64,000 nucleotides of DNA from Prorocentrum cordatum. Its lineage: Eukaryota. The translations under genes and the position numbers were made by a program. Under the pieces are notes generated by a model. That model had not been told where the DNA came from and did not search any database. It was given only the letters and a program-made list of their open reading frames with translations. The stretch is taken from assembly GCA_963575745.1 (NCBI GenBank), contig CAUYUJ010000004.1, positions 186,001 through 250,000 on the forward strand. The letters are read 5' to 3'. Positions within the stretch are counted from its first letter, which is position 1. Every line of letters begins with the position of its first letter. This document shows, piece by piece, positions 1 through 64,000 of the stretch.

Positions 1-1350
<1,350 letters not shown>

Positions 1351-2337
1351 CTGAAGAGGACGGCGAGGAGACAGGATGCGGGAGACAGGATGCGGGAGGC
1401 AGGACGAGTCCCCCAATGAACTCTCCCCCCAACTGCCCCGCCTGCTCCTTGTATGCCCCTTTCTCCTCGCTGCCCGTCCCCTGCCAGCCTCCCTTGGGAT
1501 AACGCAGCGTGCTGATCCTCGTCGCCGTCGCCACATCTGCCCCCGCTTTCTTCCCGCGCCGCTGCCAACCCCCCAAGGATCCGCGGGGCCCACGTGCGCA
1601 TCGCGTCGGACCCAGAGCTGGGGCATGCCGGGTGTGCGAACCATCGCGGCCCAGAGTACTTCGACCTGCTCGACCTCCCCTTTTTCCTATTGTTGCTGCT
1701 TGTCTTCGTCGCCGTCGTCGTCGTCGTCCCCCTCCCTTCTCCCTCTCTCTCCCTCCCTCTCCCTCCCTCCATATTCTCTCTTAGGCTCCGGCCCGTGTCG
1801 TGGCCGGCAGATCTTCGGCTGCGCAGGGCGGCAGCCACGCGCCGCCGCGCCACGGCCGGAGTTCCCCGCAGAGGGGGTCCTGCGCCATGGCGGCCTGCCG
1901 GTGTCGCTGGGCATCCACACCGTGCTGCCGTTCGTCTGTGTCTCTGGCTGCGCCGCAGGCGTGCAACTGCTTCGCGTGCGTATCGCTGCCAGAACTGCAG
2001 CCGCACTGGTTCCTGCGGGCCCACGGCTACCACCACACTGGACTGCTACAAGGCTCTGGGCTTCAACACGGGGCTGCTGTTCCTCTGCGCTCGCCGCTGG
2101 CGCACCTGCGTGCGCTGCTTGGGTTGCCGCCACCGCTGCCCCCATGTTGGGCAGCTGCGGGCATTCGCAGAGCCCTGCCGATCGTCCACGACCCCAGCTG
2201 GCCCGCAGGAGGGCAGACGATGGCAGGCGGTTTGAGCTGTAGCCTGCGTCTGGTCTCAGTCGTGTTGCCTCATCCCTCTTCTCCCCTTGTCTCCTTTAGA
2301 TGACATTTCAGACAGGTGGTCAACATTCGCACTCCTC

Positions 2338-2672
2338 CCTATGGGGCCCGCAGATCATGTTACTATTCCGAGCGAGTCATCGGAACCTTGTAACTGTCGT
2401 CACTTTTGGGCTCTTGAGGCCTGACTATGGGGGAAGTATCAGGCGGGAGCCTCGTCTGTGAGTGACCTGCGAGGAAGTCTCAGGCGGGAGCCCCCACCCT
2501 ATGGGGTCCGCAGATCATGTTATCAATCCGAGCGGGTCATCGGAACCTTGTAATTGTCGTCACTTTTGGGCTTTTGAGGCGTGAATATGGGAAAAGTATT
2601 AGGCGGAAGCCTCGTCTGTGAGTGAATTGCGAGGAAGCCTCAGGCGGCAGCCGCAGATCACGTTATTAATCC
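2338..2672. repeat. Tandem ~160-bp repeat, 2 copies plus a partial third
   Basis: cctatgggg(c/t)ccgcagatcatgtta...cggaaccttgtaa...tcaggcgg starts at 2338 and 2498; a partial ccgcagatcacgtta starts at 2651. Confidence 0.9.
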
Positions 2673-3295
2673 CTTGGCGCCCGGGCCCCGGGTGGTAACC
2701 CATCCGCGAGCGAATCGGGAGGGGGTGGTAACCCATCCGCGGCCGAATCGGGCGCAGGGGGGGAACCCTTGGCGTCCGGAGAGGGGATCTGCCGAGGCCC
2801 CCGCTCCAGCCGCGGGGAGGGGACCTGCGAAGGATCCCTCTACTGCTCTCGCTCGGCAGGAGAGGGGATCTGCCGAGGCCCCCGCTCCAGCCGCGGGGGA
2901 GGGGGCCTGCGAAGGCCCCCTCTCCCGCGTTCGTTTCGTCGGAGAGGGAACCTGCAGGGGCTCCCGCTCTGGCCGCGAGAGGGGGCCTGCAGAGGCCCCC
3001 TCTCCTCCCGGCGCTCGGTTGGAGAGGGAACTTGCAGAGACTCCCGCTCCAGGTCCCCCCCCCCTGCGTGGTGCAGCGTTCCGATCTGTTCGGTGTTTCT
3101 TGGAAGCCCCGCCAGAGGTCAGGCATCTGGACGCTGGCACAGCGCGCTGCAGTGGGGCGCCAGACAAAGCTCAGGAGGGGGAAAACAACACAGACACAAC
3201 CAATCATCGACCCCCAGGAGAATAGGGGAAAATATGGGAGGTGGGGGTGGAGACGCAAGCCCAGAAAATACGGGAAACTAGTGGGAATCCTGTTA

Positions 3296-3349
<54 letters not shown>

Positions 3350-4405
3350 TTTGTGTGTCCCAGGGCCCCTTCAAAAGCAGCGGAGCGCGGCAGAGAGCAG
3401 CGGAGATCGCCAGAGCAGCGGAGAGCAGCAGAGAGCAGCAGGGACCAGCAGGGAGCAGCAGCGCAGACTGGGGGGCGGAACTCAGGAGGGGAAAAAACAC
3501 ACAGGCACAGTTAGTCGTCGATTTCCCAGGAAAGTAGGGGAAAATATGGGAAGTGGGGAGGGGGGAAGACAAAAGCCCAGAAAATACGGGAAAATATGGG
3601 GAGTCCTGTTAGTTGTGTCTATTTATGTGTGCGTCCCGGGGCCCCTTCAAGAACAAACAAGTCAGGAGGGTGAGGGGGGTCAGCGTAGGGAGCGGGAGGG
3701 GAGCCTGCGCTAGGGCGAGAAGGAGAATGGCGCAGAGGAGACATTGATGACACCTTAACAACAATCACGAGGACGACTAGGGGTGCTATTACCGGATGCG
3801 CCGATCGGATTCTCATGTGGGGCCCTACCGTCGGAGTATTCGCCGCTCGAAGCAGGCCCCGAGCGACTTAGAGTAGCATCGATGCAAATGCCTTTGCGTG
3901 TGGTATGCGGCGCTTTCTTTCTCTCCCTCTCTTTTTTTGTTTTCTCTCTCTCTCTCTCTTTCCGTTTGGAGCCTGATCCCGCGCGAACCACTGTGGGCGG
4001 TTTGAAGCGCTGTCTCTGTCAGAATGGGTACCTCCTTTCTCCTTTCTGCGCTTCCTTGATGAGCGAAGATTTCCGTCGCCCACTCTCCTCGACTCCCGTG
4101 GGGGGCCAGTCCCTGGACCAACCCTGGCGGCAAGAGCCCTTCTTTCGCCCAGTGCTGCACCTCACCCCCTCCACTTCGCTTCTTCGCTGCTCTCACCCCC
4201 CCTCTTCTTCATGAGCTAACCAACCAGCGCCCATACTTTTGCGGCTCCCAAATTTCTCGGCTATGGGCGTGTGTTGTCGCATGGGGGTCCTGGCTGGAAC
4301 GGGAACCCCCCCAGGGGCCGCGCCCACACTTGCAGCGCCTTCATCACCTAGCCCTTCCCCGGCTCCTTTTCCCCAGACGTTTGAATGCGCGTTGTTCTTT
4401 CATCC

Positions 4406-4601
4406 GGCGGCGAGCGAGGGGGGAAAGTGAGAAGGGGCGGGCCTGCTCAGAAAGCTCGGAAATCACCTGGCCTGCTGCGGGACATGTTTTAAGGCTTCCT
4501 CGAAGACAGAGAACTTTTCAGAAGGCGCGAGGGCTTCTGAGAAGTCCCGCCGCCTTCTGAGAAGGCCTTCGCCTTCTCACTTCCCCCCATTGCTCGCCGC
4601 C
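4406..4601. mobile_element. MITE-like element with ~45-bp imperfect terminal inverted repeats
   Basis: Left end ggcggcgagcgaggggggaaagtgagaaggggcgggcctgctcagaaag is the reverse complement, with mismatches, of right end cttctgagaaggccttcgccttctcacttccccccattgctcgccgcc. Confidence 0.65.
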
Positions 4602-5636
4602 TACGGACTCATATGCATATCCACCGCGCCTCGGATTTCTGGACTCCCTTCCTTAGGATCCCGAGGCGCAGTGGACGTGGATGAGAATATTGCCTCTAGC
4701 GAGGCCAGATTCTTCCCCATTTCCACCGCGTCTCGGGTTCTTGGGATCCCTTCCCAGAAAATCCAATGAGCCGTGACGCCGTGGATGTGGATATATCTCT
4801 TGCCCGTAGCTGAAGCACAGTGTCGTTGTGCGCTCCAGGTGCGCCTTTCTGTTCTGGGCAGTCTGTCCGTGGTGAGGACCCAAGGACATCTCGAGCTAGC
4901 TCGCGCACTTTCGCCGCCTCTTGCGCGTTGGTGTCGATGACTAGGGCGCTGACCCCATATAACATCGTTTAATCATGTAGCCTGAATCCACAACGTGTCT
5001 ATCCTCCCCACTCCTTCCTCCTCCTCCTCCTCCTCCTCCTCCTCTTCCTCCTCCCTTTATCCCTCCTCCCTCCCTCCCTCCTCCCTCCTCTTCGTCCCCC
5101 TCTTTTTCCCCCCCTTTCTTCTTTCCTCCTCCCTCTCTTCTACCCTCCTCCCCTTCCCTTCCCTCACCACCCACCGAACCACCCCAACCCAACCCGAAGG
5201 CCCAGATGTACCTTCGATTTCCAGTTGGGGGGGGTCGGGGAACATTGAAAAAACAAGTGGAACCCGTACCCGCCCAACCCGAAATTTGGGTCTTCGAGTT
5301 AGGTTGGGGTGGTCTGGTAGGTAGTCATTCCCCGCCTCTCAGCCAGCACCGCGGGTACGTTTTTGGGACTCTTGTCTTTTTCCATGCGTGGGAATGCCCG
5401 GGAGTGGCGAGTGAGATGGCAGGGACTCGGTGCAGAGGAGCAGCAGCAGCAGCAGCACACGACGGACAATCCGGAGGGAGAGCCAAGCAGCTCGAATTGG
5501 GGACGGCAGAAGCGGAGCGAGGGGTCACGATCTTCCCCTATCAGAGCTTGCCTCCGTAGGGGTCCTAGCGGATTCATGTGCTTAGGTGAGGTTTGTCACC
5601 GATTTCCGCGGCCCGCCCGGGTGCCCGGGTGCCTCA

Positions 5637-6343
5637 TAGCCCTACAGCCCTGTAGCCCCATAACCCTGTAGCCCTATAGCCCTATCGCCTGATAGCCTTA
5701 TAGCCCCATAGCCCAACAGCCCTATAGCTCTATGACCCTATAGCCCAATAGCCCTATAGCCTTATAGCCTTATAGTCCTATAGCCCTACCGCCCTAGAGG
5801 CCTATAGCCCTACAGCCCAATAGCCCTATAGCCCTATAGCCCTTTAGCCCTATAGCCATACAGCCCTATAGCTCTATAGCTCTATAGCCCTATAGCCCTA
5901 TAGCCGCATAGCGCCCGCTAACCCTATAACCCTATAGCCCAATAGTCCTTTAGCCCTATAGCCTTATAGGCCTATATCTCGATAGCCCTACAGCCTGATA
6001 GCCCTATAACCCTGTAGCCCTATAGCCCTATAGGTCTATATGCCTATAGCACTATAGCCCTATATCCCCATAGCTCTATATCCCCATAGCCCCGTAGCCC
6101 TATGGTCCTACAGCCCTATAGCCCCATAGCCCTGTAGACTCATAGCCCTATGGCCCTATAGCTCTATAGCCCCAGAGCCCCAGAGCCCCATAGCTCTATA
6201 GCCCTGCAGCCCTATAGCCGTATAGCCTTATAACCCCATAGACCTTTAGCCCAATGGCCCTATAACCCTATAGCCCCATAGCCCTATAGCTTTATAACCC
6301 CATCGCCATATAGCTCAATAGCCCCATAGCCCTATAGCCCTAC
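5637..6343. repeat. 8-bp satellite (TAGCCCTA)n, degenerate
   Basis: About 700 bp of tagcccta variants in tandem. Confidence 0.97.
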
Positions 6344-6849
6344 AAAGACTTTGATCGGGGTGTTTCTCCGGTCTCATACGTTTCCCTGTCCTTGCATGAT
6401 TTGGGAGGGGCCAGGACAAGGATAAATCCTATCTAGAGCGTTCAAGTACGCTCTCAGATCGTTCAGGAACGCGCTGAGAAGGCCGCGATGCCCGATACAT
6501 CCTCTAGAGCCGCCAGATCTCAGAGATTCTTGATTTCTCCTCACCCGATTTTGTCCTCGTCCTGGCTTCGTCTTACGTTTCCCTCCCTGTCCCAGGCATG
6601 CCTGCGCCAGAGGGCGACAAAGGACAGCATGGGCGGGCACCGAACATCATCCGCTGCTGCTGTCTCTTCTCCTGCTCCCTCCAGTATTCCCGAAGCCGAT
6701 GCAGCTTTCGTGCATCTCATGCTTTCGTTTTGGTTTCTGCTCATCGGATGTGGCTTTCATGTTCTTCTGTACTCAATGGCCTTCGGCCCATCCCGACACC
6801 ATGCTTGGGTTGTGGGTATAAAGCCTATTGGATGTTCGTTGGGATCTCG

Positions 6850-7240
6850 TGCCAGGCCTCTCGGGGTCTCTTGGAGGCAGTTTTGATACCTCATCGAGGC
6901 GGTTTCGGGCCCTCTTGGGACCTCCTTTGGGCCTCTTGGAGCTTCTTGGGCGCCTCTTGGGGACCTCTTGGGGCCTCTTGGGCGCCTGTTGGGGCCTTCT
7001 GGGGGTTCCTTGGGGCCCTCAGAGGTTTACTCGGCGTCATGGGGGGTTCCAAACGAAGTTCCTGAGGGCTCTTGTGTAGTTCTGGGGGGCGCAGAGGGGT
7101 TCTCAGGGGTCCTGGGGGGGTTTTGCGGGGTCCCGCTCGGTTCATGGGGGTCGTAGGAGGACCTGGGGTGCGCTGGGGGTTCCTGGGATGGTTTTGTGGT
7201 GTTTTGCTGAACCTTACTGGGTCCTGGGGGTCCTGGTGTC
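6850..7240. repeat. Low-complexity (CCTCYTGGGG)-type dispersed repeat
   Basis: Repeated ctcttggg/cctggggg motifs. Related tracts lie at ~18790-19040, 23300-23900, 25610-26170 and 62350-62670. Confidence 0.7.
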
Positions 7241-8499
7241 CTTCTCCGTCGTCGTCGTCGTCGTCATTTTCCTCCTCCTCATCCTCCTTCTCCACCGTTT
7301 CGTTCCTCGTATTCGTCCTTCTCCATCTCTTCCTCATCCTCGTGCTTGTCTTCGTACAGTGGAGACTCATGCCAAGAAACACCCTGCTTGCCTCCAGGGT
7401 GCCCTGGGTTTCTTGGGTTTCGATTGTTTTGATATGGGAAGCGTAACGTTCGCACACCAAGACACAATGGACGTCCTGGGGTCTCAGGGTTGGGTTTCTT
7501 GTGGAAGGTTTCTTGTGGACTAGCCTCCACTGCACTCGTTGTCGTCCTGCTCCCTTCGCTGCCATCCCTGTCATCCACGCTGTCATCCTCGTCATCCGCT
7601 GTCTTGTCGTCGCCATCATCCTTTTTTCTCCCCCTGCAAGCCCACTGGACGACATCGGCGCTTCCCGATCTTGTCCCATCAGGTTTTTCAGGGAGCCCAT
7701 GCAGCCATACTATTAGTGGATGCGTTGGCCGCAGTCGATCCTCCAGTCTTGGGGACGTTGCTTTTTGCACACGCATTGGTCTTGTTGTGGATGCGGTGCC
7801 AGGAGGAGTGGACCGCCACCGATCAGCAGTGCATGTAGTTCTTTCTCGAGTTGTGACCGCTATTCCCTGCAGCTGGTGCAGCATGTCCGGTGTCTGTTGC
7901 TGAAACGCAGTGCCCCCAGCGGCCCTGGCCTCACGGACCGCTCCTATCATGGTGACGCCCTTGAGTTTCCAGACATTGCTAGCACCGTCTACCGCCCAGA
8001 AGTCCTGGGACGACCCCAGAGATTTGCATCTCAAGCGCTTCTAGGTTCGCCGAGGTCCATCGGACTCGCGTGACGGTGGCGGAATCCGCCACCGCTGCAC
8101 CGCAGTCCCCTATCCGCACTGCCCCGATCTCCACCCCTGCCGCGACGCGCAGTATATGAGGATAGTGCCGCGCCGTGGACAACACGCAGATGCATATTGC
8201 CAAGCTAATCTAGTTCCTTCGGGGTTTCAGATCCACATGGTTGCAGGAAGGCTTCAAGGCTCCAGTGCTGCCCAAGAGTGTTACAATCGTCACTCAAAAC
8301 TGCCCAGAGGGGGCCCCGAGCGAACCCCAAGGCAACCCGAGCGGATCGGCGGAGTCCAGGCCGCCTCGTAAGAGTGCCGCGCAGACGCCAAAGCGGCCCC
8401 GCACGGCTCAACGGGGCCCAAGCGGCCCACAGGGGACCACCGAAAGTGATGGGCCGATTTTCCACCACCGCTACTACAGGTAGGAGGGGGAGGAGGTGC

Positions 8500-11400
8500 T
8501 GGTGGCTGGCCATGATGACAAGTTAGAAGAAGTCCTCGTCGGAGGCCTCCGAGACATGGTCGGGGCCCCCGCCGCCGCCCGACTGGCCGAGTTCCTGGGC
8601 TCGTCCCAAGTCGGCGGCGCGCAGCCCAAAGGCCGACAGGACCGATGCCTGCGAGGGCAGGACGAAGGACCCTCCCGCGGCAGCCCCGCCCGAGGCGGGG
8701 CCCGAGTCTGCGGAGGGCAGCTGCAGCGAGCTCTCGAGCTCAGCCCTCTCATCAGCTCCCAGAGACACTGGCTGGCTGAGCACGAGGGCCTGTGAGGCGC
8801 GCCGATAGTGGGGGGGCTTCCCCCGCTTGCTGCGCCTCAGCAGGGACCTGACCTTATGGTCCGCTGGCTTCCGCTCACACCGCGACAGCGAGGTGTAGCC
8901 CCGCACCTAAAACAAAACGACATCTTGCCCGAATCCGCGGACGGCCCCTCGACGTGGCATTTGAGCAAGCCATGCCCGCGGAAGTAACAGGCATTCAGGG
9001 CCTCGTCGGCCCACAGGTCACCGTCGCAGTCCAACCCGCCCACCTCCACGACGACATCAGACGACGGCCCACCCTCTCCATCGCTCTCGGGGGGGGGGGG
9101 GGGGGGGGGGCGGCAGCTCCGAGGGACCGTGCTCCTCGGCGGCCACACCTACCGTGTCGCCCCTGCCGCCCTGCTGGGCGAGCCAGACCTCAAGTCTGCC
9201 CGCCCACCTCCCCTGTCCTTGACAAAGGGCCTTGCACCCTCTGGTCAAGCTGGCGTGCTCTTCCGTGACTCCATGCACACATGCTCCTGCTTTAGCATGG
9301 GGGCCCGCGGCCTGGTTGGCCCGAAGCTCCCACCAGGTCGTCTTACCAGACTCCACGTTGGCATTGCCCGCGTGGGCCAAAGTTTTGAACGTTTCAAAAT
9401 CCTCATGAGAAAAAGCAGCCCGAAAAGGCGCCCACATGTGTCCTCTTGGGGCCCAGGCCTCGGTCCCCGTGCCTGGGCCCCCGCAGAGAACATTGAACGT
9501 CGATTGACAATCTAGATGAAATTGGAATGGCACCCTCCCTACATGCGCCAGCATGTGGATCGCTAAATCTGCGCCATCCTTGGCTGTCTGGCGGGGGCCG
9601 AAGGACAGGGGCACAGGGCCATGCGCTGCGTGCAACGCATTGCCAAGCTTGTCCACTTGCACTAGCGTCCAGCCCGCCCGACTGACTCCTTCGATCGACG
9701 GCCACATGGGCGAGCCGTCGCTGAAGATACATCCCGTAAGGAAACCGCACGCAGGTCTGTCCACCCACTTGACAGCTTCATCGGGGTCTCCTTGCAAAAC
9801 GCTCCCCCGCCTCGACCCCTTGCTCAAGGGCTCTGGCAGCGCGCTCCCTCAGCCACGGCGAGACTCCATCCCTCCCGAGGCCTTCGTGCGCCACGCACTC
9901 ATGCTGCTTATGCCAAAGCGTGCCACAACCTGCCTGGCGCAACCGACACACAGGCGACGCGTGCAGCCCATGTCCGTGTACCCTAGCTTGCGGCCAATGC
10001 ACGTCACAAAGCAGGGCCCTGAGGGCGCGCTGGTGGTGGCTGGACCAATGCTTTCTTTTGCTGCGGAGGAGCTGGCGCAGCCCCCGCCGGAAAACAGGCC
10101 ATGGTGGCCGCGGGGGCCCGCTCCCACGCCGACCTGAAGTGTCCAAGGCAAAACGGCCCGACTCCCTGATGGCCCCGTCCTGCACTAGCTCTCTAAGTTC
10201 CGACGGCGAGAGCTAGCGTAGGTTCAACGCGTGCCCGAAATCGTCCATCACGCGCGTGCTAGACAGAAACCTCCAGTCTATCCTGGACACGGCGGGGCAA
10301 CCTACCTCCGCTGGCGGCGAGGCGGCCCCCCCCCACGGGTGATGGAAACGCTCCAGTTTATCAAGGGCCGCGCCCATGGTCGCACCTAACACCGTCGGGG
10401 AGGGGAAGCTGTCATACACGGCAGAGGCCCGCTGATGCATTGCGCGCCCCGTATAGGCAGCCAGTGGGTCCGCCAATGCCCCTAGCCTGCGCGAGTGGAG
10501 CTTGAGCCCAAGACTGGAACCTTTCGGGGCCCCCCTGTGATGCGGGCAGCCGAGATGCGTGGGCCATGCGTGGCCGATGGGGGGGCCCAGTGGCACTGCC
10601 TCCCCAGGGCGCTGCCGCAATAGTCCCAACCCTTTGGACGAGGCCTACATCGGCACCCGCGTTCTGCAAGATCTGCAACCGCTGGCCCCTCGATTTGGCA
10701 GCGACGAGCTTACTCCTGGCCGTGCCGACTCAGCGACAGGACCCCGAGGGCGCGTCCGTGCCGAGATTCCGAGCCGAGTCCACTCTGGACGAGGACGGGG
10801 TCCTCAATCGATCCTTGAGAAGACTAGACACCTCCAGGCTGCACATATATTTGGTCTTGCTCATTGCAGCTGGAAGGCTGCGACGATCGAAATTCGTCAG
10901 CAGCGGCTCAGCCCCTTCGCCGAGAACTTGGGCCACCTGCTCCTTCCTTCTACAAACCTGCAGCGCAACATCAGCCATGACGTTCCTAACCATCCACTGC
11001 GATCTCCCCTGCTTTGCCTGCAGCATCGGGTCCAAGGGGGGCAGCTTCGCAAGGCGCGTCGCTCCGCTACAACCTGCAATCACAGACCCGCTGGCGTGCG
11101 CCACTCGCGACGCAGCACCCCCGCGTAGAAGCGTGCGGGGACAGGCGTATATCGTGCACAGACAGCGAAAAAACACACGGGAAGTTGAACCTCGGCGCCG
11201 CCTCGTACAGGTGTTCGCGGCCTATGTGCTCGTAAACTTGGAAAGGTCAACAGGGCGGAGGCCGACCCGAACCCGACCCCTTTCGAGAAACTCCCATGTA
11301 GAATATGGACCCGCCTTGCACGCTCACATGTAGCGGTTTTGTTGACCCCTCAGAAGACGTCCTCCATGTGGTCACGCTCCAACGCTTGAACATGGACTGC

Positions 11401-14025
11401 CTCGCCCTGGGCCAAACCTTGGTATGAAAAAGGGTCAGCAAGCCGATGGGGCGCACGCCTCCGTCGGCCTTGTCGGTAAGAACGGCATTCGTTACGAAGA
11501 CGAAGAGAAACAATTCCTGTGGAGACTCTTCAAGCCTGTGCAGAATGTCGATCAAACGTATAGCGCACCCATCGCCAAGCTCTAGCACCCGCCGAGGATG
11601 AGACCCATCCCACCCCAATCCGAACTTCCTGCTATACCTCTTGCATACCTGCATTCTAATCTCGGGAGGTATAGCTGGCAACGCAGCCTCTTCGCGGGGC
11701 ACAGACCAGGTCGCTGGATGTTGGGCTCCCTGGCCCGCTACGTTCCATAGCGGCGTCCAGACCTCCAGTAGGTAGCCGAACGCTTCCTGCACGCAAACCG
11801 GCTTCCCTGCCGCGTCTAGCAAGGACGTTGGGGCTCGCCAGCGAACGTTTCGAGCAATCGTGGGCCGCCTTCCCTCCGCCTTAAGTTGACTCCACCGCCC
11901 GCGGCCCCCGCTCCGCCGAGCTGGGCTTGGCGCCCTGTCTTCTCCTCCGCTCCACTTCAAAACTCAGCTCGGGCAAAACCTCCGCCTCCTCCTCGACCTT
12001 CCCATCCACGACATCGTTGGCGAGGAGCACTCGGTCAGTCTTAGTGGGGCCGCTGTCGCCGGAGTCCAGGGCTTCGGTCATGCGCGACAGCTCATCCCTC
12101 CACCCGAGCAAAACATCGGCCTCGGCGGCCAGCTGCTCCTGAAACAGACTGTCTACACCTGGTGACGAGACTCTGAAACGCTGTCCAGGTTGTGGAGGCT
12201 TTGGCAAGCCTCCGCCTTTAGTCCTTATGCCAGAGCGTTCCCAGGGGGACTGTTTGGCGTCCTGGGCCCTCGAGCCCTGCCGGCGCAGCCCTGGGCTTCT
12301 TTGCCGTGCAGCCCGTGGATCTGGGCCAGGCGGTCCTCGGCAGCCCCAAACCATCCATTGCTTGCGCATTTGCTCCAGCGTGACTTCACCGGCTCCCGAC
12401 ATGTTTTTCAGTCCACTGCCACGCAACCCTCTTGGGCTCGGGATGCGGGCCAATAAAACCATGCTCGAACGGGCGCAACTTAACCTGGCGAGGGACCGCG
12501 GCGAGGTGGGAGAGACCTTCTAGCTCCATGTAGACAGAACTGCGCGGTCCAAGCGGGACCTCCGAGAACACTTTGAGGCCCTTGACCCGAGGCGCCAGAC
12601 ATTCTGCCAGGAGGAAGTAGTCCAAGCCTCGCCCTGATCCAGAAATGCCAGTAGGGTCCAAAACCTCAGCCCCCACTGAGCCTTCATCACGCCGTCGGGA
12701 TCTCCTCGGGCCCCAGTGCATGCGGGCTCCCTGGCAGCCACGATCTCACCCCTGACGATCTGCAACCACCCCGACGCCATCAATGCGGACGGCTGGAAAT
12801 TGAAACCGCCCTGGACAATCCAAGGCAGTTGCTGGCTGAGCAGGAGCTCTCCCAGGGTCTCCAAGAGCGCCGCCTCCTCCCCCGACAGCCCACACCCAGT
12901 GGTGCTGTACACCGTGACAACTAGGAGGCCCTGCGGGAGCCCAACGTTGACCACGCGCATGCTTACCCTGTTGGCTGGCAGGTCGATCTACTTTTCAGCG
13001 AACGGCTTGGAAGCTAAGTTGCACTGGACTCCGATGGCAACGCCACCTGAGCTCTCAACACTACTGCTGCCAGTGCTTTTCGCCAGCCCATGAGACAGCT
13101 GCCAGCCATTCCTTGCCCCCCCTTCCCCAAGCTGATGCCGTGGACGCCTTGGAGGCTGTCTTGATGTGAGTCTCCTGGATCATGATCACATCGGGCCTGC
13201 TCGCCAGTCCGCCTCCAGTGGGCGCTTCGTCCATGCGCCATGCCAAGACAGTCTCGGCCGTGCTCCAGGCGTTGGCGTTGATGCACAGGCAGCCCAAGTT
13301 CGTGGCTTTGAACTCATCGACTGGCCCTGAGCATGGCGGCGGACCCTCGACCCTGATCACGCACGCGTGTGCGGCCTCTGCCTCCACGACTGCGATGTGG
13401 TCGCCTGCCTTGGCGGCCTCCTCGAACGAGACGCCGTGCCCCTGCACCCTCGGCGTCGACGGAGACGAGGGCGTCACTGAAGCTCTGGGCCTCCTCGACC
13501 CCGACGGCTCAATCGACGGCGGCGGCCTCCCCGAACCGCTCGTGGCAATCGACGAAGAGGGCCGCCCTGGACTTCTTGCGCCGCGAGCCTCCGCAGACCG
13601 CGTCGAGCTCGAGGACGCAGTGGCCGCCCTTCTCGTCGTTGAGGCTGGCAGCGGCGCGGGGAGGGGGTTGCGACTTTGCAGGGCTGAATCCTGCCGCCCC
13701 TCCCCCAGCGGATGCTGGACTGACCGTGCCCCTCCGAGTGGGGGCCATTCGACAGGGTCCAGCACCCTGCCGCTGCCAGCCTTGCCGCCTCCTCCAGCGC
13801 CGCCTGCCAGCAGCCGCCGCAGCGCTGCATCAGTACCTTGCTGGCCCACCTCCATGGAGCGGTCGCGTGGTTGCCCCCTGGCTTGGGGGCGGGGTCAACG
13901 GGTGCTCCCAGAGCTGCTCCCTGCCCCGCCCGGGCCAACGCGCCGCCCCTCCAGTCCTCAGCGGCCCCGCCCACGCTGCACCGTCACCTGCAGCGGCACG
14001 CTCCCCCAGCCGAGCGCCGACGGGA
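8500..14025 (-). mobile_element. Degenerate LINE (non-LTR retrotransposon): APE endonuclease - RT - RNase H, with many frameshifts and stops
   Basis: Minus-strand motifs occur in canonical order. APE: 'CINANAW...PDVIMIQETH', 'VVTVY...WIVQGGFN', 'LDYFLL' (13300-12600). RT: 'LGWDGSHP', 'KADGGVRPIGLL', 'VIAGCSGAT', 'NVMADV' (11960-10730). RNase H: 'IFSDGS...AGW...HGPVP...LDC...KTLAH...ANQAA' (9827-9250). Boundaries are approximate. Confidence 0.88.
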
Positions 14026-14269
14026 GGGGGAGGAGGAGGAGGAGGAGGAGGAGGAGGAGGAGGAGGAGGAGGAGGAGGAGGAGGAGGAGGACCTCCCCAT
14101 CCTCCCTTCCCCCCCATCCTACGTATGGTAGCGGTGGTGGAAAACTGACCCATCAGAAAGGCCTCCTGAAGTCGCCAAGACGGCCGCGCAATACAGCGGA
14201 GAGAGGTTGGCAACTAGCAGTTGGTTGATGACGTAGTGGGCATGCTCATTAGCTGCAACGAAACACTTC

Positions 14270-14291
14270 TCCGTTGCCATTTTGGCTCCAG
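14270..14291 (+). other. Relic dinoflagellate spliced leader heading the RPS26 retrocopy
   Basis: TCCGTTGCCATTTTGGCTCCAG matches DCCGTAGCCATTTTGGCTCAAG at 20/22 positions and lies 91 nt upstream of the ATG. Confidence 0.92.
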
Positions 14292-14382
14292 GTATATCCA
14301 AGCCTTCCCACCCGGGCCGCCACTGCGAGACTGATCCTAGACAGACAGAGGCGCAGAAAAGGCAGAAGAAGACAGCCCAGGC

Positions 14383-14724
14383 ATGCCGTCCAAGCGCCGC
14401 AACAACGGCCGCTCCAAGCACGGCCACGGCCACTCTGCCATCGTCCGCTGCTGCAACTGCGGCCGCTGCGTGCCGAAGGACAAGGCCATCAAGCGGTTCC
14501 AGGTCCGCAACATGGTTGACGCGTCGTCCCAGCGCGACATCCGCGACGCGAGCGTGTACCAGACGTTCATGCTCCCGAAACTCTACATGAAGATGCTGTA
14601 CTGCGTGTCCTGCGCCATTCACGGCCGCGTCGTCAGGGTCCGCAACAAGGTGTTGCGCGCCAGCCCAGAGGGCCGCATCTACGTGCGCCCTGCGTTCGGC
14701 AAGGGCGGCGGCAAGGGCGCCTAG
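14383..14724 (+). CDS. RPS26: 40S ribosomal protein S26 (eS26), intact intronless retrogene
   Basis: [17 protein letters not shown]...[26 protein letters not shown]...[24 protein letters not shown] is the eS26 signature. Strong GC3 codon bias, no introns, relic SL upstream. Confidence 0.98.
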
Positions 14725-16381
14725 GGCGACGGCAAATGAGGGTGGGGCCGACCGATCTGGCGGCCGCCTTGGCAGAGTTCCTGGTGCCGTGCGAGAGGCT
14801 AAAAGGAAGCAAGCGCAACAACATTTCAGAGGAGAGTTGTGGCTAGCAGCGCACGTTTCTACGTTGCCCGAGATACGGTGACATTGGGGACCGGCGTCCT
14901 AATCGCGAGAAAGACAACGGCCAGCAGCAGCACGCGGCTAAAGCAGCATGACTTTCCGTCGTGCCCGAAGTAGGTCGTACAGTGGGCCGTGCCCTGGGAG
15001 CGCATATCAATGTATCTTAAGCGGGGTTGTGGCCCTGGAAGCGCGCATCCGTTGTCTTTTACTTGTCCGGCGTGCCCAGAGGCTGAGAACATCCAGTCTG
15101 GTGAGGGTAGCGCGCGCCATCTGTCCGGTGGGGCATTGCGCGCGTTTGCAGGAAGAGAGAATTTGAGAAGCCAATGTCTGAATTGCTGAAGCTTCGTATC
15201 TTGCCAGGGATGCTACCAAACTGCTGCTGAGAGAACATGGGCCGCGCAGCCTCGTTGCCCTGAAGGGGGGTCGGCAGCTGTGTCCAGGGAAATCACAAAG
15301 TCAAACGCACCAATTTCTCCGTTCACTGGTTGTGCACGAGTGTGCACCATCCTGTTTTGAACTTGATCGTGGCCCTTGTTGCGTGGATCTAAGTCCTTTG
15401 CGATGGATCGCGGTCGTCAGACGTGAGGACGCTTAATTATATTGAGTGCCATGGCGCACAGTTGCTGACGAATTATTGCTCGACTGTTGTGTCTTATGAA
15501 ACATTGGAAAGATTTGAGTTTGCACCTTCTCCCTATGGTAAGGTTTTGATTCGGCGAGGACTGCGGTGAACAATTAGAAAGTTTCATCAGTGGTGGCGAT
15601 ATTCATAACAAGCACTTCGGGTATTGATAGGTGGTCACAGTTTTGCGTGGCACAGAATTTGGGGGGGTGGGATGTCTGGAATGGTTTGTCCGGACGGGGT
15701 TGTCGGGAGTGCCCGTAGAATTGGAGGTTGTCCAGATTGTCCAGATGGTTGTGCAGTCTGAGTCTGGCGCCTCTTCCCTTTTCCTTCTTCCCCCTCCCTC
15801 CATAGCTTTGCTTCTTCCCACTAGCTTGCCCGATGTGGTAGCTCAAGTAGCTTCAATCAATAGCAGCAGCCCGAACGGCCAGATGTCCTAGCAACCTGCC
15901 CAGGCTAGGATGAGCAGAACGTCCGTAGAAAGTGCAGAGTCAGAGAGAGTTGACCCAGTGCCAGTTTCTTAAGCTTGCCTAACGCACCGCTTCGATTTGG
16001 AGAGTATTGGGACAAATGTTTAAGTTATGTGTTTAGGCGTTGTTGCTATCAATAACACCAGGGACATTGTTTACTGGCTTGGGGTAGATAACACATCCGC
16101 GGGTAATCGTGCTCAAACGAGGCTGTCATCGTTTCCTTCCGATAAGTCGCAGCATTTGTCTGCTCACTACACCTTCGCGCATTCTGGACGGATGGCGTAG
16201 CTAGGCGTATCCGTCCTGCTCGCATGCGTGACCTGCCTTTCAGGTGCAACAGCTGAACGCGCAGGGGCCTGTCGGTGCCCCCAGGCAGAAACTGCATCCA
16301 GTCGATTCGCCCCAGCCTCGGCCGATCCCTGCTGTTTTCGGGGGAGGTGGCCTCATTGCGAGGGATCGGCTCAGGTAGCAG

Positions 16382-17143
16382 CAGACAGTAAAGGAGCAGC
16401 ACAAGGCTGGGGAGATGAGACGCTTGGGCGTGGACGAATACGGGGTCGAGGACAGGTACAAGTTGTCAGACTCTGATGCTTCTTGCTACCTTCCGTAGGG
16501 CCGTATTGTGAAGAGGCTCATGACGATTGAATACCTCGGCGATCAGAACAGCTGAGATGCAGAGGCACACGGTTTTGATGTGAAGACGTTTGCGAAGTTT
16601 GATGGATCATTTTCCGCTCGCTCCTGGGAAACAAAAGTGAACAGCCTCGGCTATGGAACGCACTTCCACCAGAAGTTTTTGGTGTTACCGCCGTCAAGAA
16701 CTATGCGTTCTACACACCCAGAATGTACACGCCACACTTCGCCACAGGAGCCAAGGGGTAGGCAGTCTACAAAGGCTGCTGCAAGGGAATATCCGGATTG
16801 CCTAGGGATGTGGTGCACTGAAGCCTCGCGGAAGGCTGGGATACAGGAGCCTTTCCGTCACATCTTCTGCACGCCGCATGGACTCAAAGATGAGCCGAGC
16901 TGGGCTGCAAACGAGTCGTACCAGTGCAGCGTGAGCCACTATGGCACAACGGACAAACATGGAAGGGAGCGGAAGCAGTTTGCGGCGCCGTCGCTTGACT
17001 TGTTTGGTACATTTCTGAACAAACGCAAGATCCAATCCGAAGGTGGGAAGAATGAGCTCAAGCTCCATGGTGGTGGTTCCGACTATGGCGAGACGCTTGT
17101 CATGATGATGACTGCAATCGCCCTGAAGAAGGCTTTCATCTAG
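16382..17143 (+). pseudogene. Decayed protein-coding sequence of unknown function (weak Tubby-C/LURP-one-like impression)
   Basis: The non-repetitive 187-aa ORF (16580-17143) extends upstream in frame through two stops (TGA 16553, TAG 16496) with protein-like composition. It ends in a hydrophobic helix 'GSDYGETLVMMMTAIALKKAFI'. Confidence 0.3.
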
Positions 17144-17959
17144 GGCGGCTCAGGTAACTGATGCCTGGCCGCGCTCGCATCACAATATTCCTTCCTTTCT
17201 AGTCTCGAGCCCAGTTTGCATGCTCACAGTTGAGTTGCATTGCTTAAATAGCCAACGAGATCAGCGGTTCTTCTAGGACTGCTGCTTGCGGGTGTGTGTG
17301 TGTTCGTTGAGCAGAAAAATACCATGTAGCCGATTTAATTTCTATAACAAATCATCCCGGCGCCGACTGGGCGTATTATTGTGGCATTTATGGCGGGTTT
17401 TCTTCGGGCTCAAGAGGCTTCCAGTACGGCCCAATCCGGCGTCAAGATGCAGCCAAAACGATTCGAAAGGGCTCCAGGCGGCCGCCAAAGGACGTCTCCA
17501 GAGGCCTCTAGCGTGCTCCAGAGGGCCCAGGAGGCGCACAAGAGGCTCCGACAGAGGCTTTGAGAGGCATCGCGACATGGGATCGGCATGGAAGGTAATC
17601 GAAGCCCTTCGAGTTTTCCGTGTAGTTTCGGTTTCTGTGTTTTTCCGCCGAGCACGACCCCAATATGCCTTCACAGCTCTTGAAGACGGCCCAAGAGCGT
17701 CTCAAAGAGGTACCAGTATGGCCCACAGACAGTTCAAAAGGGCGCGTGGAGGTGCCCCATACAGGCTAGCATATCCCCAATGCGGCCCAACACGGCTACC
17801 CGAGGGCTACAAAACGACCCACGAGAGTCCTCCAAACGACCTCAAGTGCCCCGAGATGGTTCGAGAGTGTTCCAGAAATCCAGACGCCATTCGACATCGC
17901 CCTCAGAAGGGCCTCCAGAGGGTTGCTACACGGTGCTCCCAGCACGGGGTTTGGCCCAG

Positions 17960-18028
17960 TGGAGGCTCAGCCGCATGGAGGCGCAGCACGCCAGCGCCTT
18001 CCTGGAGGAGCTCTGGGGCTCGCTGTAG
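17960..18028 (+). CDS. Probable terminal coding exon of an unidentified host gene (WRLSRMEAQHASAFLEELWGSL*)
   Basis: Follows CCCAG, all codons end in G/C, ends in TAG and is followed by a GC-rich UTR-like stretch. The acceptor could instead be GAG|G at 17964/17965. Upstream exons were not identified. Confidence 0.45.
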   Translation, partial: WRLSRMEAQHASAFLEELWGSL

Positions 18029-19539
18029 CGCGCGGTCGGGGATGGGGCCGGGCGGCGCCGGCCGTGCCGGTTGCGCCGCCGGCCGCCCGCTCGCCGCGAG
18101 GCCAAAGGGTCGCGAGGGAAGCGTGTCCGGAGGTTTTTTCTCGGCATTTCCGTGCTTCTGACTAGAACTTTTCTCGAACGCCAGGCGAAGTTCAGTAACG
18201 TCATCGTCCTCTGGCGGACTGAGGCCGAACCCTGAAAAGGCTGCGGAGCCCGGGCCCTTCGGCTGTCAGAAACCGGCTCAGGATGGAGCAGGTGGTCCCG
18301 GGGAGAGGCCCACGGGCCCAGGGCCCTCTGCCCTCGGGACTCGCGTCCTTCCTGCCAACTCGCGCGCCAGCAGCCCACATGTTCTGCTGTTGAGATGCAG
18401 ATTCTGAAGGGCAACTGTTGCGGTTGACCCCCTGCCAGCTGCCTGATGATGGGAGAACCGCACAAGCAGCGCGCAAGAAGCACGTCTGCGAGCGTCGGCA
18501 ATGTACTCGTGAGCACTGCAGTAGCCTGCCGCTCTCACCAGATGCCCAGGCTGGTCCCAGCCATCTCTAGCAGTCCCCTGGTGATCGTTTTCTTATGCAC
18601 TGTTTGGCAGATCGGCACGGGCCCTCGCACCCCCCCTTCCCCCCTATGGGGTAGATATTGGCAGTTTTTGGCGCCTGCTTCGAGCAGGTGGGGTCTCCCC
18701 CGCATGCGACGCACTGTTGCAAACAGTGGCATCAAGCAGAGGTCCGGAGCCAGACCCCCCTCCTCCCGTCCGATCGACCAGGACGGGATATCATCTTGGG
18801 GGCTCCTGAGACCTCCTGGGACCTCCCGGGGGGGCTCATGGGGTTTCCTGGGACCGCTCTGTGGCATCCTAAGAACTTTTGTGGTTTCGTGGAAACTCCT
18901 GGGGCCTCCTGGGGCTTCCCGAAGCCCTATTGGGGTTTCCTGGCGATCTTCTGGGGCCTCCTCAGACCTCCTGTGGTTTCGTGGGACCTCCCGGGGCATC
19001 CTGGCGCATTCTGGGGCATCCTGGGACCTCCTGGGGAGGGGGACGGGATAATGGCGAGGGCGTTCGATGTCATCGTCGTCATCGTCGTCGTCGATGCCAT
19101 CGTCGTCGTTATCGTCATCGTCGTCGCCGTCGTGGCCGTCGTGGCCGCGTGCACACAACGACGACGACCCCCGGGGGGGGGCAGGAGGGTGGTGACAGGA
19201 GGCGTTCCCGCGGGCCCCGCCAGAACGCGCACCGCGAGGGGCGGGACCCCTGGGGCCCCAGAACCAACTTAACGAAACACATTTTGATTAAAATGTTCCA
19301 TTGCGCGTTTTGATCGATAAAGGGTCTGGGCGTCCTGAGAGCACCTCGAGTGTCGTCGTCGCTGTCCTGGAGATGTCGGGCGCGGGTTGGGGGCGTGAGG
19401 CCCGTTGTCGTCACGGCCGCGGTGCGGTCGTTCAGTAGTTCAAGCAATGACAAATGTGCATAAACCCATTATGATGTACCGTGGGGCCGCCCACAATCGC
19501 GCCAAACACATTAGTTGTTAGGCATTTTCTGCTGCCGGT

Positions 19540-19993
19540 TCCCCTACCCAGGGCAGCGTTTCGTGGCCCCATAGAGAGCTCCACCGTAGGCCCCAGTGGG
19601 GGTGCCCGCATGCGGTTCCCCCACCCAGGGCAGCGTTTCGTAGCCCCATAGGGAGCTCCTCCGAAGGCCCCGGTGGGGGTGCCCGCATACGGCTCCCCCA
19701 CCCAGGGCAGCGTTTCGTGGCCCCATAGGGAGCTCCACCGTAGTCCTCCCCCTCCCCGTCCGTGCCATTGCTCTCGGCACACCTCTCACACGTTTCGTAG
19801 CCCCATAGGGAGCCCCACCGAAGGCCCCAGTGGGGGTTCCCGCATGCGGTTCCCCCACCCAGGGCAGCGTTTCGTCGCCCCATAGAGAGCTCCACCGTAG
19901 GCCCCAGTGGGGGTGCCCGCATGCGGTTCCCCCACCCAGGGCGGCGTTTCGTAGCCCCATAGGGAGCTCCACCGAAGGCCCCAGTGGGGGTGC
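19540..19993. repeat. ~77-bp tandem satellite (gtttcgtggccccatagggagctccaccgaaggccccagtgg family)
   Basis: 5-6 tandem units; same core as the array at 55975-56752. Confidence 0.92.
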
Positions 19994-20329
19994 CCGACGA
20001 TTCTCGAAAGGTTTTCGACGCCCCCAGACCGCCCCGATTATGTACAAATAATCGGGAACCTAAGGTTTCTGCATGGTTCTGGACGGCCCCACGGGAAAAC
20101 CCATCGGTTTTCATATATCACAGTCGGACCCCCGAAGAGGCCGTTCAAAACTCCGCCACCAGAGCCAGAGGACCTCGCCCCGAACGGCCGTTTGGACTTC
20201 CCGAGGCCTCTACGACGCCATGTTTGATGCATATATGCGTTTGGCTTAACATGCATCAGCGGAACACACGACGCAATCGCAGTTTTATGTGCATTGTATG
20301 TATACGCATGGGCTTCGATCTTTATTGTT

Positions 20330-20775
20330 ACGTCTGATATGTATATCTACATACATAGATACATACACATACAGCATCAGTATATGTATATGTGTGTACA
20401 CTTATACGTGTACCTATCTAGATATGAACTCACTGGGGCATACTATATGTATATATAAACACATGTATACGTATGTGTGCGTAGGCATATGCACATGCGT
20501 ACATGCTTAATTACATACACACATGAAAACACGTTCAATACGGGCGAATCCAACATAACAGTATCATCACTCGCCCTAGTCGCACGCATCCAATGACTGC
20601 AGCTGAGCACATGCGTTCGGCACGACATTCATACATGGAGCGCACTACGTAAGCGCAGTTGTATGTCCAATGTCTGTATACACATGGACTTGAATAATTG
20701 CATTCATGTACGAAACCTATACATTATACGTACTATACTGTATACAGCCATGCATATATACATATATATATATGA
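20330..20775. repeat. AT-rich (TA/CA) low-complexity tract
   Basis: Degenerate tacata/tatgta runs. Confidence 0.7.
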
Positions 20776-20959
20776 TTGAGACATGAACTCCCATACGGCG
20801 CGTTGTCTGATCAGTTGTTCTTACAGGTTATGGTAACTCAGTTCAAAACCAGACAAAAAACAGAAAAACAACAAAAACAGAAAGCAACACTAAGCGATAC
20901 TACAGCGTAGGGGTCGGCGGAAGCGGCCGCCAGGCTTTTGCTATGATCCAACGTCGCAG

Positions 20960-23140
20960 CTCATCCATTATTCTCTGCTGGGGCCAGAGTGACAGCTCCT
21001 GAGCTATTACCAACATGGCGGCTCTTCTCTACCGATCGGCACGTGCAGAGCTGCGTCTCGTACGCACGAGGTTGAAAGGAGTGCGCTTCTTCCCTTTGCG
21101 CGCAGGCTTCCGCAATGGATGCTCCTGCGCACGCAGAGCCGCAATTGCTGCCAGGCGGCAGCGCACAAAGGAAAAGGATGTTCGGACCTTGTGTGAAGGA
21201 ATGGCGTCGTTTTTTTTGCACACCATGCCGCCCACGCGGGCAAGCTAATCTTCAGGCTCGCTGCGCGCAGCGCTAAAACGTCGACAGACGAAACGACTGA
21301 GGTGGTCGGGGAGTACAACGCAGCATTATGCGATAGAAGCTTGCCTTGCTAGAAAACTTGCATCTGAGCGGCGACTGAGTCCAAGGGCCGCGGAATAGGT
21401 TGGTTCTTAGAGATCACATTGATCTCGTGAGTCAGAGAGCCATTGCTCGTGGAGCCACTCGCCACAAGCTTGACCATGTTGGCAGGGAGCGAGTGCATCA
21501 TTCTGGCGTTGTTGAAGTACCACTCCAACTTGTGGGGGGCTACCGCTCGCCACAAGATGGTATACAGCTTGGCCCCCTGCACTTGTGTGGTTATGTTCAC
21601 TTTGGCCCAATGCAAAGCAGTGAGGGAGGCCATCGCCTTGATGACATCCAGGCTACAACAGAACGGCACAGTATCATCGAATGCATCAAGTACACGTTGC
21701 GCTTCTGTCTGTCCCATCCTTCCTGACGCCACCAAGGTCCTGTATCGCTTCTCTTGCGTTCCATGGTCCCTCGCTTCGTTGTTGCAAAACGCTGGGCCCC
21801 AGAAGCTAGCTTCCTTGGTTGAATCCACCTGGACGAACTTGCGCATGATCTTGCGCAGATATGTTTCGCCCGGGCGCGTCTGGCCCCATTGCGCTTGGTT
21901 GTAATGGATCACCAAGTGGACAGTATCCAAACACAAATACTCCAAATGTGGAGACACGGTCTTCATGTGATTATACAGGGCCCCTGAGGTATCATCCCAA
22001 GCAAGCAAGAGAACGCACCTGGCTCCTGATATTCACCGTGAGGTGCTCGCGCACAATCAGGCGGAGGTGTTCGCTAGACTCGTCGCGCACAGGAACCAGG
22101 CACGCCACGGCCCCAGTGATTCCCCTGATGGACAGTAGCCGTCTTCTGGCCTCAGCCTCGGGCACGACTTGGGCGGCCTTTTGATCCTTGGACGCGCGGT
22201 AGTCGGCCTGGCCAATCACTCGGCGAAGGATTCTCATTGTAGCGTCCATGGTCAAATGTTGAAACTCGGAATTGTTGATGCACTCCCTCAACAGCTCCGC
22301 GCGCGCATCCTGCCACCACGCGGACGTGAGAACGTCCTGAACCAAACAGGACCACCATGTCGAGCTATCGGGCACCAGGCTCCACAACTGGTTTCGGGCG
22401 GCTTTGAAGGTGAGTAGGAGACGGCGGCGCGTCGGCCGAATCCCCCCATGGTTGACAATGAGCTCTCTGACAAATATATCCGTTGCGTCCTTCCCAATGT
22501 ACGCGCACCCAATCCTGCGAGCGCCTTCAAGGAGGATGAGTTGTCGATGTATGAAATCGATTCCACGAGAGGTGCACAGTTTGAACATGTTGCCCACCTG
22601 ATGGTGCCCCATGCCACGCTGCAATTCTGTTTGGCTTTGGCGAGCGCCCCACAACACGTGGGCGCTCCGCTGCAAGTATGTTCCAGGCGGGGCACGGGAA
22701 ACTTGATCGTTTTCATTAGAGCGCCCGTATGATTTGCAATTGCCGCTTCACCTGGCCAGCGAAAAACCAACCCTCTTGTGCATTGCCGATATTCCGACGA
22801 AGCGTCTTGCTGTGTTGTTTGTTGATGTGGGCGCGCATGTCGCGCTGTTAATAATTGCCGTTGAATTATTTGCACGGGCAGAGCAAACAGTATGCCACTC
22901 CAGATGCCACTCTCCGCCTCCGCGGCTGCGACGAAAGGCATGCGTTGCGCTCCTTCTCCAGGTGCTCGGCGATGACGTCGTCCACGAGCACCGCGCCGTG
23001 GTCGTCGTCGGCGTGTGTTGCTGGCCCTACTTGAGCAGCTCCGTACTCAATCTCGAAACCAGCTTCGCCTTCGCCGAGGCCGCCGTGAACGCCCGCGTCC
23101 ATCGACGCGCGCGTCCGCGCCGATGGGGCGACGCAGAATA
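20960..23140 (-). mobile_element. Degenerate MULE/IS256-like DDE transposase
   Basis: Frameshifted minus-strand ORFs give 'QHLTMDAT' (first D), 'VRSLA/WDDTS' (second D), 'LCLDTVHL' (C/DxxH motif) and 'GSTSNGSLTHEIN' (catalytic E position apparently mutated to G). An upstream 'YCLLCP...H' suggests a zinc finger. GC is lower than in the flanks. Confidence 0.6.
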
Positions 23141-23243
23141 ATAAGAACCCGAGCCGAAGGTGCTACAGTGCACCCTTGTGGAGGACACTCCTGTTCCCTA
23201 CTTCGAGCAACTTTTGTGGAGGACACTCTTGTTCCCTACTTTT

Positions 23244-24953
23244 GAATGAGTTGGAGTGTGAATCAGTCTCAGTAGTACGAGCGCGTCTCTTCGCATGAGC
23301 CTGGGGCTTCTTGAGGCCTCCTGAAACCTCCTGGGGCTTCCCGGGGCCTCCTGGAGCCTCTTGGGCCTTCGCCTCCTGTGGCCTCTTGGGGCTTCTCGTT
23401 TCCTCCTGGGGCGCCCCAGGAGGCCCAATCTCTAGGAACAGACGCATATAAAACACGACGGATTGGAACCGCAGGAGAAGGGCAATATACAGGAACACGC
23501 GTAAAACCACGGACTCGTGCCCCAGAGGGGGCTAAATCTATAGAAACATAAATAAAACACAGAGGATTCGTGCTCCAGGGGAAGCACAATCTATAGGAGC
23601 AGACGTACAACGCATGGGATTGGAACCACTCCTGTGGCCTTGTGATACCTCCTGCTCCTGGGGACTCTTGGGGCCCCCTGGTGCCTTTCGAGGCCTCCTG
23701 GTGCCTTCTGGCGCTTCCTGTGGCCTCCTGTGGCCTCCTGTGGCCTCCTGTGGCATCCTGGAGCATCCTGGAGCTTCTTGGAGCCTTCTGGACCTCTTGG
23801 GACCCCCTGGGGCGTCCTGGAGCCTTCCGGAGCCTCCTGCAGCATCCTGTTGCACCCTGGTACCTCCTGGTGCGTCTTGTGGCCTCTTGGGCCTCCTGTG
23901 GCATCCTGAAGAGGATCCGCGCCCACGAGTCTGGCCAGCAAAATATGCAATCCGCTAGATACATCCTCAAAATCTGGCCCCAGATGGGGGCGAAAATGAG
24001 TGCCTCGCTCGAGACATCCTCCAAATCTGCTCCGAAAGCCGAGGATGTGGAGCACCAAAACAGGCACCCTGCTCGAGACATCCCCGCCATTTTGGCGCGA
24101 ACGGAGGAGTGCAATACCCCCTGGCGGCTCCCCCTTGGGGGTTCTGAAACCCGCGCCTCGCTCGAGACATCCTCCAAATCTGCTTCGAAAGCAGAGGATG
24201 CTGAGCACCAAAACAGGCACCCCGCTGGAGACATCCCCGACATTTTGGCGCGAACGGAGGAGTGCAATACCACTGGCGGCTCCTCCTTGGGGGTGCTGAA
24301 ATCCGCGCTTCGCTCGAGACATCCTCCAAATCTGCTCCGAAAGCCGAGGATGCTGGACACCAAAACAGGCAAACCGCTCGAGACATCCCCCGACATTTTG
24401 GCGCGAACGGAAGAGTGCAATACCACTGGCGGCTCCTCCTTGGGGGTGCTGAAATCCGTGCCTCGCTCGAGACATCCTCCAAATATGTTCCGAAAGCGGA
24501 GGATGCTGAGCACCAAAACGAGCAAACCGCTCGAGGCATCCCCGCCATTTTGGCGCGAACGGAAGAGTAATACCACCTGGCGGCTCCCCCTTGGGGGTGC
24601 TGAAATCCGCGCCTCGCTCGAGACATCCTCCAAATCTGCTCCGAAAGCCGAGGATGTTGAGCACCAAAACAGGCAAACCGCTCGAGGCATCCCCGCCATT
24701 TTGGCGCGAACGGAAGAGTGCAATACCCCTTGGCGGGTCCCCCTTGGGGGTGCTGAAATCCGCGCTTCGCTCGAGACATCCTCCAAATCTGCTCCGAAAG
24801 CGGAGGATGCTGAGCACCAAAAGCAGGCAAACCGCTCGTGACGTCCCCGCCATTTTGGCGCGAAGGAAAGCCGTGCAATACCCTTCTGGCGGCTCCCCCT
24901 TGGGGCTTCTGAAACCCGCGCCTCGCTCGAGACATCCTTAGAATTTGCTCCGC

Positions 24954-25051
<98 letters not shown>

Positions 25052-25340
25052 CCATCACCATCACCATCACCATTAGCATCACCATCACCATCACCATCAT
25101 CATCATCATCATCATCAACAACAACAACATCAACATCATATTCATCTTCATCTTCATCTTCATCTTCATCTTTATCATCAGCATCATCATCACCATCAGC
25201 ATCACCATCATCATCACCATCGTCATCATTAGCATTATCATTATCATTATCATCATCATCACCAGCATCATCATCAGCATCACCATCAGCATCATCATCA
25301 CCATCATCATCATGATCACCACCATTATCGTCGCCGCCAT
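23244..25340. repeat. Composite repeat copy 1: unique head + CCTCCTG tract + ~153-bp tandem array (~6 units, ~24000-24950) + (CAT)n
   Basis: gagacatcct recurs at 24011, 24164, 24316, 24469, 24620, 24773 and 24929, followed by CAT repeats from 24954. Confidence 0.92.
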
Positions 25341-25551
25341 CAGAAACCTGGGTATTAGGAATATAAGAGCGAGCGCATCTGAGTATGAGTGAGTCTGAAT
25401 ATGAGTGACTCTACATGTGAGTGAGTCAGAGAATGATCCCCATATGTGCATCTATTTGCATGGACCTGTCCGCCGTGAATGTGTCTAGGCGCAAGAGTTT
25501 TCGAATACAAACGGGCTTGAGTTGTAACGGTCTGGTCATGAATCTAACTGC

Positions 25552-26588
25552 GAATGAATTGGAGTGTGAATGAGCCTCAGTAATACGAGCGCGTCTCTGC
25601 GCATGAGCCTGGGGCCTCTTGGGGCCTCCTGGAACCTACTGGGACTTCCTGGGGCCTCCAGGAGCCTCTTGGGGCCTCCTGGGGCCTCCTTGTATATATA
25701 TATATATATATATATGAACACGTAAAACACCAAGGACTCGTGCCCCAGGGGAGGCCCAATATATACGAACATAAGTAAAACATTTAGGATTGTGTACACA
25801 GGATACGGACCATTTATAGAAACATACGTATAACAATAATGATTCGTGCTCCAGGTGAGGCCCAATATATAGGAGCATACGCAAAACACATGGGATTGGA
25901 GCCACTCCTGTTGCCTTCTGAGGCCTCCTGCTCCTGGTGCCTCTCGGGGCCTCCTGTTGCCTTCCAAGGCCTCCTGGTGCATCCTGTGGCCTCCTGGGGC
26001 CTCCTGTGGCTTCCTGAGGCCTCCTGGAGCTTCCTGGGGCCTCCTGGAGCTTCTGGAGACATCCTGTAGCCTCTTGAGTCTTTATGTGGCCTCCTGATGC
26101 CTCCTGGGACCTCATGTGGCCTCCTGGGGCCTCCTGGAGCCTGTTGGAGCCTCCTGTCGCATCCTGAGGAGACTATGTGCCCACGAGTCTGGCCACCAAA
26201 ACAGGCAAACCGATCGAGACATCCTGAAAATCTGGCCACCTTGGGGGGCGAATATGAGCGCCTCGCTCGAGACATCCTCCAATTCTGCTCCGAAAGCGGA
26301 GGATGGTGGGACCAAAGCAGGCAAACCGCCTGAGACATCCCCGCCATTTGGGCGCGAACGGAGGCCGTGCAATACCCCTGGCGGCCCCCCCTTAGGAGGC
26401 GCCTCGCACGAGACATCCTCCAAATCTGCTCCGAAAACCGAGGATGTTGGGGACCAAAACAGGCAAACCGCCTGAGACATCCCCACCATTTGGGCGCGAA
26501 CGGAGGCCGTGCAATAACCCTGGCGGCCCCCCCCTAGGAGTGCTAAAACCAGCAAGCCGCTCGAGACATCCTCATCATCTGCTCATCG

Positions 26589-26667
<79 letters not shown>

Positions 26668-26732
26668 CAGCATCAGCATCAGCATCAGCATCATCATCAT
26701 CACCATCCTCCTCCTCCTCCTCCTCCTCCTCC

Positions 26733-26773
<41 letters not shown>

Positions 26774-26893
26774 GGCAGCATCATCAGCATCACCATCACC
26801 ATCATTACCATACTCATCCATCATTCGCCTTCACCATAATACTCACATCATACTCTCACCATACCATGGTCATCATCATGACAATCATCATCA
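25552..26893. repeat. Composite repeat copy 2 (diverged, shorter array)
   Basis: Same head (gaatga.ttggagtgtgaat.ag.ctcagta.tacgagcgcgtctc) and the same module order as copy 1, ending in CAT/CAG/CCT runs. Confidence 0.88.
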
Positions 26894-27054
26894 TTGTCTA
26901 GTGCAGGGAGGGAGGAGGAGAGGGGTGGTAGGTGGTCCGGCGCGGTCGGAGAATGGCACGAACCCTATCCTTTGGATATGGGGAATATCACTAGCCCCGT
27001 CCTTAGGATATGGGGGGAAGAGAGAGAGAGAGAGAGAGAGAGAGAAAACACATC

Positions 27055-27076
27055 TCCGTAGCCATTTTGGCTCAAG
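27055..27076 (+). other. Perfect genomic copy of the dinoflagellate spliced leader at the 5' end of a LINE
   Basis: TCCGTAGCCATTTTGGCTCAAG, 22/22 match. It is followed by GC rather than a GT donor, so it is not an SL RNA gene. Confidence 0.98.
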
Positions 27077-27247
27077 GCCATGAGACGCCCGACGACCGCG
27101 AGTCCTCGTGGGCGTTTCGAGCGCGAGGGGTCTCGCGCTTTGGGCCAAGGTACGACAAAGCAACGGGAGCTTGCCTGGCCGCGGCGCGCGGCTGCCCTCT
27201 TCCTCCTCGCATTGCTCGGGGCGCCTTCCCGCGGAGGGCGGCAGCAA

Positions 27248-28537
27248 TGACGGGCGGCGGCGCTGGGGGCGCGCGTGGCGGCGGCGGCCCGGGGGGGCAG
27301 CAAGCCTGGAGGCGGCGGCTCGGGTGGTCGAGGGCCACGAAGCGTGGGGGCTGGAGCAGCAGTGCGTGCGCCGTCTGGGAAGGCGCCTTGGTACTGCAAG
27401 TCTTCCGACGCCAAGGGCTTCAGGTTTGTCAACTTCGGCGACCGCATGTCCTGCAAAAGGTGCAACTGCCGGAAGTCCTCGCACTTCGGAGGCTCGCCCA
27501 AGGAGAGTGCGCCCTCCTTCAAGGCGACGGAGAGCCTCAAGCTGGCCAAGGCGCTTGAGGAGACCAAGCAGCTCAAGGCGGCGGCGGGGGCGCGCGGTAT
27601 GCCAGCTGCAGGGGCCCCCCCGCCCTGGCAGGAGGGAGCCCCAGGCTCCCAGGAGCGCCAGCGCCTGGAGCTCGTCAACAAGCAGCTGGGGGACCTGCGG
27701 CGCTGGGCCGACATCGAGGACGAGGACGACGAGGCGCTCCGCTCGGCTGCCAGCGCCAAGAAGGCCAGGCTCGAGGCGGAGGCGGAGCAGCTGCGCCAGG
27801 CGCTCTTCACGCGAAGCCGAAGGACGTGCAGCTCAAGAGCCTTGCGGACCAGATCAAGAAGCTGGAGAAGCAGCAGGAGAAGGGCCGCGGCGACCTCGCG
27901 GCGGTGGAACTGCAGCAGCAGGAGCTCGCGGCCAAGGCGACGGAGCTGCGCGCGGCCGAAGTCGAGCGGGAGGCGAAGCTGGTCGAGCTCAAAGCGGAGC
28001 AGGCCCGCATGGTGGGCAGGCTCGCGGCCCCTCCTGCTGAGCCTGGGGCTGGCTTGGATGGCGTCGTGGAGGGGGGCGGCTTCAGGTTGACGGCTGGCTG
28101 ACTTCTTGGGCAAGGTCCTGGGTCGCTTCGGCGCGGAGGGCGACTTGCACGACGCGCTGCGGGCCCAGGCGACCCAGCACGAGCAGCAGCACAGGGCCGC
28201 CAAGGAGGCGGAGGCCGCTGCTGCGCGGGCTGCGGCGGCCGAGCAGCGCGCTGCTGCCGCTGGGCAAGGGGCGCCTGCTAACGCCCCCGCAGCAGCGCCG
28301 CCTGGAGGCGGCCGAGCCCCGCTCCCAGGTGAAGGGGTTGCTGCAGGCGAGGGCGCCATGGGCGACGAGGAGCTCGACGCGGAGGCTCAGCTCAAGTTCT
28401 GCCGAGCCTTCGGGGCAGCCCCGTCGGCTGGAGTGGGCGATGATCGCCCTGCTGATGATGTGGTGCGTGATGCCTTCAAGCGGGCGCGCGCTGAGCACGG
28501 CATGTCGCCGCCCAAGCGGGCGCGCACTGCGGCCTGA
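27248..28537 (+). pseudogene. LINE ORF1: RanBP2-like zinc finger plus coiled coil, frameshifted
   Basis: 'WYCKSS...VNFGDRMSCKRCNC' followed by helical E/K/Q/A-rich segments in ORFs 27275-28090, 27826-28101 and 28106-28537. The start is approximate. Confidence 0.75.
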
Positions 28538-29639
28538 GGGCACGATCGTCGCCGTGACGGACGACGACCTCGACTGGGGGGCCTGCTACGGCATGCTGTG
28601 CGAGGCCGACGAGCGGGCGGCCCAGGAGTTGGGCGGTTTTGGCTTCTGGGGCGCTGATCGCCAGGGCCAGGAGGGCCAAGGGCGGGCAGCAGAGGCGCCC
28701 CCTGCTGGGAGCGGCAGGTGGCCCTCAAGGTCTGGGGACGCCAGTGAGCGCCATGGGGCCTCACGAACCACTCCTGGGGTGAGCCGCCCTTCGAGGACGA
28801 GTGTGGGCCAGCCGCGCGGCGCCTGTGGCAACGCCGCCTCCCCCAGATGCCCAGCCAGGGCGGCCAGGCGGCGCAGTCCCCTGCTCCTGGCTGGATGGCC
28901 GCCTGCGAGGGGGCGCAGGCAGCTGGGGCGCCTGGTGGTGCGGCGCTGGCGCGGGCGCGGGCTGCTGCTGGCGAGCGGCGCTGGCGCGGCGATGGGCTGC
29001 GGCGTGGGCGGGTGGCTGCAGACCCCCGCTGGGCTGCAGGGGGTGTTCGGCCTTCAAAGGCACGGCCCCAGGATGTCAGATTGGGTTGGCCAGGTGAGGA
29101 CCCCCGACTGGCAACCTCAGGTGTCGGCCCCAGGGTGCGGCCTGCATGATGCCCTGGAGGCGGGCTCTCAGGGGATGCGGACCGTCAGACCCTCCCTGGG
29201 CTGATGGGGGCGTTCGGCCATCAAGGGTGCGGCCCCAGGATGTCAGATCTGGTTGGCCAGGAGGGCTCCCCCGATTGGCAACCAAGGGCGTCGGCCTCAG
29301 GGCACGGCCCAGGGGGGGGGGGGGCGGAGGGATTCCGCCCCTCGACGTCGCAGCCTCTCCCCCGCACGGACTCCGAGTTCGTTGCGCAGCAGGGCATCGG
29401 GGACCAGGTGCTCGGCGAGTTCGGGCCCCCTGCATGCCGGGAAGCCTGCAGCCTCCGAGACCCTGCCTCGGGCGGCGATGCAGCCTGTCCTGCGCGCCCC
29501 GCACGGAGCTCGAGCCCCCCGCTCGCTCCGCCCCCCCCAGCCGCGGGAAGGTGCCGCCCTCCCGCGGGTCCCCGACGCGACCGCGTCGGCCAGTGCAGCG
29601 CACTTGGAGCGGCTGCTCGCTGGCAAGCCCAAGCCGATG

Positions 29640-32600
29640 GCGGAAGCAGGGTGCTGCCTGTCCACTGCGAATGCTTCGTCGCGGGGGCCGCCGGGCGAGT
29701 GCCTCCTGAGGGCGGACGGCAACTCGACATTGGCCATCGCGGTTCAGGAACACCACCGTCTGGCCAAGGACCTGGCGACGCAGCAGCGGGCGTCTAAAGG
29801 CGCGGGCTGGCATGGGGTATGGGGCGCGGCCAATCCGTCTTCGGCGTCGACCTCGGGTTCCGTCGGTGGCGTAGCGGTGCTGGCTCCCACCGTAGTCTCC
29901 GTCACGGCGCCCCCTGGGCGTGACTCCCCCGTGCTGGTGCCAGGGCGCCTGGTGGCGGGGCACGTGCGTGCTGGCCCTGCTGGCGGCGCGGTGGCCCTCA
30001 GCATCTACCTGCGCGACGGCGAAGGGCTTTCGGGCAGCGGCGTGGGCATCATCTGGCAGCTGGTGCAGCACCTGGGGCGGCTCGAGGCCGACGGCCGCCA
30101 CTGGGCGGTCATGGGGGACTGGAACATGGAGGCGGACGCGCTCGATGTTGGCTGGGTCGGCAAGCTGCGGGCCCAGGTTCGGCAGGCGAGCGGCCAGTCG
30201 TGCAGGCAGGGCGGCGGGTCCAACATCGACTACTTCGCGGCGTCAAAGAGCCTCATCCCCTTCACAGGGGAGGCCCCCATCCTGGACGTCGGTGCCCACG
30301 CGTGGCCGCGCTGGCCCGTCCGCTCGACGCTGAGCCAGGTGCGCGCGCAGGCCGTGCAGCAGGTTATCGACGAGCCCAAACCGATTCCCAGGGAGGCGGC
30401 CAAGCCTGGCTGCGCCCGCCCGCCCTGGCGCTGGGGCGCGTTCGCGGGGTGCGTGAACGCCGCCACGGACCAGCAGGGCCTCCAAATAGTTTGGGACGTG
30501 CTGCTGGAGGGTATCGAGACGGAGATCCTCAACAGGCGCGATCTGGTCGGCGACGCTCGGCGCACCTTCGCGGGCCGCGGCGCGAAGGGGGATGTGAGCA
30601 TGAAGATGAACAGGCCCAGTGGCACCCTCCTCACAAGCGGAAGCGGCGAGGGCCCGAGGCCCACGCCTGGGCGGCGCTGGCAGGTTGGGCGTCGGAGCTC
30701 CTGGAGAAGCAGGCCTACCTGGCGAAGATGTTCGGCGCCCTGAAGGATCACCCTGTCGAGGAGGGGGCCAAGCCCGCGGCGGCACGTGCCAAGTGCATGT
30801 GCGCGATTGCAAAGGCCCTGGTGCACCTTCGGCACTTCCTGGAGCCCCTGCACTGCCAGGGGCACTGGCATCACCTCCCGAGTTGGACGCGCGAGCCCTT
30901 CCTGGACGTTGCGGACTTCGGCAGCGAGGGTTGGGCGCAGGACCTCGGGCGGGTGTTGCAGGCGGCGGAGCAACGGCAGCGCAAGCAGGCCAAGGAAGAC
31001 GAGGCCCGCTGGAAGGAGTGGGCCGACGGGGCTTTCCTGGGAGGAGCAGGCGCCGCCCACGCCGCCTCCAAGGCCTCCGTGCTTCAGGAAGTGCCCCCAG
31101 CTCATCCTTCGGAAGGGAGCGCAGGCGCTAGTGGCCAGGGAGTTGCAGCCATGGGTGGGCATCTGGAACCATCACGGCCTGACCCGCATGGAGTTGCCCC
31201 CGATGCTCCCACGTGGGACGCCCTGCCGCCGCTGCAGGTGCATGCAGTGCGGGACGTGGTCCGTTCCTTCCCGTGGCGCACGGGCGTGGGCCAATCAGGC
31301 ATGCCGCCGAGGGCGCTGGAGGACCTGTCAGGCGACTCGCTCCTGGCCATGATCGCGGTCTTCCACAAGCGCGAGGGGCTGCTGGCATGGCCGAATAGCC
31401 GCCTCATCAACACCATGGCGCGGCTCCCCAAGCCCGGCGGCGGCTGTAGGCTCATCGGGCTCATGCCGACGTTGGTGCGCGTGTGGGGTCGGGCCCGCAG
31501 GCCTATGACGAAGACGTGGGAGCTGGACAACCCCTCGGAGCTGGTCTTGGGCACGGGGTCAGGCAGAGCCAGCTCGGACTCGGCGCACGAGCTCAACTTG
31601 GCCAAGGAGCAGGCGAAGCTCGGCGGCTGGGACTCTGCCCAGGCCGCCCTGGACCTCTGGAGGCCTACGAGATGGTGGCGCCCGAGGCCCAACTGGCGGA
31701 GGCGCGGGCGCTGGGTTTCCCCATGCGGCTCACATGGATGCTCCCCAGCACCTACCGCCAGCCGCGCGTCCTGGCCGCCTTCGGCACGATGTCGGACCCG
31801 TTCGTGGCTTGGCAGGGGAACATCGCGGGGTGCGGGCACGCCAACTCGCTGCTGATGGTGCTCACCCTGCGGGCCCTGCGCAAGGCGCATGCCCTGGCGC
31901 CATCGGTCACCCCGCGGGGCCTGGTGGATGACGTCACCCTGGGCTGGAGCGGGCCCAAGGAGGCGGACGACGACAGTCTGGTGACAGCGCTGAGTCTCGG
32001 CCGACATGATGGAGCCCAAGTTGGTCATGCAGCCGCAGAAGTCGGGCTTCCTGGCGCCCTCCAGGCGGAGGGCGAAGCTGCTGGCCCCCCACATGCTGCG
32101 GAGAGGTCTCACCGAGAAGTTTTGGGTGCGCAACCTGGGCCACGAGCTGCACGGGCGGAAGGTCATCCGCACTCAGGAGAAACGCCGCCTGCAGGCCCTG
32201 GCTGAAAGGCGAGGGCGCATGGCCATGCCCAGGCGGGCTGCTGGGAGGCGCGCTGCCGCCCCGGTGGCCACAGGGCTCTCGCCGTCGGCGGGGCATGGCG
32301 CAGGGGTCTCGGGGCTAGCTGACAAGCCTCTGGCCCAGCTGCGTACGCTGGCGGCGGCCACCGCTGGGGCCAAGGCGGGCTGCGGCACGGCGGCCGTCAT
32401 GGTGCTGCAGAGGCGGGTGGCTTTCGACCCGATCTGCGCTCCACGGTCCCGCTGGTTTGCAGGCTGGCCAGTCGCATCTGGGAGGGCCGCGGCTCTTTGG
32501 CGGGGCTGGAGGCTACCTGGCAGGTGCTACCTGCGGATGTGCGAGCGGGCTCCCTGTCGTGGGCTTCGGCGCAGGGGCCGCTTGAGGCTACCTTGCTTTC

Positions 32601-35480
32601 GCTCGCGCGCATCGGCTGGGACATGGCGGCCGTCTGGGCCCTGCGGACCGACCAGGGGGAGGTCATCTCCTTGCTAAGGGTGGCCCCCAGGGACGTCAAA
32701 GACGCGCTCGCGGAGGGCACCCAGCGCTGGCAGTGCAGGGGGCTGGTCGCCCACTTGCCCGAAAGCGGCGGCGAGGTGCTCTGGCCGCGGGCCGTGCGGG
32801 CTATTGCCAGGCGGTCTCGGCCCGCTGCTGAGCTGGGGGCCATCCAGGCCCTGTGGGCAGGCGGCCACTTCACCGTGGTCTGGCGCTATGCCCACGGCTT
32901 CGCCACCACGGAGCTGTGTCAGGCTTGCGGCCAGGACAGGGACACCCTGATGCACAGGTGGTGCGCCTGCCCTGAGGTCATGCAGCCACGGGGCGAGGAG
33001 CTGGAGCTGGAGGAGCCCTTTCGCAAGCCGATCGTGGCCATGCACAAGCAGATGGCGGAGGCCGAGCAGCAGTGGACCATCGGGGACAGCGAGCTGCCGT
33101 TGGCTTATGGCCTGCCGCTGCTGCCTGCCCTGTCGCCTCCTGCGCCTGCTGCGAGCGTCATCTTCGAGTGGGGTGCCACGCAGGTGGCCTGGCCTGCGGT
33201 CGTCTACACTGATGGGTCAGGCCACGCCTCGCAGGTGCCTGAGGCGCGCAGGTGCGGCTGGGCGGCCGTGACCCTCAGGCCCGACGGGGTGCCGCTCAAA
33301 GCCGCCTATGGGCCGCTGCCTGGGCCGCGCCAGACGGTGGGCAGGGCCGAGCGGCAGGCCTGCCTGGCACCCTTGTCCCAGGCGGGAGAGGTCCAGCTGA
33401 TCGTCAGCGACCTGCAGTCGCTCGTCACAGAGGGCAACCTTTGGAGCCCCATGGCGCAGGCGGCTGGCGCGAGGCACGCCAGCATCTGGCGGCAGCTCCA
33501 TGCAGCTGCGGAGGCGCGAGGCAGCCCGCCCCCGCGCTTCAGATGGGCGCCTGCCCACCGCGCCCTGGAGCAGGCGCTGGAGGAGGACATCAGGCCCATG
33601 GACTGGCTTGGGAACTGCTGGGCGGGCTTCTTCGCCAACCTGGGGGCCGCCGAAACGAGGCTGCCCAACAACACGGTGGAGGCGCTCAAGGCGGAGTTGC
33701 AGCGGGCGCTGGACACCGCCACGTACTGGGGCTGGGCGGCGGCGCGCGTTTGCCAGCTGGATCTCTGGCGGCCGCTCGGGGGCGACGGGGAGCTCCAGCG
33801 CCGGGCAGAGCTCAAGTGCCCCGCCCCTCCCAAGCTCAGCCTCACGCGGCACGAGTACCAGGCGATCAACGCCAGAGGGGTCCGGTGCCTCCACTGCGGA
33901 CGAGGCGCACACCGAGAAGGCACGCTCACTGCTGGACTGCCGCCCGTGCCAGCCGTCGGCGCTGGGGCGGCTGCGCGCGGCTCGCAGCCGCGATGTTGGC
34001 GGGGCGCAGCTGCTCGCCGGCTCGGCCATGGTGGACGCGGGGGCCCAGGCAGCGGCTTTGTTCGAAGCAGAGCAGGTTGGCCACAGCAGTGCGGCGCCTG
34101 AGGTTGGCCAGGCCTTCAGCCCCACGGAGGGCGGCGCGACGGGCAGCGAGTTCGAGCGCAAGGTGCAGCACCTCCTGGCGGCGGCGAAAGGCGACTCGGC
34201 AGGCGTTGCTGGCCTGGGCCCGACGGCGGGCAGCCATGGGCAGGAGGCGGCGGCGGCAGCTGCGGCGCACGCTCGGCCAGGGCCGTTGCCGAGGCCACCT
34301 GCCAACCCTGGCGGGCCAGCGCCTGCCGCGGGCAACGACCTGCTGGCCATCGAGGCCTGGGAGCGAGCGGGCCCTCTGGAGGCCACGCTGTGCACGCTGG
34401 CCAGCTCGTGGATCACGGACCTGCTGGACCAGAGCCTCGCCTACGCCTCGTGGATGGAGGAGTGCGTGGACTACGTCTACAGGCTGCTGGGGGAGGACGC
34501 CTTTCGAGGCTTCTTCGCGTACACGACGACCCCCGAGTCGCGCAACGCGGAGCGGCTGAGGAAGGCCAGGGAGTTCTGCGAGCGCGGGTGGCGGGACGGG
34601 AGCCGCCCAGGAGTGCTGGGCTTCCGCGGCCCGAAGGCCTCTTGGTGCTGGGCGGCTACCTGGCAGTGCGGCAGCCGTGGCGCAACCCGCAGTTCCCGTT
34701 GCCGCAGCAGCGGGGCCTCGACGCCAGCGACGACGACGACGTTGTTCCGCACCCTGGTGCAGCCTCGTCAGGCCTGCCCCCGCCGCCGCTGGCGGCCGCT
34801 GCGGGGTCTGGCGGACAGCCGCCAGGGCTGGGGGTTGGCAACCGCAGGCGCTGGCAGGTCGAGACGGCGCCGCATGGCTCAGACTCCAGCGAGGGCCCCG
34901 GCCTGGGCGGCGACCCCACCGTGGAGGCGGCCATCCATGGTATTCCGCCGCAGCACCTGGTGGACACGGGGGACGCGGGCGGCGACGGGGTGGCCGCTGG
35001 CCCAGCGCCCTGGGAGCCCGACGGCGCGGCGGACGAAGCGGACGGGAGTGTTGCGGAGAGGCGCGGGCCTGGCGGCCTCCCGCTCGCAGCAGCTTGCGCC
35101 CTGGCGGCAGCGGTGGCAGCGGGGCTTGGCCTGGCCAGCAGCGGCGCTGGGGCAGCGACGGGGCAGGCGCCAGCGCGAGGTCCAGGAGCCCGCAGCGAGG
35201 GGCCCCAGGCAGGCAGCCGCGGGGCGAGGATGCCAAGCCAGAGGCGCAGCTGGGCCACGCCTTGCGCACCGCTGGCGGCTATGCTTTCTGCTGCAAGTGC
35301 GGCGCCTTCGCCGGGATCGAAGGTGCGGACCGCGCCAAGGGCCTCAAAGCTGGCTGCACGGGCCGACTGCCGCCTGGACCTCAGGCCACGGCGGGCCAGA
35401 AGAAGAAAGGGCAGTGCCTGACGAGGCTGCTCAGCGCCAAGGACCCCTACACGGGCAAGCCGCTAGCGCGAGGGAGCTGC
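29640..35480 (+). pseudogene. LINE ORF2: APE endonuclease, reverse transcriptase, RNase H, C-terminal zinc fingers; several frameshifts
   Basis: APE: 'STANASS', 'AVQEHH', 'SIYL', 'MGDWN', 'NIDYF'. RT: 'LPKPGGGCRLIGL', 'ALDL', 'NIAGCGHAN', 'LVDDVTL', 'RNLG'. Cys motif 'CQACG...DTLMHRWCAC'. RNase H: 'VYTDGS...GW...GPLPG..QTVGRAE...SD...WAPAH...GN'. C-terminal 'CLHCG' and 'GH...FCCKCGAF...C'. Confidence 0.92.
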
Positions 35481-35827
35481 GCCTGGTGCGGCGCCGCCCG
35501 CTGGCAGCCCTGCTGGCTGGCGGCCGCGCCGCCGCGCGGCCCCAGGGCGCCGCTGCCCACGCTGCTGGCGGGCCCCGCTTGCTGGCCGCGCGGGCCCCCG
35601 TCGGCCGCGCGCCCCGCGCGCGGCCGCCTCCCAGGTGCGGCTCGCGGGCTCACTGCTGGCTGCGGCCTGGGGCCTTCTCGGCTGCGCGCCCGCGCGCGGC
35701 CGCCTGCGGCCTGCTGGGGCGGGCCGCCCTGGTGCTCGGGCACGGCGCGCGAGGCGCCGCGCCCCTGCGTGGTCGGGCTGCGCGCGCCCGCCGCGCTCGA
35801 CGGGGCGTGCTCGCGCCGATGACGTGC

Positions 35828-35829
<2 letters not shown>

Positions 35830-35880
<51 letters not shown>

Positions 35881-35935
35881 CATCTGAGACAACGAATGAG
35901 GGGAGAGAAAGGGAACAGGGATGGAGAGAGAGAGA

Positions 35936-35966
<31 letters not shown>

Positions 35967-36077
35967 CGATGGACAAAGCGCGCGGGAGAGATAGAGAGAG
36001 AGAGAGAGAGAGAGAAAAACAGGGATATATAGAGAGAGAGAGAGAGGGAACGAGGGAGAGAGGGAGAAAGCGAGCTG

Positions 36078-36117
<40 letters not shown>

Positions 36118-36217
36118 CCTCCGCCTCCTACTTCCCCGAGGGTGGGAGGGGCAACCGATGTTTCCTCCCATTGCTAACTCTGGCGCTGCGCGTGGCCAGG
36201 GCGAGCGAACGTCAGAA

Positions 36218-36250
<33 letters not shown>

Positions 36251-36326
36251 AGGACGGGGGGGGGGGCGGGAAAAATAATGAGAGGGAGAGAGATTGAGAG
36301 ACAGGGAGAGGGAAATATAGAGAGAG

Positions 36327-36407
<81 letters not shown>

Positions 36408-36526
36408 GGAGGGAGAGAGAGAAAGAGAGAGAAAGACAGGGATAGAGGGGGAGCAATCATTGCCCCTCACAAGTTTCCCCCCATCCGACTGGGTGTGCGG
36501 ACTGAGGGATAGCGTTGCGTGTATGG

Positions 36527-36565
<39 letters not shown>

Positions 36566-36707
36566 AAGAGAGAGAGAGAGGGGGAGGGAGAGAGGAATAG
36601 AGAGAGAGAGGGAGGGATTTGTTTGTAGAGAGAGAGGGGGGGGAGAGGGAGAGAGAGAGAGAGAGAGAGAACGAAATGAAGAAATATATAGATAGAGAGA
36701 AACAGGG

Positions 36708-36751
<44 letters not shown>

Positions 36752-36755
36752 AAGA
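35830..36755. repeat. (GA)n microsatellite field with short non-repeat islands
   Basis: Directly visible in the sequence. Confidence 0.96.
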
Positions 36756-37773
36756 ACAAAACAAACAAACAAGAACAGAACGACCACTCCCCCCATTTCT
36801 TCCTCTGCGTTGTGCGCGGAGTGTGTAAGGGACAACCGTTGTTCCCTTCCACTGTCCACTCTGTGTTGTGCGGGGAAAGTGCGAGGCATAGCCAGTCGCT
36901 GCACATCGGGGTCCCCCTCCCCCCTCTCTCCGCCCCTCTTCTCTCCTCCCCTCCCCTCCCTGCCTCCCTTCTTCCTTCCGCTTTCATCCAATACGAATGC
37001 AATCGGGATTGCCCCTCCCCTTCCCGTCCTCAATCCCCTTCCTCCAATATAGATACAATGCGAATGCAATGCGAACGCGAGGGAAAGGTATGTCAATCCC
37101 TCTCCCTCCATCCTTCCACCTCCCTCCTGCTGCTGCTGCTGCTGCTGCTGCTCCTCCTCCTCCTCCAGCAGGAATGCAATCGAAGAGTCAATGAGCATGT
37201 GTATTTTCATGGGATGAGGAGGGAGGGAGGGATTGAGGAACTCGCGTTGAACAGTTGCAAGATCGCAAGGTCGAGGTGCAACACATCCCAGGTCCAAGAA
37301 CACCCAGGTGATACTAAACTTGCAACCTAATCTCACGTTCCAGGGCACGGAGATACAGCCTCCACCCCTCCCTCCGTGGCCATCTTAGCTTAGGTACCAC
37401 AGCACCTTCACACATTAGATGCGTGTGTTCTTGTCTGGTCGTTTAGCACCCGAAAGAGGTCTCAATTTCACAATCGTCGCATATCCGCATTGGCTGCAAT
37501 AAAAAAGCGTAAGAAAACAGCTTCGTTACACAGAACCATATTCTGGGTCCACGGGGGGGGGGGGTCTGCCAGGATCCCCCCCATCAAGGGGGGCTTTTTG
37601 TTGGGGGGGGGCTAGGGGGGGGGCGGGTTTCCCCCCCAGGGCCCCACCGTTTTTCCCTCCCTAGGCTCTGCCTAGAAGGGTTCTTACTCTCTTTGCTGAA
37701 AAGGGCCGGGCAGTGCTAACCGCCCCGGGCGGTTCCCCCAGTCCCCGCCCCGCGGTTCCCCCAGTCCCCTGGG

Positions 37774-38580
37774 AGCTTTAGCCTTAGCTTTAGTTTTAGC
37801 TTAGCTTTAGCTTTAGCTTTAGCTTTAGCTTAGCTTTAGCTTACATTTAGCTTAGTGTTAACTTAGCTTTAGCTTAGCTTTAGCTTAGCTTTAGCTTAGC
37901 TTTAGCTTAGCTTTAGCTTAGCTTCAGCTTAGTGTTAGCTTAGCTTTAGCTTAGATTTAGCTCAGCTTTAGCTTAGCTGTAGCTTAGCTTTAGCTTAGCT
38001 TTAGCTTAGCTTCAGCTTAGTGTTAGCTTAGCTTTAGCTTAGCTTTAGCTTAGCTTTAGCTTAGCTTTAGCTTAGCTTTAGCTTAGTGCTAGCTTAGCAT
38101 TGGCTTAGCTTTAGCTTAGCTTTAGCTTAGCTTTAGCTTAGCTTTAGCTTAGCTTTAGCTTAGCTTTAGCTTAGCTTCTTAGCTTTAGCTTAGCTTTTAG
38201 CTTAGCTTAGCTTTAGCTTAGCTTTAGCTTAGCTTTAGCTTAGCTTTAGCTTAGCTTAGCTTAGCTTAGCTTTAGCTTAGCTTTAGCTTAGCTTTAGCTT
38301 AGCTTTAGCTTAGCTAGCTTAGCTTTAGCTTAGCTTTAGCTTAGCTTTAGCTTAGCTTAGCTAGCTTTAGCTTAGCTTTAGCTTAGCTTTAGCTTAGCTT
38401 TAGCTTAGCTTTAGCTTAGCTTTAGCTTAGCTTCAGCTTAGCTTTAGCTTAGCTTTAGCTTAGTGTTAGCTTAGCCTTAGCTTAGCTTTTAGCCTAGCTT
38501 TAGCTTAGCTTCAGCTTAGCTTTAGCTTAGCTTTAGCTTAGCTTTAGCTTAGCTTTAGCTTAGCTTTAGCTTAGCTTTAC
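37774..38580. repeat. 11-bp satellite (TTAGCTTTAGC)n
   Basis: About 800 bp of alternating TTAGC/TTTAGC units. Confidence 0.97.
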
Positions 38581-39992
38581 TGTTACTACTAATGCTGCTT
38601 TCCTAGGGGCTCCAACTCCTAGGTAGGGTCGCACTGGGATAATTTTGCTGGAGGGGTAGGGGGAGGGGTGGGTTTTCCCCCAGGACCCACCCCTCAAAAG
38701 GGTCCTGCGCAAGGATTCGGGGGTTGGCCTTCGTGCGCCTCCACGCCTGCTTTCTGCTGCGGCCCCTGATGGCTGCGCCGTCCACAGCAAGCCAGTTACG
38801 CGAAGTGGTGAATTATCTACGCAAACGATCTGAAAAAGGTGCTGTTCAGACTCTGGGGCGCCCCCAGACTCTGGGGGTTGGGGGTTGCTCCGACTTTGTC
38901 TCTCGTTGTCCGACTGTGTCTCCTCGCTCGTACCCCCTGCCTCCTTCTCCTGGTCACCCTCCTTCTGTGCAAGCGACCAAGGAAGTGCGGAGCGCCCCGC
39001 AATTGCGGTCAAGAGTGCGTGGGCGTGCGCGGAGTGAGTCGCTGGTGGGTCGCGGGGTGTGTCGCGGGGTAGGTCGCGGGTGGATCGCGGGTGATTCGCG
39101 GGGGGGGGGGACGACATCAACGACGAACAAGGAACAGCCACAATTTGGGCCACGGAATCCCGCTTCACCCACTCACCCAGGGATTGTGCAATACCGTTCG
39201 GCCCCTTCATTCTGGCAAGCTAGGTCGCCTTCCTTTGCGAGGGCCCCCACTTGTGGATGAGCAGGAGGAGAGAAGGAGGAGGAAGAACTCGGAGAGGGAG
39301 ATGGCACTGGCGGCCAGGGAGGGGATGCGAGGCAGGGTGTCGGGCGACGGGGTCGGTAGTCACGTCGTCGGCAGTCGTGGTCGGCGTGGCCGTCGGGGAC
39401 GTCGTGCTGTGGTCGCGGTCGTCGGTGTTCGTACAAGGGCCACCGGGGCTCGTCGGGCCCTCCCCCCTCCCCTCCCCTCCATCCCCACCCCGACCCTCCC
39501 CTCCCCTCCCATACCCTCCCCTCTCCCCTCCCCTTCCTGCCCAACGACGGCCCCGACGGCGACGACGGCGGCGGCGGCGGCGGCAGCGGCGGCGGCGACG
39601 GCGGCGGCGGCGACGGTAGCCCTGCGCGCGCGAGCGGCGCGGACGCAGCCGCGCCGGCCTCGCTGCCGCGCCGGCCGCCCCCGCTGCCCCCGCGCGCCGG
39701 GTGCCGCGCCGCGCGCACCGCGGGAGCCGCCGACGCCTCGCTCGCGCCCGCGGCGGGGCTGCCGTGCTTCCTGCTCTCGAGGATGGAGGTTCGGGTGGGC
39801 TCGCAGGAGAATGATTCGGGTCCGCCGCGTGGAATGGAGCATGGAAAAGAAGTGGTACAGACTTTGAAGCTACACACCGTCGAATTGAAAACTTATAACT
39901 CGAATATCTTAAACTTGAAATTATCAAGTCTGGAGTGACGTAATTTTCAATGTTGGGGTCACGAATGAAAACATTAAACATTGATAAGGATA

Positions 39993-41887
39993 CATTGGCG
40001 GTTGGGGGGTGAGATCGTAGTGGAACGGAGAACCCTCCGTAGGGAGGTCGGTTGCGGTTTCGTGTTTGTGTCGTGCGTGCGGGCGAGGCGAAGCTGTGCA
40101 AGCGCCCGAGAGGAATGTTCCCGCCGTCGCTAGGGCGATTCGGATGCAGAAGTCTGGCCCTCCGGTGGGCGCGCAGTGGCTGGGGGCGTCCCGCCGTGGT
40201 GTTTCGCAGGAGTGATCCCGCCATCGTTAGGGCGATTCGGATGCAAAAGTCCGGGCCTCTGGTGGGCGCGCGGTGGCTGGGGCGTTGTCCCGCCACGGTG
40301 TCCCGCGTTGTCCCGATGGTGTCCCGCGGTATCCCGCCGTAGTGTCCCGATGATGTCTCGTGGTGTCCCGTGGTGTCCCGCAGTGTTCCAGTGGTGTCCC
40401 GCGGTGTCCCGTGGTGTCCCGCCGTGGTGTCCCGATGGTGTTCCGATCGATAGTGGGATCGATAGCGGGGTCGATAGTGACATCACATCGCGGTGCAGCC
40501 TCGTCATCACGCGTCGTCGCTAACTCGAGGGCGCGCCACCAGCATCGTCATCATCACACCCATCGCAGTTGCCAGCATGGGTTCTTTCCCCTCCCCCCAA
40601 CCTCCTTATGACCCGAATGCTGGTCGTATAGGTCTATATATACACACATATATATATATATACACATACCTATACGACCACCCTTCGGGTGATAAGGAGG
40701 TTGTGGGGGGGGGAGAGGGGGGGGAACCAACATCTGACTCAATCGATCTCACTATCGATCTCACTCAACGGGACATTACGGGGCACCACGAGACACCACG
40801 GGACACTTGCCGATCTCACTATCGATCTCACTATCGGTCTCATTCAAGGGGACACCAGGGAACACCACGGGACACCGCCGGACACCTCTCGATCTCACTA
40901 TCGGTCTCACTATCGATCTCACTATCGATCTCACTCAACGGGACACCACGGGACACCACGGGACACCTCGGGACATCTCGGGACACCGCATCGATCTCTC
41001 TATCGATCTCACTATCGATCTCACTATCGATCTCACTTTTTGGGACACCAGCGGACACCACGGGACACTTCGGGGCACCGCATCGTTCTCACTATCGATC
41101 TCAATATCGATCTCACTATCGATCTCACTCAACGGGACACCAGCGGACACCACGGGACACCTGTCGATCTCATTATCGATCTCACTATCGATTTCACTTT
41201 TTGGGACACCACGGGACAACTCGGGGCACCACATCGATCTCACTATCGATCTCACTATCGATCTCACTATCGATCTAACTATCGATCTCACTCAACGGGA
41301 CACCGCGGGACACCGCGAGCCACCGCCAGACGGACGGACGGACGGGCGGGCGGGGGAGAATCATGCGTCTTGACTTCGCACTAGCAACGGCGGATACCAC
41401 GGGACACCACGGGACACTACGGGACACCGCGGGACACCGCGGGACACCGCGAGCCACCGCCAGACGGACGGACGGACGGGCGGGCGGGGGAGAATCATGC
41501 GTCTTGACTTCGCACTAGCAGCGGCGGATACCACGGGACACCACGGGACACTACGGGACACCGCGGGACACCGCGAGCCACCGCCGGACGGACGGACAGG
41601 GGAGCAACATTTGTCTTGACTTCGCCCTAGCAACGGCGGACACCACGGGACACCACGGGACACCGCGGGACACCGCGGGACACCGCTAGGGCTACCGCCG
41701 GACGGACTGACGGACGGACGGACAGGGGAGCAACATGTGCCTTGACTTCGCCATAGCAACGGCGGGTTCATTCCTCTCGCGCGCCCACGCAGCTTCGCCT
41801 CGCCCGCACGCACGACACGAACGAAACGAACCGATTTCCCGGTTGGAGGTCTCCGTTCCACTGCGATCTCACCCCCAACCTCCGATA
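39993..41887. mobile_element. Fold-back (long inverted repeat) element flanked by TA
   Basis: ~150-bp inverted ends (39993-40140 vs 41745-41887). Internal minisatellites are mirrored (gtgtcccgtg vs cacgggacac; atcgatagtg vs cactatcgat). A central hairpin lies at ~40593-40710. TA at 39991-39992 and 41888-41889. Confidence 0.8.
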
Positions 41888-43399
41888 TACACACATACAC
41901 ACATACACACATACACACATACACACATACACACATACACACATACACATACCCTGGGTTTCTTATGAGCGTGGCGCCCCCCCCTCGGCGGCCGGGGCGC
42001 GCCGAGCTCGGCCCCTTGAGCGGGCCGCGGCAGCGTTGTGGAGGCGCTGCGGCCGCGCGGGTTTCGCGACAAGCCTGCCGCGCCCCGGCAGCCGCCCGGA
42101 GGCGGGGCGAGGATGTAGATCTGAGCGGCGACTCCGAGTTGGAGGCAGATGGCGCGCCGATCGAGTTCCGACGGAAAAAGAGCTGACTTTGCTCAGCGTG
42201 CCGACCAGACTGTCGCGAGTCTCCCTCGACCTCCGTGGGGCCGCTTCCGTTTGACCATCGGGTTTCTCGAGATGCGCGGTGTGGGGGGGGGGGGGGCCTC
42301 GGTCGCGCCTGGGTTCGAGACGGTTCGCGGTGGCCCCGATCTTAGCGCTGGAGGGGGGCTGGGATTTACATCGGAGCATATTTGCATGGCCAGTGTTCCT
42401 GATCACTCGCAAGAATGTTGGGGCGTGGGCCGCCGCGCGCGACTGCGGGCCCGGCGAGGCGCCTGCGCCCGCGGGGCAGTGCAGCCCCGCGGGGCTACGA
42501 CGCGCGGGAATTTCAGACCCTGGAAGGCAACGGCCACTCGCTCCAGAGCATGTTCCTGGCTGCGCTGCAGGTCTCGGTCGGTGGGTTGCATGCCGGGGGC
42601 AGCCGGCGCGGGGCGCGGTTCTTCCCGACGTGGCAGCTGTTGGAATGCTTGGATTCGCCGCGTATTGTCTTCGATTGATGTCGTTGTGTCGTTGGCCTTG
42701 CTCCGCGATGCCTCCCTGCCCCCCGCGTTCGGCCAGCGTTGCAAGTGCCCCGCGGGCGCCCGGCGCGTCTCCCTCCTCGGGAGCTACGCGACGCGGGCCT
42801 CCTGCCAGAATGAGTCCTCCTGCCGCGCCATGGCCAAGTTGGCGCGGTTGGAACGAGACAGCCGCGACGCATGTCCGAGCCAGGCCCAGGGGCATCGACC
42901 GGCGGCCTCGAGGCGCCGCGCGCCCCACCTGCGGGCGGCCCGCCTGTCAGAACGCCTATCGTGGAAGCCCATGTTGGGTCGATGTTTGGAAAGCCAGGTG
43001 CGTCGAAGCCCCGCGAAGCGCCTCCTAGCCAACGGCAGACCAGTGATCTGCATGGGCTCGAAGGTGCGTTTGGGGGCTGGGGCCGAGGGCCGCGGCGCAT
43101 CTCCGAGTCTAGACTCGAGGGCGGAGAGCACCCGCAGTTCATGCGCGCGTCCGCCAGGAGCGTCCGCACATATGATATCTCGCAGGCGGGGGGCGCCCGC
43201 CCCTCGCTCGGGCCGGGGCCGCGGCGGCTGGCGCTTCTCCTGGCGAGCGGCCCAGAGGCGGCGCGCAGCGGCCTGGATGGCTGCAGCTGCGCCGCGCGGG
43301 CCCTGGCCCGCTGGGGTCTGCTGGCTTGCCCGGGCCTCGGCGCCGGCGGCGCCGGGCCGGGGTGGGCAGCTCGGCCCTCGGCGCCGCGCATTCGCGAGC

Positions 43400-44239
43400 G
43401 GCGCGACCCGGGGCGGGGCAAGATCTCGGCGCGACGGGCGGAGCTGCCAGAGCGCTTCGCGGCCTGGGCGCGCTGGGCCTGCCGGGCTGGGCGCCGCGCG
43501 ACTTGGCGCCGCGGCGCCCCCTCCGCTTGGGTCGACGAGTTCGCGCTGCAGGCTTGCGGCGTGGGCTGGCCCTGGGGCTGCCGGCCTCGCGCCCCCGCGC
43601 GCGCAGAGGCCGCTGCGTGCGATGGTGCTTTCAGCGCTGTCTTGGTGGCGGCGGTGGCAAATTGCCAGATTGTTCTTGAGCGGCTCCTACGCGTTGTTGC
43701 CGCCGCGCGAATGCTTGGGGCTCGCCCGGGGCGACTTCGCCCAGCCGCGTGCGCGCTTGGGAGGCGAGGTGATATTCGCCCGGGCGAAGATCACGCCGGG
43801 CGAAGACGCACGGGCGACGCGCGCGCCGACAACGCGCGCGTCTCGACAAGCCCAGTGCAGTCGCTTTCTTGGCGACGTGTGCCGCGAGGCGCACGGGCTC
43901 CGACGTGATATGGGGCAGCTCTGGTTCGGCCTTCTCTCGACGCTTTGATGCCCTGCGTCGCGCTGCGTGACGGGCCTGAACGATGCCATCGCGCTGCCCT
44001 CGTCCCTGCGCCTGGGTGGCGCCGCGTGCTTCTTCGAGAAATGGGACGAGGACATGAACTGTTTGCAGTGGAGAGGGCGATGGGCCAGCGTCGAAATGTT
44101 GAATCACTATGTGCAGGAGCTCGAGGCTCATCAGTTGTTGGGAAATTTGCCAGGTAATTCAAACATTTGTACGCGTAGATGCCCTCAGCTTTTTGCGTTG
44201 TTCAGCTTTGGTCGAATACAGGCCCCCTGCTGCGGATAG
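43400..44239 (+). mobile_element. Degenerate tyrosine recombinase of a DIRS/Ngaro/Crypton-type element
   Basis: 'LFLSGSYALLPPRECLGLARGD' resembles box I (LLRPGE.L.L...D). 'SSLRLGGA...LQWRGRWASVEMLNHYVQ' contains the box II HxxR/GRW/catalytic Y region. Frameshifted. Confidence 0.8.
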
Positions 44240-44299
44240 CGCACTCGATGGCTTGGTTGCACGGGGTAAAGCTTTCGCCTGGCGGCGCACCTTGACGTG

Positions 44300-44710
44300 A
44301 TGGGCCCACCCCGCCGCCCTGGAGTCAGCTTGAGCCCTGGGGGGCCAGCGGCTCGCTGGCGTCGTCATTGTCTTCGTCCGTGCGAAGGCTGCTGGAGCAG
44401 CACGGGCTCTCCTGGGGTATGGAGGGAAAAGAGGATTCAATCGTTAATCGTCTGTCGCTTCGCGACGGCTCCGAACGTGCCCCAGTAAGAACAACAGTGA
44501 CGTCGGTTGTTTCTCGTGCGTTGGGCCGTTCAGGTTTCAAGTGGATCCCACCTCCCGCCACCGCCAGCGGGCCCGCTGGCGTCACGACTGCCTTCGTCAG
44601 TGCGCGGGCTGCTGGAGCAGCGCATGCTTTTCTTCAGCATGGATACGATGCGATCTTTAGTATCGACGCATTTCGCGACAGCTCCGAGTGTGCCCCAATC
44701 GGAACAACAA
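44300..44710. repeat. Two ~215-bp diverged direct repeats downstream of the recombinase
   Basis: cttcgtc.gtgcg..ggctgctggagcagc at 44372 and 44593; ttcgcgac.gctccga..gtgcccca...gaacaaca at 44459 and 44672. Confidence 0.75.
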
Positions 44711-45066
44711 TGATGATGCTGATGGTGATGGTGGTGGTGATGGTGATGATCATGATGACGGTGATGTTGATGATGATGGTGATGGTGATGTTGATGATGG
44801 TGACAGTGACGGAGCTGGCGCTGATTATTTTGTTGTTGCTGATGATGGTGTTGTTTGTTATTGTTGTTGTTGCTGTTGCAGTTGCTGTTGCTGTTGCTGT
44901 TGTTGTTGCTGTTTAGTTTGCTGTTGTTGGCGATGGTGATGGTGATGATGCTGAGGATGAGGATGGGGATGATGATAAGGATGGGGATGCTGATGCGGAG
45001 GAGGAGGACGACGACGATGCGAAGGAGGAGGAGGAGGAGGAAGAGGAGGAGGAGGAGGAGGAGGAG
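44710..45066. repeat. GAT/GTT/GAG trinucleotide tract
   Basis: Directly visible in the sequence. Confidence 0.93.
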
Positions 45067-45289
45067 TTTTGGAAACGGAAGGGGAGCAGGAACGAGGAAC
45101 AAAGAACGAGGAGTGAGGAGCGAGGAGTGCGGAAATAAGAGGGGGAAGCGTTCGTCGCTTCGGCGGAACTGCCATACCTTTGGGAGGTCGTCACGAGAAG
45201 GACTTTCGAATGCTTTCAGGTGTGTACTGAATGTTCCCCAGACAGCGCTTGCAGTTAGAGGTTCATGCTTGCCACATTCAATAATTTAT

Positions 45290-45840
45290 TGGGTCCGTCG
45301 AAGTTTCGCCGCGTTGCCGACTCGTTGCTTCCCCGTTGCCGCCCACTTCGGAGGTTCGTCGGAGTTTCGCTGCCGCCCGTTGCAGCCCTGTTGCCGCCTC
45401 ATTGTCGCCTCGGTGCCGTCCTCCTTGGGGGTTTTGTGTTTCGCCGCGCCGCCGCCCGTTGCCGCCCCGTTGCCGCTCTGTTGCTTCCTTGCTGCCGCCC
45501 TCTTGGGGGGTATTTCGAGGTTTCGCCTCGTCGCCGCCCGTTGCCGCCTCGTGCTGCCTAATTGCGGCCCACTTCGGGGGTCCGTCGAGGTTTCGCCGCG
45601 CCGCCGCCCGTTGCCGCCTCGTTGCCGCCCACTTGGGGGGTCCGTCGAGGTTTCGCAGCGTCGCCGCCCGTTGTCGCCTCGATTTTGCCTCGTTGCCACC
45701 CACTTCGGGGGTCCGTCGAGGTTTCGCCCGTCGCCGCCTCGTCGCCGCCCACTTCGGGGGTCCGTCGAGGTTTCGCGTCGCGCCGCCGCCCGTTGCCGCC
45801 TAGTTGCCGCCCATTTCGGGGGTCCGTCGAGGTTGCGCCA
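45290..45840. repeat. ~50-70-bp GC-rich minisatellite (gccgcccacttcgggggtccgtcgaggtttcgccgc...)
   Basis: Roughly nine degenerate tandem units. Confidence 0.9.
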
Positions 45841-46046
45841 CCTAGCTTACACCACATAATTTGCGCCATGTAGCTTACACCACATAGCTGGCACCACGCA
45901 GACCGCGTCATACAGCCTGCACATCCACAGTGCAATGCATCACTGTTTGGGGTCCACGCTGGCTGACATGTGCTGCATGTTTTGACGTTTTCAGATGTTC
46001 TCGAGTGGATTGGAGAGGCCTTACGGCCACTGCCGCCGACCTTGAA

Positions 46047-46061
46047 CGACGACGGTGACAA

Positions 46062-46141
<80 letters not shown>

Positions 46142-46263
46142 GCGGCAACGACATCGACGACGACGACGACGGCGACGACGGCAACGACATCGACGACGAC
46201 GACGACGACGGCGACGACACCGACGGCGGCGGCGGCGGCGAGGACGACGACGACGACGACGAC
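46047..46263. repeat. (GAC)n microsatellite
   Basis: Directly visible in the sequence. Confidence 0.95.
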
Positions 46264-47464
46264 GTATTTGGAGGTTTCCGCGGCGGAGCTGTGAGGCCTC
46301 CCCTTTGTCGGAGGGGACCGAGGGCAGCAGTCATATCTGAGGACCGAGATGAGTGGCCCCGCTCTGCTTCGCCACTTCAGGCGCGGCGGCCCCCCTCGAG
46401 GGTCGAAGTTCGACGATTGAGGGGGCCTCGGAGAGGTTGCTGGAGAGATGTTCGGAGGCTTCGGGGGCAGCGAGCGACCACAACCACATCGAGGACACAA
46501 CCACATCGGGGGATGTCTTGCGCATGCCAAAAACTGTCGGAGCACCGAAACCAGCTCCATACCGGTTGTGGGCGGTGTGGCCTCCCAGGACGGCCAGGTC
46601 GGCCACAACCACAACCAGAGTGCTCGTGTCGAGGTCGGTGGGTATTCTCCCGAGGCCCCCCCCCCTCCCCGAAAAATCCACTTGGTTGTGGTTGTGGCTC
46701 CTCATTGTGCCCATAGCATTACTGCGCTGGACCCCCTCCTCCCTGCGCCAGGGGCTCCTGCGCCGATCCAAGAAATCCCAGCGGACCTCCAAGAAATCTA
46801 AGAAAAACCAGCGCCGATCCAAGAAGGCCGATCCAAGAAAACCGATCCAAGGAATCCAAGGAATCCAAGCCATTGTCTTCAAGACATCGTTCGTCTCCCG
46901 AGAATTCGCTTCGCGCCTCTGGAGGGCTCCCGGGGGCCTCTGGTGACCTCTGCACGGGGACCTCCTGGATTCTCCGGACAGGCGCGCTGCGAAGCCCAGT
47001 GGGGGGCGGCGTGCGAGAGGCCATGCCCTCCCCTCCCGCTTGCCCTCGCCCCTCGTCCCCGAATGCTGACCTCGCGTGCGGCGCTCCCAGGCATGGCCTC
47101 GCGTTCGAGCGGTCGAGAGGTCAGTATCTCGTCCTGGGCGGAGGCCGGTCCGAGGGCCGGCGGAAGCCCGCGGAGGCAAGCTGGCGGGTGTCAGATTCCG
47201 GGTTCAGGTGTTCTGGAGTCCGCCACGCGGAACTTGCGGGGGACCGCTGTCGTCCCGACAGTTGCTGCACTGTTCGGCGCCAGATGGCCTATGATGTTCT
47301 CAGATGTGGCCCCAGATTCCCTCAAGTAGCTTCGGATGGCCTCGAGTATGGCGAGGAGGACAGACCCAAGGGGGCTAACTGAGAGGGCCTCCCACATATT
47401 CAACACGACCGACCGCATTCCACAGCCGGCCGTGCGCGCGTGCGCGCCCGACCGAGGCGGAGCG

Positions 47465-47545
47465 ATGGCGGACTTCACCCAGTCGGCCGAGGAGCTGCTG
47501 ACCAAGCTGGACACGTACCGTGAGCAGCTTGCGCAGGTGGAGGAG
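47465..47545 (+). CDS. SMNDC1: SPF30/SMNDC1-like splicing factor, exon 1 (MADFTQSAEELLTKLDTYREQLAQVEE)
   Basis: Matches the SPF30 N-terminal pattern 'L..Y..QL.QVE'. High GC3. Ends at a GAG|GC donor and joins in frame with 59483. Confidence 0.8.
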
Positions 47546-47855
47546 GCCTGGCCTGGCCCAGCCCGGAGGGGGACCGCCGCAGGGTCATAGTTGTCCAGAT
47601 GGTCGCGCTGTTGTCGCACCGTCGCCGCCTCGTGCTCCCTTCCCGCGAAGCTGTGTCGTAGGCGCTGCGACGGCAGAGGCGAGGAGGCGGGGACGGGGAC
47701 TTGCGCGAGGGAGGCACGGAGGCAGAGAGTTCGAAGAGGTTGTGTCCTGGCGGCGGCCTGCGAGTGAGCTGGGACCAAAACCCCAAAGCCTGGGGTCCCT
47801 TTTGGTGACGGGGATGGAGACCCACTCGGGTGCCCCCGGGCTTTTCTGAATGTTG

Positions 47856-47924
47856 GGAGGAGGAGGAGGAGGAGGAGGAGGAGGAGGAGGAGGAGGAGGA
47901 GGAGGAGGAGGAGGAGGAGGAGGA

Positions 47925-47957
<33 letters not shown>

Positions 47958-48290
47958 GAGGAGGAGGAGGAGGAGGAGGAGGAGGAGGAGGAGGAGGAGG
48001 GGAGGAGGAGGAGGAGGGAGGAGGAGGAGGAGAGGGAGGAGGAGGAGGAGGAGGAGGAGGAGGAGGAGGAGGAGGAGGAGGAGGAGGAGGAGGAGGAGGA
48101 GGAGGAGGAGGAGGAGGAGGAGGAGGAGGAGGAGGAGGAGGAGGAGGAGGAGGAGGAGGAGGAGGAGGGAGGAGGAGGAGGAGGAGGAGGAGGAGGAGGA
48201 GGAGGAGGAGGAGGAGGAGGAGGAGGAGGAGGAGGAGGAGGAGGGAGGAGGAGGAGGAGGAGGAGGAGGAGGAGGAGGAGGAGGAGGAGG
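47856..48290. repeat. (GGA)n microsatellite
   Basis: Nearly pure tract of about 430 bp. Confidence 0.97.
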
Positions 48291-48291
48291 A

Positions 48292-50030
48292 TCCGTCGCC
48301 ATTTGGCTCAAAGCCATTGCCTGGGGCTTCGCCTCCCCTGGGGTTGGGGCTCGAGGTGGTTGAGGGACCGCGGCCAATTTCTCGACCAGAAGCCCTGCCC
48401 AGGGTGGGGAGGCCTTCTCGAGCCACCGCGCTTCCAGGTTCGCTTTCTCTTCATGTCCCCTTCTCATGGCGCGGGAGCGAGGTTTTGGAAGTGCACGCAG
48501 TGTGGCTGCGCGAAGACACCCTGGGAGTCAGCCAGGTGCAAGCATTGCAACGCGCACTGGAAGAGTGAGGGAAGCCGCCCGTGGCCGACTCAGGGGCGGG
48601 CAAGTCCAAGAAGGACAAGGGCAGCGACAGCGTGGAGGCACCTCCTGGGCTTGGCGCTGGTGGTATGCCTATGCCTGTTGGCCTGGTGCAGTCCTCAGAC
48701 CCCGCGCCCGACATGTCTGTTGAGGAGGTGCGGCAGGCCTTGCAGCTGGCCAAGAAGTCGCACTCCCCGAGCATGGTGTCCTACTATGAGCAGCTCTTGG
48801 TTGTCAAAGAGCTCAAGCCGTCCCCGCAGCACAGGGCGGACGCAGGTTTCAAGGCGATCAAGACCTTGGAAGGGCTCGTCAAGCTGCAGACGGAGGAGTA
48901 CGTCGCCATGCAGGGCCAGCTGCGGGATAAGAATGCGGCGCTCTCCCACACCACGGGGCAGCTGGCCGTCCAGGAGCAGCAGCACCGCGACGCCACCGCG
49001 GAGCTGCACGAGGTGGTCAGACCGCACAGCACGGCTGTGCTCAATCTTGCTGATAGCATCTCGGGCGACCCGAGCAAGTTGGAGCTCACGTGTGGCGAGG
49101 ACTTGTTTGGGCTGGCAGAGTTCGTGGACGTCACAGGGGATGGCAAGAGGCAGGCCAAGGCGCGCGAGACGGAGCTCGAGGCATGGTTCCAGGAGACGGC
49201 GATGGCGCTGTTCGGAGAGCTCAAAGCCAAGGCCGAGCAGGCCAAGCGTGACGAAGATGAACTTCGGGAGCGCCTCAAGGCGAAGCGCCGGCGTGCTGAG
49301 CCGACGGACTGTGCTGGCGAAGGAGCTGGAGGTGATGCAAGCGCTCCAGCAGCTGCGGCGGCTGCTGGGGCCGCTGATGTTGCTGCGCACGACCTGCCCA
49401 CGCCCGACGATCCGATCCGTGATATGGCTCGCCGCATCCTCGACGTGGGGAACGGCAAGGGCGCGCAGCCAGGGAAGGGCCCTGGCGCTGGAAAGGGATC
49501 GTGCTCCTAACCCGTTCGGCGACCTGCTAGTGCAGGTCCAGGGGGCAGTCGCATCGTCGATTGCGATTGGGATGAGTTGGAGTGCGTGGCCCTGGCTGTC
49601 TTCTGAGATAGTGGAGGCCCAACCCCTGTGGAATTCGGGTAGCGGGGATCGTTGGAGAGGGCAGTCGAGTACGACTGGAACCACGAGTACGGCAGCCTCG
49701 TGGGTTGTTTGTGGGTCGTCAGGACTCGAGGTGCAGCTGGCTTGCAGACTCCGAGGAGTCTGGCGCGCTGTCAGCCTGCTGCGCTGCGTGGAGGCCGTCG
49801 TCACTTAGGCTCGGTATTGGGGTTAGTGGAGGCTTGGCTCAGCTGGAGGCTGGTCTGAATCCTCTGGGAGGGTCGGCCTCAGGGGGGACGCTAGCCGCGG
49901 GCCTTGGGGGGCCTCGTGGGGTGTGGCCTGGGTCTGGGCCTCCTAGTGTGTTCTTCCCTGTACCGTCTCTCGTGCCCCCCCCGCCTGTTGGTGCCCCACT
50001 TGTGCCGACCCCTCCTGAGCCCTCCCACCG
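48292..50030 (+). mobile_element. Relic-SL-headed element with an ORF1-like gene (zinc finger + coiled coil, 48453-49510, frameshifted); no RT seen
   Basis: TCCGTCGCCATTTGGCTCAA immediately follows (GGA)n. 'WKCTQCGCAKTPWESARCKHCN' zinc finger, then a 309-aa helical ORF. The 3' boundary is uncertain. Confidence 0.7.
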
Positions 50031-50212
50031 AACATGAGTCTAATCACGGTTTTAAACCAATTGAATATATATTTAATTGTTTTCACGTTTGAGCACAGGT
50101 ATTGTGGCACAAAACATTCGAATGTAGATTTCATTGCTTTGTTTCTTGCATAGAAGCACAAGCAATTCAATCTAGATGCCATTATTTCGACGTTTGGTGA
50201 GGCCCTACAGGG

Positions 50213-50375
50213 CCGTGGGAGCCATGGAAAGGCTCTGAAAGAGCCGTGGGGTGGCGTTGAAGGGAGCTGTGGGGTGGCATTAAAGGGAGCCGTGGGGTGG
50301 CATTAAAGGGAGCCGTGGAGCGGCACTACAGGGAGCCATGGAGTGGCATTACAGGGGGCCGAGCATTGAAGGGGG
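50213..50375. repeat. ~23-bp minisatellite (gggagccgtggggtggcattaaa)
   Basis: About seven degenerate units. Confidence 0.8.
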
Positions 50376-51934
50376 CCTCGGCGAGGCATTGCGATAGCCG
50401 CGGAGAAGCAAGCACTGAGAGACCGGCTACCTCCCGAAGACAAGGCAGCCTGGGTACCGCGTCAGCCGCGTCGGGAGCTCGCCATGGACAAGGAGTAGGC
50501 GCCTCTGCTGCCGCTCAGCATCCGGAGGCCACGGCAAATCTGCGCCGACGCCCTCGGGCAGCAGTCCGCGCCCTCCAGCGAGACCTTGCGCGACGGCGAG
50601 GCCGAGCCAGAGGCCCTGGCGGGCGCAGCGCCCTCGGAGGCCCACTCGAGACGGCACGTTTCCTTTTTGAGAGAAAGGTGCGTTTTCTGGACAACCCCTG
50701 AGGCACTGAGGCACCCCCACCTCCCTCACTTTCCTCCCCTTTCCTAGTTCATCGCGGCCCCCGAGGCGGCCGCGCCTGTTCGCATGGGCTCTGGGCATCG
50801 CACGTAGGGGGGCGGCGAGGAAGGGGGGGTCGGAGGAGACCCCGCGGCGCAATGGCGCTGCCGCCGCCCCGATGCAGCCCCGCTGGCGTACACAGTCTTG
50901 ATCACCCCTCTCGCCCTTCCTCCTGCTTTATCATCTCAAATCCCCCCTGTCCCTGCTCCTGAAGACCCTCGTCGCTGGCACGAGCTGTCATCTAGTACAG
51001 CGCCACCGTCTCTTGGCAACTGTGGGCTGCGGTGCTGAACCCAAAAAAGTGGCCGAAAAGCACTGTGAGGAGGACCCGCAGCAGTGTGTGTTACGCCTTT
51101 GTTTGCAAGCGCTGTCGAAGGATTTGCTCGGAGGTTACTGGTGTGAACCGCCGGGCCCTAGACGCGCTGGCTGGCGCAGCCTGCTGTTACCTTCAGCGAA
51201 CAGAGCTCCACACCGCTCAACGCCTCTCCCCCCGCCCTTCTTTTTCCTACCATCATAGCGGTCGTCTGCATCGCGACCTCCTAACACCGCGGGGGGACCA
51301 GCGGCCCCGGGAACGCTGGCGCCGCCTGACCAGTTTGTCCCTTTTTGCAGCCTGCTTGCTGGCCCCGCCCGCGCACGCACCAGTTTCAGTCCAGCGTGAG
51401 GTCGCGCGCCGACTCGCAGCCTTTGCTGCGCGACAGAGTGGAGACACAACCGATCCTTGCTCTGCCGACGGGGCCCCGCCCGCTTCGGGCGAAGACAACC
51501 GCGCCTCCTACGCGGGACCCCCGCGAGGTGCGCCCTGGCTTCGCTCGGCACCAGCTCCTGCAGTGGTGCGCGCAGGCTTCCCAGCACCGCCGAACCACCG
51601 CGCGCAGGGGCCCTAGCAGGGGGTGCGGGGGATGGGGGATTTGGAGGTTCGATCGGGTCGTGTTCGCACGGGGCGGAACGCCCGCGCCTGCCGCTGGCCG
51701 CCGCGGCCCTGGGGCCGACCGCCGCGCGCCGCCATTGGGCCCGGCGGCGGCAGCGGCGCAACGCGTGCCAGCATAACGAAGGGAGGGGCAGTCAAGAGGG
51801 GGGTGGGGAGGACCGCTTGCGCTCTCACACTGCTGGCTTCTCTTTCGTTTAACCCCCCGCCCACCTCTGGGCCCGCAGCCAGGGATGGGTGGGCAGGATG
51901 GGTGGCAACAGACTTTGTCTCTTCACGCCGTTAG

Positions 51935-52015
51935 CATCAGCAGCAGCAGCAGCAGCAGGGGGAGGAGGAGGAACAGGAAGAGGAACAGGAGGAACAGGAG
52001 GGGTTGGAGGTTGAG

Positions 52016-52050
<35 letters not shown>

Positions 52051-52118
52051 GGACGAGGCGGGGACGCAGGAGGGCAGGGCGGCAAATAAGGTGAATGGGG
52101 GGTACATGATGATGATGC

Positions 52119-52153
<35 letters not shown>

Positions 52154-52212
52154 CTGATGCTGATGCTGATGCTGATGCTGATGCTGATGATGCTGATGAT
52201 GATGCTGATGAA

Positions 52213-52273
<61 letters not shown>

Positions 52274-52274
52274 T

Positions 52275-52318
<44 letters not shown>

Positions 52319-52323
52319 CTGTC

Positions 52324-52367
<44 letters not shown>

Positions 52368-52580
52368 CGATGACGATGACGATGACGATGGCGACGATGA
52401 TGATGATGGTGATGTTGATGATGTTGATGCTGATGATGCTGGTGGTGCTGATGATGCTGATGATGATGATTGCGATGCTGATGATGATGATGATGATTGT
52501 GATGGTGATGGTGATGGTGATGGTGATGGTGATGGTGATGATGATGATGATGATGTTGATGTTGATGTTGATGTTGATGT

Positions 52581-52657
<77 letters not shown>

Positions 52658-53100
52658 TGATGAATATGATGAGGATGAGGATCATGATCATGATGATGAT
52701 GCTGCTGGTGGTGCTGATGATGACGGTGATGATGATGATGAGGATAAGTGATGATGATGAGGACGAGGAGAGGAGGAGGAGGAGAAGGAGGAGGAGGAGG
52801 GGGAGGAGGAGGAGGAGCTAGGAGGAGGAGGAGGAGGAGAAGGAGGAAAACGAAACCGAAGACGAAGGACGGAAGGATGAGGATGAGGATGAGGATGAGG
52901 ATGAGGAGGAGTGAGGAGGAGGAGGAGGAGGAGGAGGAGGAGGAGGAGGAGGAGGAGGAAAAAGAGGGGGAGCAGGAAGGATGAGGAGGAAAAGAAGGAG
53001 GAGGAGGATGGGGAGGTGGTGGAGGAGGAGGAGGAGGAGGAGGAGGAGGAGGAGGCAGCGGAAGCGGAGGCGGAAGTGGAGGTGGAAGTGGAGGTGGACG
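51935..53100. repeat. CAG/GAG/GAT trinucleotide field
   Basis: Directly visible in the sequence. Confidence 0.96.
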
Positions 53101-53560
53101 CGGCAGCGGAGGGATTTGGTGTGGCTGTTGGCACAGAATTCATTGGTCCAGGGAGTTTGGATTCGACGTTCCATACTTGTTTCATGTGTATATATATACA
53201 CATATTGTGTACGGTGCGGTGGTTTTGTTTCCTGCAGAGGAAACGAAAAGTCCCGCAAGCCTTGCACCCCCCCATGAATCGCTCGGAACGGTCCAAGCTC
53301 CTGAGGGGAGAGGTACTAGGGTCCGCCCACAGGCAGCCATTTCACGTTTTTTCGCTTCCCTCCCTCCCTTCCCCCCCTCGCTCTTGCTTCAGCCTCAGCC
53401 ACCGGGGCCCCACCGTTGTGGTTGTGCGTCGCTTGCTCAGAAAATGACCAGGCGCGCAGGTCACCAAGGGCACCGACGAGGAGGAGGAGGAGGAGGAGGA
53501 TGAGGAGGAGGAGGAGGAGCCATATTCACCCCCTCCTTCATGTTTCTGCTCCTGCTCGTC

Positions 53561-54955
53561 CCCGTGGCCAGTTTGGGCTCAAAACGGAGCTTCTCTCCCG
53601 TCCCGACTCCAGAGGTCCGAAGCCGAGGTGGAAGGGCAGCCCTTTTTCCCGAGGCCCCACCACCTCGGTTAGCATTGCGGCCAGGCGGTGGAAGCCCCGC
53701 AGCTATTTCTCCGCTGAGGGCCTACCCTGCACCCTGCACTCTTTTCTGATGGTTTTCATGCTTTTGATAGCGGCGGTGCGCTGGCGGCACGCAGGTACAA
53801 CGTATGCCCCAGGCGTGGCTGCAGCGGCGCGGCGTGGGCGGATCGTGGAGCCAGCCGCTGCGCCGAGTGTGGCACGAAGCGGGCAGACTCCAAGCATCAG
53901 GTTCCCGACCTCCCCCCCCCGCCGCCAAAAGGAGGACGCGAAGGACGATGGCAGAGAGCACTATCCTGGGGCGCGGAACTTGGATTGGAGCAGGCTGATC
54001 GGGGGCGACGTCGTCGGCGGGGCGCAGGTTCTCGAGCTCTTCAAGTGCCAACCTATGCAGAAGCAGCAGCCTCGGATAGACAGCAGGATGTGGAGTATCA
54101 GCCCTCCCCCGTCGACCTGGCGCAGGCTCATGTTCCGTTGTGGACACAGTGGGCGAAGGACCGATCAACGCAGCACGAGGACGCAATCTGGAACCGAAAG
54201 CAGGCGAAGCAGCTCGCGCTGGCGGACGAGGCGCCAGACCAGCAGGCCCAATCGATCAAGGACCAGCTCGCGCAGCCAAAGAGACGTCTCGCCAGTCATC
54301 AGTCCCACATCGACGATGGCAGCCAGCAGATCGATCAGCTGGCGAGCGCGAAGGTCGAGTCCATCACAGAGTACAGAGACTGCATGGAAAACATGCAGTG
54401 TCTGGAAGCACAGCTCAAGATGCCACGCGAGCAGCAGCGCCGGCAATCACCAGCAATGGAACAGGTGTGGATGCCTTCGAGGCGCTCATCTCGTCAATGA
54501 TCCCGGTGCCTTCGCAGGCACTACCACCCGAGCTTGACGTGAGATTGGCAGGGATGGCGACGATCTTGGGTTCGATCAAGTCCAGTCAGGTGGTCAAGCA
54601 AGACGAACAGCAGCGGCAGCAGCTTCAGCGACAACATCCTCAGCTTCCCACGGGAGTGAAAGCACCAGTGGCACCTGCGCCAGGAGGTGAAGTGGAGACG
54701 GCAGCTGGAGGTCAGGCGGTAGCTGCCTGCAGCCCCGGAGGGCTCGACATCCCTGCAGGAGATTTGGGCGACGACGGGGGCGAGCAGACGGCGCAGGCGT
54801 GGAAGAGGGCGGTGGAGGATCTCGAGAGGGTCTCGCGCCCGCTCATGGAGGCAGGCTCGGTCGCGGATGATGCGGCCCAGAGGCTCAAGTCTGCTCGCGA
54901 GGCCATCGTCAGCAGCAAGGCCGAGGTCGACGCGGCAGGTGCACAATGTGGGTGA
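53561..54955 (+). mobile_element. Relic-SL-headed ORF1-like pseudogene (zinc finger + coiled coil)
   Basis: CCCGTGGCCAGTTTGGGCTCAAA resembles a decayed SL. A frame from 53781 reads 'LAARRYNVCPRRGCSGAAWADRGASRCAECGTK', followed by Q/E/K-rich coiled-coil ORFs at 53985-54500 and 54140-54955. Confidence 0.55.
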
Positions 54956-55974
54956 ACAGCACACTCACGGTCAACGGCAGTTGCTGGAAGGTGGCAGCTG
55001 ACCGAGGTGCCCCTCGGCGAGCATGATCGCACCATCTGCGCGCGGTTAAGTTCTGCACCGAGGCCAGCATGGCGCAGGCTGGCCAGTGGTGCGAACGTAG
55101 AGTCTGGACAACAGCATTACAGAACGGCGCATTCAGTTCGACTCAGGCTACTTCGGCAGGGGGCGGTCTGGATTTGGGAATGCGTCAGGTGTTTTTCCCC
55201 GCGGAAGCTTTGGATTTGATGCTTCGGGGACGGATGGCAGGAGTCGTGTTTGAATTGCCTGGGATCGGAGACATCCGCGCTCCAGGGGCGGGTCTTGGGA
55301 TATCCTCGGGTTCATGGACTTGGTATCGCTCGGACGTCTGCATTTTTCGTTCGGCGAGGACCATCGAGGAGCGCCCGTGATCACTTGGCGAGACAGCCAC
55401 GCACGAAACCGAACACAAAGCACAGGGAATGGACGCCCGAGCGATGGCCAGCAGAAGATGCCCCCCTCCTCCCGTCGTCGGCCCGTTGCCGCTCGCATCC
55501 CCGTGGGGCGACGCTTCTGCTCTGCCCGCCTGGCGCGCGCCGCGCCGCCCGCCGACCGGGGCCCGCCTTCGGCCCCGAGGCGCCCGGCGGCGGGTGGAGC
55601 TCCACGGGGGCCGCTTTCGACGCGGCCGCGGCGCCGCCGGCCGCCGGCGCCGCCCAGCTGGCATCGGGGCTCAAGAAGAGACGGGCTCGGTGCAAACGGG
55701 AGTCAGCCAGGGCACAGGATCCTGCAGGATCCTGCGAAGACCCCCTTTGGCTGGCCCGGGTTCGCGAGCCGCTCGTGGCCGCGAGGCGGCCACGCACATT
55801 GGCTGACCCGGGTCTGCGAAGACCTGCGTTGCAGTTTTCTTTTTCTCCCAACCATCCTGTGGTGTTGGGTCCTCGTTTTGAAGAGACGGTGCCCCGCGTT
55901 CCTCCTCCTTCCTCCCGCTGCCCCCTCCCTCCTCCCTCCCCCTTGCCTCTGCCCTCCGCATGTCTCTGTTTCGG

Positions 55975-56752
55975 CACATCCCTCACGCGTTCCGTGGCCT
56001 CATAGGGAGCTCCAGCGAAGGCCCCAGTGGCAGGGTCCGCATGGCGGCCCCGCATTTTGGCGCACCCCTCACACGGTTCGTGGCCCCATAGGGAGCTCCA
56101 CCGAAGGCCCCAGTGGCAGGGTCCGCATGGCGGCCCCGCATTTTGGCGCACCCCTCACACGGTTCGTGGCCCCATAGGGAGCTCCACCGAAGGCCCCAGT
56201 GCAGGGTCCGCATGGCGGCCCCGCATTTTGGCGCACCCCTCACACGGTTCGTGGCCCCATAGGGAGCTCCACCGAAGGCCCCAGTGGCAGGGTCCGCATG
56301 GCGGCCCCGCATTTTGGCCCGCCCTCACACGGTTCGTGGCCCCATAGGGAGCTCCACCGAAGGCCCCAGTGGCAGGGTCCGCATGGCGGCCCCGCATTGG
56401 GGCGCACCCCTCACACGGTTCGTGGCCCCATAGGGAGCTCCACCGAAGGCCCCAGTGGCAGGGCCGCATGGCGGCCCCGCATTTTGGCGCACCCCTCACA
56501 CGGTTCGTGGCCCCATAGGGAGCTCCACCGAAGGCCCCAGTGGCAGGGTCCGCATGGCGGCCCCGCATTTTAGCGCACCCCTCACACGGTTCGTGGCCCC
56601 ATAGGGAGCTCCACCGAAGGCCCCAGTGGCAGGGTCCGGCATGGCGGCCCCGCCCCATATTGGCCGCACCCCTCACACGGTTCGTGAAGCCCAGGGTCAT
56701 AGGCGCACCCCTCACACGTCCACGTGGCCCCATTGCGGGAGCTCCACCGAAG
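55975..56752. repeat. 86-bp tandem satellite, about 9 copies
   Basis: gggagctcca recurs at 56091, 56177 and onward; same family as 19540-19993. Confidence 0.95.
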
Positions 56753-57029
56753 ATGCTGCCCACAATTGCGGTATTAACACTTGCTTATGGTTGGGTCTTT
56801 CGCCAGGCTAATTTTCCTGCATTGCAGTTTTTGGTTTCCTGCTGACCCGGGTCTGGATTGACCGGGGTCAGAAGATCCCCGAGCTGGGCCCCAAGCAGAC
56901 TCAGAGAGTTGCGGATCAGCTTCGCCAGCTCTTGGCCAGGGGCTCGGAAAGCACCGTCGCTGATTTGGCGCGGGCAGTTTTGAAACCCAGGCCGAGGGGC
57001 GCGTCTTCTGAGGTTCGCGCGTGCAGCGG

Positions 57030-59130
57030 TTTTGTCGGGCAGTCATGAAGCGCCGAGTCTCATGGAAGTCGCGCGCGGGCACAGCGCGCCAGCCGAGGAA
57101 TGTCGCGCGGCTGTTTTTCTTTCAGGTCCAGGAGCTGGACGCCGACACTTTCCAGAGTACCTCGATTGCCTCAGCGAACCCCCGCCGGAGTTTCAGGAGT
57201 CCGAGGCCCTCCTTGCCAGCCTCAGCAGCACGTCGCAGTCTCTCAGCGCCGTCGTCTCAGATGTCAGGGCGGGGTTGCTGGAGGTCGATGTCGCTTTGAA
57301 AATGTTGGAGGAAGTTGTAAGCAGCATCGCGAGTTTGATATGTGGGGCCTGGGACAGGCGACATACGAACGAGCCGCAGCAAAGCTTGGATACCCCCTGG
57401 AGGTCCTTGATGTCTGCTCTGTCCGTGGGCTCATACAAGGAGATGATTTGGACAGAAAGGTTCGGATGCAACTCCTGGGAGGTCAAATTCTGATCTTGCC
57501 CTGGTCCGAAATCCGGCTTAATCCGGCTTAATCCCACTTAATCCCGCTTCATCGGGCTTAATCCCGCTTAATCCCGTTAAATTCCGCTTAATCCGAGGCC
57601 CACTCCGGCGTAATAGCTCCCAAATGGGGCTTGATCCTCCTCAATCTTTCCGACGAAAACCTCCCAGCAGTTGCCTCCTAAGAAAGGCCAGATCGACTTT
57701 CATTTGTCTTCTCACGCAGTGCACGCGGGCGCAACCCAGGCTGATCGCTGCAGGATATCCGGATGAATCAGAGTGAGAATTTGGCCACCAGCACGACAAT
57801 TTAAGGCACCGGCTTTTCAGAATGTTTCAAGACCGCTGCAGTCATGGAAGCCTTCACCGAGAGTGAGTTGCAGCGCGCAGCGAATTTGATATACCAATTT
57901 TGCGCCATGGTTTTATAGTGGTTGCCAGACTTTGACACGGGACCTCCTGCTGGACTCGGCTTCGAAAGTGCGGAGTTTGGAGTCGGGGCCCCGACCCGTC
58001 GCCACAGCAAAGGCTTGCGGTGGAATTTTGCACTGACGTCTCGTGCATTAAACCTGGGGGGCGCCGACTATGTAGCCTGGCTGGATGGACTGCTGCGGCC
58101 ATCGATGTGCACGGATATTTGTACGCCTACATGATTGGGAGGGTTGGCAGCCTTTCGCCGTCGACCTCCCCTGCTGCAGAGCACCGCGCGGTGCTCGCTG
58201 CAGGACTCTATGCGTGCCCGACGGCCGAAATCTATGTAGATTGTCAGGGCGTCGTTGATGTGCACGAGATGTTTCGGTCTTCCCGCTCGCATGCTTACGA
58301 CGCATGCTTACGCGTGCTCGGAGGGGCCGCGCTGGCCCCCACCGGGCCCCAGTCTCCGCAAAGCCACGGCCCATGTAGATGCCGCTGCTCTGACCCCTGG
58401 CTCGGACCAGTGGCGGCATGCCAAATGCAATGGCGCTGCGGATCGAATGGCGAAGGTAGCTGCGGCCAGGGCCCCCCAGCCTGGTCAGCACGAGGCAGAA
58501 GCCGCAGAGAAACAGGCAGTAAGCTGTTGAGTAGTTGTTTGAGGTCTGCCTGTGCAGCCCTGCCGTTTTGACCCACGGTGGCCCCGACGGCGCGATGACC
58601 CTCGCCTGCGCAACGAGGCCGCGGTCGTGTCGCTCTGCCGCGCGCACGACTTACGCGCAACCCAGGCTGAGTCGTGCCCGCCCACGACGGGCGCGCTTGC
58701 GTCTTCGAGCGCTCGTGCCACCGTGGGCCTGCGAGCAGCGTGCGGTCCGCCCACAGGGGTGGCGGCGGCTGGGCCCTCCTGAGGTCTGGGCCTTGTGCTC
58801 CGCCTCCTCCGGGCCCCTGCGCTCCCGAGGCCCGGGAACCCGGACGGGCCCACCGGGGACACGCGCTGTGGAGCAGGTGCGTCTGTGCGGCACTGTGCGG
58901 CGTGCAGAGTCAGACGTGGAAGCGAGAGAGTTCCTCGCCAGCAGGTGCAGAGAGTTTGGCCCAGGACACTGATCGCCGGTCTGCGATCACACGACGTCTG
59001 CACTATTTCGGACGTCTAGACGCGAATCTGCCCCCGCGCATTTTGATTTGCCGCCGGTGTGGCTTCTTCAGCGAGTCTGATTCCCGAGTTTTCCAGATGG
59101 ACTGCCCGAGGGCGTGCCAGTGGTAGGGTC
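57030..59130 (+). mobile_element. Fragmentary LINE ORF2: possible RT remnant, clear RNase H, C-terminal zinc-finger remnants
   Basis: RNase H: 'FCTDVSC...AGW...SPAAEHRAV...IYVDCQGVV' and 'RKATAH...CNGAADRMAK'. C-terminal 'LICRRCGFF...CP'. Weak RT-like 'RFENV...AAAKLGYPL' near 57290-57400. Confidence 0.72.
57513..57596. repeat. 10-bp tandem repeat (gcttaatccc/g)
   Basis: About eight units. Confidence 0.85.
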
Positions 59131-59482
59131 CTCCAGTCATAGAGAGCCGCGGAGGGAAGACACCCCAAGGGAAGTGCAGGCTCGCCGTTCATTTTGCGTC
59201 TCCCACCGCCCCTGGCGCAAGCCGTCAGCGAGCGAAGGGGGGGCCCCGCCTAGCAGGGCGGGCAGAGACAATCGAACTCATGATTCAGTCTGCGTGCTGG
59301 TCCTGCTCGTGCTCCTCCCACATCCCTTCATGCTGTCCCCCTCCTTCTCCATCTTTCCCCTCCTCCTCCCTCCTCCATCCTCCCTTCACACTCCCTCCCC
59401 TTCCCTCCCGTCCGTCCTGGAGGAGGGGGCCGCCAGAAGATCGTCCGGGCACCTCGGCGCCGCGCGCGCCCATGCTCTCCAG

Positions 59483-59560
59483 GCCCTCGAGCAGCAGCCG
59501 GACGAGCCTTCCCTGGTGAAGCTGAAGAATGACCTCACGGAGGTCATCGTGCTCACGGAG
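59483..59560 (+). CDS. SMNDC1: SPF30/SMNDC1-like, exon 2 (ALEQQPDEPSLVKLKNDLTEVIVLTE)
   Basis: Acceptor ctctcCAG|G. Matches SPF30 'AL......L.KLK.DL.EVI.LT'. Donor GAG|GATTCT. Confidence 0.85.
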
Positions 59561-59689
59561 GATTCTGAGCCGGGAGGTGCAGGGATGAGGGAGTGGAAGG
59601 AGAGGCAGGAGGGGGATTGAGAAGGAGAAGGTTTTTGCCCCGCGGACAGGGCGAGGCCTGCTGTGCTGAACTCGGTTTGCGTGGGAGGA

Positions 59690-59776
59690 TGATGATGATG
59701 ATGAGGAGGAGGAGGAGCAGGAGGAGGAGGCGGCGACGGCGGCGGCGGCTGCTGCTGGTGCTGCTGCTGCTGGTGG

Positions 59777-59815
<39 letters not shown>

Positions 59816-60045
59816 GGATGATGATGAGGATGATGATGATGATGATCCAGATCATGATGATGCTGATGCTGATGCTGCTGCTGATGGTGATGCTGATGCT
59901 GATGCATATGCTGCTGCTCATGATGATACTGATGATGATGCTGGTGATGATGCTGATGCTGATACGCGTGATGGTGGTGATGATGATGGTGATGCTGCTG
60001 ATAATGCTGCTGGTGCTGCTGATGCTGATGAAGACGACGACGATA

Positions 60046-60114
<69 letters not shown>

Positions 60115-60138
60115 CTGGTGATGATTGCGATGATGATG

Positions 60139-60170
<32 letters not shown>

Positions 60171-60471
60171 GATGACGATGATGACGATGCTGCTGATGAT
60201 GGTAATGGTGATGGTTATGCTGCTGCTGATGATGATGATGACGATGGTGATGGTGATGATGATGATCTTAATGATGTAATGTTGATGATGATGATAGTGA
60301 TGGTTATGGTAATGATAATGCTGATAGTGATGCTGATACTGGTGATGATGCTGATGATGGTGATCGTGATGAGTATGATGATGATGATGATGAGGAGGAG
60401 GAGGAGGATGATGACGTTGATGATGATGATGATGATGATGATGATGTTGATGTTGATGTTGATGTTGATGT

Positions 60472-60512
<41 letters not shown>

Positions 60513-61010
60513 CTGATGATGATGATGATGCTGATGATGCTGATGCTGATGCTGATGCTGATGATGATGATGATGATGATGCTGATGATGATGATGATGA
60601 TGCTGATGACGTTGATGCTGATCGAAGACGACGGCGGCGAACCACCGCCGCCCCCTGCCTGTTGGAATCGCCCATGAGGCCAAACGCCTTGGCCAGCCAG
60701 AGCTCTGCCAAGCTATCGGACCATGTGTCCCCCAGCCGTTGTGGGAACCCTTCGGGGAACACGCGGGGGAGAAAGAAGAAGCGGACGAGAGGGAGGCAAA
60801 ATAGAGAGGAGGATGAGGAAGAGGAGGAGGAGGAGGAGGAGGAGGAGGAGGAGGAGGAGCCGGAGGAGGAGGAGGAGGAGGAGAAGGAGGAGGAGCAGGA
60901 GGAGGAGGAAGAGCAGGAGGAGATGGAGGAGGAGAAGGAGGAGGAGGAGGCGGATGAGGAGGAGGAGGAGGAGGAGGCTGAGCAGGAGGAGGATTCTGCT
61001 ACGAGGATTA
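59690..61010. repeat. GAT/GCT and GAG trinucleotide fields
   Basis: Directly visible, with a short unique island at ~60640-60800. Confidence 0.95.
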
Positions 61011-61112
61011 TGTTGCTGCTAGTCTGATCTGCTACACAATGAGCAAGAGAGCGCAGCCGACGACAACAAGCCTCCCCTACCCCAGGCCGTTCCTAGGCGA
61101 CACAGTTCGGCT

Positions 61113-62290
61113 TTAAAAGCCCTTCGTGAGGCGGGTGCGAACCTGAGCCCTTCTCGACTGATAGCTGACGACGTGGGCCCCCAGCTGTTCCCTCGGCCTG
61201 CCACACAAGCCTTGCACCCACTGCCATGTCGCGCGCAAGCGGATCCCAGCGTTGTATCCTATGAGTGCCTTCTCGCACGAGCTGGCCCCAACAACATTGG
61301 CGCTGATGAGGCGTGCCCCTCGCTTCTCGCAGAGTAGCGCTAGGGGTTGACGTGTGCGGACATCGGGTTCCATCTTCACCTTCCCCATCCCCGGAGTAGC
61401 GACATCGGGCTCTATTGTCGCTTCCCGCTCCTCGCAGCAGGGTGTCGAAGTTAGAGTTGGGCTCCAGCTTCGCCTCCGACTTCTCGCATAGTAGTGGCTG
61501 AAGGCTTTGCTACATTCCTCTTGGGCTCCATCTTCGCATCCAGCTTCCCACATCTCGTCGGATGCAGCTGATGGCGTCGGGCTCGACCTTCGACTTGCCG
61601 CGTCACGCAGCTCGTCGGCTGTAGCTGACGGCGTCGGGCTCGACCTTCGATTGGCGTTCTCGCGTCGGGCTCCAACTTCGCCTCCCGCTTTTCGCAGTGA
61701 GGTGACCACCGCTTCTTGCCCTGATCCCAGCGCAGTAGCTGATGACGTCGGGCTTGTCCTTCAATTCTGGCTCCAGCGTATGGCCTGGCTCCAGCTTGTC
61801 TTGGCCTGATCCCAGCGCCGTAGCTGATGGCGTCGGGCTCGTCCTTCATCGCCAGCGGCCTCCGTCCATCGCGTCGGCTGTAGCTGACGACATCGGGCTC
61901 GACCTTCTGGCTCTCCCTGCTCCGTCGACGTGCCTTGTAGCTGATGTCATCGGGCCCGTCCTTCGGCTTCCCGCAGCGCCCACGCGGGCTGCCGCTGCGT
62001 TCCTTCTGGCTCGCACGAACCGTTCCCAGCACTGTGTCTACCACTGCCGATCTTGGCTCGTCCCTGCTCGCCGCACGAGCCGTTCCCAGCAATGTAGTTG
62101 ATGACGTTGCCGATCTTGGCTGGCCCATGCTCGCCTGGTCTCTCGCACGGACCGCTCCCAGCGATCTGGCTGAGGAGTCCTTGCTGCTCCTGCCTCTTGT
62201 CAGTGATCAACGCCATGGGTGACTGCCACTGCTCGGCCTTTCCACACGCGCGAGCTGGTCCCAGCTCCGTCGCTGATGACGTCGCCACGC
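61113..62290 (-). pseudogene. Degenerate pentatricopeptide repeat (PPR) coding remnant
   Basis: Repeated 'EPDVVSY', 'EPDAISYGAGI', 'NVINY', 'ACGKAEQWQSPMALI', 'SCEK...YNAGI...QW' across frameshifted frames. Confidence 0.75.
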
Positions 62291-63575
62291 GCGGGCTCTC
62301 GGGCGGTGTGTCGGTGGCCTGTGGGTGTTGCCCGCCAGCCGCAACCGCCTGGGAGCTTCCTGCGGGCCTTTTGGATGCCTTTCGGATGCGTTTTGGAAGC
62401 CTCCTTGGGCTGCTTGGGGGCGATTGAGGGCTTCCTGGGGGCCTCTTGGGCCATCTTAGGGCGTTCCTGGCCCGTCTGGCGCTGTCGGAAGCCGGTTTGT
62501 ATGCCTCTCCGAACCGATTTGGGGCCCTTTTGGGGCGTTGAGGCCATATTGGGCGTCTTGGAGGCGTCTGGGGCCGTTTTGAGGACAGTTTTGGAGGCTT
62601 CTTGGGGCGTCAAGGGGTCATCTTGGAGGCTTTTCTGGCAATTTGGTGGTCTCTTGGGCCGTCTTGGGCCGTCGGAAGGCCGAGACGCAGCGAATGCCAA
62701 ATTCTAGACGCTCCGCGTAACCCAACCAGCTGGCAGGCCCAGGCTTGGCTACACCCCTACGCCTTTAAGCTGGTTGCGGCTGCAGCGTACCTCCGCAGCC
62801 CTCGCCTGTTACCCGATGGCAGCAGTACTGACGCTTGGGCAGGCGTGTCCTATCATTGTGGTTCAGACTCGTGAGTGGTTTCGGATTCGCTGGCTGGCCG
62901 GCCCCACCATGGGCAACGGTGTGGATCGTGGAGTGAGCATTCTGTAGGTTCCTGCCTCTTCTGCCCCTGTCTTAGCCGACATCGGTACGGCTGTGGTACC
63001 CGGTACTACCTGCCCGGGATAGGTCGGCCGCGCGGACTGGCGCCGACAGGGCGACTCTCCGCTGCCGAATGAGGGGCATTTTGCTTTTTGCACGTGCACT
63101 TGCATTCATTGCATGTTTTTACTGCAGGTGTGTTGCCTGTTGTAGTAATTAGCCTCGCCTGCCGGCCCAGCCAGTCGACGCCTTCCGCTCCGTGTCCGCC
63201 GCCACGGAGCCGCTAACCAAAAAAAGTAACCCAACCAGCAGAGAGTTTTCTGCTGCCGCTTCTGAGTGCTGGCCCGGCTGGCTCGCGTGGCGCTTAGTAG
63301 CTAATTAGGCTGGCCCGTGCCCCGGACCCCCTTTCGCCGCCTGCCCTCTGCTGCGCGGCCGCGACCAAAAAAGTAACCCAACCAGCCCATCCAGAGACGA
63401 TGCCCAGATGATTTGCCTCGATCAGGGAAGTGGGCAGCGCGCAGATGAAGGGTCCCTTTTGGAGCGCTCTTCGGACACTCTTAGGCGCTCTTGGGGTCGT
63501 TTTGGGGCTCTCTTGGGCCTCCTCCTCCTCCTCCTCCTCCTCCTCCTCCTCCTCCTCCCGCCCTCCATCCCCCAG

Positions 63576-63626
63576 GACCTGGTCAAGTACCAGGCCGCCG
63601 CGCCCGAGGACACCAAGGCTGGCCAG
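63576..63626 (+). CDS. SMNDC1: SPF30/SMNDC1-like, exon 3 (DLVKYQAAAPEDTKAGQ); the gene continues beyond the window
   Basis: Acceptor ccccCAG|G after a pyrimidine tract. Continues '...LTE-DLV' as in SPF30 'LTKDLL'. The donor is either CAG|GCGAG (63626) or AAG|GC (63617). Confidence 0.7.
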
Positions 63627-63764
63627 GCGAGCGCGGCGCCTGCGGCACCCGCGCCCGTCGCCAGCAGCAGCAAACGGGAGAACAGGCCGCCCCGCGACCC
63701 CGGCCGCGCGCGCCGTTCCACTCCGTGCGACTCGTGTACCTCCGCTCTTCTCCGCACCAGCCCG

Positions 63765-63767
63765 ACG

Positions 63768-63847
<80 letters not shown>

Positions 63848-63848
63848 C

Positions 63849-63895
<47 letters not shown>

Positions 63896-64000
63896 CACGA
63901 CGACCACGACGACCAAGACCACGACGGCCACGACCACCACCACCACCACCGCCACCGCCACCACCACCGCCACCACCACCACCACCACCACCACCACCAC
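63765..64000. repeat. (GACCAC)/(GAC)/(CAC) microsatellite
   Basis: Directly visible in the sequence. Confidence 0.95.

What the first reader, a model, noticed from the sequence alone, without database searches (positions are those of the whole stretch)
27020..35885. Full-length LINE whose 5' end is an exact spliced leader: a trans-splicing-dependent retrotransposon
Seen: a 22/22 SL is the first base run of an ORF1 + APE-RT-RNase H-ZnF element, and both flanks read (GA)n-NNN-CACATCT. Known: dinoflagellate mRNAs receive this SL by trans-splicing, and relic SLs mark recycled host cDNAs. LINEs normally define their 5' end with an internal promoter or a self-cleaving ribozyme. Inference: this family may instead be cut from read-through transcripts and capped by SL trans-splicing, then copied to the cap. 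The integrated SL ends in AG, which could serve as the acceptor in the next round and regenerate the 5' end.
Basis: partly seen in the sequence, partly recalled or inferred. Interest (0 to 1): 0.88.

Follow-up and report, generated by a model that had tools for sequence, protein, structure and literature searches.

The report
Dinoflagellate LINE starting with spliced leader
A broken 8.8 kb jumping gene (a LINE) in a dinoflagellate genome begins with an exact copy of the short leader that this organism splices onto its messenger RNAs, which suggests the element is copied from ordinary processed mRNA.

Summary
An exact 22-nt dinoflagellate spliced leader (SL) at 27055-27076 is the first sequence of an 8.8 kb, 70-75% GC non-LTR retrotransposon. 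The element has an ORF1 with a zinc-finger-like motif and coiled coil, then APE, RT, CCHC and RNase H. It ends in a (GA)n tail and is bracketed by a perfect 7-bp repeat, CACATCT, which places the SL inside the inserted unit. The copy is full-length in extent but dead: at least 6 frameshifts, one in-frame stop and a damaged zinc finger.

Two independent items show this is not a one-off. A distantly related LINE on a 9.1 kb contig (L141) has the same layout: (GA)n, SL, ORF1, APE-RT-RNase H, (GA)n. An ORF1 homologue (P0014) starts with the translation of an SL followed by a truncated relic SL.

Best reading: the LINE mRNA is SL trans-spliced like host mRNAs and target-primed reverse transcription copies it to the 5' end, as for dinoflagellate retrogenes. 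Not tested: whether the family depends on trans-splicing instead of a promoter, and whether the SL's terminal AG regenerates the end. P0014 shows stacking rather than regeneration. No copy census was possible because no genome is held. I rate it a new variant of a known kind, of moderate interest.

The parts
27019..27048 (+). 5' flank: (AG)13.5 microsatellite followed by AAA
   Evidence: TRF row 27019-27045; sequence
27049..27055 (+). Left copy of the 7-bp direct repeat CACATCT, the putative target-site duplication. Its last T is also the first base of the 22-nt SL.
27055..27076 (+). Exact 22-nt dinoflagellate spliced leader, forming the 5' terminus of the element
   Evidence: 0 mismatches, 0 expected by chance
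27077..27246 (+). 5' UTR of 170 nt. It contains an upstream ORF (ATG 27080 to TGA 27248-27250) whose stop overlaps the ORF1 ATG as ATGA.
   Evidence: Sequence; frames. The ORF1 start is inferred from relatives P0010 and P0011.
27138..27153 (+). Possible older, decayed SL relic (CTTTGGGCCAAGGTAC; 13 of 16 matches to TTTTGGCTCAAGGTAC), 61 nt behind the exact SL
   Evidence: 3 matches in the window against 0.34 expected, and the other two are the known SLs. This is a post-hoc observation.
27247..28534 (+). ORF1: Gly-rich N-terminus, a C-x2-C...C-x2-C zinc-finger-like motif (second Cys lost in this copy) and a coiled coil. It is broken by a frameshift near 27250-27296 and a stop at 28088-28090.
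   Evidence: There is no Pfam match in this family. 'RanBP2-like' rests on pattern only here; Pfam supports it only in L141.
28535..29645 (+). Region between ORF1 and ORF2. It is weakly alignable to P0012 and contains a 124-bp internal duplication (29019-29142 and 29186-29309, 81% identical).
29646..30590 (+). ORF2 apurinic/apyrimidinic-type endonuclease (APE) domain
   Evidence: Family profile A5, positions 9-274, E=1e-102. Pfam Exo_endo_phos E=0.016, below cut-off. P0009 APE against L141 APE, E=3e-10.
30602..32506 (+). ORF2 reverse transcriptase (LVDD motif), spread over frames 2, 1, 2 and 1 by frameshifts
   Evidence: No Pfam RVT_1 match. Homology is shown by P0009 against L141 RT (E=1e-16), and L141 passes RVT_1.
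32422..33921 (+). CCHC-type motif (CQACGQDRDTLMHRWC) and RNase H (YTDGSG)
   Evidence: Pfam RNase_H E=0.012, below cut-off. tblastn of L141 RNase H against the window, E=7e-6.
33896..35641 (+). Conserved C-terminal extension of ORF2 with a CxxC motif; function unknown
   Evidence: tblastn of P0005, P0006 and P0002; translations
35828..35878 (+). 3' tail: about 23 GA repeats followed by GCG; no poly(A)
35879..35885 (+). Right copy of the 7-bp direct repeat CACATCT. Downstream lies about 0.9 kb of degenerate (GA)n.

Best explanation
This is a dead but end-to-end copy of an autonomous non-LTR retrotransposon (ORF1 plus APE-RT-CCHC-RNase H) from a Prorocentrum-like dinoflagellate.

Proposed mechanism:
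1. Its RNA template was a mature mRNA that had received the 22-nt spliced leader by trans-splicing, like host mRNAs.
2. Target-primed reverse transcription started on the (GA)n tail inside (GA)n-rich DNA.
3. Synthesis ran to the capped 5' end, so the SL was written into the genome as the element's first 22 bases.
4. A 7-bp target-site duplication was made.

Shown: the anatomy, the SL lying inside the duplication, and recurrence of the layout in a distant relative. Inferred: the trans-splicing of the LINE RNA and the priming on the (GA)n tail.
For: 1. Boundaries. The exact SL starts at the point where GC content jumps and sits directly behind CACATCT. The same 7-mer follows the (GA)n tail 8.8 kb downstream.

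2. No terminal repeats. Only a 124-bp internal duplication is found. ORF1 and ORF2 are homologous to Prorocentrum cordatum proteins at 36-61% identity.

3. Not an SL RNA gene. The SL is followed by GCCATG. Six SL RNA gene copies at four loci (L006, L007, L013, L019) read CAAG|GTAC, then a hairpin, then a T-run.

4. A second element, L141 (9096-bp contig, GC 0.71): (GA)n, then C plus a 21-nt exact SL at 117-137, then ORF1 with Zn_ribbon_RanBP (30.9 bits, cut-off 27). A 2536-codon open frame follows with Exo_endo_phos (37.9 bits, cut-off 24.5), RVT_1 (44.5, cut-off 29.6) and RNase_H (27.4, cut-off 25.8). It ends in AAAAAA(GA)n. L141 is only 26-37% identical to the window's ORF2, so the layout is shared across distant LINEs.

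5. P0014, an ORF1 homologue (E=3.6e-5), begins MAQAILAQG. This is the translation of TTGGCTCAAG + CCATTTTGGCTCAAG + G, about 34 residues ahead of its ORF1 Met.

6. Copy number in DNA run X1. 355 contigs lie on the stretch: 30 at 99% identity or more, and 182 below 90%. Summed contig depth is 660 at 27081-27087, against 5-20 over the body, with no high-depth base differences listed in 27077-27104. This fits many copies sharing the SL-to-UTR junction (indirect, see evidence against).
Against: - No census of copies was possible. No genome is held, two metagenome scans found nothing and three viral scans for relatives found nothing.
- Direct examples number only 2 elements plus 1 peptide. Of 155 distinct exact-SL sites examined (154 fetched plus the window), only L014/L141 and the window are LINE 5' ends.
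- The X1 depth pattern is the opposite of the usual 5' truncation of LINEs: the 5' 50 nt is about 30-100 times deeper than the body. It could instead mean that SL plus 28 nt belongs to another abundant repeat or mRNA. The area just upstream (27007-27058) was masked in that output.
- The sequence after the SL starts with GC, which is an allowed donor dinucleotide in some dinoflagellate SL genes (PMC6616646, passages).
- The extended flank repeat is imperfect (AAA against GCG), so only 7 bp of duplication is certain.
- RNA evidence is a single 257-nt internal metatranscriptome contig. It shows neither transcription nor the 5' end.
Confidence: 0.7

Rival explanations
1. The family has no promoter of its own and is cut out of read-through transcripts by SL trans-splicing. 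The integrated SL's terminal AG is reused, so that each generation carries exactly one SL.
For: Both full-length elements carry a single unstacked SL. The genomic junction ...CAAG|G keeps an AG at the same place. Many X1 contigs appear to share the same SL-to-UTR junction. Use of the terminal AG would be invisible in transcript-only relic surveys (inference).
Against: P0014 shows an SL followed by the truncated relic, meaning the internal AG at SL positions 6-7 was used and leaders stacked. A possible decayed relic lies 61 nt downstream of the SL, not adjacent to it, which suggests acceptor choice varies. No RNA 5' ends were seen, and promoter absence is untested. The SL's T-rich core has itself been proposed as a promoter motif for retrogenes (PMC5585692, passages).
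Confidence: 0.25
2. Chimeric 5' end. The SL and the first 28 nt or so come from another abundant SL-capped RNA, or from the parent copy's upstream flank (5' transduction). They were joined to the LINE by template switching at the end of reverse transcription, so the SL is not the LINE mRNA's own.
For: Summed X1 depth is 660 over SL plus 28 nt but 5-20 over the body. Six contigs leave the window sequence at 27104 or 27105. An ATG lies 3 nt behind the SL. A decayed SL-like relic at 27138-27153 could mark the LINE's older true 5' end.
Against: The loose-end consensus after 27104 (GTCCGCGGCG) still matches the window in 6 of 10 positions (10 of 14 when the four preceding bases, AGTC, are counted), which looks like diverged homologues rather than unrelated sequence (my alignment). 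L141 and P0014 show SL-first ORF1 units independently.
Confidence: 0.12
3. Site-specific LINE that targets SL sequences or SL RNA genes, as SLACS, CZAR, CRE and NeSL-1 do. On this reading the SL is target DNA, not part of the element.
For: LINEs specific for SL genes exist in trypanosomatids and nematodes (recalled knowledge, no call).
Against: The whole SL lies inside the 7-bp duplication. No SL remainder follows the 3' end. No GTAC intron or T-run follows the SL. The endonuclease is APE-type. The real flanks are (GA)n in both elements.
Confidence: 0.03
4. The 5' end derives from an SL donor RNA or gene (exon plus intron) captured as a 5' UTR or promoter.
For: GC after the SL is an allowed donor in Fugacium SL genes (PMC6616646, passages). 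The relic at 27138-27153 is followed by GTAC, as in the real SL RNA genes I fetched.
Against: The general dinoflagellate SL RNA probe used on Prorocentrum minimum spans CAAG|GTACA (PMC3101222, primer table passage), which is not GCCATG. No T-run terminator follows the exact SL. L141's SL is followed by TC.
Confidence: 0.05

Closest known systems
DinoSL-relic retrogenes of dinoflagellates (Slamovits and Keeling 2008, recalled; described in passages of PMC7245778, PMC12014239 and PMC5585692)
   Same: A genomic SL copy at the 5' end of a retroposed unit, explained by reverse transcription of trans-spliced mRNA. P0014 shows the classical SL plus truncated-relic stack. An RPS26 retrogene with a relic SL lies in the same window.
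   Different: Here the tagged unit is the autonomous retrotransposon itself: the likely source of the RT, with a target-site duplication and a (GA)n tail. The papers I read treat LINEs only as the presumed machinery. PMC5585692 notes that 'RNA-dependent DNA replication' is enriched among SL-tagged genes but does not describe SL-first LINEs.
SymbioLINE and SymbioLINE-Dnmt elements of Symbiodiniaceae (PMC5890265, passages)
   Same: Dinoflagellate LINEs with Exo_endo_phos, RVT_1 and RNase_H, target-site duplications, conserved UTRs and no poly(A) tail.
   Different: ORF1 here is a zinc-finger-like coiled-coil protein, not a DNMT; there is no DNA methylase match. The passages I read mention no SL at the 5' end. 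That paper's supplements were not examined.
L1Tc/ingi LINEs of trypanosomatids with the Pr77 internal promoter (PMC1874656, passages; PMC8190864, search listing only)
   Same: LINEs living in a host where essentially all mRNAs are SL trans-spliced.
   Different: L1Tc and ingi transcripts start at +1 from an internal promoter and are unspliced, which preserves the full-length RNA. The dinoflagellate elements carry the SL, which is the opposite solution.
SL-containing retrotransposons of Schistosoma mansoni (PMC5832876, passages)
   Same: Genome-encoded SL exon sequences merged to transposable elements, interpreted there as possibly 'trans-spliced retro-transcribed elements'.
   Different: There the SL was internal to gene models and the authors could not exclude assembly chimeras. 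Here the SL is terminal, lies inside a target-site duplication, and recurs in a second element.
SL-gene-specific LINEs (SLACS, CZAR, CRE1/2, NeSL-1; recalled knowledge)
   Same: A physical association between a LINE and an SL sequence.
   Different: Those elements insert inside the SL exon of SL RNA genes, so the SL is split around them, and they use a restriction-like endonuclease. Here the SL is complete, lies only at the 5' end and inside the duplication, and the endonuclease is APE-type.
Microsatellite-targeting or simple-repeat-tailed LINEs (for example elements reported to target (TC)n; recalled knowledge)
   Same: A (GA)n 3' tail and insertion into (GA)n-rich DNA in both the window element and L141.
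   Different: Clade membership was not tested, and target specificity rests on two insertions.

Membership tests
Non-LTR (LINE) retrotransposon, APE type | Reverse transcriptase domain | tested here: met
   The evidence is indirect. There is no Pfam RVT_1 match in the window or its family. The window matches family profile A5 across the RT region (E=1e-133). Family member P0009 aligns to the L141 RT at E=1e-16, and L141 passes RVT_1 (44.5 bits, cut-off 29.6).
Non-LTR (LINE) retrotransposon, APE type | N-terminal APE endonuclease | tested here: met
   The window scores Exo_endo_phos E=0.016, below the cut-off, and P0009 scores E=4e-4. P0009 against the L141 APE gives E=3e-10, and L141 passes the Pfam cut-off. 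The QEH, GDWN and IDYF motifs are visible in the translation.
Non-LTR (LINE) retrotransposon, APE type | No long terminal repeats; target-site duplication; simple-repeat or A-rich 3' tail | tested here: met
   A self-blastn finds only an internal 124-bp duplication. The 7-bp CACATCT is present at both junctions. The element has a (GA)n tail.
Non-LTR (LINE) retrotransposon, APE type | Intact ORFs (an active copy) | tested here: not met
   There are at least 5 frame changes in ORF2. ORF1 has one frameshift, one stop and a lost zinc-finger cysteine. Assembly indels cannot be excluded.
Named LINE clade (L1, I, Tad1, RTE and others) | Placement in an RT phylogeny with reference elements | not testable with these tools
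   No reference LINE library is available. Profile A5 against PDB sequences gave nothing below E=0.4. L141 ORF2 hit only cellular RNase H1.
DinoSL-tagged retrocopy | DNA-encoded SL at the 5' end of the retroposed unit | tested here: met
   A 22 of 22 match at 27055-27076, inside the target-site duplication.
DinoSL-tagged retrocopy | Stacked truncated relics (CCATTTTGGCTCAAG) after re-expression | tested here: not met
   The window and L141 each carry a single SL. Only a doubtful decayed relic lies 61 nt downstream. The stack is seen in homologue P0014, at peptide level only.
SL-gene-specific LINEs (SLACS/CZAR/NeSL type) | Insertion within an SL RNA gene, with the SL exon split by the element | tested here: not met
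   The complete SL lies only at the 5' end. The 3' flank reads CACATCT GAGACAACG. No GTAC intron or T-run follows the SL.
SymbioLINE-Dnmt | ORF1 encodes a cytosine methyltransferase | tested here: not met
   No DNMT match in any frame of the element or in the ORF1 relatives.
   Two of the 2 full-length elements whose 5' ends I could see start with the SL (window and L141), and 1 of 8 ORF1 representatives carries an SL peptide. X1 depth fits many SL-to-UTR junctions. There was no census and no RNA 5' ends.

The most novel reading that the evidence does not exclude
A lineage of (GA)n-tailed, microsatellite-inserting LINEs in dinoflagellates has given up an internal promoter. It relies on the host's SL trans-splicing to define and cap its 5' end. 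The integrated SL then serves the next round, as an acceptor (through its AG dinucleotides) and/or as a portable T-rich promoter motif. The same machinery would make the SL-tagged retrogenes that fill dinoflagellate genomes. Several of the SL relics I fetched also sit directly behind microsatellites.
Probability: 0.3. Interest if true: 0.8.

Novelty: new variant of a known kind. Interest (0 to 1): 0.55.

Why it matters
Dinoflagellate genomes carry many thousands of SL-tagged retrogenes, yet the element that supplies the reverse transcriptase has not been pinned down. The passages I read in PMC5585692 and PMC12014239 say so.

An autonomous LINE that bears the same SL tag, with a defined target-site duplication, a (GA)n tail and a preference for microsatellite DNA, gives a concrete candidate. 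It also gives sequence signatures (tail type, duplication length, target) that can be compared with retrogene junctions.

It is a natural counter-example to trypanosome LINEs, which avoid the SL by using an internal promoter. If the dependence on trans-splicing is real, it would be a third way for a LINE to define its 5' end, besides internal promoters and self-cleaving ribozymes.

Tried and rejected
Searches that could not run or found nothing:
- Own genome: none is held.
- Earlier notes of this scan: nothing on this genome or on SL-LINEs.
With A4 in metagenome contigs: 166 pattern matches, no relative.
- The 24-mer from the 5' UTR in metagenome contigs: 0 matches.
- ORF2 queries in viral contigs (P0002, A5, L141 ORF2): no relatives.
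- The search for homologous proteins with ORF1 profile A2: only 4 hits, with the candidate list saturated.
- The listing of cluster members for P0014 and others: the database is switched off, so I do not know whether P0014 comes from RNA or DNA.
- blastn of the window's UTRs against all fetched loci: no hits.
- Zhang et al. 2007 and 2009 on SL RNA genes: not held, so the Prorocentrum SL intron could not be compared directly.

Checks that were negative or uninformative:
- Rfam: no family at gathering score in the window, and only noise around the 5' end.
- Fold of 27055-27250: z = -0.84, so no evidence of a structured 5' RNA or ribozyme.
- Other copies in the window: blastn and tblastx found none. 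A profile search found only an old APE fragment on the minus strand.
- Contaminated MAGs searched for more LINEs: G003:C78 carries an APE/RT open frame cut at both contig ends and has no SL. Two 1-mismatch relics (L156, L158) are not LINE-like.
- Runs X3 and X4 gave nothing useful. X2 (RNA) gave one internal 257-nt contig, which shows neither transcription nor the 5' end.

Readings rejected: an SL RNA gene, an SL-targeting LINE, an LTR element and a DNMT-LINE. The reasons are given in the membership test.
Full report
**What is there**

The 22-nt dinoflagellate spliced leader TCCGTAGCCATTTTGGCTCAAG lies at 27055-27076 on the + strand. Its 21-nt core matches exactly once in 64 kb, against 0 expected in 100 shuffles. 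The only other match within 3 mismatches is a 2-mismatch relic at 14271-14291. That relic precedes an intronless ribosomal protein S26 gene (identified by reading the translation; no family search), the classical 'retrogene' picture.

The SL sits exactly where GC content rises from about 0.55 to 0.69-0.75, and GC falls back after 35,9xx. Immediately upstream is (AG)13.5-AAA-CACATCT. At the other end the GC-rich block stops with (GA)~23-GCG-CACATCT. The word GAGAGAGANNNCACATCT occurs only at these two places, against 0 expected. The final T of the left CACATCT can equally be the first base of the SL. Downstream of the right repeat lie about 900 bp of degenerate (GA)n.

**Coding content**

All frames are open for long stretches because of the GC content, and Pfam is nearly silent on this copy. 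No family reaches E<=0.01 in 18 frame segments. At E<=5 only Exo_endo_phos (E=0.016) and RNase_H (E=0.012) appear, both below their cut-offs, and there is no RVT_1 match.

The translations nevertheless show real protein:
- a Gly-rich N-terminus with a C-x2-C...C-x2-C motif and a coiled coil (ORF1);
- the QEH, GDWN and IDYF motifs of an APE nuclease;
- an RT with LVDD;
- a CCHC motif;
- a YTDGSG RNase H;
- a conserved C-terminal extension.

Database relatives settle the identification. Unnamed Prorocentrum cordatum proteins and ENA metagenome proteins match ORF2 at 36-61% identity. They match ORF1 at 37-55% identity (two of them carry P. cordatum names). One model (P0008) joins ORF1 to APE-RT-RNase H. 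A profile of five ORF2 relatives (A5) covers the window from 29646 to 34603 with E-values down to 1e-222.

The copy is broken. ORF2 runs through frames 3, 2, 1, 2, 1 and 2. ORF1 needs a frameshift just after its ATG (27247), has a stop at 28088-28090, and has lost one zinc-finger cysteine. Assembly indels cannot be ruled out.

There are no terminal repeats, only a 124-bp internal duplication. The element is therefore a non-LTR retrotransposon of about 8.82 kb (27055/6-35878), complete end to end but dead.

**Is the SL part of the element?**

Yes, on the evidence available:
- It lies inside the 7-bp direct repeat.
- Nothing SL-like follows the 3' end.
- It is not followed by what follows real SL RNA genes. 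Six SL RNA gene copies at four loci, fetched from contaminated MAG contigs, all read CAAG|GTAC, then a hairpin, then a T-run. The window reads CAAG|GCCATG.

An SL-targeting LINE of the SLACS or NeSL type is therefore not what this is.

**Is it a one-off?**

No genome is held for the window. Two metagenome scans (ORF1 profile; a 24-mer of the 5' UTR) and three viral-collection scans for relatives found nothing. Three other lines of evidence bear on the question.

(a) A second element. Scanning the prokaryote-genome and IMG/VR collections for the exact 21-mer gave 20 and 119 loci, with 154 distinct sites. tblastn with 14 family proteins hit one of them, L014.

The whole contig (L141, 9096 bp, GC 0.71) has this structure:
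- It starts with (GAGAGACA)n(GA)n.
- Then come a C and the exact 21-nt SL at 117-137, followed by a 93-nt UTR.
- ORF1 follows, with a Pfam-supported RanBP-type zinc finger (30.9 bits, cut-off 27).
- Next is an uninterrupted 2536-codon frame. Its last 1354 codons carry Exo_endo_phos (37.9 bits, cut-off 24.5), RVT_1 (44.5, cut-off 29.6) and RNase_H (27.4, cut-off 25.8).
- It ends with AAAAAA(GA)n running to the contig end.

Its ORF2 is only 26-37% identical to the window's. It aligns to family member P0009 over RT (E=1e-16), APE (E=3e-10) and RNase H (E=4e-5). A distant and apparently intact relative thus has the same (GA)n - SL - ORF1 - ORF2 - (GA)n layout. Its SL is followed by TC, so it cannot be an unspliced SL donor.

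(b) An SL peptide on an ORF1 homologue. Among 8 ORF1 representatives, P0014 begins MAQAILAQG. This is the translation of TTGGCTCAAG-CCATTTTGGCTCAAG-G, that is, the end of an SL followed by the canonical truncated relic. It lies about 34 residues before the Met that aligns with the other ORF1 starts. I could not see its DNA or its source.

(c) Contigs from DNA run X1.
- 355 contigs lie on the stretch: 30 at 99% identity or more, 37 at 95-99%, 106 at 90-95% and 182 below 90%. The family is therefore multicopy.
- Summed contig depth is 660 at 27081-27087, against 5-20 along the body.
- Among the best-supported rows shown, none reports a base difference in 27077-27104.
- Six contigs diverge at 27104 or 27105.
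- Their continuation (GTCCGCGGCG) still matches the window in 6 of 10 positions (10 of 14 when the four preceding bases, AGTC, are counted), by my own alignment.
- The tool reports that contigs 'seem cut' in 27007-27058, which runs from the (GA)n into the first bases of the SL.

This fits many copies that share the SL-to-UTR junction and diverge upstream of the SL. But the interval was masked as a repeat and only a fraction of the rows were shown, so I treat this line as indirect.

**Results that cut the other way**

- The X1 depth profile is the reverse of what 5' truncation of LINEs gives. It may instead mean that 'SL + 28 nt' belongs chiefly to another abundant unit: a non-autonomous derivative, another mRNA family, or a chimeric 5' end.
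- GC after the SL is an allowed donor in some Fugacium SL genes (PMC6616646, passages). However, the general SL RNA probe used on Prorocentrum spans CAAG|GTACA (PMC3101222, primer table passage).
- A 13-of-16 match to TTTTGGCTCAAGGTAC lies at 27138-27153. There are 3 matches in the window against 0.34 expected, and the other two are the true SLs. This could be an older relic 61 nt downstream, which would mean acceptor choice, or 5' transduction, varies between rounds.
- The 5' region shows no significant fold (z = -0.84) and no Rfam family, so a ribozyme-defined end has no support either.
- RNA evidence is one 257-nt internal contig, 100% identical, from an aquatic metatranscriptome. It proves neither transcription nor a 5' end.

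**Mechanism**

The most likely course, with about 0.7 confidence, is as follows:
1. The LINE RNA is processed like any dinoflagellate mRNA and receives the SL.
2. The APE nicks (GA)n-rich DNA, and the (GA)n tail pairs with the (TC)n strand to prime reverse transcription.
3. Synthesis reaches the 5' end and copies the SL. L141 lacks the first, cap-adjacent base.
4. Second-strand cleavage 7 bp away makes the duplication.

The anatomy and its recurrence are shown; steps 1, 2 and 4 are inferred.

These are that the family has no promoter, that precursors are read-through transcripts, and that the SL's terminal AG is reused to regenerate a single SL. A single SL in both full-length elements is compatible with them. 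P0014's stack shows that the internal AG was used at least once in a relative.

**Comparison with what is known**

- SL relics on retroposed genes are well established in dinoflagellates (passages in PMC7245778, PMC12014239, PMC5585692; Slamovits and Keeling 2008 recalled).
- PMC5585692 reports 'RNA-dependent DNA replication' enriched among DinoSL-tagged genes. So RT genes with relics have been seen in bulk, though in the passages I read they are not described as LINE termini.
- SymbioLINEs are described with target-site duplications, conserved UTRs and no poly(A), without mention of an SL (PMC5890265, passages; supplements not read).
- In Schistosoma, six genome-encoded SLs merged to transposable elements were tentatively read as trans-spliced, retro-transcribed elements (PMC5832876, passages).
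- Trypanosome L1Tc and ingi do the opposite: an internal Pr77 promoter and unspliced RNA (PMC1874656, passages).
- Full-text searches for SL, dinoflagellate, LINE and retrotransposon, for non-LTR retrotransposon, SL and trans-spliced, and for P. cordatum, genome, LINE and DinoSL found no description of an SL-first LINE in a dinoflagellate. The passages read contain none either.
- Subscription papers and supplements were not covered.

**Verdict**

It is still not documented in what I could read, and it gives a concrete candidate for the retrogene machinery. I rate it a new variant of a known kind, with interest 0.55.

Noticed in passing
Loci L021-L139 (IMG/VR giant-virus MAG contigs, e.g. L031, L040, L074, L126): Very AT-rich contigs (GC 0.15-0.30) carry many exact DinoSL copies. 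Each follows a conserved AT-rich motif (such as AAATCAATTTTTTATTTTTTATTTTTAAATATAAATTTTA) and precedes a gene start. This looks like giant viruses that encode the host's mRNA leader in DNA behind their promoters. A paper search showed no title on the subject.
   Followed up: partly
L001, L004, L014, L016, and window 27019-27055: In GC-rich dinoflagellate-like contigs binned into bacterial MAGs, exact SLs often sit directly behind microsatellites: (GT)n, (CAT)n, (GA)n and (GACA)n. This suggests that SL-tagged retrocopies in general insert at simple repeats, as the LINE does.
   Followed up: partly
L009 6001-6021 (minus strand of the locus; 209-kb contig of a Rhodospirillaceae MAG): A solitary 21-nt SL is flanked on both sides by the same 19-nt word, TTTTGCTTGCAGGCGTGAG. 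It looks like an insertion of the leader alone with a target-site duplication.
   Followed up: no
L012 (contig end), L044 and L084: Genomic stacks are present: SL followed by two CCATTTTGGCTCAAG relics (L012), and tandem 50-nt units each containing a full SL (L044 at 6001, 6051 and 6101; L084).
   Followed up: no
window 14271-14730 (+): An intronless RPS26 gene (named from the translation, no family search) preceded by a full-length relic SL with 2 mismatches (TCCGTTGCCATTTTGGCTCCAG), 93 nt before the ATG. No tail or target-site duplication is recognisable.
   Followed up: partly
window 11322-12951 (-) and 43316-43600 (-): Older fragments of the same LINE family lie on the minus strand: an APE piece at 12703-12951 (profile E=3e-11), a weak piece matching P0005 residues 340-493 and P0006 residues 366-490, upstream of their RT cores, at 11322-11768, and a piece matching the ORF2 C-terminal extension (P0002 residues 621-726) at 43316-43600. 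No SL within 3 mismatches is associated with them.
   Followed up: partly
window 26880-26990: The sequence just upstream of the (GA)n is itself a repeat in run X1: depth about 100, 11-13 contigs, and variants with 46-54 nt deletions. It is not repeated elsewhere in the window.
   Followed up: partly
window 27284/34775 and 28958/34243: Single X1 contigs join the element's 5' part to its 3' part, skipping 7490 and 5284 nt. These are possible internally deleted, non-autonomous derivatives. Support is weak: 24 nt on the shorter side.
   Followed up: no
window 27080-27250: A 57-codon upstream ORF starts 3 nt behind the SL. Its TGA overlaps the ORF1 ATG (ATGA), an arrangement typical of termination-reinitiation. 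It may be chance in 70% GC DNA, and L141 has no equivalent.
   Followed up: no
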